Shown piece after piece: positions 1 to 64,000 of a stretch of 64,000 bases of DNA. Numbering within the stretch: position 1 is the stretch's first letter; the number at the start of each line of letters is the position of its first letter. The position numbers and the translations under genes are program-made. Source of the DNA: Eledone cirrhosa (lineage: Eukaryota); contig OZ024742.1 in NCBI GenBank assembly GCA_964016885.1, forward strand, positions 351,540,001 to 351,604,000. The letters run 5' to 3'. The notes beneath the pieces were generated by a model. It was not told where the DNA came from. It did no database searches and worked only from the letters and a program-made list of their open reading frames with translations.

Positions 1-17
1 TCACTTCAATTTATTAT

Positions 18-138
18 TGAAGTGAAAGAAACTGGTGCGTGTGTTTCTTATTGGCAACATGACCCACCCAAAGTATAACAATATCGGTTTCAACACACGA
101 TTTCAGATAAATAATCTTGCTAAACAAATTCAGAAACG

Positions 139-140
<2 letters not shown>
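18..140 (-). repeat. Interspersed repeat fragment abutting (TA)n; probable 3' part of an HHR/PLE-derived element
   Basis: Near-identical copy at ~37817-37941 and a partial copy at ~59960-59992. All three run into (TA)n or (CA)n at the same point (aaacaaattcagaaRcgaaa). Confidence 0.75.
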
Positions 141-213
<73 letters not shown>

Positions 214-779
214 GAGTATCTTACTTACTGTGGTTACCTCCGATTCAACCCGGAATAATAATTTAGCTTACTTATATATATATATATACAAATTCAAAGG
301 AGTATATATATATAATTATACATATTCACATATACATATATTAGTCTGGCTACCTTTCACGGTGTGGCTCAATATAGAATTAATTAAGCAAATAATCATT
401 AATCAGAGCTGTATATAAAATTGCAAGTTTGAAGAACTATTAGATAAAATATATACAGTATCTCCTCTCCCTAGTCCGTATAAATCAGCCACATAAAAAT
501 AATTTAAACGAGGCTATAACTTTAAAATATAACCATGAAGAAATAATAGACAAACGATACAGGCTATCTTCCGCGATATCAAGCCATATTAATTTTATCT
601 TGTTATTTATTTTAGCCTGTAGAAATTAACTACACGGAGGTAGGTACAAAATAGAAGTTTGAAGAAAAAATGCACATACACTTTACTAACATTCCTCTAG
701 TCCCGACTACCGGTAGTTTTGTTTCTTTTCTGTGGATATACCCTATCTATGGAGTTTATTTAAAACTCCATAGCAACTG

Positions 780-1228
780 CTTTTCCTACCCACTCATATT
801 TGTCTACTTAATATGCTTTTATACCTGTATTGTATTATGTGATACATTTGCCATACTGTGATATATATGCTTAGTACCATTACTTGTTTCTTACCTGGTT
901 ATTATGTACATGTCTAATACCTCTGCATTCTATCTATACCTTTGCATATGTACCGCTAATGTCCTCGTTTTGCGGGTAACTTTCTTCTTTAATCCTCTAT
1001 AAATATTGTATTATTCATTTATAATATTTGTCGCACCCACTGATACTGACCATATCATCATCACTCTTTAAATATGACACTGTTAATGACATTACTAACA
1101 TCTTCGTATATTTACGATTGTTCTGTGGAATAGGAGGTTAATTATACGTCTAAACTTTGCTAGTGCTCCAATGAATCCAAACGAAAGTTTAGAAGAAACG
1201 ATTGTCAGCAATAAAATGTTTTGAACAT
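780..1228 (+). mobile_element. Non-coding PLE-derived element with decayed hammerhead (1164-1210)
   Basis: Homologous to ~35600-36013. Motif TGCT-ccaatga-atccaaac gaaa gtttagaa-GAAAC gatt GTC-AGCA. Confidence 0.6.
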
Positions 1229-1244
1229 AGTTTTGATTATCCTG

Positions 1245-1301
<57 letters not shown>

Positions 1302-1306
<5 letters not shown>

Positions 1307-1900
1307 ATAAATGCGGAGGGTCATATTCTTGTAATAATACTCCCAGAAATAATAACAGAACACACTCACAGTTTGGTTGGTTTTCGCTTCTGAATCTCCA
1401 TAGTTAATTCATTTGGCCATCAATGTTTATCATTGACTGACCAACGGTCAGAAATACAGATATAAGTACATAGATATAGTTTAACCAATGTCTTTCGTTG
1501 AACATCTGCAGCATCATCAGTGGTACTATTATCGTTTCCCAGCTGTATTGTATGTATTGTAGTGTCTACGCCATTTTTATTTTATCTATATTTAGTTATT
1601 TTTGTCCTCGCGTCTGCGCAGTCGTTTGCATGTGGGTATAGTGTTTGGTGTGCGTGTTCGCGTTTCTGTGTCTGTGTTTTGGTTATTGTTTTCTATCTTA
1701 GATTATTAGTGTGTGTTTATATATGGTTGATGTTATTGTGCTTGAGTTTTATAATATATATAAAATATATAAAATATAACTGGTATCGATGTATGAGTGT
1801 AAACCACCTCATGACGTGTTGAATATTACAATTAAAAACAATTAATAATTATGAACTTAAAAGTGTTGAAATGGTCTATTCGTCTTACTTGTTTCAACAC
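1302..1900 (+). mobile_element. Interspersed repeat between (TA)n tracts
   Basis: Homologous to ~51219-51720 (ggagggtcatatt...aataacagaacacactcac...ttgactgaccaacggtca). Its start resembles the reverse complement of the 18-140 repeat. Confidence 0.65.
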
Positions 1901-1905
1901 ATATC

Positions 1906-1949
<44 letters not shown>

Positions 1950-2073
1950 GGAAACGAATGAAATGAAATTTCATTTCTCACTCTTAGTACGGCTGATACT
2001 TAAATATAAGTATGTATAAGTACATACATATATGTATACAGACGTAGAGTAATATGTATATATATACATACAT

Positions 2074-2149
<76 letters not shown>

Positions 2150-2265
2150 ACGTATGGGTTTACCGAACATTTATTATAATGTTCGGTTTGTTTGTAAACA
2201 AACATCCCCAAGTAAGCCGTACGGTGTTCGGCAACCATCCTCGCCCTTTTGTTCAACACTGACAA

Positions 2266-2308
2266 ACGATGAACTAGTTTCAATTTTATTAGCTATCGTC
2301 AGCATCGT
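2266..2308 (-). ncRNA. Type I hammerhead ribozyme, minimal (stem II decayed)
   Basis: ACGATG-CTGACGA-tagctaataaaatt-GAAAC-ta-GTT-CATCGT: 6-bp stem I and palindromic ACTAGT stem III. Confidence 0.7.
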
Positions 2309-2733
2309 ATACCTTCCTGTCAGATGATTGAACGTTTGAAAGTATATACTTTCCTTATGCATATTAACAGCTGAGCAGCCTAATTTGCATATCGAGTGAG
2401 TTAGTCGGCAGGGTGTACTGAAAACTATGCGGCTTAATTCGGCTCTTTGTTTACAAACAAACCGAACAATATAATAAATGTTCGGTAAACCCATACGTAC
2501 ATATATATATATATGTGTGCATGTATGTATATATATACATATTACTCTACGTCTCTATACATATATGTATGTACGTATACATACTTATATTTAAGTATCA
2601 GCCGTACTAAGAGTGAGAAATGAAATCGCCCGGGCGACTAACTCACTCGATATGCAAATTAGGCTGTTCAGCCGTTAATATGCATAAGGAAAGTATATAC
2701 TTTCAAACGTTCAATCGTCTGACAGGAATATAT

Positions 2734-2779
2734 GGAACGTTGACGATAGCTAAGAAGCTTGATACTAGTTCATCGTTCC
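2734..2779 (+). ncRNA. Decayed hammerhead, inverted copy of 2266-2308
   Basis: ggaacg-ttgacga-t AGCT aaga AGCT t-gatac-ta-gtt-catcgttcc: stem II intact, core mutated. Confidence 0.55.
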
Positions 2780-2888
2780 TTTGTCAGTGTTGAACAAAAG
2801 GGCGACGATGGTTGCCGAACACTGTACTGCTTAATCCGGGCTGTTTGTTTACAAAGAAACCGAACATGATAATAAATGTTCGGTAAAC

Positions 2889-2940
<52 letters not shown>

Positions 2941-3005
2941 ATGTATGTGTATATAAATATACTACTGTACGCCTGTATACATATATGTATGTACGTATAC
3001 ATAGT

Positions 3006-3115
<110 letters not shown>

Positions 3116-3686
3116 GCTACTCATTTACCGGTACAGTCGAATGGCAGTGTTGACTCAGAACCCGATAAAAGTGTATACTTGGAACGAAAAACCTGTTCCA
3201 TCTTAGGATGCACTACTACCCTAGATGTACATAACGCAACTTGCAGTGTACCTCCGAGTTTCCAGAAACCAATCGAATATATCATTTGATATCTATTGTT
3301 GAGTTGCAGGTTCGTTTTTAACAAGTCTGTATATTTCGTTGTTGTAGTATTAATGTGCAACATGCCTCTGGTCTCATTAATCATAGTGTCACTATCATCT
3401 ACCTTCGTGGCTGTTCACTCTGAGCGGAAATTTGTTAATTAACCTATCATCGATTGCTTTGCGAAAGTCTTCGAAGATCGGGTGCTAATCTGCTACTTGA
3501 AGTTGCTACCTCGAATATACTCATTACTATATGATAGAAAGAGTCGAACCCTGACGCATGAGCTCTCCCAGTTTCAATAGCTAATGACAGATTTGATAAT
3601 ATAGACATACTCTAATACCCAAAGTATCGAGTAATCTGTGGAGTAATAGACTAATTAGTGTTAAACTGGTTCTATCCTATTATATA

Positions 3687-3731
<45 letters not shown>

Positions 3732-5359
3732 ATGTGTATGCGTGTGTGTTTGCATGCGTGTGTGTGTATTTGTGTTAGTGCGTGTGTGCGTGTTCGAAAT
3801 TAATTTTATTTTTATTTTTTACCTGAAACAAGATATACCGTGATTGTCCATCGACTAAAAACCAGCGATAATTCATTGAATACAGATTATAAATCCTGAT
3901 GTCTGGGTTTTTGATAATTTGTAAATCATTCAAAAAATTAAATATTTAAACACACCAACTTCCATGCTTAATGGAAATTGGAATATTCCAAAAATACTTT
4001 GTTCACGAATTTTAAAATCCAAATCAATCTTTTAGATTCAATTCATCTTAATCCTTTTGTCTGCGATCAGACATAACATCAACGACATGTAATTTAAGAG
4101 ACGATGATTAATAGGGGGTAGGAAGCCGTAGTAAAAACGATTTAGCTATGAGGTTACAACCTTTCGTTTCGACACACAATGTAAATTCTATAAGTCTCTC
4201 TAAATATTCTACATCAGTTTTGTGAGCAGTCACAACCGACTGCCGTTCTTTAATAGAAGGCTACTCAAAGTATACAGAAGTATTCCTTCTCTCCAATTGA
4301 GAGACAATGTAATTTCTTAATTGCGTCTCAGTCGCTTTTCCATTAAGAATATGGGTGTAGGTAATTCTAAGAAGAAATCGATACCGTTGTTTCCTTTCAT
4401 CATTAAATCTTTGATTTCTTCTGCAATTTATGTTATAATCAAAAGATTTCAATGCTCAGTCATTGAACAAAATACGCATTCACTGATAAACATTCTAACA
4501 TACACAATCACAGAAACATATATTTTTATCTATCTATCTCTCACTACGAGTATATATATATATGTATATGTATGTATGTGTGTGTACACACACACAAACA
4601 CATACCCACATGTATATATGTATATGTATGTGTATGTGTGTGATAAGCATTATATTATTATATGATAAATAAAATGTAATTAAAACATATAGGAATATAT
4701 GATTACTTTTGAACTAATTCGGTTTTCAATCGATAATGTAAATTATGGACACCGACATTTTCATTACATCAGTTTTTGTACAATCATAATAACTGATCTA
4801 AGTTTAGTCATGTTTTGAATTATGTTCTCTGTATATTTTCAAAACATATCTATATTTCTGACACTATATGTTTTACACTAACCTAACACATGCTCTTACA
4901 TAAGAAATACACCTCCACTAATATTGTTGTAGTTGGTTCAATGTTGTTATTTATTGCGATTGTTTTACCACTTAACGTAAACTAAATGAACTAAAGTGAT
5001 GACAATGATTCACGTTAACTTGATTTAGAGTGAGACGTATGTAACACAACTTAGGATTACATTAACATAATTCTGTTCACTATTAACTAATGACTTAGTG
5101 GTAAAAGTCGTTGGAGACATGTACGATACATCAACACTTCCCACCTTATATAAAGGTTATCAAGAGCTATAAATGCATCCATATTTAAAGAACAAAACAG
5201 CACAAAATAAAATATTATTGTGAAAATTAAAATATTTCGACGATAGCAATAGAGACACTTACGCATACACACACACACACACAAATACACACACACATAT
5301 ACACGCACACGCTCACACGCACACACACATACACACACACGCACAAATATATATATATA

Positions 5360-5444
<85 letters not shown>

Positions 5445-6232
5445 GTGTGCCATAAAAAGCAAAGTCACAACACTAACACTCCCTGTGTATTTTCCCTATT
5501 ATAAATGCCCCAATTGGTAACAAAAAACATATTTTGTATCAAATAATTTATTTTGAGCGTTGCCTATGTCATGGTGATTATAGTGGTATGTGTGAGATTA
5601 TGTTACATGAAATCATGAAAATGTGAAACCAGATATGACCATACAATAATTGTTTATTTTATTAATCCAATATTTCATATGATTTCCCTTTTTAGAAAAT
5701 TAATAAAGGGAAATCATATCAAACCCCAGACTACCATTTGCCTCCATTATGGACCTACCAAGCGCGCTTGCCATAATAACACATTTTGAACTGCTTATCC
5801 TCAAGAACTATGCCTGTAAATAATATTATTCTTTCTTTCCCATTACCTTATCATGTTCCAAATCACCTCCTTTTTTTCTTTTTTTCTTTTTACTTCAAAA
5901 CCTTGTTTGTATGTAATATTATTCTTTCTTTTCCATTTCCTTAACATGTTCAACATCACATTATTTTCTCTCCAACATTTTAACCAATACAAATTCCCCC
6001 CTTTGATAAAGCATAACATGCTGAAACCGGTAATAGACAATTATTAAATAGATAAATCGATAAATAAATAAATAAATGCCATTATTAATTAAAAAATAAA
6101 TTAACTAATACCTTAACACTTCACACAAAGAAAATATTTTGTTTTAAACATTTTCTAACCTCCAAAAAGGAGAAAAACATAAAAGGAACAAATATATTTT
6201 ACTTCCTAATAATAGCCTTTTTCTCCCTATTT

Positions 6233-6307
<75 letters not shown>

Positions 6308-7685
6308 GTATGTATGTATGTATGTATGTATGTATGTATGTATGTATGTATGTATGTATGTGTGTGTGTATGTATGTATGTATGTGTGTATGTATGTGTG
6401 TGTGTGTGTATGCTAGTGTGTGTCTGTGTGTGTATCAACATTGTCAACCTCTGACTTTTAAGCTTACATTTTTGAAGATTATATTGGTATGTTTGCACAA
6501 AATGGTCATGGAGTATGTTAAGCGATATTTCTGGAATTAAAATTTAGCAGTAGATAAATTCCTTACATATTCGAAGATAACATGGAGCAAAATTATGAAA
6601 AGCCTTTGATAATACATCTATAGCTGTAGACGAAGTATCTATGAGATAAGGCAGTACTGACTTAACGGAAACATCATAGTGTGATACGATTTGAACACGC
6701 TGATATAAAGGAAATTATTTCGATATCTTCGTCGAGTTATATTATCACCTCATTGACCGGATTTGATACCCGCATGACAATTCAATACACTTGGAAAGAG
6801 CTGGTGTTTAAAATTGCATTAAAAAAAATTTAGTTAATATTAATCTGTTGATGTCAGGAACATCAAGTTCTACAAATAGAAAACTCAACATTGTAGACCC
6901 ACCAATATTGTATATAATTATACCGAAACCTAAGTTTAACAACGTCGACAAAATGTCGGAATGGAATTAGGTTGATGTTTCTGGTTGTCAAATATTATCC
7001 CATGAGAGAGAGAGAGAGATAGAGATAGAGAGAGAGATTGTGTGTAAATGACAGGCAGATATCACCATAGCAACTAACTACAATTCAATGAATTTTTCTT
7101 CGTTATACTTGCAATTTGACACCACCCGTAAATCCCGGATTGCGTCTTCCTTTCTCGAGAAACCGTTCGTCTCCCGAGACGTTTTATGTTCGGGTAAAAT
7201 TGTTCGTGGGCTGATACTCTCTTGTAGTAATCACATTGTTTGTTATTACTACAATAGAGGTGTGACCAGCTTTTGATTCCAGAGTTGGGCCAGATCGATA
7301 CAGATCAAACCTTGATCTGATCAATATCGAAGCGTGCGTCACCAATCAATAAAGGTAATGTAGGCTTAACAAATCGTCCTTGTATTATTATATTACAAAC
7401 TGTCTAGCTCTACACCTCGCCACTGACGTAAAACTAAACATCGAGTGTTCTCCTGGGTGAACCTACCGTAACCTGACATTAGACTCCCTGGATATATATT
7501 TATATACATATACACCTATTTATTAATCCTCCACAGTAGTTTGTCATGGACAGTTATAAGCCAAATTCTGTAGGGCTAGAGTGTAGCGTGTGATGGTTAG
7601 AGAAGCTAATACCTAAAAGCATGTGTAACAAAAACGTCTTAAATGTATTGTACATATACATATAACATGTCATTAATTTAATAGA

Positions 7686-8012
7686 TAGGGTAAGGGTAAA
7701 AGCCCCCTTCAGTCACAAATGCTCATGGAAATTGCATCTTGAAAGTTCCCCTCCGAGGCACAAGTTGTTTTGGGAAGACCAACATTCGCCCATGTATACC
7801 ATTTTCCTCTCTGGAAACCATCGATGCTTTCCAAGGGTAAGGCCATGAACGATATAGCTTGACACCAGTGACGTCGCAACTCATTTTTACAGCTGAGTAA
7901 ACTGGAAAATGTGAAATAAAGATTCAGGCGCAACGACACAACACAAATCACAATCCGCGAATCGAACTGACAATCTCACCACTCTACAGGCGACGCTCTC
8001 ACCACTAAGTAA
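7686..8012 (-). mobile_element. tRNA-derived SINE with CORE-like central domain
   Basis: Minus strand has a tRNA-like head (tagtggtgagagc...gttcgattcgc), then gtgttgtgtcgttg...ccagtttactcagctgtaaaaatgag (CORE-like), and ends in ttacccttaccc. Confidence 0.6.
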
Positions 8013-8039
8013 TAGAATTCAACTTTCGTAGATATGATC

Positions 8040-8222
8040 ATTGTTTCTACTTTAGGTACAAGGACAGCAATTACACAGTACATTACTGGTATTTTATTTT
8101 ATCGACCCCGTAAGGATGAAAGGCAAAGTTAACCTCGGCGGGATTTGAACTCAGACTGTAAATGGACGTAACTGTGCCAGAAAGCATGGCGTCCAACCCT
8201 CTACCGAAACTGCCAATTCACC
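8040..8222 (-). mobile_element. tRNA-derived SINE (Meta-domain-like family)
   Basis: A-box tggcagtttcgg, B-box gagttcaaatcc, central ttgcctttcatccttacggggtcgataaaa. AGATATG at 8030-8036 and 8223-8229 is a possible target-site duplication (TSD). Six copies in the window. Confidence 0.85.
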
Positions 8223-9118
8223 AGATATGGCCTGGTCATTTCAATAAATAAATAACAAACATATCGTAAGAATTATTCTGTCCTTATTTTCAATATCCAT
8301 GGATTGTCTCAGGGATTGCAAGTTTGTTATTATACTCGGTATACATTTATGACAACATATTGTCTCATATTGAGAAAAGTAATATCTATCTACACATAAC
8401 AGACATAGAGTCATGTGCAATTAGTTTTTATTATAATTCAGCAGGTGTAGAAACAATTATTTAAGAACACCAACACTGATTCGAAAATTGTACAATATAA
8501 AGAAAGCCAAAATCATTAAGGGAATATTTATGGATGAAAGTGAACTAGTGCCAGGACCACAAATTATACACACCATATGTGCCGAGCATTCTTGGGAATC
8601 TATTGATAAATAATGTTAAATTGCCTGCATAATAATTATTTTAAATGCCATTACAAATATATGAAAATAAACTGAATTATGAAAAAAAAAAAGAGCAATA
8701 TAAAAATAAAAATGGGAAAATTATATATAATTGTGAAAAATAAGTTGAAATTACTGACAAAACATTGAAATCAGCGGGAAATATAGAAGGAAAGCTGAAG
8801 AAAGAAGTAAACATATCAGGAAGAAGTTCCATTTGCTAGATAAAACATGTTTCATACTTACTTTCTTATAATGGCAAACAATTAAATACAAAATGTAAAA
8901 AAGTAGCAAGATCTTATAAGAACAAAAGAGCAGGTGGTTTTGAAAATGTCTTTATTGATTAGTCTCGATTTCTTTCTATTCAATTTAAATATGGTAGAGG
9001 AGTTTTTCTCTTCAGAATTTTATTTTTCTTCTTCATATCATTTTACGCTTTCATTACAACCCCATATATAGCATTACCAGCATACACAACAAAATATTGC
9101 CGACATAACAACTGTAAG

Positions 9119-9190
<72 letters not shown>

Positions 9191-9203
9191 CACTACTACT
9201 ACT

Positions 9204-9239
<36 letters not shown>

Positions 9240-9258
9240 GAGACAATAATAATAATAA
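9119..9258 (+). repeat. (CTA)n-(TAA)n microsatellite
   Basis: Read directly. Confidence 0.95.
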
Positions 9259-12008
9259 TGAGGAAACAACAAACAAGAAATATCAGAAATGAGGAAACAA
9301 CAAACAAGAAAGATCAGTACCTTGGTGGAAGAAACGACTGAATGGTCAAATCACGGAAATGAGAAATGTCAATGGAAAGCTTGAGTCACTACTGAATGGG
9401 ACACTAAAAGACATAGACACTAAAAATAGACTGGAAATAAAGTACAAAACTAGGAGGAAAAAGCTAAATATTATCATAGAGGAACTGAAGCAACCCATTG
9501 TAGTAAAGAGTGCAAAAATCAGGCGATACGAGAGCAGAGTCAGTTAATATAGACAGAACCGCATGTTTGACAACAATCAGAAGGTGTTGTTTGGACAGCT
9601 TGAAGGGAAAGAAAGTGGCAACGACTTGATCCCTGAGGCGGAACAAACTAAGACATTCTAGAGAGGAATATGGGAGCAAGATGTTAAACATAATGATCAG
9701 GCAGTGTGGATTGAGACAGTTCAAAAGGAGATTAGTGACCAGGCACACCAACAAACTGATTTGAGTATAACAGTTAAAACTCTCAAGGTGCAGGCCAAAT
9801 AACTAACCAACTGGAAATCACCAGGCCCAGATGGTGTGCAGGGGTATTGGATTAAACATGTAACATCCCTCCACCCGAAACTGACAACCATGTTTAATGA
9901 CTGCTTGATGTCAGGTGAGGTACAAGAGTGGTTGACAAAAGGTACCACAGTTCTGGTAATGAAAGACCAAATCAAGGGTAATGATGTTACCAACTATAGA
10001 CCTATCACATGTCTGTCCGTAATGTGGAAACTGTTGACAAGCATTGTGTCTGAGGAAATCTACCATCACCTCCCCACACACAACTTGTTACCGGACGAAC
10101 AGAAAGGATGCCGAAATAAGTCCCGTGGTACAAAGGACTAGCTACTTATTGATAAGATTATAATGAGGAATTGCAAGAGGAGACACACTGGTCTTGCCAT
10201 GTGATGGATAGACTACAAAAAGGCATTTGACATGGTGCCTCTTTCTTGGATCACCAAAAGCCTAGAGATCTTCAAGGTGGCAGATAACATCAGACAGTTG
10301 TTGAGCAAAAGTATGAAGTCCTAGAAAACAGAGTTAACATCAGCTGGAGAATCCTTGGGAGGCGTGAAGATCGAGAGAGGTATCTTCCAGGGAGATAGTC
10401 TGTCCCCTCTGTTGTTTGTCCTTGCCCTGATGCCTCTGACCATTATACTGCGAAAAGTGAGAGCAGGAAACAAGTTGGGAAAGGGAGAGCTTACCATCAA
10501 TCACCTCCTCTTCATAGACGATCTTAAGGTATTCTGGAAGAGTGAGGAGGAGTTGGATGTGCTCGTTGTCACTGTCCGTATTTTCAGCAATGATATATGT
10601 ATGCAATTTGGTATTAGTAAGTGTGGAGTCCTTGTGATGAAGAGGGGTAAATTGAGCAGAAGCAACGGAATCCAGGTACCAACAGGTGAGATGGTTAAGG
10701 AAATTGACACTGAAGAAGTATACAAGTATTTGGGTATTCTGGAGGCTGATGACATCAAGAACAAAAAAATGAAGGAATTGATAAGATCTGAATACATTCG
10801 GAGAGTAGGGAGCGTATTAAAGTCACATCTGAACAGTAGGAATGCCATACATGCAGTAAATTCCCGAGCTGTGTCTATTGTTAGATACAGTGCGGAAATT
10901 ATGAGATGGAATGTTGCTGACAAAAATAAATGGATAGGAAGACTAGGAAGCTATTGGCTATCTACAACATGTGCCACAAGAGGAGTGATGTCGATAGACT
11001 GTACTTAAGGAGATTTGTAGGTGGAAGAGGTCTTATCAGCATAGAGGACTGTGTTCAGATGGAGAAAAACAACCTACACAAATTCGTGACCGATAGTAAG
11101 GAGCCAATACTCAGAATTGTACTGAACTAGAGGACAATAGACCAGGGGATGTCCAAGGAGGAAATAACAACGAGGAGAAAGAGAAACCTTCATGAAAAAT
11201 CCCTTCATAGTACAATCTTTGAGAAAACTGAATTCAGAGATCAACAGACATGGAACTGGTTGAGAAGAGGAGACCTTACAAGGCTACAGAAGGAATGCTA
11301 ATGGCTGCGCAAGAGTAGGCACTCAAAAGAAGTGGCTGAAACACCATATTTACAAGGAGGAGGTTAGCCCACTGTGCAGGATCTGTGGAGAGAGAGAGGA
11401 GACTGTGGCTCAAATTGTATCCGAGTGTAAACACATAGCCCAGACTCACTATAAAGGCTGGAGACATGATGTGATGGACAGGATGATCCACTGGCACCTA
11501 TGCAAAGTAAACAATTTACCACATTCTGAGAAGTGGTATGAGCATAAGCCAGAGTTGGTGATAGAAAACGATCAGGTGAAGGTGCTGGGGGATTTTAGGA
11601 TACAGACGGACAAGAAAATGGAACACCATAGACCTTACCTGGTCGTTTTGGACAAGGAAAAAATATCGTGCCTGATTGTGGATGTGGCCTGCCCATTCGA
11701 CACGAGAGTGCAAGAGAAGGGGAGGGAGAAAATTAACCGATAACAGGACTTAAAGTGGGAGGTAAAAAGGATTTGGAAGTGCCATGAAGTGAAAGTGTCA
11801 TAGGCGCACTAGGTACTATCTCAAAAAGTTTCTAGGGATGGTTAAAGAAAATTGGCCCCGCCACGCTTTTTGGAACACTTCAAAAGGCATGCTTGCTGGG
11901 AACAGCAAGAACTCTCCGATATATCGTGAATATCTGAGGCTGCAGGTAGTGGCTTCATATTCATTTCAACAGACTTTCCAGTTAACTAACATCAATGACT
12001 GAGACTCA

Positions 12009-12010
<2 letters not shown>
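9258..12010 (+). mobile_element. 5'-truncated, degenerate R4/Dong-clade non-LTR retrotransposon (family 1)
   Basis: RT motifs NYRPITCLS, IDYKKAFD, GIFQGDSLSPLLF and HLLFIDDLK. C-terminal CRIC...ETVAQIVSEC, RHD and RPYLVV..CLIVDVACP (restriction-like endonuclease). Many stops. (TAA)n on both sides. Confidence 0.9.
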
Positions 12011-12046
<36 letters not shown>

Positions 12047-12309
12047 TTTCTTTATTAACCACAAGGGTTTACATAAAGTAGACATTAAGGACAGTGCAGG
12101 ACAATGCAGGACGGTACAAATGGGCATTTCTGCGTGTAAAAAAAAAAAAAAAACAGAGGATGTAACAAAAATAACAATGAAAATAACAATGAAAAATTCC
12201 CCAATAGGGGGGAGACTTCGGAGGGACATTTGTGGAGAAAGCCCAGTAAAAAGCCACAATGACCCTGACCACCAAGGCAAGTGCCCTCTCCCAGTTTTCC
12301 ACCTTTAGT

Positions 12310-15300
12310 TTACAGATATATACTCAGAGTCGGCCCATTCACTCGGGCCATTCTTGCTTCTCTCACCCATCTTTCAACAAAATGCTGGGAAGAGAGCACT
12401 TCCCTCTCTACTCTGATTTTCCTTTTCAAATGAAATTTGAAAAAGTCAATCAGAGCATCACCGAAGAGGTAAGTGCTCGTCTTCAGCCCTTTCAAACGTG
12501 TCCACCATACTATCTCTTTCGCCATGGCCACCAGACAGATAAAAACTGCCTGCCCTTCCCGGCTAAAGGAGGAGGGCGGGGCAATCCTCACGATAGACTC
12601 AGATGATAGCTGGATCCGTCCTAAACGCGACAGCAGGTGTTCGACATAAACCCACAAGTCAGCAATTTTCGGACACTGGACGAGTGCGTGCAGGACGGTT
12701 TCGTCGCCATGCGCGCATCTCGGACATGCCCGGCTGACGGCACCTCCATGCCTGTAGAGTTTATCCCGAACTGGCAAGGCTCCTCGGTAGCACTGCCAGG
12801 CCAGAGATTTCTGGAAGTTGTCCATAGGCCCTGGCCCGAAAGTTCTTCCGAAGAGATTGGCTAGTTGATTTTCGTCGACGCCTAGAGTTTCCCCAAGTAC
12901 GTCGTCGCTCTTCCCCTCCACTAATCCTCTATAGAACGCCGAGGTGGAGTTTCCACCGATCACATTGCCCGATTGGTCGAGGGCTGTGAGCGCCTGAAGA
13001 CATTCCAGTCTCCAGGCGCTCCCTCTCGGTCTTCGCTTGACCCAGGACTGCAGCTCCGTCAAGGAAACGAGCTGGGGAAAAACGCGTCTAGCAAACGGCG
13101 ACCACACCTGATCACCGTCGAGGAAGAGGTGGAGATGTCGTAGCCTGAGCGCGTGCCTGCGCATCATCAGCCACGGCATGCCCAGCCCTCCACGTAGCGG
13201 GTGTTGACAACAGATGGACCGCCTGACCATCGGAGCACGTCCCTTCCACAAAAAGCGAAAGAGCAAACGCTCCAGCGCAGTCAGGCGAGGCTTAGGACAA
13301 GGTACGACGGTTAGGCGGTAGCAGATGACAGACGCGATGTACGCGTTAGCCACCTCCGCTCGACCTTTCAGGGATAGCTTCCTCTCCGCCCATTTCTGGG
13401 TGAGAGAAGCCACCCTGCTCGTCACCTCGTCCCAGTTTTTGTCCGTCTGGAGGTCCGGACCGAACCAGACCCCTAGCAATTTAACCGGTCCGTCCGTCCA
13501 GCGCCCGACGACGCTGTTGGACGGCATGGACCTGCCTCTCCAGGTGCCGAGCTGCAGGCCCACTGACTTTTCCTGGTTGATCATTGCTCCTGTCACCGCT
13601 TCGTATTCTCTTAGTGTAGTGCCGATCGCCTCGATGTGTTTGGCGTTCGACACCACTACGGTGACATCGTCCGCATATGCTGACACGGATCTTCCGCATC
13701 CTAGTTCGCGCGGGACTCCCCTCAACGTCTCCAGTTTGTGCAGTAATGGCTCGAGCGTCAATACGTACAAGAGGGACGAGAGGGGACATCCTTGGCGGAC
13801 CGAGCGCATGATGTTGAACGGTTCCGACAGGTGACCGTTCACTCTCACCACAGAGCAGATGTCGCTGTGCATGGCAGCGATCCAGCCTCTGAAGACGGGC
13901 CCAAAGCCAGCCGCCCTCAGGACTGCCGCTAGGTAACGATGGTCGACCCTATCGAAAGCTTTCGACTGATCTAAATTGATCAAGGACCCACCCGTGCCAG
14001 GTTCCCTAGCTACCCTCTCTACGATGTATCGCATGAGGTGGAGGTTGTCGTGGATGGATCTGTCGGGAATGGCGCATGTCTGCGCCTCTCCCACCAGACC
14101 ACCAACGACAAGCGCCAACCTCTTTGCTAGCACCTTGGCCAAAATCTTAAACTCTGTGTTTAGCAGAGTTATGGGCCGGAAATTTTCTATGTTATCCCCC
14201 TTGTTCGGATCCTTTCTCAGCAGTGCCACCGCTCCTCGGCTCACAGAACTGGGAATTCTCCCGTTCTGTTGCCAGTTGCAGTAGACGTCCGCCAAGAGGC
14301 CTCCGAACAAGTCTGGCATCTGTACGTAAAGTTCATAGGGCAGACCATCCAAACCAGGCGATTTACCCCTTGTGCAGCCAGTCATTGCCTCCCTTACTTC
14401 AGCGGCTGTTATCGGCTTTTCGCAACACTTCGCCTCAGTGGCCGAGAGCCGCGGCAGTCCGTCGAGGTAGACACTAAAGTCCATCCCTCTACCCGGCCCA
14501 CCGCTGCCCCCGAACAGCTGAGCGAAGTGTCGCTGAAAAGCTTCACACATTTGCCCGGGATCGAGTAGCATGCGCCCGTCGTGGTCCACCAAAGAGCGGA
14601 TCGTGGCTTTGTTGCCACGACGCGCCTCCGCCACTCGGGCCCATTGCACGGCTTTCGTCCCCTCGTGTCTGAGAGCACGCACCCTTGCTCTGACAACGCA
14701 GCCTTCGTGCTTTGCATTGAAGAATTGGTCAAGGGCCAATTTCGCCGCAAGCACGTCGGTCGCAATGCCTTTGCTAAGCGCCTCGTCTAATTTTCTAACT
14801 AGTTCTCCCTCTGCTCTATTTTTCTCTATTGCTAAAGCCTTACTAAACCTAATCGATTCTATTCTAATCGCTCTTTTCAGAGCAAACCACCACTTGTTGT
14901 TGACGATGGCCCCCGTCAACGCCCGCTTAACTAGTTCGCTAATCCGGTCTCTGTAGGCCTTGCGCGCTGGTAAGGACGCGTTTAGCTTCCAGTAGCCGGG
15001 TCCTCGTCTATGAAGCCTATCTAAGTCAAGCACACAGATCACGAATTTGTGGTCCGTGTAGCTGACTATCTTGAATTGTGGACAGCCTATGCTAGACCTA
15101 TCTATTTCCCTACAAAATACTCTATCTAGATATGATCTGGATGACCCTATGCGGTTTGTCCAAGTCCACATTGGCACATTCGGGAAATCCAATCGGTACC
15201 TGTCAGACAGTTCAAAACGCCTGAGCAGGTTGGTGAGGCTCTTGCACCCTCCACCCCTATCCGCTAATCCCACACAGTCCCAGCGTGCATCTAAGATCCC

Positions 15301-15729
15301 GTTCCAGTCGCCCACTAACACTAAAGAGCGGGACGTTCCAAGAAAGGTCTCCAGACGCCGGAAGAAATCAGGCCGCCCTGCTCCTGTCGGGGCATAGACG
15401 GCCACTAGCCTGAAAGCTTGCCCGTCTCCGCTGGTCACGTCCAGCACCACCAGCTTACCCTCTGGGTCCAGGAAGATGGCCCGTATGGCGAGATCCAAAC
15501 CTCTCCGAAAAAGCACAGCAACTCCTCCACCGGATCCAGGACGGCTGGGAGATGCGTACACATCGAAGCCGCCGAAGATCGGTGCGAAGGCCCGTGCTTC
15601 GGAGATTCTGGTCTCGCTGATGGCCACTACATCTATGTTTAGTGACCTGAGGTCGTTGAGCAGGTGACCCTGCTTCCATGACGACCCCAAGCCACGCGCA
15701 TTTATGCTGCCTATTCTGAGTGAGGTCAT
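12310..15729 (-). CDS. Tx1-like ORF2: APE endonuclease, reverse transcriptase and C-terminal CCHC finger (1139 aa)
   Basis: GSINARG, ISETR, VAVYAP, VGDWN, YLDRVF and TDH (APE); FRPITLLN, LDQSKAFDRV, QGCPLS and YADD (RT); CPRC..ETVLHALVQC. Confidence 0.95.
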   Translation of the reverse strand: MTSLRIGSINARGLGSSWKQGHLLNDLRSLNIDVVAISETRISEARAFAPIFGGFDVYASPSRPGSGGGVAVLFRRGLDLAIRAIFLDPEGKLVVLDVTSGDGQAFRLVAVYAPTGAGRPDFFRRLETFLGTSRSLVLVGDWNGILDARWDCVGLADRGGGCKSLTNLLRRFELSDRYRLDFPNVPMWTWTNRIGSSRSYLDRVFCREIDRSSIGCPQFKIVSYTDHKFVICVLDLDRLHRRGPGYWKLNASLPARKAYRDRISELVKRALTGAIVNNKWWFALKRAIRIESIRFSKALAIEKNRAEGELVRKLDEALSKGIATDVLAAKLALDQFFNAKHEGCVVRARVRALRHEGTKAVQWARVAEARRGNKATIRSLVDHDGRMLLDPGQMCEAFQRHFAQLFGGSGGPGRGMDFSVYLDGLPRLSATEAKCCEKPITAAEVREAMTGCTRGKSPGLDGLPYELYVQMPDLFGGLLADVYCNWQQNGRIPSSVSRGAVALLRKDPNKGDNIENFRPITLLNTEFKILAKVLAKRLALVVGGLVGEAQTCAIPDRSIHDNLHLMRYIVERVAREPGTGGSLINLDQSKAFDRVDHRYLAAVLRAAGFGPVFRGWIAAMHSDICSVVRVNGHLSEPFNIMRSVRQGCPLSSLLYVLTLEPLLHKLETLRGVPRELGCGRSVSAYADDVTVVVSNAKHIEAIGTTLREYEAVTGAMINQEKSVGLQLGTWRGRSMPSNSVVGRWTDGPVKLLGVWFGPDLQTDKNWDEVTSRVASLTQKWAERKLSLKGRAEVANAYIASVICYRLTVVPCPKPRLTALERLLFRFLWKGRAPMVRRSICCQHPLRGGLGMPWLMMRRHALRLRHLHLFLDGDQVWSPFARRVFPQLVSLTELQSWVKRRPRGSAWRLECLQALTALDQSGNVIGGNSTSAFYRGLVEGKSDDVLGETLGVDENQLANLFGRTFGPGPMDNFQKSLAWQCYRGALPVRDKLYRHGGAVSRACPRCAHGDETVLHALVQCPKIADLWVYVEHLLSRLGRIQLSSESIVRIAPPSSFSREGQAVFICLVAMAKEIVWWTRLKGLKTSTYLFGDALIDFFKFHLKRKIRVEREVLSSQHFVERWVREARMARVNGPTLSIYL

Positions 15730-15764
15730 GTTTAAAATAGAGTGGAAAAGATGGGAAAGACCAC

Positions 15765-17858
15765 TTACCGTACTTTTGGTAGAGGAGGGATGGTTTTTAC
15801 ATCCCTTTTCACTTGATCGTCTGGTGAAGGGACCGTTGAATGGTCCCTTCGGCTGGTCGTCGGCTCTTCTAAGAGAATGTCTGAGTATACTCTTCGATTG
15901 ATGGTTCCTCCTAGGTCCCTGAAATCACCAACTGCGTTGGGGAATTTCGTTTTAATATTTGTGTATTGTTTCTGTGCTATTTTTAGCAGTCTTATGTTAG
16001 TTGGCGTTTTGATTGGTGCTGGTATTATGTAGTCCTGTTGTGAAATGTCTGTGTGTTCAATTATGTAAGTCATTAGTTTCTTGTTGTGTGTATTTATTGC
16101 CGTGCATTTGTTTTTCTGGGGGTGGGGTGTGGTTCTGCTATTTTCTTGTCGTTGTTGCTGGGTGTGTGTGTTTTGTTGTTGTGTTTGCGATGTTGGTGCT
16201 TGTGGTGGTGGTGTTGAAGGTGTTGTTGGCGGTGGGGTTGTCGCCGGTGGTGATGGTGGCGCTAGTGTGGGTGGTGATGGTGTTGGTGTTGTTGCTGCTG
16301 TGGGTCTCTTTGCAGTAGACTTTACCCTTTTCTCATTTCTTTCCTCCCTTTTCAAAGGCGACGATGCGCTGCTTCTGCGTTTGTGCCTTCTTGCGACCTT
16401 TTGCCATCCCTCTCCCACCTCACACTCCATGTCTGATTCTGTAAGGTCGGGGAGGGGTACCAGCTCCACTCTTTCACTTGTTGTTGTTGGTGATGTTTGC
16501 ACTGGAGTCTCTGTTGCAGCTGCATTTGGTATTGCTGTTGTTGTTGTTAATATTTCCACTGCTGCTGCTGTCTTTGATTTCCGTGGAGTGGGTATGGGTG
16601 CCACGGACCTATCGTTCCTGGTTGCCGCTTGTCCTGTTGCTGGTAGCCGTGGAGCCGGATTCGGAAGGAGGGGGGTTTTCTCCTTTCTCAGGGTCTTCTC
16701 GTTGCGGAAGGCCCTGAGGTGAGTCTTCGATCCACAGCGAAAGCATTTCGGGCGTTTGCCCTCAACACTTATGGGCAGTTGAGTGCCGTTATCGAAGTCT
16801 ATCACATCCGGGATAGCTTCGATGCACTCCTGGTTGGTTTGGATTAGCATCTCAATGGAGGAGCCGACCCAATCTTCTCTTACTTTTTTCTGTACTTGCA
16901 GTACAGTTGTTTTGTCCTCGATTCCGACGAGGACAGACGCGGCCAGCCAAGAAGGGGTCATTCCGGGGGGGACGTGGGTCAGTTTGACCCTCACAATTTT
17001 TTGCCCGCAGTAGGAGGGCACCAACACCATTTCCTCGCTCCTTAGGGTCACTACTGATTGGGCCTTTGCCTCCTGGGGTGTGGCAAAAAGTACGTCTACG
17101 GTGGCGTATTTTTTGCCTCGGGTGATGTGCGTTTTCCTCTGCCACACAGACCCCAAGGCTTTTTGTATTTGGGCCTCTGTGGCTCTTTCCACCCTACGGG
17201 ATTTTGTACTTACTGTACGGTACGTGACCGTACAGTGCTCTTGGGTTTCGAAAAAATTTTTCGCTGCCTTGCAGATTGCTCGGTGTCCGTTCTTTGTCAC
17301 CATCTTCTTCGCTTCCTCTAATTCCTCATTTGTTATGAGGATTGTCTCCAAGTTTTTCGCAATACCTGCAAATGAGATTGGTTTTTCTCTGCTGTTGTTG
17401 TTGTCGTCAGAGCTGCTGGTACTTTTGTTGCTGCAGGTACTACGACTACTGCCTCCGCCGCTGTTGCTGTGGTTGTTGTTGGTGTTGCTGCTGCTAATGC
17501 TGTTGTTGTTTATGATGCTGGTGATGCTGTTGCGGCTGCTACTGTTGTTTTCATTGTCACTGTTGCTGTTGTTATTACGGCTGCTACTGCTATTATTCCT
17601 GACGTCAGACGAATGAACTGGGTTTTCGTATTTCCCGCACACCTGTTTCGTCGCTGTCGTCGTCGTCGTGGAGAAACCTTGCAGGCTTTGCACGAGACTT
17701 TTCTTTTCTTTCGTCGCTTGCGAAAGAGAAGGGAGGGAGAGAGACACATTTAAAGAAGGGAGGGAGAGAGACAATCTTCTCTCTGCTGTAGTGATGATTG
17801 AGGAAGAAGAAGACGGAATGAGTGGGAGTGACGTATGAAATTTCTTTTTGGTAGCCAT
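15765..17858 (-). CDS. Tx1-like ORF1 nucleic-acid-binding protein with degenerate zinc knuckle
   Basis: Long open frame ending 35 nt upstream of ORF2; first ATG at 17858 (MATKKK). Contains CFRCGSKTHLRAFR, plus N/S-rich and P/T-rich tracts. Confidence 0.85.
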   Translation of the reverse strand: MATKKKFHTSLPLIPSSSSSIITTAERRLSLSLPSLNVSLSLPSLSQATKEKKSLVQSLQGFSTTTTTATKQVCGKYENPVHSSDVRNNSSSSRNNNSNSDNENNSSSRNSITSIINNNSISSSNTNNNHSNSGGGSSRSTCSNKSTSSSDDNNNSREKPISFAGIAKNLETILITNEELEEAKKMVTKNGHRAICKAAKNFFETQEHCTVTYRTVSTKSRRVERATEAQIQKALGSVWQRKTHITRGKKYATVDVLFATPQEAKAQSVVTLRSEEMVLVPSYCGQKIVRVKLTHVPPGMTPSWLAASVLVGIEDKTTVLQVQKKVREDWVGSSIEMLIQTNQECIEAIPDVIDFDNGTQLPISVEGKRPKCFRCGSKTHLRAFRNEKTLRKEKTPLLPNPAPRLPATGQAATRNDRSVAPIPTPRKSKTAAAVEILTTTTAIPNAAATETPVQTSPTTTSERVELVPLPDLTESDMECEVGEGWQKVARRHKRRSSASSPLKREERNEKRVKSTAKRPTAATTPTPSPPTLAPPSPPATTPPPTTPSTPPPQAPTSQTQQQNTHTQQQRQENSRTTPHPQKNKCTAINTHNKKLMTYIIEHTDISQQDYIIPAPIKTPTNIRLLKIAQKQYTNIKTKFPNAVGDFRDLGGTINRRVYSDILLEEPTTSRRDHSTVPSPDDQVKRDVKTIPPLPKVR

Positions 17859-19084
17859 GTTTTTTTGTTTAAAATGAAATTTTGGGTACAAAACCACAAT
17901 AACTGGTTATTTAACCCCGAAGGGCCAAATAACGGACAGAAAGACCCCTCTCACGAGGAGGAGGGTGTCTTTATCAACAATTTGGTTCAAGTTTTAAACA
18001 ATTTACAATTGTTTTAACGGTTAAAAATTACTATACCTTACAGAGCCGAGCCTCCGTCAACCATGGCATTCAATAATAATAATAATAATAATAATAAGAA
18101 GAAGAAGAAGAAGGGAAGAAGACGCACGTGGTGGTAGAAGGTCATGAAATCGCTCCGGTAAGATTTTGATTTTTAACATATTTAAATAAATTGTGAAATA
18201 ACAATTCTTAGTACAAATGATGCATAAATCACCGAATCAAGTCACATAAAAATTCGGATCTATAATATATTGTTATAACGCTCAAATATTCAATGTTGTA
18301 TTATATATTTTATATTAAAAAAAGAAAATGGTTATACATGGAAGAACACCCCCGCTGTCTACACCAAAAACTAGATACACCTCCTACCCCATCACCCCGC
18401 TGTGTACACTAAATATAAATAACAGCCAGATAACGGCAATTTCACCACCACCACCACCAATCCCAGCATCATAATAATAATTACTATTATTATTGTCTCA
18501 AGTTTTAACAAAATGTTTAATTCCAATATTAAGGGAATATGTAAACACATATATTAAACATACGCGACACAAACGCATAGATACTACAGATCAAACAAAA
18601 CTAGTCTATTCGACATAACTCAGTAACGACAACGCCACCGCCGCCACCACTTCATCCATCATTGCTATCACTATCCCATCACCGCCGCCACCACTCCTTC
18701 ATTGCTACCACCTCTATTTCCCGGTTAACTTAAGAAAGGGGAAGGTGGCGGTATCACTAGATAAGGGAGAGGCTAGCAAAATATATAAATAGATTGACTT
18801 AGTGACCCGGCCACCGGCCAAAGGTCAACAACTATGGCACTGTTGGCTCCCCCTTCCCCACCAACAATATAAAAAGCCCCAGCACCACCACCGACATAGC
18901 CAACAACAATAACAGGCAACTTCAGCAAAAAGTATATTATATTATTGTAATGCACTGGGTAATTGCTGGCCTTGTGCCTGGAGTGGATACAATTATTAAT
19001 AATTTCATTCTTAAGCCACGCAATGCTCACATTAAGGAACCCCTCATGATAATAACAATTAAAAAAAACAACAAAAAAGAAAAC

Positions 19085-22000
19085 CCCGTGACCAAGAAAT
19101 ACCGGGATGGTGGCCGGCCGGGAATAGCCGTGTCTCTAGGGGAGAACGACCCCTCTTGTCTTGGTTGACACTCGTTCTAGAAGTGGTAACACGAAATGAT
19201 TACACTTGGCGGATAAGGATAAAACTCGACAAAATAAAGTAAATGTCTAATGATAAAATCTCATACCGGATCGGCCGTCACCCAGGTAAAAAAGGGCCGC
19301 GTCCCTCAGAGAGGAACCAGACTGGGGTCGAAAATCAGCTAATGGTTCAAACCTTCCCATCACTTCGGAGCTGGAGACCTCCCATAACCGGAATACTCCT
19401 ACTGTTGGCCCTCCATGCTCACCACCATGAAATCCAAAGAAAAAGAGAGAAAAATGCTCAAGGGAAGATAATAAAGAAGTCCTTGAGGCTTTCTACACTG
19501 CCATGTACAACCCATCAAATATATCGAATACAGAACAGACATATATCAACTGGAAAATGAAACATCCCGAAAACAGAGGCTATATTGACAGTAACAAACT
19601 AGCCAATATACGAAGAAATATTGTAAAAAAAAATTACTAACTGATATAGAAATTGATCAGATCAAGCTATTAGCACAAAGTCAGCGAAGGGAAAATGAAA
19701 CATGTGTCAGTGAAAACGAGGTAAATTGTAACACTTCGAATCCCAGGGTTGGGGTGGAATCACTGGCAACAGAACAAATTAAAGAAAGGATCGAAAAAGT
19801 GGAGAGAGTTCATGCTCAAGATGAAACTCCAAATGAAAATAATGACATCGTAAATGATAAATAAATGAATGAGAATGAACTTGCCAACTTGAAGGATGAA
19901 ATTATGATCGAATGATGAAAATGAAAAGATCCAGAACTCCAAACAGAACCAAAAGATAATACACAAGACTACCATAATTCTCAAAAACATTATCATCACA
20001 AACAAACTAAACATTACTGATTTAAACCATCTATATTATGCATCGGCTAAAGTCACCACTCACTTATGTGGAGTGAAGATGAAAAAACAAAGGAATTCCA
20101 ACAAGAAATCTACTTGGCAAGAGAACATCAATCGCCAAATAAACCTTCTCCGATCTGATATAGACATTTTAACAAACTATAAAGTAGGTGAACATGTTAA
20201 ACAAACCAAACTTAGAAAATTGAAAAGAAAGTACAGTATAAAATCAACAAGTGACATAGACATGCTGATGGAAATAATCAAGCAAAAAGTGTCGGCCAAA
20301 GCTGCTCGTATAAGGCGCTTTGAAAAACGATCTAGATTCTATAAGGACAATATGTTCAAAAACAACCAAAGAAACGTCTACAGAAAAATTGGTATGTCAT
20401 CAATAACTGCTAAATTAATACCACCCACCAAGGAGGAAGTGCAAGAATTCTGGGAAAAGATCTGGGCCGAAGAAAAAGTTCATAACATACATCCCCCATG
20501 GATAGACAGACAAATGAAAGATACAGCTCACCTTGAAGAACAAATATGGGAAAATATAACAGTTGAACAGTTGCGCTTGGCTCTAAGAAAAACCAGCAAA
20601 TAGAAATCCCCAGGAAAAGACAAAGTACAACATTTTTAGGATAAATGCCTTCACAGAGACTCATGAGCTGTTAGCCCAAATTTACAATGAAATAGTTAAG
20701 GAGCCAGAAAAGATAACATCATGGATAGTTAACGGCATTACATTCCTGCTTCCGAAGAATGATGAGACAAACAGTCCAAAAATTACAGACCGATAACTTG
20801 CTTGACTACAATGTATACAATTTTAACATCAGTCCTAACTGAATATATATATCACCACCTGATAACAAATGACCTATTTCCCATTGAGCAGAAAGGGTGT
20901 AAACGAGGCTCATATGGCTGTAAGGATCAGCTTCTGGTTAACAAAATGATACTGGAAGATTGTCATAATAGACACACAAATCTATCAATTGCTTGGATAG
21001 ATTATAAAAAAGCATTCGATAGTTTGCCACACAGTTGGATTGAAAAATGTTTGGAGATTTTCAAAATATCTCCCGTTGTCAGGAGGTTTTTGTCATTCAG
21101 TATGAAGACATGGAAAACGACACTCCTTTTGAATAGTGAAACAAAATCACTGGAAGCTGGAGAAGTTAATATTAATTGAGGAATTATTAAGGGTGACTCT
21201 TTATCACCGCTTTTTTTCTGCATCGCACTTATACCATTAAGTAAAATCGTCAATGAAACAAAACATGGATATAAAGTCTATGACAAAACCATTAATCACT
21301 TGTTCTACATGGATGACCTGAAACTATTTGCAAAAAATGATGAACAATTGCAAGGGCTATTATCCAATGTGGAGCAGTTCAGTGATGACATTAAAATGGA
21401 GTTTGGGCTAGATAAATGCGCCAAAGCATAGTTCACCAGAGGAAAGCTTCTGAAGAGTTCGGACATTAATCTTGATCGGGGGAATGTGATAAGAGAACTT
21501 GATCAAGAAAAAACTTACACATATCTAGGTGTTTGTGAAGGAGACGGAATCAAGCACTCGACAATGAGGGAAAGGATAAGGAAGGAATGTTACTGTAGAG
21601 TAAGAGCAAACTTAAGAACGGAATTGAATCCAAGGAATAGGATCGATGCCATAAACACGCTTGCCATACCAGTAGTAACCTACAGTTACAATGTCATCAA
21701 CTGGTAAAGCACAGAGATCCGTAGGCTCGATACAACAATTCTAAAATTCTTAACCATGCACAGAATGCATCACCCTAAGGAAGATACAGATATAATATAT
21801 CTCCCTAGGTAAGAAGGAGGACGTGGGTTAATCCAGTTAGACATTTCGTTGAAAACTGCAACAATTGGATTATCTACATATCTAAGGGAATCACATGATT
21901 GGATGATCAAACTCGTTTTCAAACACGAAAGCATCAAAAGATCATATTCCATTACAAAAGATGCACAAAGATACAGTAATGGACTACACATTCCAGAAGT

Positions 22001-23000
22001 CCCATTTACTGCTGAAATGGAAAACACAGAAAAAGCAAAGCAGGTAAAAGTAACTTCCAAGAAAGAACTGCTACAGAAACTGGCTAAGAAATGGCAAGAA
22101 AAAGCCGCTGTATGGAAAATACCCAGAGCGAGCTAACAATCCTGATGTTGACAAAACTTTAACCCATCAGTTGTTGGCATCCTCTGGACTGAAATCGGAG
22201 ACTGAAGGACTGATTATATCAGCACAAGATCAGTGTCTGCCAACAAAATATTACCAAGCCAACATAATACAAAAAGGATGCAGCCCATTATGCCGTGTAT
22301 GCAAACAACAACCAGAGACCATTGACCATATAATTTCAATGTGCAGTTCTATAGCTCCAACCGAAAACCTAAACAGGCATGACAGAGCTGCACAATACAT
22401 TCATTGGATAATGTGTAAGCATTTTGACCTGCCCCATCAAAAGAATTGGTGGGAGCATCAACCACCTCCCATACTTGAAAAAGATCACATCTCAATCTTG
22501 TGGAACTTTAGCATCCAAACAGACCGAACAATAGATGCAAATAGACCTGATATAATATTGAAGGACTTTAAAAAGAGGGTATGCCTGCTAATTGATGTGT
22601 CCGTTCCAATAGACAAGAATGTATCTATAAAAACATTTGAAAAATTGAGCAAGTATAAGGACATGGAGATAGAAATTGGAAAAATGTGGAAATTGAGAAC
22701 TATAACAATACCAGTGGTTGTAGGCGTTCTGGGAATGATGCCTAAGGGGTCCAATGATTACTTATCGCAAATCCCAGTAAACCCGCGTATAGAAGAAATA
22801 CAAAAGATAGTACTAATGGGAACTGCCCATATACTAAAGAAGATTCTGTCAATATATGTACATCACAAGTCTAAACACTAAAAATGCATGTGTGAGTATG
22901 TATGTTCTTTCTTGAACATGGCGGACATTGTTGTCTCTTGAGGTCACTGGTTGTGACTTGGTGATAACTCGTATGAACATAAAGCAAGATAAATGCAACT

Positions 23001-23001
<1 letters not shown>
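19085..23001 (+). mobile_element. Near full-length degenerate R4/Dong-clade element (family 2)
   Basis: R4-type N-terminus (IDSNKLANIRRNIVKKKLLT); RT WIDYKKAFDS, GDSLSPLFFC and HLFYMDDLK; CRVC..DHIISMC, RHD and RPDIILKD..LIDV. Stops and frameshifts. Followed by (TAA)n from 23002. Confidence 0.9.
19090..19193 (+). ncRNA. Candidate decayed HDV-like ribozyme at the 5' end of the Dong element
   Basis: P1 GACCAA/TTGGTT with G1-U wobble, P3 GAC/GTC, L3 CCCTCTT, P4 CACT/AGTG, P2 CGTG/CACG. J4/2 GTAA lacks the catalytic C. Confidence 0.4.
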
Positions 23002-23035
<34 letters not shown>

Positions 23036-23041
<6 letters not shown>

Positions 23042-23407
23042 TAAGATCTGCTTATTGAATTTGAGAAAATGTGGCACCTCAAGGCCGTTACAATACCAGT
23101 ATATATACTGGGTATGATCAAGAAAGGAACAGAACAATATTTGCGAATGATTCCTGGTTTGTCCTCTCTTCTACACAAGGTGCACAGAATTGTTTTAACT
23201 GGTACTGCACACGTATTGAGAAGAGCACTATATCTTTAAGATTGATATCTCATCTTGTATTTCCATATGAATAAGCACATGAGTATATATGTATATATAT
23301 ATATTTTTTTAAATTATAATCAATGTGCTGTATTAACTGGCTTACCAATGCACACTGTGAATTTATTTGCCCTAGGCGTCGGGAAGACGCTTGGCATATA
23401 TTTCAGA

Positions 23408-23415
<8 letters not shown>
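23036..23415 (+). mobile_element. 3' fragment of a third R4/Dong family
   Basis: Encodes DLLIEFEKMWHLKAVTIPV...GTAHVLRRAL, homologous to the C-terminus of family 2. (TAA)n on both sides. Confidence 0.8.
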
Positions 23416-23451
<36 letters not shown>

Positions 23452-23468
23452 TATCTCAGAAACAATAA

Positions 23469-23500
<32 letters not shown>

Positions 23501-23503
<3 letters not shown>

Positions 23504-23800
23504 TAACCGATACCAGGACTTAAAGTGTGAGGTAAAAAGGATTTGGAACTGCCATGAAGTCAAAGTGATCCCGACTGTCATAGTCGCACTAGGGACTATC
23601 TCAAAAGGTTTCCAGGGATTGTGAAAGAAAATTGGCCCCTTCACGGTTTTGGAACGCTTCAAAAGGCATGCTTTCTGGGAACAGCAAGAACCCTCCGATA
23701 CGTCCTGAATATCTGAGGCTGCAGGTAGTGGCTTGATATTCATTTCAACAAACTTTCCTGTTAACTAACATCAATGACTGAGACTCAAAGAGTAAAACAA
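23501..23800 (+). mobile_element. 3' fragment of Dong family 1
   Basis: Closely matches 11730-12010. Confidence 0.9.
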
Positions 23801-23825
23801 CAATAATAATATTAATAGTAATAAT

Positions 23826-24701
23826 ACTTTCTTTAGTAACCACAAGGGTTTACATAAAGTAGACATTAAGGATAGGACATGACAATACAGGACGGTAAAA
23901 ATGGGCATTTCTGCGTGTAAAAAACAAAAACAGAGGATGTAATAAAAAAAACAATGAAAAATACCCTAATAGTGGGGAGACTTCGGTCGGACATTTGTGG
24001 AGAAAGCCCAATAAAAGGCCACAGTGACCCTGACCACAAGGGCAAGTGCCCTCTCCCAGTTTTCCACCTTTAATTCACAGACACATACTCAGATTAGGCC
24101 CATTCACTCGGGCCATTCTTGCTTCTCTCACCCATCTTTCAACAACATGCTGGGAAGAGAGCACTTCCTTCTGTACCCTGATTTTCCTTTTCAAATGAAA
24201 TTTGAAAAAGTTAATCAGGGCATCACCGAAGAGGTAAATGATCGTCTTCAGCCCTTTCAAACGTTTCCACCATACTATCTCATTCGCCATGGCCACCAGA
24301 CAGATAAAAACTGCCTGCCCTTCCCGGCTAAAGGAGGAGGGCGGGGCAATCCTCACGATAGACTCAGATGATAGCTGGATCCGTCCTAAACGCGACAGCA
24401 GGTGTTCGACATAAACCCACAAGTCAGCAATTTTCGGACACTGGACGAGTGCGTGCAGGACGGTTTCGTCGCCATGCGCGCATCTCGGACATGCCCGGCT
24501 GACGGCACCTCCATGCCTGTAGAGTTTATCCCGAACTGGCAAGGCTCCTCGGTAGCACTGCCAGGCCAGGGATTTCTAGAAGTTGTCCATAGGCCCCGGC
24601 CCGAAAGTCCTTCCGAAGAGATTGGCTAGTTGATTTTCGTCGAGGCCTAGAGTTTCCCCAAGTACGTCGTCGCTCTTCCCCTCCACTAATCCTCTATAGA
24701 A
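23826..24701 (-). mobile_element. 5'-truncated Tx1-like copy, same subfamily as 12044-18071
   Basis: Closely matches 12044-12938; the ORF at 24075-24542 corresponds to the ORF2 C-terminus. Confidence 0.92.
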
Positions 24702-25683
24702 CTCTTTATTGGCCACAAGGGCTGACATCAAGTAAAACATTACTGTCGGCACAGGACGGTACGATGTGGGTTTTGTGCGTGTAAATATTTTTATTATTTA
24801 TACAAGAAAAAGAAAAAAAAAGGACATAGAAACATATATATATATATATATAGAATAAAAATGAAAATTGAAACAATGAAAAATTCCCCAATAGGGGGGA
24901 AAACTCCGAGGGTTACTCGTGGCGAAAACCAGGGCAAGCACCCTCTCTCAATGTTTCCATCTCTCAAACTACAGACGTATATTCAGAGTGGTGCCGTTCA
25001 CTCGGACCATTCTCGCTACATTCACCCACCTTTCAACAAACTTGCTACAAAAAAACACTTGCCTCTCCACCCTGATTTTCCTCTTCAAGTGAAACTTGAA
25101 AAAGTTGATTAGGGATTCGCCGAAGAGGAAAGTGTCTGTCTTTAACCCTTTTAACCTTGTCAACCACACAATCTCTTTCGCCATGGCCACCAGGCAGATG
25201 AAAACAGCCTGCCCTTCCTCCTCGAAAGAAGACGGCGAGATCATCTTCACAATGGACTCAGTCGACAACCGGATCAGTCCCACACGCGACAGCAACTGTT
25301 CGACATAGCTCCACAAGTCAGCAATGTTCGGGCACTGAACGAGTGCGTGCACGACGGCTTCGTCGCTCTACGCGCATCTCGGACAGGCTCGGCTGACGGC
25401 ACTTCCGTGCCTGTAGCGCTTATCTCGAACCGGCAGCTCTCCCCGGTAGCACTGCCAGGCCAGGGATCTTTGGAAGCTATCCAGGGGCCCCGGGCTGAAA
25501 GTTCTCCGGAAGAGAGCAAACAGCTGATCTTCTTCGACGCCCAGGATCTCTCCGAGAATGTCGTCTTCTTCCTCTCCACTAGTCCTCTATAGAACGCCGA
25601 GGTGGATGTTCCACCGATACTGGTGCACAGCTCGGAGAGGGCTATCCCTCGCTCTTTTTCTGACCCGGGACTGCAGCTCCGTT
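24702..25683 (-). mobile_element. 5'-truncated Tx1-like copy, second subfamily
   Basis: HALVQCPNIADLW...FFKFHLKRKIRVE; tail ccttgtggccAATAAAga. Confidence 0.9.
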
Positions 25684-25685
25684 AA

Positions 25686-25877
25686 ATAATTGTTTCTACT
25701 TTTGGCACAAGGCCAGCAATTACTCAGTGCATTACTGGTACTTTATTTTATCTACTCCGTAAGGATGAAAGGCAAAGTTAACCTAGGATGGATTTGAACT
25801 CAGAATGGCAAGGGCCGTAACTCTATGCGTCAAAACATGGCGTCCGACCCTCTACCGATACTGCCAATCCACCGCCA
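25686..25877 (-). mobile_element. tRNA-derived SINE (Meta-domain-like family)
   Basis: Homologous to 8040-8222; adjoins a TAA-rich tract. Confidence 0.85.
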
Positions 25878-25896
25878 TTAATAATACTAATAATAA

Positions 25897-26662
25897 TGAT
25901 TTCATTTATTAATCACAAGGGCCGACATGTAGGGGACAATACAAAGACAGGGACAGTGGGGGATTACAATAAGGTTGAGTAAAAGTGCACAATGGCAAGA
26001 CTAATTTAAAAAATGAAGATGTAAGAATATAAAATAAACTATGCATAAATATAACAAAATTACAAAATAAATTCCCCGATATGGGGTGGACGACCCTGGG
26101 GTGACTCTGGTACCGCACCAATCCTGAACCACCCTTCGCTTCTAGGGCACACAGGGAGAGCACCCCTCTACTCAAGTTAGCTAGCCTATAGGCGCATGGT
26201 CAGTGTAGGCCCGTTCACACGAGCCATTCTCGCCACAATCATCCACCTTCTAGCAAATGTACAGGGGGGCAGCACTTCTCTCTCCACCCTCACCTTCCTG
26301 TCCATGTGAAACTTGAAGAAGTTGATGAGGGATTGGCCGAAGAGAAAAGTGTTTTCTTATACTTTTAACCTGGTCCACCATATAACCTCCTTCGTAACTG
26401 CCACCAGATAGAGGAACATTTCCTGCTCTTCCTGACCTAAGGAAGGCGGCGTGTCGATCTTCAATATGGACTCGACCGATAGCCGGATTCGTTCCACACG
26501 CGACAGTAGCTGTTCGACATAACACCACAAGTCAGTAATGCACGGACATTGGACAAGTGCGTGCAAAACGCTTTCGTCGCTCTGTGCGCATCTTGGGCAG
26601 GTCCGTCTGACAGCACTTCCGTGTCTGCAGAGTTTAACCCGAACCGGCAGTGCCCCCGGTAG
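25897..26662 (-). mobile_element. 5'-truncated Tx1-like copy, third subfamily
   Basis: GALPVRVKL..CPRCAQSDESVLHALVQC; tail ggcccttgtgattAATAAAtgaaatca(TTA)n. Confidence 0.88.
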
Positions 26663-27344
26663 CATTGATAAGGAGAAGGCTAGCTCACTGTGTAGGATAT
26701 GTGGAGAGAGAGAGTGTGGGAGGGGGAGAGAGAGAGGAGACTGTAGCACACATCGTATTTGAGTGTAAAGATTCGAGTGCCCAGACACAATATAAAGGCT
26801 GGGGACATGATATAATAGGAAAGGTGATTAACTGGCATTTATGCAAACTAAGCAATTTACCACATATTGAGAAGTGGTATGAGCATAGACCAGAGTCGGT
26901 GATAGAAAACGATCAAGTGAAGGTGCTATGGGATTCCAGGATACAGAAATTAGAACAATGACTTGAAGGTTTTTGACAAGGAAAAAAGAGAGAGCATGAT
27001 TGTAATGTAGCCTGCTCCTTTAATACGAGAGTGCAAGAAAAGCATAAGGAGAAAATTAACCCGTACCAGGATTTAAAGTAGGAGTTTACAAATATTTGGG
27101 ACTGTCTTGAGATCAACATCGTCCCGATTGTAATAGGAGCACTACGTACTATCTCAAAGAGTTTTCACGGATGGTTAGGGATCATTAGTCCATCCCCCTT
27201 TTTGGGAACACCTCAAAAGACATGCTTGCTGGAAACAGCAAGAACCCTCTGATACGTCCGGAATATCTGAGACTGCAGGTAGCGGCTTGATTTTCATTTG
27301 AACAAACTTTCTTGTTAAATTATATTAATGACTTAGACCCAAAG
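26663..27344 (+). mobile_element. 3' fragment of Dong family 1 (more diverged)
   Basis: CRICGER..ETVAHIVFEC..KWYEHRPESVIENDQVKVLWD; matches ~11352-12010. Confidence 0.88.
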
Positions 27345-27349
27345 AATAA

Positions 27350-27430
27350 TTATGGTTTCTTTATCGGCCACACGGGTTAACATGAAGAAAAACATTACAG
27401 AGGGCACAGAACGGTACAGGGCGATACAAA
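27350..27430 (-). mobile_element. Short Tx1-like 3' tail
   Basis: ggtttctttatcggccacacggg...cacagaacggtaca resembles the tails at 12044, 23826 and 24702. Confidence 0.6.
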
Positions 27431-27459
27431 GTGGGTTATGGCCCTGTAAAAATGTTATA

Positions 27460-27580
27460 ACATAAGGATGAAAGCAAAGCTAACCAAGGCAGTATCTGAA
27501 CTGAGCGCGTAATGCTATGTAACTCTATACCGCAAAAATAGTGTCGGAAGCTCTAAAGAATACTGCCAACCTAACTCCCA
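27460..27580 (-). mobile_element. Partial SINE (Meta-domain-like family)
   Basis: taaggatgaaagcaaagctaacc...atactgccaac, followed by (TAA)n. Confidence 0.65.
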
Positions 27581-28142
27581 AACACTAATAATAATAATAA
27601 TGATAATGGTGAACCATCATTTACCCATGCTAATAAATATGCATCTGATTCTAAGGTTTTATATTTTATCTAAGTTGATTGATGCCGTATTATTTATTTT
27701 GAGATTCATGAAATATAGTTCGCTTTACTTAGAATAATAAATCCGAAATGAGAAAAGATAAATCACGATTAAATATGATCCGAATACGGGGCGCTTAAAC
27801 ACATAAAAGTGGATTTACGTAAACTGGAAACATTAAAAATGAATATGATCATGATATTATAAACCATTTCAAGTAAATTCCTAGCTCTCAGCCAATGGAC
27901 GTATATTCACATACATATCTATGGAAATATCGTTAAGAATGTCCACATTGAATATTTACAATGAGGAAACAAATACAGACTCGTACATATACACACTCAT
28001 AAACCCACACACATACACACATTGACTTTATACGTACACGTACACGCACATACACACATTGACTTTATACGTGCACGTACACGCAGATACACACATTGGA
28101 TTTCTATGTGCACGAACACACAGGTGTTTATATATATATATA

Positions 28143-30333
28143 TAGGAATGAGTAGAACCCCAACGGCTGAGCTCAAGCCGTTTCGACGGCTAATTCTGGA
28201 TTAAATGAAAATGTGTATCCTGGTACATGAATAGCCGAGCTTCTCAGGAGGTAATTCCATATATGGTAAAAATGATTGTCACAAGGATTGGTCAAAAGTT
28301 TGTTGTTGAGACACATAATTCTATCATGGTATTTTGTGGAAGGAAGGGGTGGCTGAACTTGCCAGTAGAATAAAGAGGGAGAGGGAGAGGAGGAAACCCA
28401 GTCGTGCGTTGAAAGTGCCAACTACAACAGAATACTAAGGATAAGAGATCAAGAGAAGTATACTAGGGAGGGGAGGGGGAAGTCGAAACAATAAGTAAAT
28501 CTATATGGAGTAAATATATAGAAGAAGAATAAGAATGTTAAAAATATAAAAAAAAACACAATTTCTGGTTACTATTCCCCTAGCACAATCATCAAGTCTC
28601 TCACTGGTACTGCTAAACTATAGAAAAGTTTAATAGGTGGGACGGAATACTAAATACGAGATTGTAGTGAAAATTATTTTATGAGTTAGTAGTAATCGTC
28701 CAAATCTATCTTACAGTGACAGGTCAACAATTAGGGGGCCAAAATACTAAAAAAACTAATACTAAATAATAATTCAGAATCCCGAAAATGAATACTAATA
28801 GGATATATAAGAATACAGCTACAATACATAAATTCTAATACAAACTACATAAATGCTCGTACGATATATATGAAAAATTTAATACGAAAAATTAAATCAG
28901 AATCACCCCCCCCCCCCCCGTTTAAAACATTACTGATATACGAGAAACTAAAGCAGAGATACCATTAAGAAATCTATAAATCACGGAAATGGGCAGCAAT
29001 CAGATGAGAAAGCAAGTATCTGTGGTCTATCACATCTGCTATGAAAATCGGAGTCGGCACATTTCTATCATAGAATAGGGGATGGAGTGGGGGTATGGTG
29101 GCTACAGAGGACCGAAGGGCTGCCTAGGGGTGGGCGAGAAAGTGAAAAGAACGACGACAAAGAAAGAGAACTGGGGTGGAAGGACTAGGAAGGGATGGGA
29201 GAAAGAAAGAAATATAGAGGAAACGATAAAAAATATATAAACAAATCTTACGTCTACCTTTGCAAGCAGGGGTTACCCATTACAAAGTCGGCAAGTGGGG
29301 TGTTACAGCCCTTCCACCCCGGTCCTCCTTCTTTGTCGTCGTTCTTTTCACTTTCCCGCCCACCCTGAGGCAGCCCTTCGGTCCTCTGTAGCCTCAATAC
29401 CCCCACTCCTTCCCCTATTCTATGATAGAATTGGCCGACTCCGCTTTTCATAGCAAATCTGATAGACCCCAGATACTTGCTTTCTTATCTGATTGCTGCC
29501 CCATTTTCGTGATTTATAGATTTCTTAGTGGTATCTCTGCTTTAGTTTCTCGTATATCAGTATATTATTTTTTTTTTGTTGGGAGGTGATTTTGAAATAA
29601 TTTTTCGTATTAAATTGTTCATATATATCGTACGGGCATTTATGTAGTTTGTATTAGAATTTATGTATTGTAACGGTACTCTTATATATCCTATTATTAT
29701 TCATTTTCGGGATTTTGAATTATTATTTCTTATTAGTTTGTTTTGTATTTTGGCCCTCTAATTGTTGACCTGTAAGATAGATTTGGATGATTACTACTAA
29801 CTCATGAAATTGTTTCAGTAAAATTTCGTATTTAGTATTCCGTCGCACCTATTAAACTTTTCTATGGTTTAGCAGTAACAGTGAGACACTTGATGATTGT
29901 GGTAGGGGAATAGTAACCAGAAATTGTTTTTTTTAAAAATATTTTTAACATTCTTATTATTATTCTATATATTTAATACCTATAGATTTACTTATTGTTT
30001 CGACTTCCAAAAGTATACTTCTCTTGACCTCTTATCCTTAGGATTCTGCTGTAGTTGGCACTTTCAACGAACGACTGGGTTTCCTCCACTCCCTCTCCCT
30101 CTTTATTCTACTGGCAAGTTCAGCTACCCCTTCCTTCCACAATATACCATGATAGAATTATGTGTCTCAACAACAAACTTTTGACCAATCCTTGTGACAA
30201 TCACTTTTACCAGATGTGGAATTACCCCCTGAGAAGCTCGGCTATTCATGTACCAGGATACAAATTTTCGTTTAGTCCAGAATTAACCGTCGAAAGGGCT
30301 TGAGCTCAGCCGCCGGGGTCCTACTCGTTCCTA
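28143..30333. mobile_element. ~2.2-kb non-coding fold-back element (arms ~1.04 kb) with terminal hammerhead-like motifs
   Basis: 28143-29185 is the reverse complement of ~29308-30333, with a ~125-bp spacer. Starts at (TA)n. Confidence 0.9.
28157..28252 (-). ncRNA. Hammerhead-like motif with atypical core CUGAGAA
   Basis: ACCTC-CTGAGAA-gctcggcta...tagccgtc-GAAACGGCT tgagctc AGCCGTT-GGGGT. The mirror copy at 30224-30319 is more decayed. Confidence 0.6.
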
Positions 30334-30407
30334 TTACCCACACTACTACCACAAGTATTGAGTACTTCGGTGCGTCATGGTCCATCTGATTCCTTACCAC
30401 GTTTCCT

Positions 30408-30444
<37 letters not shown>

Positions 30445-31849
30445 GGTATATATATATCCATGTACATTTGGAATTAGTGATAGACAGGTGAACAGAAAAT
30501 AGACTGTCTGAAGTGAAATGTAATATTAAAAAGATAATGAAGCATGTCTTACTGATCGGGAAAGAGAATACCAATTATAAATGAGCAAGAGAATCACAGG
30601 AGTAACATTTGAGAAATGTATGAAACATTCCAATCAAATTAAAATTTATGTTTATAAATATCTGAAATCTGTAACAGGTTTAAAGTAATCCTAAACATTA
30701 AATAGGCCTCATTGGAAGATAGCCAACCGAATATATTATATTGCCCCAGTTGTGTGATAATCTGGTTTTGAAATATGCCTGTTATAATACACTAATCCGG
30801 GGTAGTATACTGGTTACATCACATGTATATTGTTATTGGGAAGATGTAGTTATATAGCAGAATGGTGAAGTAAATGATATACAACCGAACACTAGATGGG
30901 AAGACTGTAATGTTAATTTCAAATATATATAATCATTTTTATATCTAACTGTGCACGACATTTTGTGTCAAATAAAAAAGATATTTGAAATAACGCCAGT
31001 TATTTCGACATAAACTGAAACACTTCAGATTGGTTTATGCATACACGTTTATGAGCCAAGAACATAAAGCTATGAACGAAATGTACTAGCCATACACACA
31101 CACCCTCCCACACACACAAACACACACACACACACATGCACACATACACACACACACATACACACACACCCACACACACACGCACACACACATGCACACA
31201 CATCCCACTCATATACATTTTTGACTGGAACAAGTGATATCAAATAGAATACAATTTGTACAAAATGCAGCAAACTTACGGAAGCAAATTTCCCGAGAGG
31301 TTTCCGTATCGAAGGTTTTACCGATGATATCAAAGGCACAATGTACAAGAATACGTTTCACGGTCGACAGTACACTATTTATGTTCTCAATTTTCACTCA
31401 GTTCATAGACAAAGGTGTCATTCAACCCACATATAGACACATGCACATATACATAAATGTGACTAAAAACTTCCACAAATAAATATTTAAAATGAGAAAA
31501 GAAATAGAGAGCCATTCATATATGCATATACATACTCGGAAACGCACACACATACACAAGGATACGATACAAGTATGTATACATATTCGTGTTTCATTTA
31601 CATACATGGATGGGTATTTGTATTTAGTGATAGATATGCAAGTAAATAGGCTGTGTGAAGTGAAATGAAATAAGTTAAAAAGAGAATGGAAGCATGCCCT
31701 ATTGACCAACAAAAACAATACCTATTATAAATGAGCAACAGAAAGACTGGAATACCTTTGATTTATTTTAGATTATCGGATTTTCCGTTTCAGATTCTTT
31801 TCCCGATACATTTACTTATAATACGGAAACTATGGTTGCAGGCAATTGA

Positions 31850-31891
<42 letters not shown>

Positions 31892-31908
31892 GTATGGATG
31901 TTTATATA

Positions 31909-32031
<123 letters not shown>

Positions 32032-32033
32032 AT

Positions 32034-32142
<109 letters not shown>

Positions 32143-32153
32143 ATTTATATATC

Positions 32154-32184
<31 letters not shown>

Positions 32185-32427
32185 ATATATATATATTTAG
32201 AAACACACAGATACATGCGGTCACACACATATACATGAATGCATCCGCACCCAACCGTGAGTTAAGGGTGCCAACTTCACCGATGTTGCTCAATGAATGA
32301 CTGGGACAGACCAATCCGGTTGAACCAGACTGAACCAGTATCAGAGTTAAAAATACATTATGAAGAGAGAAGAAACATTTAGATATAATTAGTAATAAAT
32401 TGTATCATACCTAAACTGCTTCTAGAT

Positions 32428-32517
32428 TCCTCGACTACGTAGTTTCGTGACATAAACAAAAACAATACATCATACAGCTATAGAGTCCTTGCGAGGTCTG
32501 CCGACTTATCAAGAGGA
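32428..32517 (-). ncRNA. Type I hammerhead, U3:A8 variant
   Basis: TCCTC-TTGATAA-gtcggca...tgtcac-GAAAC tacgta GTC-GAGGA. Confidence 0.75.
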
Positions 32518-33014
32518 TACCTCATTTTACTAGTCTCAAGTACGCGTCTACACGACGTGAGAAAGAATCCCAAAAGGCGGAGGGGGAGATAGTCACGCGA
32601 TATAACGGTCGAGAAACAGAGCTAAGCCTCTTATAACCCCGAAGAAAATACCACGGAGGCGGAGGGGGTATTATATCGAAGCCGTAGAAGAGGTGGTGAA
32701 GGAGGATAGAAGTATGAGTAATGGAAGCTTTTCAGCAGTCCCCACACTTCAAAGGTTGCTCGACCAGAGGGAGTTATTAACAATATATTTAGAAACACAC
32801 AGATACATGCGGACACACACATATACATGAATGCATCTGCACCCAACCGTGAGTTAAGGGTGCCAACTTCACCGATGTTGCTCAATGAATGACTGGGACA
32901 GACCAATCCGGTTGAACCAGACTGATCAGTATCAGAGTTAAAAATACATTATGAAGAGAGAAGAAACATTTAGATGTCGTGTAGACGCGTTCTTGAGACT
33001 AGTAAAATGAGGTA

Positions 33015-33104
33015 TCCTCTTGATAAGTCGGCAGACCTCGCAAGGACTCTATATCTTTATGATGTATTGTTTTTGTTTATGCCACGAAACTACGTAGTCG
33101 AGGA
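33015..33104 (+). ncRNA. Type I hammerhead, U3:A8 variant
   Basis: TCCTC-TTGATAA-gtcggca...tgccac-GAAAC tacgta GTC-GAGGA; palindromic stem III ACTACGTAGT. Confidence 0.8.
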
Positions 33105-33171
33105 ATCTAGGAGCAGTTTGGGTATGATACATTTTATTACTAATTATATCTAAATGTTTCTTCTCTTTTCA

Positions 33172-34211
<1,040 letters not shown>

Positions 34212-34216
<5 letters not shown>

Positions 34217-34970
34217 AGGATGAATATAAAATGAAAGTGCTTTTGTTAAAAAAGGAATTTATTAGGTATTGACATATGTTTCTGTAACAGACCGAATACC
34301 TATGTATCGCTGCTTGCGTAATCATATAATGTTAGCAAGTATTCGAAAGCAAATGTATAATCAGTTGTCACTTCTTCAGAGATTTTGGATAAACTGGATA
34401 AAATCAGAAAAATTGAAGTATTTATATTAGTAAAAGAGGAAGGAACAGAGGGGATAGAATATGACAGATGGTAAAATAATTTACTGCTAAACAAGTATAT
34501 AATGGGTTTTTAATGAGAATACCATGAGTAAATCTAAATAAGAATTTTGGGAGTGCCAATTTTAATCTCTACTTGACCAACTGGACAGTGGACAGGGCTG
34601 GTCATTTGGTGCAGTAGTATTAATTATAAAGTGTCAATTGGGGAAGGTGGAGATTTCGATTGCTACTAAATAACATCAAAGCTAGTAGCCAGCTGGTATA
34701 TGCACTAGGGAATTGAATCAAGAAATCAGAAATCTCATTTGTTCTATAGCAGTTTGTATTAAAAGGTAAATAATAGAAGAGTTGATAGAATTAAGACTAA
34801 TAAAGAATGTTCATATCTATTTTGACAATCAAACGGGGATAGAGACAGGCGTTCAATCCTGGTAGTATTTATAATATGAAAATGTAGATTTTAGGCGATG
34901 GTTACAGTATAACGATCGCTCTATTCTGTTATTTAACAAAAGCACTTTCATTTTATATTCATCCTTTCTA
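34212..34970 (-). mobile_element. Non-coding element with ~39-bp terminal inverted repeat and hammerhead-like motif
   Basis: tagaaaggatgaatataaaatgaaagtgcttttgttaaa (34212-34250) is inverted at 34932-34970. Confidence 0.75.
34266..34385 (-). ncRNA. Hammerhead core with ~90-nt stem II region; stem I poorly paired
   Basis: CTGAAGA-agtgaca...tgttaca-GAAAC atat GTC; palindrome ACATATGT. Confidence 0.55.
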
Positions 34971-35071
34971 CATTTCTCCGGAATATAATTTATACTCGTT
35001 GAGCAAACCTGCACGTACGCTGTTCATCTCTAACGTAACGATATATTATCACTACATTATTGATAACCTGA

Positions 35072-35132
<61 letters not shown>

Positions 35133-35163
35133 TTATATATATATATATATATACATCATTTAT

Positions 35164-35199
<36 letters not shown>

Positions 35200-35227
35200 C
35201 ATAATTCATATATATATATATATATAA

Positions 35228-36013
35228 GCAAGAAAGTTACTCGTAAATCGAGGACATTACCAGTACATAGGCAAGCGTATAGAGAGTACAAATGCGTTAG
35301 GACAGCTAGGTAGGAAATAAGCATTGGTACTAGGCATATATAATTAGTGTATGGTAAAGGTATCACATATAATAACTCAGGTTTACTCCAGAACAACTCG
35401 AAACCTGGATAACAGTATAATATGACCAATATACGATCCATAGCTGCAACTAATTATAAACATTCACTTAAATAAAATATAACCAATGTAATGGAAAAGA
35501 ACCCAATAGTACTAATACTCTCAACACATGCACATTTGAACATTACAGAAACAATTATCACACTATATCCATCATCAACTCATAATTTTAATACACAAAC
35601 ACCATTGTCTGCTTGATTTGCTTGTAAACCTATGTTATTTTATGTGAAACCTTTACCATACACTAATTATATATGCCTAGTACCATTGCTTGTTTCCTAC
35701 ATAGCTGTCCTGTATATGCCTAACGCATTTGCACTCTCTATACGCTTGCATATGTACTGCTAATGTCATCGTTTTACGAGTAACATCCTACCTTAATGCC
35801 TCTTTAATTATTATATAATTCTCTTGTAATCTCTGTAATATCCATTCCACTCTGTAAATATGAAACTGTTGATGACAACATTAATATCCATGTATCTATA
35901 TGATGGTTCAGTTGAATCGGAAGTTAATTATATGTCCAAACTTTGCTAGTGCTCAGATTATTCCAAACGAACGTTTGGAAAAAACGATTGTTAGCAATAA
36001 AATGATTTTGAAC
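35228..36013 (+). mobile_element. PLE-derived element with inverted 5' segment and decayed hammerhead (35950-35996)
   Basis: 35228-35362 is inverted at ~35649-35790. Homologous to 780-1228. Stem II ttccaaac/gtttggaa is perfect. Confidence 0.7.
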
Positions 36014-36171
36014 ATTGTGTAATTTACACTCCTGCTCTGTAAAACATCTGATGTATTTCATTGAGCTATTTTTCTTACTAGTAATAAGGTAGTAAGGAAT
36101 AAGTGACCTTTCCTGTTTAAAGTTGTATATATTGTATATAAAATTATAAATAATATTATGCTTGTTATAAG

Positions 36172-36202
<31 letters not shown>

Positions 36203-36207
36203 ATATA

Positions 36208-36326
<119 letters not shown>

Positions 36327-36347
36327 ATATATATATATATATGTATG

Positions 36348-36455
<108 letters not shown>

Positions 36456-36473
36456 TATGTATATATATGTATG

Positions 36474-36578
<105 letters not shown>

Positions 36579-36625
36579 GTATGTATATATATCTATGTAT
36601 ATATATATATATATATATGTATATG

Positions 36626-36702
<77 letters not shown>

Positions 36703-36942
36703 CCTGATTATTTATTAGAAGCCTATAAGAACCAAACATCCATGATTTCAGCAAACAGGAGGAGTAGTTGGCTTTGATAAGCATCAATAAATGTGAAACA
36801 GGATCCTGTCAGCTTTATCTCCCCTGTTTTGTGAAAATAAAAGTAAATGAATCTGTCACTAGTCTAAAAAAATAGCATAAGTTCTTTGAAATGCTTTTAA
36901 TTAAGCATACAGTGTATTGCAAAATACACTATATATACATTC

Positions 36943-37032
<90 letters not shown>

Positions 37033-37679
37033 TTGACATAACTATTATCATCTTATATTCTCTCAACTAATCACACTTGATCATATTTCTCTATCCCGTT
37101 TTCTCCCCCCATAATTATTATATTTTTATTATTATTTGAAAAAATCGTTTTTTCTAAATTGTGATTTCCCCTCCAAATATTCGCTTATATTTCTTTATAT
37201 ATACTCTATATATTTGTTTTATCTTTATTATTTCCACTTTTATCCTCCTTTATATTTTACCTTATTCTTACGTTTATACCTTATTATAGTGTACTCTTCC
37301 CCATGCCTTATTATACACTATTAATTATAGATTATTATTATTACTCTTTTTCCATTTCTAATTACCTCATGTACTTTCTCCTCCGCTATATATATATATA
37401 TATTCTACGCCCTTTGTGTTTGTGTAGCCTCTGCGCACCCTCTGCACCATACTATCGACGCCACCCCATCCGACTCCCGGGAATGAATATGACCGCAGCT
37501 AGTAAACAAGGACCCACACCCCACCCTCCCGCACCAAAATTAGACTTATCGTCCCCTACTTTTGCTCTTTACTCTCTTTACTCTTTGTAAAGTTTGAAAC
37601 TGAGCACGCAACCCACACACAAACAAAATGGCGTAGGATAGAAGAAAGGAAAGGCACAGAAACGAAGAAAGAAATCCCC

Positions 37680-37724
37680 AGTCACTGAAGAGGTCACAGA
37701 GTGTGTGACGAAAGAACTATGACT
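37680..37724 (+). ncRNA. Minimal type I hammerhead
   Basis: AGTCA-CTGAAGA-g GTCACA gagtg TGTGAC-GAAAG aa CTA-TGACT. Confidence 0.7.
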
Positions 37725-37937
37725 ATATATATATAAACAACTATCTGGTTGTGGAACCAACCAACCAACCAGAAATTTATAAATTTGTAAATTTATAAAT
37801 ATATATTAAATTAAATTGAAGTGAAAGCAACTGGTGCGTGTGTTTCTTATTGGCAACATGACCCTCCCAAAGTATAACAATATCGGTTTCAACACACGAT
37901 TTCAGATAAAGAATCTTGCTAAACAAATTCAGAAACG

Positions 37938-37993
<56 letters not shown>

Positions 37994-38011
37994 TAAGATA
38001 CACACACACTC

Positions 38012-38049
<38 letters not shown>

Positions 38050-39758
38050 ATCAGTGATGTTAATCCCCAACACACTATATCAACCATAATGTTTCGCGCC
38101 CCTGATGTCTTAGCGGCCATAAACGAAATTAAACACAATACAGCAGTCGGCCCCGACAGATTCCCTGCTGTCTCCTGAAGGTGTGTCGACAGCAACTTGC
38201 ATCTCCTCTTGTTAATCTATGGAAGAACTCACGGGATACTGGCTTTATTCCTGAAAACTTTATGTCCCAGTCCGTTGTCCTAGTCTTCAAAGAGGGAAAT
38301 ATGTCCCTTGCAGTGATCTATCGTCGGATCTCACTCACCTCTCATATTATCACGATATTTGAGAGGGTGGAGAGATCACGAATAACCCACTCTCTTGAAA
38401 GCAACGGTCTGCTGAACTCCAACCAGCATGGGCCCCGTAATAGAAGGGACTGCCTAACGCAGCTCCTTCACCACTTTGACGACGTTTTAGAGCCTTGGAA
38501 GAGGGCTCCAACACCGATGTCATCTACCTTGATTTCAGCAAGGCCTTTGACAGGGTTGATCATAATATTCTACTGAAAAAGACTATCCAATATTGGTATC
38601 TCTGGAAAGTTAGTACAGTGGATTAAATGCTTCCTGACAGGTAGAACCCAGCATGTTGTAGTCGAATGAGTAAAATTAAGCCCTGCAAAAGTCCGCAGTG
38701 GCGTCCCAGAAGGCACTGTGTTGGAATCATTTCATTTCATCATCTACATTAATGACATTACCGATATCATCAAGCACAGCAACGTAAGAATCTTCGCAGA
38801 TGATTCCAAGCTCCAAAGTGTCATCAATGAGGTGGGTCACCTGACTTGCCTTCAGTCAGACCTACTGGCTGTTTCCAATGGGCAGAAAAGAATAATATGC
38901 TTTTGAATAAGGATAAATTTGAATTAACCCACTTTGGAAAAAATGATGCCCTGAAACTAACCTACTCTCTTCCTTCGGGTGAAAATCTAATGGTATCCAA
39001 TAACATCAGAGACCTGGGAGCAATTGTGGACAGGAACATAAGCTGGGCCACTCATATAAACAGCAAAGTCGATATGGCCCGCTGATTGTGTCCTTGATTC
39101 TCAGGAATTTCCAGTCGAGAGATATCCACATTGTTATCCTTCACTTCTCCACTTTTGCCCGACCCCAGCTTGAATACTGTTGTCCATTGTGGTCTTACCA
39201 CACGAAGCAAAGTATCATGAACGTTGAAGCACCCCAAATGTCAATTACAAAAAGGATAGATGGCATGACAGGCTTTGACTATTGGAGTCGATTAGAAATG
39301 GTCGACATTTATTTTCTCCAACGTCGCCGTGAGCGCTACATTATATGCATGATGTGAACATTATTCCATCAGCTTTGCCCTAATGATGTTTGCATCACCT
39401 TTAATGTACACCCAAATCTTGGGCCCCGTGCTATCCGCCCACGACAACAATCTCACTCGCATCTCATAACAACAATACGGCACAATTATTTCACCTCAAT
39501 TGACCCTGCTCTCTTTAACATTACACCAAAACACATCAAGGCAGAAACAGACCCCATCAAGTTCAAGACGTCTTTGGACAAATTCCTTCAAGAAATCCCG
39601 GTTGAGCCTCCTACACCCGGATATGCCTCCGTAAACTCTCTGCTCGAGTGGGCCATGGTGCCCAAACACTGATTTGTAAGACTTCGCCAGCTGATGCTAT
39701 TCAGTTAGACATGGTCTGGGCCAATACTGGCCGAAACCTATCAAAGTTATCAAAGTTA
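38050..39758 (+). mobile_element. 5'-truncated degenerate CR1-group LINE (RT fragment)
   Basis: GPDRFP, YRRISLTS, DVIYLDFSKAFDRVDH, SGVPEGTVL, FADDSKL and RPQLEYCCPLWS; short tandem tail tatcaaagt; (TA)n flanks. Confidence 0.88.
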
Positions 39759-39762
39759 TATA

Positions 39763-39836
<74 letters not shown>

Positions 39837-39855
39837 ATATATTTAATATAGAAAG

Positions 39856-39904
39856 GCTTCTACAGGTCTAGAACTGTTTCATTCGGGAGAAATCATCAGG
39901 AAGC
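39856..39904 (-). ncRNA. Type I hammerhead within a short fold-back element (39840-40025)
   Basis: GCTTC-CTGATGA-tttc tccc gaat-GAAACAG ttctagac CTGTA-GAAGC. Core-less inverted copy at 39912-39965. Confidence 0.8.
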
Positions 39905-40090
39905 CTAAATCATTTCTTCCGAATGAAACAATTCTAGTCCTGTAGAAGCATTCCTATATTAAATATTTATACTCTGCTCTTTATTGAGTACCTTACTTAC
40001 TGTGGTTACCCCCGATTGAACACTTAGATCCCGTTAAGGGGGAAAGCACCGATTTTTTGCATAAACTTTAATCTGTTATTTTAATAAATA

Positions 40091-40148
<58 letters not shown>

Positions 40149-41451
40149 CACATATATATAGGCAAACGGATATTTAATCTGTTGGTAATTCAACAAATAT
40201 ATTTATAACAGATTCGAAGCACTCGACAAGTTTTCTGGTGTATAATATGAATGATATTAATAAATGGAAACTATATTTATAAAACCATATTTATTCTATT
40301 ATATATATTTCAAGGGTAACAACACTTTGGTACGCTATTATCAGATAAACGGATCTTGAACGTTATAAATATTGTTTCCATTTATTAATATCATTGATAT
40401 ATGTATATATATATATATGCCTGTGTGCGAAAGTATTTACATTAAATCGCATGCATTGAAAAACAGGAAGCAGCGACATATATTATTTATTAATTGAAAT
40501 GAAATAGATGAGATTTTAATTTTAAAGTTGAAAGCATCTTATTTATTTAAGACATTAACATGCCATTTGATTTTATTATTAGTAAAACATTAATTTCGTT
40601 TTAATTTAGCAATTTGTGATAAATTTTCATTATAAATACCATTAAATATTTCGATATACAAGTTTTGTATTAACTCAACCTTAATGTTGGACTGAATTAC
40701 CGTGTAAAATCCGGTTTTAATAGCATCGATGTAGACTTAATGTTTACCACTATCGGAAATCATCTCACATTACATTCAACTTTGATGTCTGTCGTGTTTC
40801 TCATATACTCAGTATATACAATATAAACAAGAGGAACTCATTCTTTGTCTATGAATAACGGAGGGATGTAACTAGCTAGTATTATATACAAGCAGTGCAT
40901 CAGATAATTCTATAAGAGTACCTATTCTAATCCAAGCCACCTTGTCTTCTGTTATAAGAATGATTATTTCCTTTGTCTTAAATTTAGATATTGGAAATGA
41001 ATAAAACCTGTATTTGTTTATATTATTGAGCTGATTCACCCATAACCGCTGTAATTACCAGGTTCTAGGAGATAGCGTTAAAGTTTAGTTAAAAACTGTC
41101 GTTTCTTTGAATCTGTATTCACACATACAAATATATATTTATATATGTGTATGTGTGTGTCTATGTATAACTCTGTACACATATAAAAGGCAATTTGCAA
41201 GTGTCGAAAATTATACCAACTTCATTTCAAGCTCAATGTGATCAAACTATCACAGACACACTCACACACACACACACACTCACACACACACACACACACA
41301 CGCATACACACCAACACACACACACGCACATATGATGAATACGACAAAACGAATCTGTTCAACACATATACAGTATAAGGAAGTAAGTGAACAAAGCCGA
41401 CGTGTTGAAACAGGCCTAGGGGCAAAGTGGCTTACACTTCTTCACACACAT

Positions 41452-41506
<55 letters not shown>

Positions 41507-42026
41507 GAGGTTATATTTAATGTGTTGGGATACAACAAGCAAAATATTTTTATAATTGATATAAAGCAATCAACAAATTATTGGAGTAAATATACAATAT
41601 ATTAGCAAATGGAAACTATATTTATAAAACCATATTTATTTCATTATACATATTTCAAGGGCCACCAAGGCAAACTATGGTGCGCTTTAATCAGATAAAA
41701 TATAATAGGAGATTCCAACCAGAATGGTTGCATTTCAATTCTCCTTTTAAGCATTTGCTTACGTTATGTTTGTGCATGCATGTATTTACGTTAGATGACT
41801 AGATGGACTTATTAAGGTCAGTTACTACATAAGTTTCGTTATCCCCGAGGACGAGCATGTTGAACCTGAAGCGGAAAGTTGAACAAGGTAGGCTTCAGGG
41901 ATAACGAAACACCCGAAACACGGATATTTGTTGGCCAAGTGAACACTTGACGAGATAGAAATATGTATTGCCATTTTTAAACTCAGTGGCCCCAAATTAT
42001 TGAAAACAAGTCTCAAACTTATGTCA

Positions 42027-42316
42027 ACAAAAAAAGAAAAAAAGAAGAAAAAAAAAGAAAAAAAGAAAAAAAAAGAAAAAAAAGAGAAAAAAGAAAAAAA
42101 AGAAAAAAAAGAAAAAGAAAAAAAGAAAAAAAGAAAAAAAGAAAAAAAGAAAAAAAGAAAAAAAAAGAAAAAAAAAGAAGCAAAAAAAGAAAAGAAAAAA
42201 AAGAAGAAAAAAAGAATAAAAAAAGAAAAACAAGAAAAAAAAGAAAAAAAAGAAAAAAAAAAGAAAAAAAGAAGGAAAAAAAAAGAAAAAAAGAAAAAAA
42301 AAAGAAAAAAAGAAAA
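42027..42316 (+). repeat. A-rich (A7-8G)n low-complexity tract
   Basis: Read directly. Confidence 0.9.
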
Positions 42317-43214
42317 ATTATGTTGACCAGTGTAAGTGTTAATATTGAAATATTGGATAGAATAAAGAAATGTAAATCATGATAAGATACTATGATGTGA
42401 AAAGAATGGTGTATCTTGTCGATTGGAACACTTGAATATGAACTTGACGTTAGTGTATGAAAATAATGTTATCTATATTCTCCATAAGTTAGTATATTCT
42501 GGATCAAAATCATATTGTGTTCTCATTTGAATCATGAATACGCAAATGATATGTCAGGAGCAGCATCGACGGTTTCAACGCGTCTACTTTCTATCTGATT
42601 TGAAAATATCGAAGTCTCCATGTTGTCTGTACCTCAATCTGAAGATATGTATCATGTGTATGTTTAGCAAAGAGTAAAGTGTGATAATAATTGTCTCTTA
42701 CTTGACAGTACAGAAATTGAGACATATAGTGGCTACGAGAGTAATCAGTTTTAGACGGAAATAAGTAATTGTATAGGCAACATTTGTCAATAAACAATGT
42801 TCAATATTTCTTGTCTGGTGCGTGTTTGTGCAAAATATAATTTTCTAGATAGTGTCGATCAGAGGATCATGAATATCGCAGTCATAGGGAATCAATATGT
42901 ATCCATGTACTTAAAAATGCATTGATTATGTTCTGTACCCACATAAACAGAAATACATACACACGTATATTCCCGTATGTTGCAAACAACTGGGCTAGGA
43001 CTTACAACTAAAGATAATTTCCCTGCCTCCAGGCATCAATGTTGGAAGATTCACAGACAGCCATGACTACAGGCACCCCAGTCTTTAAGTAAATATTTGA
43101 ATAATACAATATATACATACATGCATGCGTACATACGCATGCACTTCTCTCACATTTTCTCTCCTTCGCCTCGTCTATCGTTCTCCAGAAATGTCCCCTA
43201 CTTTTCTTCTCCCT

Positions 43215-43265
<51 letters not shown>

Positions 43266-43277
43266 TCTCTCTCTCTC

Positions 43278-43339
<62 letters not shown>

Positions 43340-43549
43340 AACACACATACGTGTATGTATGTGTGCACGCGTTTAATGTATAAGACAATGTTAAGTAGCC
43401 AGTTAATCGGTATCATTCAGTTCAGGTATCTCTGTGTAGACCAATTCATTCCGGTTATAGAACTCAAATCTGCTGTCTAACACTAGAACTTATTTTGAGG
43501 CTTATAATGTGGAATCACATTACATCCAGCAATTACTCTGCGTATCAAT

Positions 43550-44105
43550 ACGATGGTAAATGGTGGTAAACAATGGTGAAGGATGTTAAAGAACGGTAAA
43601 CAACGGTAAACAACAGTAAATAACGATAAACAATGGTAAACAATTGTAGACAACGGTAAACAACTGTAAACAACACTAAACAACAGTATACATTGGTAAA
43701 CAATGGTAAACAACGGTAAACGATGGGAAACAATTGTAAACAATGGGAAACAACGATAAATAATGGTAAACGATGGTAGACGACGGTAAACAACGACACA
43801 CAATGGTAAACAACGGTAAACGACTGTAAACAAGGGTAAACAATATTAAACAACGGTAAACAACGGTAAACAATGCTAACAATGTTAAACAACGGTAAAC
43901 GACGGTAAACTATGGTAAACAATGTTAAACAATGTTAAACAATGGTAAACAATGATACACGGCGGTAAACAACTGTAAACAACTGTAAACAACGGTAAAC
44001 AATGGTAAACAATGGTAAACAATGGTAAACAATGGTAAACAACGGTAAACAATGGTAAACAATGGTAAACAATGGTAAGCAATGGTAAACAATTGTAAGC
44101 AATGG
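43550..44105 (+). repeat. 10-bp tandem minisatellite (GGTAAACAAY)n, ~55 units
   Basis: Read directly. Confidence 0.95.
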
Positions 44106-44233
44106 AGTACCTAACTATTGCGCCCTGGATTTATATTTGCATTCCTTAATATACGAAATATAGGAATGTCATCATTTAAGATCACTGTTACAGGCAGTTC
44201 TGAAATGGCTATTAATCCTATTTTCTATTTATA

Positions 44234-44300
44234 CTAGACCACTCCTGACCCGTGGGTCATGTTCACATAAAATTACTTTTTTAAGTCATGTTCACTTGAA
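44234..44300 (-). mobile_element. Helitron-like 3' terminus
   Basis: Minus strand: hairpin TGACC-cacg-GGTCA, 8 nt, then CTAG|T. Homolog at 58464-58525. Confidence 0.55.
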
Positions 44301-44457
44301 AATAATGTTGAAATAATTAGAATATAAACAGAGGTTTATAGAATGTAGTTGTATGAAATTGGACGTTCGAGATGCATGTGGGTGTCTGTGACCTATATAC
44401 ATTGGCGGTCCCATATACACACACATATACCCACGCACATATATATATACACCCACC

Positions 44458-44546
<89 letters not shown>

Positions 44547-44643
44547 GTATATATACAGGTGATATCTTTAAACATACCGTGTTTCTTTAGAAATACGAAA
44601 TTCCTATACACAACTGTATACAGCTATGCCTGAAGCTAAATCC

Positions 44644-44674
<31 letters not shown>

Positions 44675-45149
44675 GCTGTGTGTGTGTCGTTTTACGTAAT
44701 GCAGCTATAGCAATATCCAAGACAACACCAAACAATATACTATATAGTCTGTGGGCACAAGTTTGAAAGTTTCACCTAGAATATGGTGGAGCAGAGGATT
44801 TAAAGTTAGCCGCATTATTGTCAAAGTGTTGAAGAATATGATACACCTTGGTGCCTTGAGGTTCCATATAAATATTGGTAAATACATAGACATGTAGTAA
44901 ATTGTTTCATCAGTATATGATGTAGGTTGAATTACCACACATAACAACATTGTAGTTAATCTTCACTCTTTTGATAAAATCAGTGCTTAAAATATTGTGT
45001 ATAGAATTTAATAACTAAACCCGTGCTTAAGTAAAAATTAATAATATTTATGGAAGTAAAACTAATTAAATTGGTTAATAGTAAGTTATCGGCGCATGAA
45101 ATATAGTTTGACTACTTTTATTATGAGGATAAAGGCAACGTCCTCTTTT

Positions 45150-46080
45150 AAGAAGTATTCCAAATGCTACCTGAAATTATAGAGAGTATTAGAGAGTGAG
45201 AAGTAAGAGTGTGTTGAAGTGTAAATTATCGGAGAAGCATTCTGTTATTGGTTTATATGGAGCGAATACTTGGTAAAACATTAACGTGAAGAATTTCTTT
45301 TGGAAACTATAAACATTGTTGATAATAAAATATGGTGAAGGTATGTTAGTAAAGATAATGAAGCTGAATATGGTGGGGCGAAGTATACGAAAGAAAGTAA
45401 ATCTTGGTTAAGATGCTCACTCATTGATAACGTGGGTGGTAAATATGTCTCTATTGTTTGGTATGAAGACGTCGAAGGTTTTCTATGGGAGGGAGAGATT
45501 TGCATTATTGATATTTTTGTTTAAGCTATCCTCGTTTCCGTCTTGAAATTGATATTGCTATCGGTGACTGCAGTAGAAGGAAAAACAGTGCCTGAGTAAT
45601 AATCGCCGCCATACACCTAACACTGATCGTTGTAATGGCGTGTAGTGGTACTGGGAACTGTTAACTATACTGATAAATCTAATACTTTATGTGACGAAGA
45701 TGATTGTGAGGATGGAAAATAAGTTAAAAATAATAATAAGAAAAAAATAATGCGCTATGAAATGTGGGACATTAAATTATTAGCTTTATGTGAATCAAAA
45801 GAAGACATAATATGATGGGTGGAGAATGTTGTTGGAAACATTGGGGAAGCACTAAATTTCAGCAACAATAGATAATAACTTATCTGCATTAAATGTGACC
45901 CAGCTTCTCAAGAAAATAAAGTAAAAGAGAAAGAAAGTATATAAAGCCGCTGCGAGCATTTAAGAAAATTCCTGCTCGTTCTATTGACAATATTTTTTTC
46001 CTGAATGTTCTCAGGAGAAAATAGACAAAGATTGACAACATAAAAGAAATAAAATCGATAACATCAATGTTTATGTTTTT
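45150..46080 (-). pseudogene. Probable intronless class A GPCR pseudogene
   Basis: Minus-strand translation gives FNLFSILTIIFVT*SIRFISIV (TM3/DRF-like), SFVYFAPP (TM5-like) and NASPIIYT (NPxxY-like) in the expected order, with many stops. Confidence 0.45.
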
Positions 46081-48208
46081 AAATATTTTTCAAGAAGAAA
46101 ATTCCATTTAAAAAAACCCAATACATTTTCTTCGTATTTTGAGTTAACTTTACATAATTTATCTGTACACAATTTATCTTTAAATAATTCTTTAAAGAGA
46201 CCAGCATATCATATTTCAAATCTGTTGCATATCTAATTTGGTTATTTCCCTTATATAGAGGACTGTATACCAGTTATGTATCCGCAAGTGAGAGTAATGA
46301 TCAGTATATCCCTTACTATCACTGACACATTCTAATTCAAATAATATATCATTCCTCTAGATCTGTAGGACTTGAGCTAAATAATTACTATAGAATAATG
46401 GATTTGTAACTATAGAATAGTACTCAATTTTATATGTTATTATTTATTTCTGCACGATTGTAAGTTGAGCCACCAATAGCAATGTCATGGTACCGATGTT
46501 AAATAATGTGTGAATAACACTATGTGTTTAACGATGTCATTTCTAAAGCACAGTTATGTGTTCTCGTCTGCTACGCAGTACCGTGGGCATATGCCGTCTC
46601 TACACACACGGTGTGGGGGGAGGGGCATTATGAGTGAAATGTGATAGACCCAAAATGAAGAAGGCTGTTACATAGTTGGTTAGAGATAATTAACTAAACC
46701 ACGAATAGAAGAGTAGGAGTGCATATGGCTTCTTCAGCCTTGGAATGAGGTGATATTCTTCTTGTCGCAGGTGCACCTGGGATATAGCTACATATTAGTT
46801 TTTGTTCGGCAGATATTTAAACAACAACAATCCGTAAACTGTTACCTGATCCTCATCTATGTAAAAAGGACTATGTTTTTTCAATCATCAACTGAAATGT
46901 TTTAAATTAATGTCATGTGATTTCCCGAGGATTTTGTTCAGTAATATTTCTATTAGGGCCTATCGACCAGTGAAAATATTACTTTTCGACTAAGTCCTGT
47001 TCTTGTTCTCCTATAACAGCTTGGGGTAAAGGAGTGTTCCACTGGATTCTAACACCTCATTAAAGATTCGTAACCCTTAATTATAGAGTAAAAAAAAAAA
47101 AAAAAAAAATTATTAGAATCCTTGGTGCGTTGTGATCAAAAAATAAATGATCTCTTTCGTGTTGCTTCATATATTTTTCAGCAGTAGATGCGAGAAAACT
47201 CTCTGCTGAATTGCCGTCTTGTTCTACAAGCCTCATCCAGCCTGTTTAACCGACGTACAGGTCATACAGAGATTTAGGAGGAAAGATATATTAGATTACG
47301 CCTTTCCTTGAGATATACTTCTTTCTGGGGTGCACATATCATGCCTTTATTATTAGAAAGAATAGAAATCCAAAATGTATGAATGTAACTAAACAACAAC
47401 TATTTAACATAAATCCAAAAATATTTCATTTTTATGGAATATAAGAACACATTTTATATTAAAATATATTACTTTGTAAAATACTTTCGTGATTATACTG
47501 TCTTTATAAACTCGAAATATCATGTTCATGTAATATTTATAATAACGAGAAATTCTGAAAATCATAATTATTCGTATTGTTTCGACTGTTTATTTTCGTA
47601 AGTTACACAGTGCATAGTTGCAGAGAAAAATGTTTTTAACTGAAAGAAATGTTAGTATTTAAAATAACATAGAGATTGATTTACATTATATACATTTTCT
47701 TTTCTTCTATTAATACATTTATGATATAGAGAAATCGAAGGTGATCAAAATAAGATTATGCATGAAATAAAGTTTGACTGCCATGGATAACATATGAGGA
47801 AAACACGTATACAATTTTATTCATAGCTAATAGAATTAGTTTGTCTCTTATCGAATGATATTCTATCCAGGGGTAAATAAAAAACAACATGTTTATTGCG
47901 TATTACTTGCAGTGGGATTTCAGGGAAAGACAACCTCACATAATACTACATGTGATGAGGAGGATAGTGTAGCACAGTCATTAGTAAGTAATATACGTAC
48001 AGAAAACGCGCAAATATACAAAGACAGAGTTGGATTTATACACAGACACACAATAATTTTATAATCAGCGTGTATATATATGAATGTTATGTATAAACAT
48101 ATATGTGTATATGAAGGTATGTATATGTGTTTATGCACACACACACACACACACACACTCACACATACATACGCACACACACACACACACATACACACAC
48201 ACACACAT

Positions 48209-48265
<57 letters not shown>

Positions 48266-48737
48266 CCATAATTTACTTTCAAAAGCATTTTACACAAATG
48301 CATAAATGTATATGTGCAATTGTACACACACACACACTCACATAGAAGAAGACATTTATATATAAATTCATAAATGTTTGCAATTGTGTATACGTATGAA
48401 TGTAAGTAATTCTGCGTTTTTCTATGATTTTGTCTATATATGTATTTACAAACACATACATATGCTTTATTGACATAAATACATATTCCATTCAATCCGT
48501 TTCAAACCTATGTTTATCGAATTTTACTTTGAAAATCCATTTCCTGTAGAGACGAAAAAAATCTATTCGAGGTTTAAAAGATAAAGATTTAAAATATGAA
48601 AAACAACAACAAAGAGAAATACATTCAATAAAAATGAAGTAATAGAAATAGACAATGCTTAAGACATTTTTTCCCTTACCAACAGAATCGAAAAACGATC
48701 GGATTTACTTCTAAGAATGTATAGACACTCACACATA

Positions 48738-48780
<43 letters not shown>

Positions 48781-48834
48781 AAACGAACACACTCATATAT
48801 ATACATATATAAATACACACACGCGCACACACAC

Positions 48835-48929
<95 letters not shown>

Positions 48930-49374
48930 AATATATATATGTATGTGTGTGTGTATGTATTTGCGTGTGTGTATGCGTGTGTGGTGTGTATGTGTGTGTA
49001 TATTTATATATGTATATATATATATCAGTGTTACTTCGTGAATGTAGGTATATATAATGCTCAAAATAAATATATTTGTAGCAATTCTTGAAATGAAATG
49101 CACTGACACTCATAGACATATATTGTGCAATGCTTTATTCTTCACAAAAAGTTGCCGTGGCGTTTTCGTTGTTCGAAACACTGCGAATCGTATACGTCAT
49201 ACCTATACATGTAAAACGCCAAATATGGAATTTGTATCATTAACATGATAACAGCCTAATATATTAATAATTACATTTGAAATATATGAAATTTTATATA
49301 TACATATATATATGTAATGAAACACACCGAAATACATACATACACACACACATTCACACACACACACACACACA

Positions 49375-49420
<46 letters not shown>

Positions 49421-49421
49421 A

Positions 49422-49473
<52 letters not shown>

Positions 49474-49542
49474 GTGAGGTTTTTTTTACAAAATGAAAAA
49501 TAACCGAGGTGTGAAAAACCACAGACCCTCCATCTCAACTCA

Positions 49543-49579
49543 CCTTTTGAAAAGCAGAAGACTGCGAAACCGGTAAAGG
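49543..49579 (+). ncRNA. 37-nt minimal hammerhead, U3:A8 variant
   Basis: CCTT-TTGAAAA-GCAG aaga CTGC-GAAAC cg GTA-AAGG; palindrome ACCGGT. Confidence 0.75.
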
Positions 49580-49648
49580 AACCAAATAAATATATATATT
49601 TAAAAAAAAAATAAGACTCCAATTGCATTTTCGATTTCATATCTTTTT

Positions 49649-49697
<49 letters not shown>

Positions 49698-49698
<1 letters not shown>

Positions 49699-49749
49699 CT
49701 TCCTGATTATCTCTCCCGAATGAAACAGTTCTAGTCGTCCTGTTGAAGC
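49698..49749 (+). ncRNA. Decayed hammerhead, same family as 39856-39904
   Basis: GCTTC-CTGATTA(G8>U)-tctctcccgaat-GAAACAG...CTGTT-GAAGC. Shares the downstream tail attgagtaccttact, also seen at 212-250. Confidence 0.65.
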
Positions 49750-49903
49750 ATTTTTCTATATTAAATATATATACTCTGCTATATATTGAGTACCTTACTG
49801 ACTATAGTTAATGACGACTGAACCAGGGTTAAACTTATACACACACATACACACACACACGCACATATATATATATATATATGTATGTATATATATATAT
49901 ATG

Positions 49904-49967
<64 letters not shown>

Positions 49968-50604
49968 CCAAACTGGCGTATTCGTCCCTAGGTTTTCAGA
50001 GTTTCCCGAATAAAGTTCATCAAGAAAAGTTGACATACGATGTATGGAACCGTTCCTGTAAAATTGCGATAGGTCTGAAATCACACTTACGTGCTCATCA
50101 ATTGGAATAGCCTTAATATATTTGTTTATGATATTCAATAAACGGTTCTTGGGACTGATTTTGCTTTATCATCATTCAGATGAGTTGAATATAGAGGGCA
50201 GTGAGACGCAGCCAGTCCTGAAACAGTTCATCTGACTGCCAAACTATTCACAGATATGAATATAAATATATTGAAAATATGTTAAGAATTGTTAATGTAT
50301 TTGTATATATATGTGAATTAGTGTAGCAATACGTCTGTATTTTTAGTGAAAGTTACGATATTAATACCAAAATCTAGCTACATGTACAGATGTACGCAAT
50401 AAGTATTTATTAGATTGACTGCAGATTTATAATGTGCGATACATTATCTAGCGGAACTGATGCAAACATGGGGACACGACGCTGTAAATACACATAAGAT
50501 AGTTATCAACACAGAGGGAATCCTCTATCTCCCTCTCTGACCTCTCTATCTCTCTACCTCTCTCTCTATATATACACAGTAATACACACACTTATACACA
50601 CACT

Positions 50605-50680
<76 letters not shown>

Positions 50681-50704
50681 TAATATATATACAATATATA
50701 GAAG

Positions 50705-50848
<144 letters not shown>

Positions 50849-50909
50849 CATCTATATATTGTATATATATATATATACACATATATAATATATATACAAT
50901 ATATAGAAG

Positions 50910-51158
<249 letters not shown>

Positions 51159-51172
51159 TAAAATATATAGAA

Positions 51173-51221
<49 letters not shown>

Positions 51222-52083
51222 TTGTTATACTTGGGGAGGGTCATATTTGTGTAATATTGCCAGAATTAATAACAGAACACACTCACTGTTTGTTGGTTTT
51301 CGCTTCTCGCTTCTGTCTTTTATATCGGTAATCTAACTTACTCCGTCCTCAATGTTGCCATTGACTGACCAACGGTCAAAAATAATACAGATACAATATA
51401 GACACAAACACATATATATAGTTTATCATAAATCTTTCGTTGCACATCTACAACATCGTCAGTGGTGCTATAGATTCCTCCCGTTGCATTGTATTTCTAC
51501 GCCATCTTTATTTAGTCTGTTTATATATTTATTTATTTATTTGTTTGTTTGTTTATTTTATTTTGTCTTCTTGCGCATGCATTTGCGTGTGTGTATAGTG
51601 TTTTGTTTGTTGTGTGTTCGTGATTGGGTGACTGTGTATTGTTTAATGTTTTCTATGTTTACTAGTGTGTGTTTATATGTGTTTGTTGTTATTGTGCTTG
51701 TGTATGTATTTTTTTATTTATCTATTTATTTATTTAAACCTAACATCTTGATTCTTCACCCTAAAATAGCATAGATTAAATATTTTCAAACTTAACCGTT
51801 TAACTTTCGGAAAATATCCTTCTACATTACATCCCTCTCTCTCTATATATATTATCTCAGTAGCTCTCATTGACCGCTTTCCCTGATAAATTGTAGTATC
51901 AAACATTTTAAAATCTCTATAACTGTTACATTAAGCAACGTTTTTCTCACTCACACATTCTCTATTGAATTGATTACGTTTTTGCATTTTCTCATTATTA
52001 GGGTATAAATGATAAACTTTCTCTTGGGTTAATCACTACCTTGATTAAATCTTAACATCTCAGGGTATGTCATGTATCATTCT

Positions 52084-52136
52084 ATTTTGTCTGATGAGGA
52101 GGTACTGTTGTACATCTGAAATATGTATAATAAAAT
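52084..52136 (+). ncRNA. Minimal type I hammerhead
   Basis: ATTTTGT-CTGATGA-ggaggtac tgtt gtacatct-GAAAT atgt ATA-ATAAAAT. Confidence 0.8.
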
Positions 52137-52279
52137 GTAATTGATAAAAAGAACATCTATGTTATTAATATTTGTATTTTAATATTAATATCTCTGGAAA
52201 ATTATTTTTACCATAGAGTGCTTCCAATCTACTGTAAAACTCATTCTTTGATATACTCATTGAATATTGTTTAACTCTG

Positions 52280-52340
<61 letters not shown>

Positions 52341-52460
52341 GCTTATAATTATGCCCCATTTTTGTGTGTAAGTCACTTTAACGGCCTGACCCCATGCAAA
52401 GGGCCGGACGCGAAATATTCTCTTACTATGAGGCTTTATACCCATATAGTATGGATATAT

Positions 52461-52538
52461 CTGTCTGAAGATCTAATACTTTCCATTGGAAATTCTCTGA
52501 ATTTCCAATCTTTTGGTTAGTGAAACCGTCCGTAACGG
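52461..52538 (+). ncRNA. Type I hammerhead, tandem copy 1
   Basis: CTGT-CTGAAGA-tctaa...ttagt-GAAAC cgtcc GTA-ACGG. Confidence 0.7.
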
Positions 52539-52924
52539 CAATAGAACAGGTGAATATTTAAATCGTTGTTACTTTATTTAAAGGATTGTTTGATTATTAC
52601 TTGTTTCGCTCACTTTCATAGTTCTGGTATCTGAAATAGTACCATCGAAACACAACTATTATAAACATCATGCATATTTATGTGGGTACATAGTACATGT
52701 TGCAATATCCATACCCTTTTATATTTATTCTCATTATATCTAGAGAACAAAACGTTGTATCGCGCTGCTATTTTTAGCAGCATGATCAACAAGTTTATAA
52801 TATCCCTTTTTACTTATGGCCTATTTTTGTGTGTGGGTTACTTTAACGGCCTGACCCCATGCAACGGGCAGGAAGCGATATATTGTCTTACTAAGAGGCT
52901 TTATACCCTTATAGTATGCAAATA

Positions 52925-53004
52925 GCTGTCTGAAGATCTAACTCTTTCCATCGGAAATTTTCTGAATTTCCGAACTTTTGATTAGTGAAACCGTCGGTAA
53001 CGGC
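52925..53004 (+). ncRNA. Type I hammerhead, tandem copy 2
   Basis: GCTGT-CTGAAGA-tctaa..tcggaaatt ttct gaatttccga..ttagt-GAAACC gtc GGTA-ACGGC. Confidence 0.8.
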
Positions 53005-53091
53005 AATAGAACAGGTGAATATTTAAATCGTTATTTAATTTAGTTAAAGGATTGTTTGCTGATTACTTGTTGCGCCACATTTATATGTGTG

Positions 53092-53146
<55 letters not shown>

Positions 53147-53417
53147 ATATATTGGGTCCAGGTCTTTATCATTTATTTTGTTTGACCTGTTTAGCTTGAT
53201 TTTTTTTTTGGGGGGGGGGCTTAGGTGGTTAATGCCTTCTTAAGCACTTTTACAGTTTGTATGGCGTTTTAACATATTGTTTAGCTCTAGTTTTCTTAAC
53301 TATTGAGCGCTTGCCAGCATTTCTACGATTTTGCATTTCGTTTCGATTTTTCTACCAGCCGAAATACCATTCTCGCTGAATTACGTATATATATATATAT
53401 ATTTTACAAAACATCAC

Positions 53418-53491
<74 letters not shown>

Positions 53492-53499
<8 letters not shown>

Positions 53500-53830
53500 A
53501 GATCAAAAGATGGTTAAAGGAGTTCCATGTATTTTATTATGCGCATTTCAAAAACAAACATCATCATGCAATAATATTTGTGTTTTCATCACATAAAACA
53601 GGAGAACATGATATGAAGGCTAAAAAACACTTGTGGATAGTGCAGTTTTAAATCAACATATCATATTGATTTAAAACTGCACTATCCACAAGTGTTTTTT
53701 AGCCTTCATATCATGTTCTCCTGTTTTATCTGATGAAAACACAAATATTATTGCATGATGATGTTTGTTTTTGAAATGCGCATAATAAAATACATGGAAC
53801 TCCTTTAACCATCTTTTGATCTTATATTAT
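53492..53830. mobile_element. 339-bp palindromic element (165-bp arms, 9-nt loop)
   Basis: 53492-53656 is the reverse complement of 53666-53830, with one visible mismatch. Follows (TA)n. Confidence 0.92.
53723..53791 (+). ncRNA. Type I hammerhead
   Basis: GTTTTAT-CTGATGA-(~16-bp stem II)-GAAAT gcgc ATA-ATAAAAT; palindrome ATGCGCAT. Confidence 0.85.
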
Positions 53831-53916
53831 GTATACTCCAGTCCTACAAACTGTAGAGTGCTTCTTATCCGATATCTGCATTGCTTTATTGTACTACAAT
53901 AAAACTCACCTCCTAC

Positions 53917-53947
<31 letters not shown>

Positions 53948-54306
53948 ACAAGTGAGAATTTGTGGGCGTTACTTATTTGTTGCTGTAGGCTTTCTTGAAA
54001 GTAATTACATAACATTCTTTGATAGAGAAGCATTAATTAAAACAACGAAAACTATGCTAAGAAGCGAGTAGCTCCTAGGGTATTATGATAAAAGTATGTT
54101 ACAAGTTAAACACCTCGGTAGTGTATTCTAGTCTTTCTCAATATAGTTACTTTAACAATAACAGATGACAAATCAATAGGCTTTACATATATAGGTGATG
54201 AGGAAAAGGTTGCATATTCAAGCATTTTCTAAAACATGTAAAGGGTGGAACTAACCCAATTGAACAATGCTAATCTAGAGTCTAATATTCGAATTCGCTT
54301 TCTTTA

Positions 54307-54363
<57 letters not shown>

Positions 54364-54790
54364 GAATACATATATATTTATGTTATAAGGATTCGGGACC
54401 CCGACGGCTGAGCTCTTGCCGTTTCCAGTCTCTGGATGTAGCTGTTGAAAAGGCAAGTGCTCATTCGTTGGAGAGACGGACTTTTATATTAATACCATAC
54501 CCGATTACCCCGAGTATCGATTACTTTGGTGTGAAATGGTCTAATCAATTCCAAATTGATTTCAATCTGATTTGTATATATATATTTATATATATTAGGT
54601 ATAGGATTACCCAAGATGTAGTAATGGTTAATTACTACACTGGATATGGTTTACGTACGGTGAGAGGTTACTCTACGAGTTCTGGAAGTATTGCTGGAGA
54701 AACTTTGTTCCTGATCCTTCTGTATTCCGGAGTGTATATAAAGAATGAATAATAACAGGTAGACATCATAAAAAGGTAATTTATTCTGTG

Positions 54791-54902
54791 TGCTTACAAA
54801 TGTTTCCACGGTGGTACTGCAGCCTAGTTATGCTATGTGCAAACTTACAAGTATTTGCAGAACTCAAATATCCAATGCTGTGACCACTGTATCCTCAGAG
54901 CA
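54791..54902 (-). ncRNA. PLE hammerhead with 85-nt stem II domain
   Basis: TGCT-CTGAGGA-tacagtggt...accaccgtg-GAAAC attt GTA-AGCA. Confidence 0.75.
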
Positions 54903-55424
54903 GAATGGTAAAATGTACAATGTAAATACCCTTAAGTGGGGTCGTTGGGGAAGATAGAGTAGAAAAGGAAGAGAGAAAAGTAGGGGAGAGGGAGAGAGAG
55001 AGAAAGATATGCAGGGGTTGGAGAAGTGGGAGAGAGTGGTTTGTAGATATTTTAATCAAAATGTTATGGTAGGGGTTTTATTATACTGGTTACTTTTGGA
55101 GAGATGCGTTGATAGTTAAGGTCAGAATTATTTATTGCCCCAGAGGGCAGGTTCATAGATGTGGAGAGGGAGGTAGGCCAAAGGCGAGAGAGAGAGAGTG
55201 TAATGGATGTAGAGAGAGAGGTAGAGAGGGGACAGACGAAGTTTATGTGGTGAGTGAACTTTGGGTTTGTAGTAGTAATCTGTGAATTGCACTGAGTTAT
55301 CATTTATAGTGATAAGCAGTGTATTGTCTTGTAGTGTGGGGGAAGAGAAGGTGGTTAGCTAGAAAGCGATGTTATAGTTACGGGTTCGAATGTTAAGTTA
55401 TTTTATATTGAGAGAATTTAACTT

Positions 55425-56696
55425 TTAGTTTGTGGTTGGATTATAATGATCGTTCAATTCTATCGTTAAGTAGTTTGTTTTGGATTTTAATATGTAAAAG
55501 AGTTCAAGGTTACATAACCTGCAGTACTTCAATCCACTCCGATATGCACTTGCGCTGGATAGTATATCCCATTTTAAAGTGAAATTTTGGTTGCGTTCAC
55601 GGAGTTGCCAGGTCTTGTTGGCGAGCGTGGTCACAAAACGGTGATCAGGATGTTTGATTGAGAATCGATGACGGTACCAGCGAGATTTAAACGAGGTGGT
55701 GGTAGATCCGATATAATACCATTTCTGGTCGTTCGATTCAACCGTGCATTGGTAAACAATGTTGGACTTTAGGCATTCATTCTTCAATGGACATCTTTTA
55801 GGTAGATGGCAGTTACATTCTTTGTTGTGGGTAGCGGGTATACCATGGATAGGTTGTGATAGCGGTACAGGTGGATTGTGTAATACCCGTCTCCCATTTA
55901 GTGGTTGGGAGGCAGATATTACGTTCTGCCCATCTGTTACTAAAATGTTTTGTTTTGTAGAGTTGTCTAATTGCCTTAAGTTAAGTTTTTGTTATGTATG
56001 CTTAAAGGTTTGGTGCCGTGGAGTATGATAGTCTAATAGTTTTAGAGTTCAGAATTTTGCTGTATTTATGGGAACTAGGGGATGTTTGTTGATTAACTTA
56101 AAGAATGAAAGCGATAGTTTTGTACTAATCGAGGCATTAAAAATAGGATTGTACCAGATATACTTTCTACAACGTGATTTATTTGGTGGTGATTTTCTAT
56201 TATTAGTATGTCTGGTAGCACTGTTTGTGTGCGCTTGTATCTTAGTCCCCCGGTTACGTATTCCTTGATTTCGTGTAGAGCTATGTGTGTTATGGAAATT
56301 CCTATCAATGTATTCTATTGTATCCCGGTGGTCGGCATTCCTTAATGCATTATTGTAGTATTCAGCGTGTTAACAAAAAAATATCAGAGTTAGACGATAG
56401 GTGAGAGATTCTAAGAGAAATACTCCGGGGAACTGATTTGATCATGGAGAGTGGGTGGTTGAGTTAAAGTTGATATACGTAAGGTTCTCATTCATCTTGT
56501 GGAAGGGTCGTATCTCTCCGGTATTTAAATTAAGAGTTACGTCCAGAAAGTTTACTACTTTAAGATTGTATTCATATGTTATTTTTAGACCCAGTTCGCT
56601 AAAAGATTTTCTAATATTTTTCCGTAGCCTTTCAAGATTTTGGTTATTCAAGTTATTAACTAACAAGAGGCCGTCATCTCTGTATATCCCCCCCCC
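55425..56696 (-). pseudogene. Fragmented PLE RT C-terminus and GIY-YIG endonuclease
   Basis: GIYRDDGL, VVNFLDVTLNL, CNC..CPLKNECLKSNIVYQ, YYIGST..FKSRWYRH and CRLCNLE; frameshifts. Confidence 0.9.
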
Positions 56697-57319
56697 CTGT
56701 AGATTATGTAACCGTGAACTCGTTTACATATTAAAATCCAAAAACAAACTACTTAACGATAGAATTGAACGATCATTATACTGCAACCACAAACTAAAAG
56801 CTAAATTCTCTCACTATAAAATAACTTAACATTCGAACCCGTAACTATAACATCGCTTTCTAACTACCCACCTTCTCTTCCCCCACACTACAAGACAATA
56901 CACTGCTTATCACTATAAATGGTAACTCAAGGCAATTCACAGATTACTACTACAAACCCAAAGTTAACTCACCATATAAACTTCGTCTGTCCCCTCACTA
57001 CCTCTCTCTCTACATCCATTACACTCTCTCTGCCTCGCCTCTGGCCTATCTCCCTCTTCACATCTATGAACCTGCCCTCTGGGGCAATAAATAATTCCGA
57101 CCTTAACTATCAACGCATCTCTCCAAAAGTAACCAGTATAATAAAACCCCTACCATATCATTTTGATTAAGATATCTACAAACCACTCTCTCCCACTTCT
57201 CCAACCCCTGCATATCTTTCTCTCTCTCTCCCTCTCCCCTACTTTTCTCTCTTCCTTTTCTACTCTATCTTCCCCAACGACCCCACTTAAGGGTATTTAC
57301 ATTGTACATTTTACCATTC

Positions 57320-57431
57320 TGCTCTGAGGATACAGTGGTCACAGCATTGGATATTTGAGTTCTGCAAATACTTGTAAGTTTGCACATAGCATAACTAGGA
57401 TGTAGTACCACAGTGGAAACATTTTTAAGCA
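57320..57431 (+). ncRNA. Inverted-pLTR copy of the PLE hammerhead
   Basis: Same motif, with GTA changed to TTA at the cleavage triplet. Confidence 0.65.
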
Positions 57432-58463
57432 CACGGAATAAATTACCTTTTTATGATGTCTACCTGTTAGTATTCATTCTTTATATACACTCCGGAATAC
57501 AGAATGATCAGGAATTATTATTCATTCTTTATATATATATATATGTATTAATCTATATGTGCCTGTATGCGTCTGACTGTGCGTACTTGTGTTGTTTTGT
57601 CTGATATATACATATATGTATCTAATTACATGTGCTTAATGTACTGAGATTGGTTCAAAAGTTGATCACATGTGAACTATATACAGATCTGTTGCCGTGT
57701 TATATAAAGATTATGTGGCAGTTCTTTTTAAATATAGCCGCAGAAAATAAAAATCAAACTATTTTATATAACATGTCGATAATTCCAGAATAATTAACGT
57801 GTAGACGATACAACAAAATGTAGATGGTAAAACGACATTTAACACATTAATATTGATGATTAAATAAACAGTTTATCGAAGGAATGCTTGAATTCAGTCC
57901 AATGCCTTTATAATATGGTACCAGCAAGATGCACTATATATGACAATCGGATAACATTCCTTTTAGTGATTAGTCTCATACAGCTAAATTAATGTTAAAT
58001 CCCGTCAGATTTCATTATTGTTTTAGTCTTGGGTTGATAAAATAAATATTTACAGTAAAGTGAGGTCAACTGAATCGATTGGAATATTTTGTAAACAGTA
58101 GTTTATAGTCTCGTGACAAAGAAATAAATCGATATTATGAATCTTGCAACTATTTTTTCCTCTAAGTACATTAATTAAAGAAAATCAGAATAATATATTA
58201 AACGATATAAACTGCAACACACACACACAGGCAATTATATATATTTATATATATATATAAATATTTATATATATACATACTCACACACACACACACACAC
58301 GCATATATGTATATATGAAAATACGAACTATTATTAAGTTTACGCATATATGAAATGGAAGGATATTCTACGTTTCGAACGGAAGTCCTTCGTGAGGTAA
58401 ATTCGGTTAGAGAGAGAACTAGTAAGCAGATGAACATTACAAATAGATATATATATATATAAA

Positions 58464-58525
58464 CTAGACCACCCGTGACCCATTGGTTCACGTGCACTTG
58501 AAAATATATTTTTTTAAGTCCTGCT
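58464..58525 (-). mobile_element. Helitron-like 3' terminus
   Basis: Hairpin cgtgaaccaatgggtcacg followed by CTAG|T on minus; homolog of 44234. Confidence 0.5.
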
Positions 58526-58655
58526 CAATTAAAATTAATTTCTAAATAATTAAAATATGCACAGTAATGTATATAATGTGAAACGAAACTGGATAGCCCA
58601 TATATATACGTGTGTGTATGTATGTACATATATATATATATATATAAAAATGTGC

Positions 58656-58719
<64 letters not shown>

Positions 58720-58796
58720 TGTTGTCTGTGATCTATATACACTGGTCATACACACACAAACACATACACAAACACATATATATATATATACACATT

Positions 58797-58852
<56 letters not shown>

Positions 58853-59175
58853 ACAACACCATTTCTCTCTCTTCCATTCTTCTTATCTGTCTCCTATCCC
58901 TCTCTCTGTGTCTCTCTTTCAATATACTATGTCACTACCACGATCTGCTCATCGCTATCTTTATCTCTTTTCCGTTATGAAGGTACCCGAAAACCCTCTA
59001 TATCTGGGGCATCTGTGGTCCGATTTACGCGATGTTCTTTTATTCCATTTGTATTCCCATTTCAGAGGCAGCTTCCATTTAAATTATTTTCCCATAATGC
59101 ACCCTTTTGGCTGTGTTATATTACAGACAAACAACCATGCAAGCGATCATAGTGATTTAGTAGTATATATATATA

Positions 59176-59358
59176 ATTCTTTCTACTTTAGGCACAAGAC
59201 CAGCAAATACCCAGTGCATTACTGGTACTTTATTTTATCGACCCCGTAAGGATGAAATGCAAAGTCAACCTCGGCGGGATTTGAACTCAGATCGTAATGG
59301 GACGTAACTATGCTGGAAAGCATGGCGCCCGACCCTCTACCGATACTGCCAATCTACC
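59176..59358 (-). mobile_element. tRNA-derived SINE (Meta-domain-like family)
   Basis: Homologous to 8040-8222; tatatatataat on both sides is a possible TSD. Confidence 0.88.
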
Positions 59359-59643
59359 GTATATATATAATGCGTGTTTGTGTGTTTTAGTGCATACTAT
59401 CATATAAAATATCTCAGATTAAAGAATTATTGTATAAAGTTTTATCATGTGAAATATTTGTCCAGTTAAGTTATATTAAGTAACAATTCGACAGAAAATA
59501 GCAATTTTACGTTTCCCTTAAAAATTCATTTTATGGATAATTGGAATAGATTTCAAAACCGAATGTATATCTTATTAATTCCGCAGGCAGTTACATACAT
59601 ACATACACACAAGCACACACACACACACACATACCCCCCCCCC

Positions 59644-59722
<79 letters not shown>

Positions 59723-59868
59723 AATATATATGATTGTGTATAGAAGATTATATTAATAAAAGAAATTCCTACTTTGTCTGATTTACTCGTTTTATTTACA
59801 ATCCTTTAAAATATACAATGGTATTAGAATGAAATAGTATGGTGGAATATTAAATGTTAAGTGTTAAT

Positions 59869-59907
59869 TGAACAAGTACTTTCGTGCTTTGGCAATCTTC
59901 AGGTTCA
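59869..59907 (-). ncRNA. 39-nt minimal hammerhead
   Basis: TGAAC-CTGAAGA-tTGC caaa GCAc-GAAAG ta CTT-GTTCA; palindrome AGTACT. Confidence 0.75.
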
Positions 59908-59991
59908 CATTTTATGGTGACAGTCAAGTTTCACTCCGATTTATTATAAATAAAATTTATATAAATCTTGCTAAACAAATTCAGAAGCGAA

Positions 59992-60085
<94 letters not shown>

Positions 60086-60112
60086 ATATTTCGTTTCTCT
60101 CTCTCTCTCTCA

Positions 60113-60190
<78 letters not shown>

Positions 60191-60268
60191 TATATATATA
60201 TAATATATATATATATATATAATATATATATATATATATAATATATATATATATTATATATATAATAA

Positions 60269-60477
<209 letters not shown>

Positions 60478-60490
60478 ATATATATAATAT

Positions 60491-60551
<61 letters not shown>

Positions 60552-60789
60552 TATATATATATATATGTATATGTGTGTCTGTCTGTCTGTGTGTGTATAT
60601 AATAGTAATTAAAATCGAAGTTACAGCTGCGACAGAATATGCACATTGCCACAACCCAAAACTAATTAGAACAATTCCTTGGTGTTTCTTACCAACAATA
60701 ATATTTTCAAAACATGAAAACTACTACTACTACTACTACAAATTAAAAAAATATATATTTTTATATTAATGATTTCTAATTAATGATTT

Positions 60790-60968
60790 CAAGGCCAAAA
60801 CTTTGTGGGGAAGGGAAAGTCGATTAAATCTAACCGAGTGCGTTATTGATACTTTATGTAATCGACCCTGAAACAAGGAAAGGCAAACTAGAAATTGCCG
60901 GTATTTGAATAGAGAACATAAAGGGCTGTAACTCTATGTTTCCAGGCATGTTGTCCGATGCTCTAAAT
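60790..60968 (-). mobile_element. Diverged SINE (Meta-domain-like)
   Basis: atcgaccctgaaacaaggaaaggcaaa...gtatttgaat...gtaactctatg...catgttgtccgatgctcta. Confidence 0.65.
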
Positions 60969-61283
60969 AATTTATTGGGTTAATAAGTCACATTTTATTT
61001 AACGCATATATAGTTTAAAATGTCACATCATTTATAAAGGATTTTGCAATCTTTCCCATTTCAGCAGTTTTGGGGCCTAAATAACATATTTTTCATACAG
61101 GTTAGAAGAAGAGAAGCCCACATCCTATAGTTTGCAGGAATATAAAACCTCGTGAATATGACGAAAGCTCTTTCCTAATACTTGAATGTTAGTGTGTCTG
61201 TTTTAGACCTATACAATTACCTTCTCTTTCATTATCTCACATTATCGTTTCTGACATATTTGATATCCTTCCTTTATCAGTTA

Positions 61284-61312
61284 CTAGCTGAGATACCCAG
61301 CTTTGCCAGAGT
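61284..61312 (-). mobile_element. Possible Helitron-type 3' end
   Basis: ctagctgagatacccagctttgccagag reads on minus as a decayed hairpin followed by CTAG|T. Confidence 0.35.
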
Positions 61313-63439
61313 AAACAGATGATAGAGTAAAACAGATAGAAGAGAAAACGACCACATTGGATGTGTTGTCTGGTTTGCAGTATAAATGTGAGTGTGTGTG
61401 TTTAAACCAGCATTAGAATCACGAGCATCATTGACTACGGACGCGGAGAGAGAATCCCTTATGGTTGATGTTCAACCCGCTAGTAATAGTAGTCAGTTTG
61501 GGTATCATACCCGGAAGGTTTTTCTTCTTTGATGCTATGAAATGTGTATCAATGTATCGTCTTGTATATGTCCATATTCCATTACTGGACTTAGTTTCCG
61601 ATTGTCACTTTTCGTTTTTGAGTGATGCGCTAAGGAACCGACAAACAAACGGTTCTATTTTGTATTATGTATAGATTTGTTGCTTTGTCAAATGGCGCTG
61701 TATTTATATAGAGATGTTTATTGTTTCTACATGAAAAGCAATTTACCACAAAGGAATGTTTTTCATCCATAATGTGGTCTTCTTCACGGGCGATGGACAC
61801 GTCACACGTAACATTTGAATGTATCATATGTGATATTTATTTCGATGTTTGAAAAAATCTATCGGCCAACCTTTATCTCTGTCTGTCTTCCCCTCATACA
61901 GCTTTAGATGTTTACTTATATAATTGAATATAAAGGAAAGATAAACACATTTATAAACATACATGTGTTCAAATCGTAAGGGACCAGAATTGGTAATTCC
62001 CTTCGCTAAAATTGCGAAACAGACTATATTGTTAATAGTTAGTATTCTTTTAAACCTAGCGAACATGGCCCCTTACAATTTGAACACATGCATGTTTATA
62101 TTTGTGTTTTATATTCAATTATATTACAGGGCCCAGAAAAAACCTTTTTCTTTGAGCTATTTAATTGTAAGAGACTATTTTGAGTTTCAATATATACCTT
62201 TGATGTTTACTTATATAAATATTAGGATGCGCTGTCGTTCGTTTTTGAACATCGCTGTCTGTGTTTGCGTGGGCAACACATCTTCAGATCTCCAGTCTCT
62301 TACTATTACCGGCTGTAGCTGAGTAGACCAATCCTCGGACCCCTTGATTCTGCCAGGTGATAAGGCAATTAATAACGTCCTAGCTTGCTGCTTTTACTAT
62401 TCTGGTCTTTTCAACATTCTGAATCTTCTAGTCAAAAGGCGCTTAAATGACTGTACAGTAGTTTGCCATTCTGAAAAATTTGTCTCTCAGCTGCTCTCGG
62501 GTACTAAGTACAGGATGCAAGTCTAGGATTGTTCCTTTGTCTTGTGAAGGCCATGTAAACATGAGAGTCAATGTTAACACCAACATGGCCAAATATACGT
62601 GAAGGTTACTTTAGCACTCACAACCAGCTTAGTATATAATTGTATAAACATTATTAAAAATTAATTAATTTAGCTAATTTAATTTCAAATTCTAATTAAA
62701 CAACTGATCTCAACTATGACGTAAACATTTCCAATCAGTGTTAAGCATTTCAATATTAAAATAGTCGCAAAATTAGTGGTATGTCTTGATTTAATCATAT
62801 TCCATTCGTTTGTTGTGATATGTTAAATGACTAGCTTTCCCTGTTACCTTCTCATGGTTTTTATAGTTAAGTGTTCGTCAGTGACCTGTGAAATTCATCT
62901 TCATCACCAGATGCATATCCATATTTTAGAATTGACTAGAGCCAACGTTTTAGTTTATATTTTAGACCAGCTTTGGAATAATATATGATTGACTCACTTC
63001 TGATGTCTTACTTGTGTCGCAAAGGATATGACATATGACAAGTTTAGGTGATGTATATAATTCGTGTGTGTTGCCGTAATACTGTTTAGTGGGTGACGAT
63101 GCTGGTCTGTCACGTGTGGGGTTTGTTACATGTTGTTTAATGACATTCAGCACTCTAAAAACTGTGATATATGAGATGCTGGAGTAATAGTGATGGACAT
63201 CGGTTAAGTTTGTGTATTATTTGTGTGATATTGATTTCTGTAAGACATTATAGAATAGTTATCACCCAGGGAGGCTGTTTTGTTTATGGAATGTGATGCT
63301 GTCTGACATATGATGTGGAATGTATTCAACTGATTATAATGTTTGGGGGTGTGTCTAATATTGTGAACTAAACTACAGTTTCTATGTTTTTGTTCATATT
63401 TCTTAGCATACATAGTGTTCTGAACGTGATTGGGATTAT

Positions 63440-63751
63440 GCATTCCTCCTCTTCCTTCTTCTTCTGCGTCTCTACCTCCACCTTCTTCTCCTTCTTCACA
63501 TTCTCCTTCTATTTTTTCTCTTCTCTCTTCTTTTTCTTTTTATTCTTCTTGTTCTCGACCTAGGTCTCCTTCTCCTTCCCTTCCTCCTCCTCCTCCTCTT
63601 CCTCCTCCTCCTCATTCTTCTTCTTCTTCTTCTTCTTCTTCTTCTTCTTCTTCTTCTTCTTCTTCTTCTTCTTCTTCTTCTTCTTCTTCTTCTTCTTCTT
63701 CTTCTTCTTCTTCTTCTTCTTCTTCTTCTTCTTCTTCTTCTTCTTCTTCTC
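63440..63751 (+). repeat. Pyrimidine tract ending in (CTT)n
   Basis: Read directly. Confidence 0.95.
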
Positions 63752-63819
63752 AACCTGTTGCCATCCCTCTCTATGTGATGTCACCCTGTTAGGAGTTCAT
63801 TAATGTCATCATTAATGTC

Positions 63820-64000
63820 GAATTGGCAGTATCGGTAGAGAGTTGGATTATGCTTTCCAGCATAGTTACGTCCCTTTACGATCTGAGTTCAATTCCCGTC
63901 GAGGTTAACTTTGCCTTTCATCCTTACGGGGTCGATAAAATAAAGTACCAGTAATGTACTGGGATAAGTGCTGGCCTTGTGCCAAAAAGTAGAAACAATT
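63820..64000 (+). mobile_element. tRNA-derived SINE (Meta-domain-like family)
   Basis: tggcagtatcgg (A-box), gagttcaattcc (B-box), ttgcctttcatccttacggggtcgataaaataaagtaccag, tail ggccttgtgccaaaaagtagaaacaatt. Confidence 0.88.

Follow-up and report, generated by a model that had tools for sequence, protein, structure and literature searches.

How do retroelements of two lineages come to lie in a single array, each lineage on its own strand, with (TAA)n repeats between the copies? The question is raised by a 64,000-nt window, the whole stretch of DNA analysed, from Eledone cirrhosa contig OZ024742.1, in which the interval 9119..27610 is 97% covered by retroelements (all positions are those of the window).

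At the left edge of the array, (TAC)29 runs into a tract of (TAA)n (9119..9259, +). DongA1 (9291..12008, +) is a decayed, 5'-truncated R4/Dong-type RLE LINE with a 31-bp direct duplication at its truncated 5' junction (9257..9317, +). It meets Tx1a tail to tail at (TAA)12 (12009..12044, +). Tx1a (12045..18071, -) is a young full-length L1/Tx1-group LINE of 6027 bp with open frames and (ATT)n at both ends; its ORF2 (12310..15729, -) holds APE, RT and zf-RVT in a stop-free open frame of 1204 aa, and its ORF1 (15765..17858, -) is RRM/CCHC-like with 697 aa. The head-to-head junction between Tx1a and DongB is (TAA)8 with a short (GAA)n run after it (18072..18111, +), and this tract cannot derive from any element tail. 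DongB (18112..23001, +), a decayed full-length copy of 4.9 kb, represents a second Dong family and contains a 51-nt SINE 3' piece in its 5' UTR (18947..18997, +). It is followed by (TAA)12 (23002..23037, +), the third-family 3' fragment DongC (23040..~23410, +; assigned by tblastn, E 2e-18), a pair of (TAA)10-11 tracts that include a duplication of 53 bp (23411..23503, +) and the 5'-truncated 3' end of DongA2 (23501..23788, +). Beyond a degenerate TAA tract (23789..23827, +) lie Tx1a2, an older, 5'-truncated Tx1a copy with no tract at its 5' end (23828..24702, -), the 3' fragment Tx1b (24703..25685, -) and the full-length SINE1 of ~190 bp (25686..25879, -). A second degenerate TAA tract (25880..25899, +) precedes the 3' fragment Tx1c (25900..26667, -), the diverged old 3' fragment DongA3, whose 5' junction has no tract (~26668..27342, +), the 3' tip Tx1d (27350..27420, -) and a SINE 5' half (27440..27585, -), and (TAA)5 forms the right edge (27586..27600, +).

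A preliminary description had counted five R4/Dong copies of three families, all on the + strand, and our counts and strands agree (DongA1, B, C, A2 and A3). It had placed five Tx1-like copies and two SINEs on the - strand, which is correct except for the SINE 3' piece on the + strand at 18947..18997. The strand-partitioned cluster that it called nested is real, but the copies are neighbours within tracts and do not interrupt the bodies of others. As for (TAA)n at most junctions, 8 of the 13 junctions, both outer ends included, have a clear or degenerate tract, while 2 have a remnant of one to two units and 3 have none. There are 8 runs of (TAA)>=4 in the interval and 0 in the other 45.5 kb of the window, and the corresponding counts for (TTA)>=4 are 0 and 1. 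The window was also searched by tblastn with intact Dong and Tx1 proteins, and the only further match was one of 27 codons at 38492 (E 0.002), in line with the claim that the window contains no other Dong or Tx1 copy.

Lineages in the array

The intact DongA element has a 1141-aa ORF in 8/8 fetched copies. In the DongA/Dong ORF, Pfam RVT_1 is present and Exo_endo_phos is absent, and the best PDB matches of the Dong protein are R2 proteins. C-terminal CCHC, RHD and PD..D..K restriction-like motifs were found in both DongA and DongB, which are 37% identical in amino acids. With a single long RT ORF, no APE, RLE motifs and sense-strand (TAA)n insertion, these elements are classed as R4/Dong-type, a name that like Tx1-like is based on architecture and not on a tree with named references; a clade name was attached to 0 of the 95 homologues. 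The genome contains at least three Dong families, with tens of thousands of first-look candidates. The Dong of B. mori has been shown to possess a 5' HDV-like ribozyme; Rfam, run on 17850-18500, detected none here and gave three sub-threshold unrelated matches.

The Tx1-like elements have two ORFs, and ORF2 is arranged as APE-RT-zinc finger. Its best PDB match is human L1 ORF2p (E 2e-52), with the APE catalytic motifs aligned. The assignment of an RLE to one lineage and an APE to the other is borne out by domains and motifs. ORF1 had no Pfam match at cut-off, and its Atlas matches of 0.90-0.93 to CCHC/RRM/ZCCHC3-like clusters serve as a lead only. A CX2CX4HX4C motif occurs in 27 identical rows plus variants; the fourth zinc ligand is Arg in the ORF1 of the window Tx1a and Cys in most copies. 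By these features, ORF1 is classed with the RRM + CCHC type, in contrast to the coiled-coil ORF1 of vertebrate L1. Since no named Tx1 reference was found by protein searches, cluster look-up or Atlas, we use the label Tx1-like. A sister Tx1-like clade, with ~60% protein identity, has (ATCT)n at 20/20 5' ends. The ATT and ATCT families separate 100/100, and the sister clade is read from these sequences as a target switch inside one lineage.

The SINE is short, non-coding and high-copy, with TSDs. Within 1 Mb we found 80 SINE1 copies whose 3' end is present, and the window SINE has four further copies outside the array on both strands. TSDs of 10-23 nt were observed in 35/83 copies and no TSD in 48/83. 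Of the 35 TSDs, 32 begin with ATTAT and 31 are preceded by a pyrimidine (p 2e-6), and only 17/76 full 5' ends are at a tract of at least 8 nt. This choice of sites suggests that what the APE recognises is the short motif ATTAT and not an extended tract. The likeness between the SINE and LINE tails extends over only about 20 nt. ARAGORN and Rfam gave no match for a tRNA head in the SINE, a putative tRNA-derived octopus SINE with a possible likeness to A and B boxes. The SINE piece in the DongB 5' UTR is present in 29/29 other DongB copies and is therefore a fixed part of that family. We also considered a chimeric SINE made of the head at 27440-27585 and the Tx1d tail. This candidate was not supported, as none of the other fetched loci gave a match that began in the head and ran through both parts; of eight apparently spanning rows, one was the window itself and seven were matches starting at the boundary.

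Flanking repeats and orientation across the genome

A repeat at the 5' end of an element cannot be supplied by the 3' tail. Full-length Tx1-like 5' ends, with the Tx1a genome copies gathered by protein search, are flanked by (ATT)n in 38/38 cases; the exact register ATTATT|GAATG is kept in 38/41, with tracts of 5 to 23 units plus four shorter ones. Both the ATT and the ATCT counts (38/38 and 20/20) exceed the criterion of >20% of flanks given for Tx1 target preference in the available text of PMC4494074. For 5'-truncated copies, the sets were purged of internal breaks, before which the misses were 16/24 for Tx1 and 26/62 for Dong. The truly 5'-truncated Dong ends have TAA in 39/48, TTA in 0 and no tract in 9/48, and those of Tx1 have ATT in 9/14, TAA in 0 and no tract in 5/14, as compared with a null of about 0.8% per orientation. 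For full Dong 5' ends, 8/33 have no TAA within 25 nt, and in four a GAA run intervenes. The 3' ends carry TAA in 103/104 Dong copies and TTA in 71/75 Tx1 copies. Beyond the tracts, no duplication of unique sequence was found in 15/15 full Tx1a and 11/12 Dong copies. Metagenome relatives are mostly 21-33% identical, and no TAA/TTA tract was found in the nine whose ends were inspected.

Orientation is equally constant where elements adjoin. Dong-Tx1 junctions are opposite-strand in 40/40 cases, 18 of them head-to-head, whereas Dong-Dong junctions are same-strand in 52/52 and Tx1-Tx1 junctions in 24/25. Each of the two classes has the repeat at its 5' and its 3' end, in an orientation of its own, and the arrays are made of copies of different ages. 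The non-random 5' flanks and the fixed orientation across the genome support the proposal in the preliminary description that an RLE and an APE lineage converged on one microsatellite from opposite strands.

Proposed mechanism and its alternatives

Our preferred reading is that the R4/Dong-type RLE lineage and the L1/Tx1-group APE lineage probably share (TAA)n/(ATT)n tracts genome-wide, each keeping to one orientation opposite to the other's, likely through opposite-strand nicking, that arrays arise by preferential attachment and that the sister clade switched to (ATCT)n. Dong would nick the TTA strand before target-primed reverse transcription. The Tx1-like enzyme would nick the TAA strand, presumably at 5'-ATAAT/R-3', and the freed 3' end could pair with the (AUU)n RNA tail of the element. 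The SINE may borrow this machinery, given its same orientation, similar 3' tip and duplications starting with ATTAT. Each insertion would split one tract into two; tracts are indeed visible on both sides of full-length copies, as the earlier claim of target regeneration implies. By such doubling, about half of the long tracts now adjoin a LINE, and new insertions would land beside old ones in proportion. Arrays would grow in this way by preferential attachment plus some exact tandem duplication, and the sister clade would have moved the same behaviour to (ATCT)n.

A less likely alternative is that a short ATTAT is all that the Tx1-like enzyme requires, and that the long registered 5' (ATT)n arrives on read-through RNA and anneals during second-strand synthesis, so that the long-tract specificity is partly apparent. 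In some R2 elements, 28S leader sequence anneals to the target likewise. The same orientation and clustering are predicted. The short ATTAT sites used by SINE1 speak for it, as do the full-length junctions, which are far more precise (38/41) than the truncated ones (9/14), and the existence of head-to-tail Tx1a arrays able to give such transcripts. However, the expected unique TSD of 10-23 nt upstream of the 5' tract was seen in 0/15 copies, the 5' tract lengths vary (5 to 23 units, four shorter), and the 5' repeat of the ATCT family can be down to a single unit adjoining the tail of the preceding element (locus L368).

It is improbable that regions attract or tolerate insertions beyond the target supply, through chromatin, low recombination or purifying selection elsewhere. 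Clustering is strong, with 88 LINE 3' ends in 40 anchored 10-kb loci, which as top-scoring matches are biased toward young copies, against 11 in 100 systematic loci; TE hotspots are also described for Octopus vulgaris in the available text of PMC13282606. On the other hand, the other 45 kb of the window is without a Dong or Tx1 copy, and the neighbour rates of young copies are not above the share of long tracts adjoining a LINE: the neighbours of young Tx1a were LINEs in 10/29 and 13/25 cases, compared with 11/21 random tracts of at least 6 units (Fisher p 0.25 and 1.0), a sample of only 21 long tracts in which a modest extra attraction would escape notice. The clustering thus fits target supply, with no extra attraction detected in these small samples. 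The self-growing trap of the preliminary description is retained in that target regeneration suffices, but its locus is not special, the array being one of many in the genome.

That a single Dong-TAA-Tx1 junction was duplicated locally, in tandem or as a segment, is largely refuted for the window and very improbable. The segments 11731-12937 and 23501-24702 do align at 92% across the junction, and other loci contain exact tandem repeats whose truncation points are identical (three times at L269, five times at L279), so that exact tandem duplication also enlarges some arrays outside the window. In each half, nevertheless, the window partner is a more distant match than copies from elsewhere: DongA2 is 95.8% identical to copies elsewhere and 88.6% to the partner, Tx1a 99.3% (best other copies, 3' 900 bp) and 93.6%, and Tx1a2 95.5% and 93.6%. 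The body of DongA1 is <=95% identical to 18 other copies and DongA3 <=81% to others. Three Dong families and four Tx1 subfamilies are represented among the pieces, and the window copies are independent insertions of differing age.

Lastly, the reading of TAA/TTA as only an element-encoded 3' tail at random insertions, named in the preliminary description as what would overturn it, explains the 3' ends and accords with the truncated copies that have no 5' tract, but is refuted by the 5'-flank counts in genome-wide copies, since 5' tracts occur on full-length copies and on copies truncated at various points, in no case wrongly oriented, and 18/18 head-to-head junctions have a correctly oriented tract.

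Known systems and what the pair adds

TRAS and SART belong to the R1 clade. According to the available text of PMC7265360, these two families of Bombyx mori occupy one simple repeat in opposite directions, with the endonuclease setting the specificity. The opposite-strand sharing is alike, but both are APE elements limited to telomeric (TTAGG)n, whereas the present RLE and APE elements lie in dispersed interstitial TAA tracts and do not belong to that telomeric system. Dong of the R4 clade (B. mori, A. gambiae, B. glabrata) is described in the available parts of PMC3812793 and PMC3774820 as a single-ORF RLE element of TAA microsatellites whose 5' end is preceded by TAA on the sense strand, and in O. 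vulgaris Dong-R4 reaches high numbers and has been active recently (PMC13282606, in part). The sense-strand TAA target and single-ORF RLE are the same here; the differences are at least three families and tracts shared with an APE lineage. Keno (Tx1, APE) and Utopia (RLE) evolved one target in parallel, the U2 snRNA genes (PMC4640811, in part), but at the same site with the same 3' flank of a low-copy gene, as against opposite strands of a self-multiplied repeat. Kibi, Koshi and crocodilian Tx1 families are microsatellite-specific APE elements targeting (TC)n, (TTC)n, (TTCC)n and (TTTC)n (available text of PMC4494074); the present lineage uses (ATT)n and its sister clade (ATCT)n. In the same text, SINEU of crocodilians shares the target preference of its partner Tx1-Mar, with tandem insertions; there a transposon target and snRNA heads are involved, here an ATTAT motif.

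Each ingredient thus has precedent in Dong/TAA, TRAS/SART and Keno/Utopia, and the present system unites two known patterns: an RLE and an APE converge on one target, and one repeat is shared between opposite strands. A Tx1 element specific for ATT or ATCT was not found in the literature texts searched, nor was a discussion of targets in the cephalopod repeat literature checked. The balance tips slightly toward an undescribed octopod Tx1-like radiation split into ATT- and ATCT-specific clades, both young and with endonucleases about 60% identical, in which the ATT clade and Dong would form a two-strand community, with each side breeding target for the other, and would together supply about half of the long TAA tracts of the genome. 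This would extend the known Tx1-type targets by (ATT)n and (ATCT)n and give a cause, at the level of sequence, for why LINEs cluster and TAA tracts abound in an octopod-like genome. With two closely related, recently amplified endonucleases of different targets, the determinants of APE specificity become directly testable, and the ATT/ATCT sister pair would, if real, be a natural experiment on target change of the APE domain.

Anatomy and age of the array

In the 3.0-Gb genome the window occupies G000:C3:351,540,001-351,604,000. The order of its array (9119-27610) was derived by self-BLAST, ORF and library annotation, and 97% of the interval consists of elements. The left part reads (TAC)29(TAA)n, DongA1 (+), (TAA)12, full-length Tx1a (12045-18071, -) and (TAA)8(GAA)n, where Dong denotes R4/Dong-type RLE LINEs and Tx1 denotes L1/Tx1-group APE LINEs. 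The middle continues with full-length DongB (+), (TAA)12, DongC (+), TAA tracts, DongA2 (+) and degenerate TAA; the right part holds Tx1a2 (-), Tx1b (-), a full-length copy of SINE1, a SINE of about 190 bp (25686-25879, -), TAA, Tx1c (-) and DongA3 (+), and the right end consists of a Tx1d tip (-), a SINE half (27440-27585, -) and (TAA)5. Window annotation agrees with the element counts and strands of the preliminary description, and also with its confinement of Dong and Tx1 to the array, since only one marginal 27-codon match lies outside. There are 8 (TAA)>=4 runs within the array interval versus 0 in the remaining 45.5 kb, while for TTA runs the figures are none and 1. Repeats had been placed at most junctions; tracts are borne by 8/13, with remnants only at 2/13 and none at 3/13. 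The strict strand partition holds for the LINEs, the full-length SINE and the SINE half, but a SINE tail lies on + in the DongB 5' UTR (18947-18997). This 3' piece is in sense orientation and is fixed in the family (29/29 other copies).

The window copies are independent insertions: every one has closer matches outside the window than its look-alike inside it. The array is of mixed age: the best identity outside the window is 99% for Tx1a, 95-97% for DongA1, DongB, DongA2 and Tx1a2, and 81-91% at the right end. With the highest value, Tx1a is the latest arrival.

Flanks, orientation and clustering across the genome

The genome sample comprised 40 ten-kb loci anchored on top-scoring matches, 100 systematic stretches of ten kb each, regularly spaced along ten contigs, 12 further stretches, and 127 three-kb search loci. 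The window's own loci were left out, duplicate junctions were merged, and scoring was restricted to copies that match the library at 84% identity or more. It was found that 103/104 Dong 3' ends carry TAA and 71/75 Tx1 3' ends carry TTA. At full 5' ends, ATT is present in 38/38 Tx1 copies, and TAA in 25/33 Dong copies with TTA in 0/33. Raw 5'-truncated ends carry the repeat in 36/62 (Dong) and 8/24 (Tx1) cases; after internal breaks (14 Dong, 8 Tx1) and two Tx1b/c rows of undefined 5' end were dropped and the flank widened to 50 nt, the counts are 39/48 and 9/14. The wrong orientation never occurred among these, and the null expectation is about 0.8%. Sequence past the 3' tract is duplicated upstream in 0/15 Tx1a copies and in 1/12 Dong copies, that case being repeat-like; the repeat flanks full-length copies of both at both ends.

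At tract-containing junctions, Dong-Tx1 pairs are opposite in 40/40 cases (22 tail-to-tail, 18 head-to-head). Dong-Dong pairs share a strand in 52/52 and Tx1-Tx1 pairs in 24/25, the odd one being at a compound TTA-TA-TAA tract. The preliminary description had two LINE lineages converging on (TAA)n from opposite strands, the alternative being random 5' flanks and orientation with the repeat as a tail only. Head-to-head tracts cannot be tails, and therefore, together with the 5' counts, the genome does not show the alternative pattern. The Dong/Tx1 array phenomenon is real and general to this genome.

LINE clustering is likewise general, with 88 LINE 3' ends in the 40 anchored loci (anchors counted) versus 11 in the 100 systematic loci. 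A head-to-tail Tx1a array of at least 80 kb with 6.06-kb spacing lies at G000:C4:357,932,000-358,025,000 (L276-L278); its full-length copies are near-identical and its joints hold 6-16 ATT units of unequal length. In the systematic megabase, 11/21 tracts of at least 6 units and 13/58 of at least 4 units border a LINE. Young Tx1a copies have a LINE neighbour in 10/29 cases at 3' and 13/25 at 5', no different from long tracts, so that target supply is sufficient for clustering, although numbers are small, and it is presumably the sole cause. Exact tandem duplication is seen as well: DongA units truncated at 5' are repeated with identical junctions at L269 (three copies) and L279 (five copies).

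Identity of the elements, the SINE and the ATCT clade

Intact DongA has one 1141-aa ORF in 8/8 fetched copies, with RT, CCHC, RHD and PD..D..K motifs; no APE domain was found in this ORF. Tx1a ORF2 contains Exo_endo_phos, RVT_1 and zf-RVT domains, its closest PDB relative is human L1 ORF2p, and the APE catalytic motifs align. Among named homologues, the closest to the Tx1-like RT comes from Argonauta hians (74%), which suggests an octopod host. ORF1 is similar to RRM/CCHC proteins; most copies keep the CCHC knuckle, whose last ligand is Arg in the window Tx1a copy. First-look candidates, not to be read as copy numbers, amount to 42,737 for DongA and 52,834 for Tx1a. The Tx1a family is young, since the 150 candidates scored do not differ from one another in their final 100 aa; many of them carry 1195-1204-aa frames. 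The putative clade names "Dong" and "Tx1-like" were assigned by architecture and target. The first 115 nt or so are common to DongA and DongB (82%), although the proteins are 37% identical (L109:3343, window 18112, L268:1057); the DongB-like 5' UTR on intact DongA copies suggests 5' UTR exchange. A further 3' end, repeatedly seen with TAA behind it and absent from the comparison library, is probably that of a fourth Dong family (L032, L050, L066, L067, L104, L107). Distant metagenome relatives (L280, L287, L324) adjoin what we take to be U1- or U2-snRNA-like sequence, as expected for Keno-type targeting.

SINE1 is looser than the LINEs: a tract of at least 8 nt is present at only 17/76 full 5' ends. 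Target site duplications of 10-23 nt were found in 35/83 copies, starting with ATTAT in 32/35 and preceded by a pyrimidine in 31/35. Nick sites read from these duplications would imply priming-strand cleavage at 5'-ATAAT/R-3', comparable to the L1 site TTTT/A. At L108:5770-5954 a SINE has inserted at ATTAT within the body of a DongA copy, sharing its strand and flanked by a 15-nt duplication, which shows that a short ATTAT motif suffices for insertion. As the 3' tips of SINE and Tx1 are alike across about 20 nt, Tx1 is the likely partner. The partner could instead be a different element with an ATT tail, and such an element does border 5/60 random tracts (L143, L157, L177, L203, L206).

Some Tx1-like copies, with a DNA identity of about 70%, carry an (ATCT)n tail. 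The systematic megabase holds 24 3' motifs of Tx1 type: 14 ATCT, 7 ATT and 3 other. A tree of the C-terminal 200 aa (midpoint root; 25/80 rows kept after removal of duplicates, near-identical and stop-rich rows; 9 rows unlabelled) separates all labelled ATCT rows from all ATT rows by a 100/100 branch. Searching with the 5' end of one ATCT copy yielded 659 candidates, of which 40 were scored and are 99-100% identical; ATCT lies directly at the 5' junction in 20/20 fetched copies from these 40 (L360-L379). This sister clade, also seen at L187:3893 (-), L189, L131, L167 and L198, has (ATCT)n at both ends and is young (99% matches). It builds separate arrays of its own, in which copies share a strand and are spaced at 5.73 kb, and it represents a switch of target within the Tx1-like lineage. 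Its endonuclease domains are 58-60% identical to that of Tx1a, and the ATT and ATCT enzymes differ within and close to the predicted hairpin loop (WTWTNRIGSSRSY versus WSWSNRSGSSRSY), whose position we assume from that of L1. In both clades the element opens with a short, inverted version of the clade's target repeat: ATT|GAAT (window 18068-18077) and CTATCT|TGATAG (L187:3893). This may be chance.

Published precedents and neighbouring features

In the accessible portions of the sources, every ingredient of the system has a precedent: Dong in TAA, Kibi in TC and Koshi in TTC (PMC3812793), crocodilian Tx1 targets (PMC4494074), convergence of Keno and Utopia on one target (PMC4640811), and opposite orientation of TRAS and SART (PMC7265360). 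TAA lies upstream of Bombyx mori Dong in the text available of PMC3774820. The system is a variant within target-specific LINE biology and not a separate kind. Three cephalopod repeat papers (PMC13282606, PMC8967140, PMC9115989) report abundant Dong-R4, and two of them L1-Tx1; a search by term found no target analysis in their available text, and the available parts of PMC3747384 and PMC4758252 hold nothing further on this. ATT- or ATCT-specific Tx1 and Dong-Tx1 sharing are absent from the literature searched; Repbase and subscription journals were beyond its scope, and a prior description is possible.

Several other features lie in the window. A 1.05-kb inverted repeat pair (89%) is immediately right of the array (28142-30334), and a probably Penelope-like element at 54708-57514 has an 818-bp inverted repeat (96%) that overlaps a 188-aa frame; this frame gives a weak GIY-YIG match (E 7e-4). 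There are also an AT-rich fold-back region (1901-3104), a minisatellite with 55 copies of a 10-bp unit (43553-44105) and a near-perfect 349-bp palindrome (53487-53835).

Follow-up and report, generated by a model that had tools for sequence, protein, structure and literature searches.

The window analyzed in this study, a 64,000-nt stretch of the Eledone cirrhosa assembly GCA_964016885.1 (contig OZ024742.1, positions 351,540,001 to 351,604,000), contains a full-length L1/Tx1-type LINE on the reverse strand, seated between two (ATT)n arrays and accompanied by several other LINE copies (Table 1). The two forward-strand neighbors are taken to be Dong/R4-like elements, a putative assignment made from their RT and C-terminal motifs. 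A preliminary description of the locus had claimed that both ORFs were open, that the repeat lay at both ends of the element, and that poly(A) was absent after AATAAA. All three statements were borne out: the ORFs encode 697 and 1139 amino acids and are spaced 35 bp apart, (AAT)12 and (AAT)8.7 were located at 12009-12044 and 18072-18097, respectively, and only GAAATC separates AATAAA from (ATT)12.

Table 1. Features in and around the (ATT)n-seated LINE of the Eledone cirrhosa window (window positions)
Feature	Position	Strand	Remarks
Degenerate LINE, presumably Dong/R4-like	9260..12008	+	RT fragment and RLE-like C-terminus
3' (ATT)12 array	12009..12044	-	Shared with the upstream Dong-like element, as its (TAA)n tail
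Full-length L1/Tx1-type LINE	12045..18071	-	6,027 bp; both ends set by genome-wide matches
3' UTR	12045..12309	-	Internal T run; AATAAA at 12056-12051, then GAAATC; no poly(A)
ORF2	ATG 15729 to stop 12310	-	1139 aa; open
C-terminal zinc finger	12652..12810	-	ORF2 aa 974-1026; Pfam zf-RVT, E 2e-7
Reverse transcriptase	13468..14199	-	ORF2 aa 511-754; YADD intact; Pfam RVT_1, E 1e-28
APE endonuclease	15100..15666	-	ORF2 aa 22-210; Pfam Exo_endo_phos, E 5e-14
ORF1	ATG 17858 to stop 15765	-	697 aa; open
ORF1 zinc knuckle CX2CX4HX4C	16704..16745	-	Arg replaces last Cys in the window copy only
5' UTR	17859..18071	-	213 bp; opens GAATG straight after ...ATT; register constant across the family
5' (ATT)8.7 array	18072..18097	-	8 perfect units at element head; beyond it (CTT)n and an opposite-strand Dong-like head
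Second LINE, presumably Dong/R4-like	18098..23037	+	(TAA)12 tail at 23002-23037
5'-truncated copy of the same ATT family	23828..24702	-	About 93%; 3' terminus on a degenerate AAT array
Two truncated copies from more distantly related families	24703..26667	-	77% and 73%; second ends on an AAT array

The three domain matches in ORF2 (Exo_endo_phos, RVT_1, and zf-RVT) all exceeded the Pfam cut-offs. Among solved structures, human L1 ORF2p gave the best alignment with ORF2 (residues 5-854, E 1e-52; R2, E 2e-21). The APE motifs INARG, SET, YAP, GDWN, YLD, and TDH and the RT motifs QGCPLS and YADD were in register with it, in agreement with the earlier claim that the catalytic motifs had been kept. 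ORF1 consists of a low-complexity N-terminus, a center similar to RNA-binding clusters of CCHC/ZCCHC3 type, a zinc knuckle, and a Pro/Thr-rich tail. A Pfam search of ORF1 returned no match above the cut-off; an MBD match at E 0.004-0.017 fell under it and was left unused. The Atlas neighbors of ORF1 were CCHC/ZCCHC3-RBD clusters at 0.90-0.93, which provide a lead only.

The features that define the L1 group (L1/Tx1) were all observed, including an N-terminal APE, an RT, and a C-terminal zinc finger, together with two ORFs, an absence of LTRs, 5'-truncated copies, and short duplications. Placement within Tx1 is a putative one, drawn from architecture and insertion habit. ORF1 proteins of the Tx1 clade carry RNA-binding domains and a CX2CX4HX4C knuckle, and the knuckle was found in the present family, with Arg for the last Cys in the window copy. 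No protein named Tx1 occurred among 43 homologues, their cluster members, or the Atlas names. Dong elements belong to the R4 clade and have a single ORF with a C-terminal restriction-like endonuclease. The window element differs in having two ORFs, an N-terminal APE, and the opposite orientation, and the first two of these features ruled out a Dong identity.

The family is large. The 3'-terminal 22-mer occurred 3,756 times in the 3.0-Gb genome, two one-base variants of it occurred 5,499 times, and the 5' 22-mer occurred 1,655 times, where all genome-wide end counts refer to exact pattern matches. Most of the sampled copies were the first matches on a single contig (C1). Of the 45 full-length copies among the first 100 3' matches on this contig, 14 had both ORFs open, as did 16 of the 34 copies with a recognizable 3' end among 40 loci fetched from the 5' list, which corresponds to about 40% of the sampled full-length copies. 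Extrapolated to the 1,655 heads, the copies with both ORFs open number roughly 600-700. The label "young" in the preliminary description agreed with the observed divergence, as the nearest sampled relative of the window copy (L088) was only 0.37% apart and many full-length copies were less than 1% from their nearest neighbor. The family probably moved recently. Changes common to several of 25 open ORF2 copies included 33 synonymous and 14 non-synonymous ones, and this excess of synonymous changes implies several selected source lineages.

A sister subfamily was 92-97% identical in ORF2 and the 3' UTR, but had a different 5' UTR and an ORF1 of only 42% identity; its heads were likewise found behind (ATT)n in the same register. 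No distant relatives with flanks were found in metagenome contigs.

The window copy itself had been described as intact and as a candidate active element, and these claims stood only in part. While its ORFs are open, the last Cys of the ORF1 knuckle is replaced by Arg (Cys385Arg, position 16706). The change is private to the window copy: Cys was present in 44 of the 45 other full-length copies, the remaining one having a gap, and the base at 16706 read differently from the window copy in all four public sequencing runs. The CX2CX4HX4C knuckle was recognizable in 31 of 45 copies, 30 of which have the final Cys, and also in the sister subfamily. The window copy may thus be impaired, which makes it a poor candidate for an active element, and the family is the candidate instead.

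The association with (ATT)n was evaluated at both ends of the element. In-register (ATT)4 was located directly upstream of 1,596 of the 1,655 exact heads in the genome, (ATT)6 upstream of 1,509, and (ATT)11 upstream of 467. The preliminary description had named full-length copies without a 5' repeat as an observation that would speak against it, and the first of these counts shows that nearly all heads carry the repeat. Downstream, (ATT)4 followed 2,869 of the 3,756 exact 3' ends, while the repeat in the opposite orientation followed none of the 3,756. The 3' flank opened with ATT at 94 of 100 loci, even where the remainder was (ACT)n, (CTT)n, or other sequence. As a background, perfect ATT/AAT runs of at least four units covered 0.4% of 168,767 bases, which excludes chance as an explanation for the arrays at the heads.

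The specificity for (ATT)n is not absolute. Some insertions occupied a single ATT surrounded by (ACT)n, (CTT)n, or ATTATA sequence (L070, L081, and L297), and (CTT)n, which often lies beyond the ATT run, reached the joint at a few loci (e.g., L074 and L293).

Since a full-length RNA could itself bring the repeats, truncated copies were regarded as the real test of targeting. At least three ATT units were present at the 5' joint in 16 of 41 truncated copies, a small and older sample (about 77-100% identity) in which repeat decay may inflate the contrast with full-length copies. Among the first 100 loci, this count left out 12 copies of the sister subfamily, the rearranged or full-length L083, L133, L143, and L147, and the diverged L067, L082, and L120. 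Among loci L271-L320, it left out copies reaching the edge, full-length sister copies, and L298 and L311, which are duplicates of L297 and L304. Additionally, L278, L299, L309, L312, and L317 were left out for internal breaks or unclear joints, and the repeat run of L064 was set by eye. The occurrence of ATT at the 5' joint varied with length, from 13 of 21 copies shorter than 700 bp to three of 20 copies of at least 700 bp (p 0.004). The more than 20% criterion for target preference in PMC4494074 was exceeded by the heads (1,596/1,655), the tails (2,869/3,756), and the truncated joints (16/41) alike.

These data bear on the possibility that no real targeting takes place, where the (ATT)n tail and leader would both be products of the element, which would merely seem to be seated in arrays. 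The RNA could supply both runs, the 3' flank held a single ATT unit at some loci, and an ATT run was missing from the 5' joint of 25 of the 41 truncated copies, including 17 of the 20 with at least 700 bp. However, the upstream ATT of the 13 short truncated copies is impossible for the element to carry. The joints without ATT are read as probable deletions of the target or after insertion, because several of them join Dong-like coding sequence directly.

Further evidence came from the sequences that share the arrays. Past the 5' run, 34 of 79 full-length copies had an antisense Dong-like element and 30 had a same-sense Tx-like tail; such neighbors directly next to the run in 64 of 79 copies would not result from random landing. 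Eleven of the 79 5' flanks matched neither the Dong-like nor the Tx-like references. The 3' flanks included an antisense Dong-like element in 21 of 79 copies and neither reference in 38. Among 30 Dong-like loci examined, many tails adjoined a Tx-like 3' end, while five truncated Dong-like copies (L242, L246, L265, L266, and L268) adjoined (TAA)n without a Tx-like head. Hence, the arrays likely pre-exist, and the joints between Dong-like coding sequence and (ATT)n were ruled out as products of the present element, as truncated Dong-like copies reach arrays without it. With arrays present where the ATT family is missing, an origin of all runs from the element itself was largely refuted and is considered very improbable.

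The same arrays receive insertions again and again. Tandem neighbors differed by 26-186 substitutions in all 13 pairs compared, which indicates separate insertions and rules out recent duplication by recombination.

The abundance of Dong-like sequence raised the alternative that the ATT family actually targets the Dong-like element or its surroundings, as in the case of Tx1L in Tx1D, with (ATT)n being incidental. Transposon-targeting Tx1 families are known (PMC4494074), and both the antisense Dong-like flanks (34 at the 5' and 21 at the 3' side) and the many Dong-like tails next to a Tx-like 3' end are consistent with this alternative. In contrast, the joint always lay in the repeat, whatever part of Dong was found beyond it, and the 11 5' flanks and 38 3' flanks without a match to either reference are not accounted for by a Dong target. 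Additionally, TAA is listed as the target of Dong itself in PMC3812793, which explains the occupancy of the same arrays by both elements. A Dong-like target therefore appears to be a slim prospect. Targeting of (ATT)n itself, on the other hand, is highly likely, and the broader reading of a young, high-copy family of the L1/Tx1 group that sits in (ATT)n in one orientation and one register and likely targets it, is judged to be probable.

Both joints, GAAATC-ATT and ATT-GAATG, were located at the single T/A step that the repeat offers on either strand. In the likely mechanism, the APE endonuclease would nick the (AAT)n strand at this step. Cleavage of an RNA normally takes place 10-30 nt past AAUAAA. 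In the present element no more than 6 nt follow AAUAAA, which likely places the cut inside the downstream repeat, and the RNA would end in GAAAUC(AUU)k, ahead of any poly(A). Base pairing of the (AUU)k with the nicked strand would then prime reverse transcription, and poly(A) would not be copied. An RNA with this end fits the 3' flanks starting with ATT at 94 of 100 loci. A second nick at T/A on the opposite strand would produce a short duplication, of 7-17 bp where readable. Full-length insertions likely gain several additional ATT units at their 5' joint, with a repeat leader of the RNA as the probable source. Analogous cases are known: L1-EN nicks 5'-TTTT/AA and Tx1L-EN is sequence-specific (PMC1950540), while SART inserts at the T/A of TTAGG and TRAS in the other orientation (PMC7265360).

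The proposed leader was suggested by a floor in the upstream runs. Among full-length heads, 1-3% of the runs were lost with each upstream ATT unit, rising to 21% past unit six, and the median run of full-length copies was 8 units upstream and 15 downstream. At least six units were reached by eight of the 16 array-flanked truncated copies and by 1,509 of the 1,596 full-length ones (p about 1e-6). The duplications of truncated copies were legible at 16-17 bp in L302, about 11-14 bp in L070, and 7-8 bp in L297. Full-length copies with a readable duplication included L169, L173, and L193, the last of which has a 12-bp duplication plus three ATT units absent from its 3' flank. In a first comparison of mirrored interruptions, 32 of 40 loci were evaluable and three matched, a weak test, as many interruptions probably arose after insertion. 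In the set with interrupted 5' runs, four of 12 informative copies matched, compared to 29 of 372 control pairs (p 0.014). Among full-length copies with an interrupted 3' flank, 24 of 31 lacked a matching duplication. A uniform long duplication was unsupported, since most interrupted 5' flanks had no counterpart at the 3' end.

An RNA-borne (AUU)n leader that adds to a short duplication is favored as the source of the sharp floor near six upstream units, although the chances of this suggestion are close to evenly balanced. The combined proposal of a still-mobile APE LINE with hundreds of intact copies that targets (ATT)n and whose full-length RNA carries a short (AUU)n leader is held tentatively, at somewhat less than an even chance. 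Alternatively, targeting may be real without a leader, where the floor would reflect a staggered duplication of 18-21 bp or a need of the endonuclease for six upstream units, and truncated joints would lose part of the run through microhomology. This alternative agrees with L169 and L166, which fit a 30-bp duplication, and with L173, which fits an 18-bp duplication without extra units. T/A nicks alone would also yield a fixed register at both ends, and SART1 is described as requiring a minimum number of repeats (PMC7265360). However, the legible duplications of truncated copies are limited to 7-17 bp, the three additional units of L193 are found only at its 5' side, and pure 5' runs accompany early-interrupted 3' flanks in L065, L081, L099, L123, L130, L131, and L240. 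The lower share of truncated copies reaching six units also argues against it. Insertion without a leader is accordingly viewed as a serious possibility that falls a little short of even.

Microsatellites are known targets of the Tx1 clade. Described targets include U2, a DNA transposon, (TC)n for Kibi, (TTC)n for Koshi, and (TTCC)n/(TTTC)n for the crocodilian Tx1-1_Crp group (PMC4494074; PMC3812793). Like the present family, Kibi, Koshi, and the Tx1-1_Crp group are APE-RT LINEs of the L1/Tx1 group with specificity for a microsatellite. Kibi and Koshi, compared here by description, differ in having (TC)n or (TTC)n joints, and identity with them by target was rejected as the present joints lie in (ATT)n. 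Set against these and the crocodilian families, the window family is marked by more than 1,600 full-length heads and its (ATT)n target. TAA repeats are the target of Bombyx Dong, DongAg, and DongBg, and only Dong is so listed in the target compilation of PMC3812793; Dong thus shares the repeat and occupies the same arrays.

Two LINEs in opposite orientations of one repeat are likewise known from SART1 and TRAS1 in (TTAGG)n, where insertion of SART takes place at the T/A step and depends on several units (PMC7265360). In contrast, SART and TRAS occupy telomeres and SART has a 3' poly(A), while the present arrays are interstitial microsatellites, poly(A) is missing, and the partners differ in the type of their endonuclease. 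Human LINE-1 (PDB 8UW3/8SXT) has the same APE-RT-zinc finger layout in ORF2, and T/A nicking of its kind (PMC1950540) would explain both junction registers; unlike the window family, with its CCHC knuckle in ORF1, it is promiscuous and poly(A)-tailed.

The recently active families reported from Octopus vulgaris in 2026 include 13 of L1-Tx1 type with 421 insertions and five of Dong-R4 type with 1,129 (PMC13282606), in a main text that does not use the word "target". A Tx1 family targeting TAA/ATT was not found in the open literature, with Repbase and parts of the Tx1 literature outside the scope of the search, and the available portions of PMC3747384 and PMC5753468 hold nothing on an ATT target. 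The proposal of a new target specificity was thus upheld in that strict polarity and the truncated copies support ATT targeting; its newness applies to the open literature only, and (TAA)n is already known for Dong. The family likely represents a new (ATT)n target among the known microsatellite-targeting elements of Tx1 type.

The mechanism by which Tx1 elements target microsatellites has been described as not well understood (PMC3812793). With more than 1,600 heads and about 40% of sampled copies open in both ORFs, a working element of this family is likely easy to clone, and it would add a harmless-site target to the sequence-specific insertion systems. The Dong-like elements and the ATT family face opposite ways on one repeat, and two types of endonuclease can thus be compared in nature on opposite strands of the same target. 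An RNA leader, if real, would explain how the arrays are renewed despite repeated insertion and why this genome has LINEs stacked at (ATT)n. Each full-length insertion would add about six units and rebuild the landing pad for the family itself as well as for the opposite-facing Dong elements, and the microsatellite-anchored LINE stacks would grow by self-renewal.

Between 9 and 27.5 kb of the window, at least four Dong/R4-like pieces (opposite-facing LINEs sharing the (ATT)n arrays) alternated with four minus-strand L1/Tx1-like pieces, and together they form a single stacked cluster. On contig C4 of the same genome, 13 heads (exact 5' ends of the element) were spaced at multiples of about 6.06 kb and all carried an identical interrupted spacer. 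These heads probably constitute a long tandem array that arose by amplification rather than by one-by-one insertion. In the 3' flanks of six sampled loci (L078, L096, L101, L104, L107, and L149), the (ATT)n arrays were followed by a recurring short GC-rich head that faces the same way as the LINE; it is possibly a SINE on the same target.

Features located in the window and on contig C4
Feature	Position	Strand
Dong/R4-like piece	9260-12008	plus
Dong/R4-like piece	18098-23037	plus
Dong/R4-like piece	23503-23790	plus
Dong/R4-like piece	26830-27345	plus
GTAAGT hexamer	15763-15768	minus
MBD match (ORF1 aa 227-269)	about 17052-17180	minus
13 heads	G000:C4:357938532-358053745	

Unnamed relatives of ORF2 from public assemblies (P0002-P0012) shared 39-44% identity with it. 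Within the genome, a sister subfamily (L068, L079, L087, L132, L151, L301, L303, L306, and others) was 92-97% identical to the main family in ORF2 and the 3' UTR, starting at element position about 2264, while its ORF1 was just 42% identical and its 5' UTR was unlike that of the main family. Both ORF1 types contained a weak, below-cut-off MBD match (E 0.004-0.017). In the window copy, the ORF1 stop codon lay within the splice-donor-like GTAAGT hexamer. The sister subfamily appears to reflect an exchange of the 5' half with the same target kept, which would be consistent with ORF2 as the determinant of the target.

Follow-up and report, generated by a model that had tools for sequence, protein, structure and literature searches.

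Two hammerhead ribozymes in direct repeat raise the question of whether the DNA that carries them is a source of small circular RNA or a product of the process that makes it. We considered this question for a locus in a 64,000-nt stretch of the Eledone cirrhosa genome (64 kb, the window in what follows). An earlier note had predicted that tandem hammerheads at this locus yield a 465-nt monomer or circular RNA by the route of the non-LTR retrozymes, and that the two motifs could dimerize through stem III.

The hammerhead pair lies in a single-armed insertion

A descriptor scan places a type I hammerhead pair on the plus strand: C3 is at 52465 and H17 at 52534 in the first motif, and at 52930 and 52999, respectively, in the second. 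The predicted cut sites, after 52534 and after 52999, are 465 nt apart on the same strand, and the coordinates given in the earlier note were exact. The two motifs have in common CUGAAGA, GAAA, a 50-nt stem II with a basal U.U, and GUA at the cut site, and the two lie within directly repeated sequence of about 268 nt (52343-52570 versus 52808-53035, 89% in alignment, spacing 465). The GC content of the region is about 30%, and (TA)n adjoins the locus on both sides. The features of the locus, in window positions, are:

52280-52337, no strand: (TA)n microsatellite at the 5' junction, the presumed target
52338-53086, plus strand: single-armed insertion of the 467-nt retrozyme family, made up of one incomplete unit, one complete unit and a tail of 87 nt
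52338-52534, plus strand: upstream unit, 5'-truncated (starts near unit position 270), with AT-rich microhomology at its junction to (TA)n
52460-52539, plus strand: hammerhead motif 1, type I, predicted cut after 52534; core intact, stems I and III each with a broken pair
52535-52999, plus strand: full 465-nt unit, the predicted monomer or circle; fold better than shuffles (z -3.25)
52714-52724, plus strand: internal copy of the second fixed 3' end, CCCTTTTATA, about 191 nt past the cut site; not an end here
52925-53004, plus strand: hammerhead motif 2, type I, predicted cut after 52999; core and stems I-III intact, stem III palindromic
53000-53086, plus strand: 3' tail reaching 87 nt beyond the cut site, where the first fixed end lies; putative start of reverse transcription
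53097-53143, no strand: (TA)n microsatellite at the 3' junction, the presumed target

The insertion corresponds to unit positions 263-467, 1-467 and 1-86 of the family, at 90-92% to the family majority. The catalytic cores of both motifs are intact, and motif 2 keeps stems I-III, its stem III being the palindrome ACCG-U-CGGU with a central U. In motif 1, the change 52531 G>C disrupts this palindrome with the loss of one stem III pair, and 52460 G>T cuts stem I to 4 bp with the loss of one pair there; the earlier note had mentioned neither.

Such motifs could in principle have arisen by chance within a local tandem duplication or satellite. An Rfam scan of the whole window gave 0 matches at the gathering score, so that the hammerhead call rests on the descriptor and on conservation within the family rather than on a covariance model, and the hammerhead fold is not the minimum-energy fold. 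However, the same descriptor finds 7 hammerhead motifs in the 64-kb window, where 50 shuffles yield 0.06 on average. Of 151 family instances, 121 retain an intact core and 83 retain the core together with every stem; and copies of the family are scattered through the genome, have fixed ends and can lie in opposed arms. An origin by chance is, in our judgment, scarcely credible.

Several other hammerheads lie nearby. An unrelated minimal type I motif at 52083-52137 (plus strand) has an 8-bp stem I, a self-complementary stem III and a predicted cut after 52129, and its repeat family is present in several other loci, some with inverted arms. A palindrome at 53487-53835, with 173-bp arms of 98% complementarity, has a hammerhead in each arm; the plus-strand hammerhead is intact (C3 53730, cut after 53784) and C3 is altered in the other arm. 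This palindrome is itself a repeat with close copies elsewhere in the genome, e.g. L205 and L010. Further motifs at 39861-39899 and 59874-59902, both on the minus strand, each come from a different repeat family. The window also holds, at 12310-17906 (minus strand), two long ORFs of 1204 aa and 713 aa, which we take to resemble a non-LTR retrotransposon with endonuclease and RT motifs.

A dispersed family of 467-nt non-coding units

A search of the window's own genome (3.0 Gb) gave 2154 first-look candidates, of which 40 were scored, and 58 matches, while an exact 27-mer across the cut site had 133 matches in the genome versus 0 for a control. The unit length is 467 nt, from the majority of 30 distinct full units. 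The longest open frame of the family majority is 51 codons, and an RT/GIY-YIG ORF is absent from the unit. The family splits into two subfamilies that differ at 26 sites, with a median divergence of 3.4-3.5%. A search of a limited body of literature found no report of this family. BLAST showed no similarity between the unit and a 468-bp repeat family of the same genome (at C3:91.22 Mb).

In 145 of 151 instances a U.U stands at the base of stem II and the usual G10.1-C11.1 pair is absent. Structure-compatible polymorphisms number only 3 in 80 nt versus 42 in 387 (P=0.06), and no compensatory base-pair changes were found in the family hammerhead. On the features examined, the family qualifies as a metazoan non-LTR retrozyme, with the expression of circles hypothetical. 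In two unlinked copies (L033:1710-1893 and L080:1805-1980), the same 184-nt repeat is inserted at unit position ~253-269; it is an abundant repeat, with four copies in the window.

Arms, the contiguous stretches of family sequence in an insertion, were mapped in 244 loci: the 30 best matches (a length-biased set), 70 of the 133 core matches, and three end-pattern sets, which comprise every place matching each of three patterns (44, 42 and 58). From 254 candidate arms we removed 26 that had internal false ends or were too short, and retained 228. Arms hold up to about three units.

The insertion footprint resembles that of Penelope-like elements

The family's 3' ends are of two fixed kinds, lying 87 or 191 nt beyond the cut site, each at a TTTTATA-like motif. 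Of 187 arms in the first 144 loci, 157 end at +87 or +191, in a sample partly ascertained on the +87 end. (TA)n follows directly after 223 of the 228 retained arm ends, while the 5' ends of family copies are truncated and scattered. In 50 insertions two opposed arms are joined at their 5' ends, and 49 of these 50 pair +87 with +191.

A Penelope-like protein has been described that nicks and extends both strands of AT-rich DNA and begins reverse transcription at two internal RNA sites, which define a 'tail' (PMC11167929). PMC8557442 lists as Penelope traits a preference for microsatellites, tandems that are partial, a tail at one end, and a copy both inverted and 5'-truncated. The paired two-end, (TA)n footprint is the Penelope-like 'tail' signature. 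The two fixed ends, the opposed arms and the (TA)n target together argue that a Penelope-like enzyme likely mobilized the retrozyme.

An autonomous Penelope-like family with the same two-end layout is found in the same genome. A two-armed remnant at 54570-57530, 1.5 kb downstream of the locus, has inverted arms at 54708-55488 and 56734-57514, a GIY-YIG-like ORF fragment at 55428-55991 (minus strand), a hammerhead whose stem II is 85 nt long, and 3' ends of two kinds, both at (TA)n. Its family is abundant, and includes copies with an open ORF of ~785 aa between hammerheads 3.2 kb apart. In 50 sequences of this family, 25 end near +60, 18 end near +200 and 7 continue into the body, and the ends are all at (TA)n. 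We regard the family as Penelope-like on three grounds: the match of the window's ORF fragment to GIY-YIG, weak and below the cut-off (E 7e-4); motifs in the ~785-aa ORF that, read by eye, we take to be RT-like; and the Atlas neighbours of the ORF, which carry HTH_animal, GIY-YIG and RVT_1. Pfam and PDB sequence searches did not recognize the RT of this ORF.

Is the repeat then only what is left of a pseudo-LTR, the locus having once held an autonomous Penelope-like element and lost its coding body? Penelope pseudo-LTRs are reported to carry hammerheads (PMC4209133), and the autonomous family has the same two-end footprint. In the arm maps of the first 144 loci, however, unit position 191 runs on into 192-467 and then wraps to 1, and the unit has no open frame longer than 51 codons. 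Nor did BLAST find a match between the 467-nt unit and 39 Penelope-like loci, which represent one autonomous family; a marginal similarity to the 5' region of that family was reached by 55 of 1000 shuffles. We consider a pseudo-LTR remnant very unlikely. By the same sequence comparison, the autonomous family is not demonstrably the partner of the retrozyme.

The copy at the locus is old and its upstream hammerhead is damaged

If the locus were an active source, its transcript would be cut at both sites, by each motif alone or by a stem III dimer, to yield the 465-nt monomer or circle. The intact cores of motifs 1 and 2 favor this, as does the rarity of a layout capable of acting as a source: among 214 unbiased arms, just 8 have the length for two full hammerheads. 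Both hammerheads are intact in 3 of 12 such long arms overall, a set to which the window's own arm does not belong. Li et al. call copies 'active' when two consecutive units carry complete hammerheads; the locus has two cores, one of them (motif 1) with two broken pairs.

Motif 1 is predicted to need 9.3 kcal/mol to reach its active fold, compared with 4.3 for motif 2 and 3.8 for the family majority; inside the whole-locus transcript the figure for motif 1 rises to 12.8 kcal/mol. These costs are nearest-neighbour energies only, with tertiary contacts and proteins outside the model. Stem III dimers have been described for metazoan hammerheads (PMC4209133), and at the locus such a dimer, as the earlier note suggested, is geometrically possible; but it would contain C.C and U.U mismatches, and in the whole-locus transcript the dimer fold costs 18.1 kcal/mol compared with 18.4 for two monomeric folds, so that no rescue of motif 1 is predicted. 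An axolotl motif with a basal stem II U.U is reported to cleave weakly alone and better as a dimer (PMC7229834), and a Penelope hammerhead was protein-assisted in vitro (PMC11167929), an effect that lies outside folding energies; against this, 8 of 9 predicted Xenopus dimers were without cleavage as reported in 10.64898/2026.07.22.740005.

The copy is also old, and among the more diverged. It differs from its subfamily at 56 of 741 positions (7.6%, against a median of 3.4%), stem-breaking changes included, and its two laps differ from each other at 37 positions and have one shared derived allele, which is common in the family. No promoter was identified; in particular, a U6-like one, defined as an octamer-like site with TATA 38-52 nt downstream, was not found on either strand of the family unit, and the unit contains eight T runs of 4 or more. 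At G000:C19:31.78-31.84 Mb, about 30 U6 snRNA genes form a tandem array with a 1.8-kb period and with octamer-like and TATA motifs upstream.

Given the pairs lost from stems I and III of motif 1 and the lack of predicted rescue by a dimer, production of a monomer or circle from this locus is doubtful, and we think it improbable that the locus is an active source. The copy likely cuts at the second site at most. The prediction of a 465-nt monomer or circle is probably right as an idea about the family and doubtful for this copy, which is better interpreted as something that retrozyme retrotransposition produced than as a locus now supplying circles.

In the family majority, the catalytic CUGA (unit positions 398-401) is predicted to pair with the 3' strand of stem III (462-465). 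This pairing extends stem I into an inactive rod in both subfamilies, and is favoured by 3.8 kcal/mol in the majority. Such a rod might protect a circle against re-cleavage.

Circular or linear RNA as template

The form of the RNA that was copied can be approached through the arms that reach the cut-site junction. In three sets, 35 of 43, 46 of 46 and 25 of 25 of these arms cross it, and a linear monomer copied once therefore cannot be the usual template. The junction spacing is exact (20) in 183 of 184 cases, in a sample partly ascertained on the exact junction pattern, and 0 of 96 arms change subfamily across the junction; both observations speak against template jumps from one random monomer's end to the next. 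Near-private non-CpG variants are common to the laps of one arm in 8 of 202 cases and to the two arms of one insertion in 8 of 154, compared with 0.36% sharing in same-subfamily control pairs, a control that the rarity filter biases low.

Arm lengths were also considered. Termination per 1000 nt is ~2.4-4.4 up to 400 nt and 6-18 beyond. None of 214 arms with canonical ends is longer than two units, and one arm with a non-canonical end spans three junctions. An excess of stops at about one lap (9 of 38 arms at 467-484 nt) was noticed post hoc and may reflect TA microhomology. The junction, variant-sharing and termination data are compatible with a circular RNA on which strand displacement is limited once a lap has been completed. 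For the family a circle is the favoured template, not a proven one; exact junctions and shared variants would also be expected if a young array were transcribed into a multimer that stayed uncleaved.

The latter possibility can be stated more generally, with Penelope-like enzymes using linear, uncleaved multi-unit transcripts, the hammerhead being a motif inherited from pseudo-LTRs, and no circles being formed. In vitro, Penelope insertion is reported to be independent of hammerhead cleavage, with unprocessed RNA as the main substrate (PMC11167929), and the inactive fold predicted for the core CUGA of the family majority, at 3.8 kcal/mol, points the same way. So does the failure to replicate a pile-up of 5' ends at the cut site, which we considered as evidence of cleavage in vivo and rejected: 8 of 43 in one set (expected 1.5), with 0 of 46 and 0 of 25 in two independent sets (pooled, 8 of 122 and 0 of 45). 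On the other hand, no long array of homogeneous units that could act as source came to light: in 244 loci, arms reach about three units at most. A master dimer would be expected to leave recurring lap-specific differences, yet none recurs in more than 3 of 43 arms. Furthermore, fixed 3' ends combined with 5' truncation would presumably shorten copies in each generation, yet two subfamilies differing at 26 sites arose. A linear template of this kind is an unlikely alternative, albeit one to be taken seriously.

The circular reading can be made more specific, in that a Penelope-type enzyme could prime a DNA break at each of its two ends, using two different fixed sites within a single circular 467-nt RNA. 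The pairing of the two sites in 49 of 50 insertions, the shared near-private variants, the exact junctions and the stop at about one lap lead to this suggestion, on which we are evenly divided. If true, it would amount to sequence evidence for circle-templated retrotransposition, a step that the retrozyme papers cited here propose and do not show.

On the hammerhead strand, A>G changes (168 of 17515) exceed T>C changes (155 of 23855; context-matched z 2.96, per-site P 0.02), with subfamily polymorphisms as the top sites. As a trace of A-to-I editing this excess is weak, being without depletion after a 5' G and drawn from copies that are non-independent.

A model for the origin of the locus

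We suggest that the locus is an old 1.6-unit copy of a non-LTR retrozyme, placed into (TA)n by what was likely a Penelope-like RT/endonuclease, probably from circular monomer RNA, and that it cuts at the second site at most. We consider this account likely as a whole. Multi-unit source copies would be transcribed and their hammerheads would self-cleave to monomers, which may then be joined by a host ligase, of the RtcB type by analogy with PMC7229834. A Penelope-like protein would bind the RNA and nick AT-rich (TA)n DNA on both strands. The cDNA would begin at an internal RNA position, +87 or +191 from the cut site, run back through the junction, and usually halt at about one lap. At the locus, one cDNA of ~750 nt (1.6 laps) would have started from +87 and given a single arm; because it ran for about 1.6 laps, the copy holds two hammerheads. 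Subsequent mutation would then have damaged the upstream hammerhead.

This model has implications for how such loci are interpreted. A long cDNA can produce a tandem hammerhead pair, which is therefore no sure sign of an active circle source, and the locus itself is an ordinary aged copy. As the route by which animal retrozymes enter new genomic sites, Penelope-like enzymes and circles have been proposed, in the work cited here, from co-occurrence and phylogeny. In the present family two starts (+87 and +191) and a (TA)n target are defined, and its genome also contains Penelope ORFs that look intact, so that the insertion step of a retrozyme is testable in a published in vitro system.

Comparison with known systems

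The family shares with the metazoan non-LTR retrozymes described in PMC7229834 its tandem non-coding units with one type I hammerhead each (here one per 467 nt), low GC, lack of LTRs and multicopy state. To this extent the retrozyme route proposed in the earlier note is upheld, with the copy structure favoring, for the family, an RNA that is monomeric and probably circular. Axolotl HHR_Amex2, whose monomer is weakly active in that report, likewise has a U.U at the base of stem II. In contrast, the 467-nt unit is larger than the expressed RNAs of 170-400 nt given there, stem II is 50 nt here, and the present copies, known from DNA alone, mostly contain fewer than two units and are 5'-truncated and two-armed with fixed ends.

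A link between Penelope and retrozymes is proposed in the Discussion of PMC7229834, and Li, Clavereau and Pollet (2026; 10.64898/2026.07.22.740005) argue by phylogeny that non-LTR retrozymes represent non-autonomous derivatives of Penelope. Our analysis agrees with theirs on a proposed Penelope-like partnership and on monomer and dimer copies dispersed genome-wide. The basis differs: theirs, as set out in that report, is co-occurrence and pseudo-LTR phylogeny, and ours is a paired-end footprint, without clear sequence homology to a partner in the one autonomous family compared.

The likeness to Penelope-like elements, as characterized for PAc (PMC11167929) and in PMC8557442, includes two internal starts that give a 'tail', extension of both strands, insertion into AT-rich or microsatellite DNA, partial tandems, a 5'-truncated copy in inverted orientation, and a hammerhead upstream of the start sites. 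Unlike those elements, the present unit has no RT/GIY-YIG ORF, and its tail is 104 nt rather than the usual 30-40 nt. The non-autonomous Chlamys elements differ in that, according to PMC8557442, they generally share 3' sequence with autonomous families and most are without hammerheads. Such elements, e.g. MRC1, resemble the present family in being non-coding, with pseudo-LTRs, and in forming head-to-tail multi-copy insertions.
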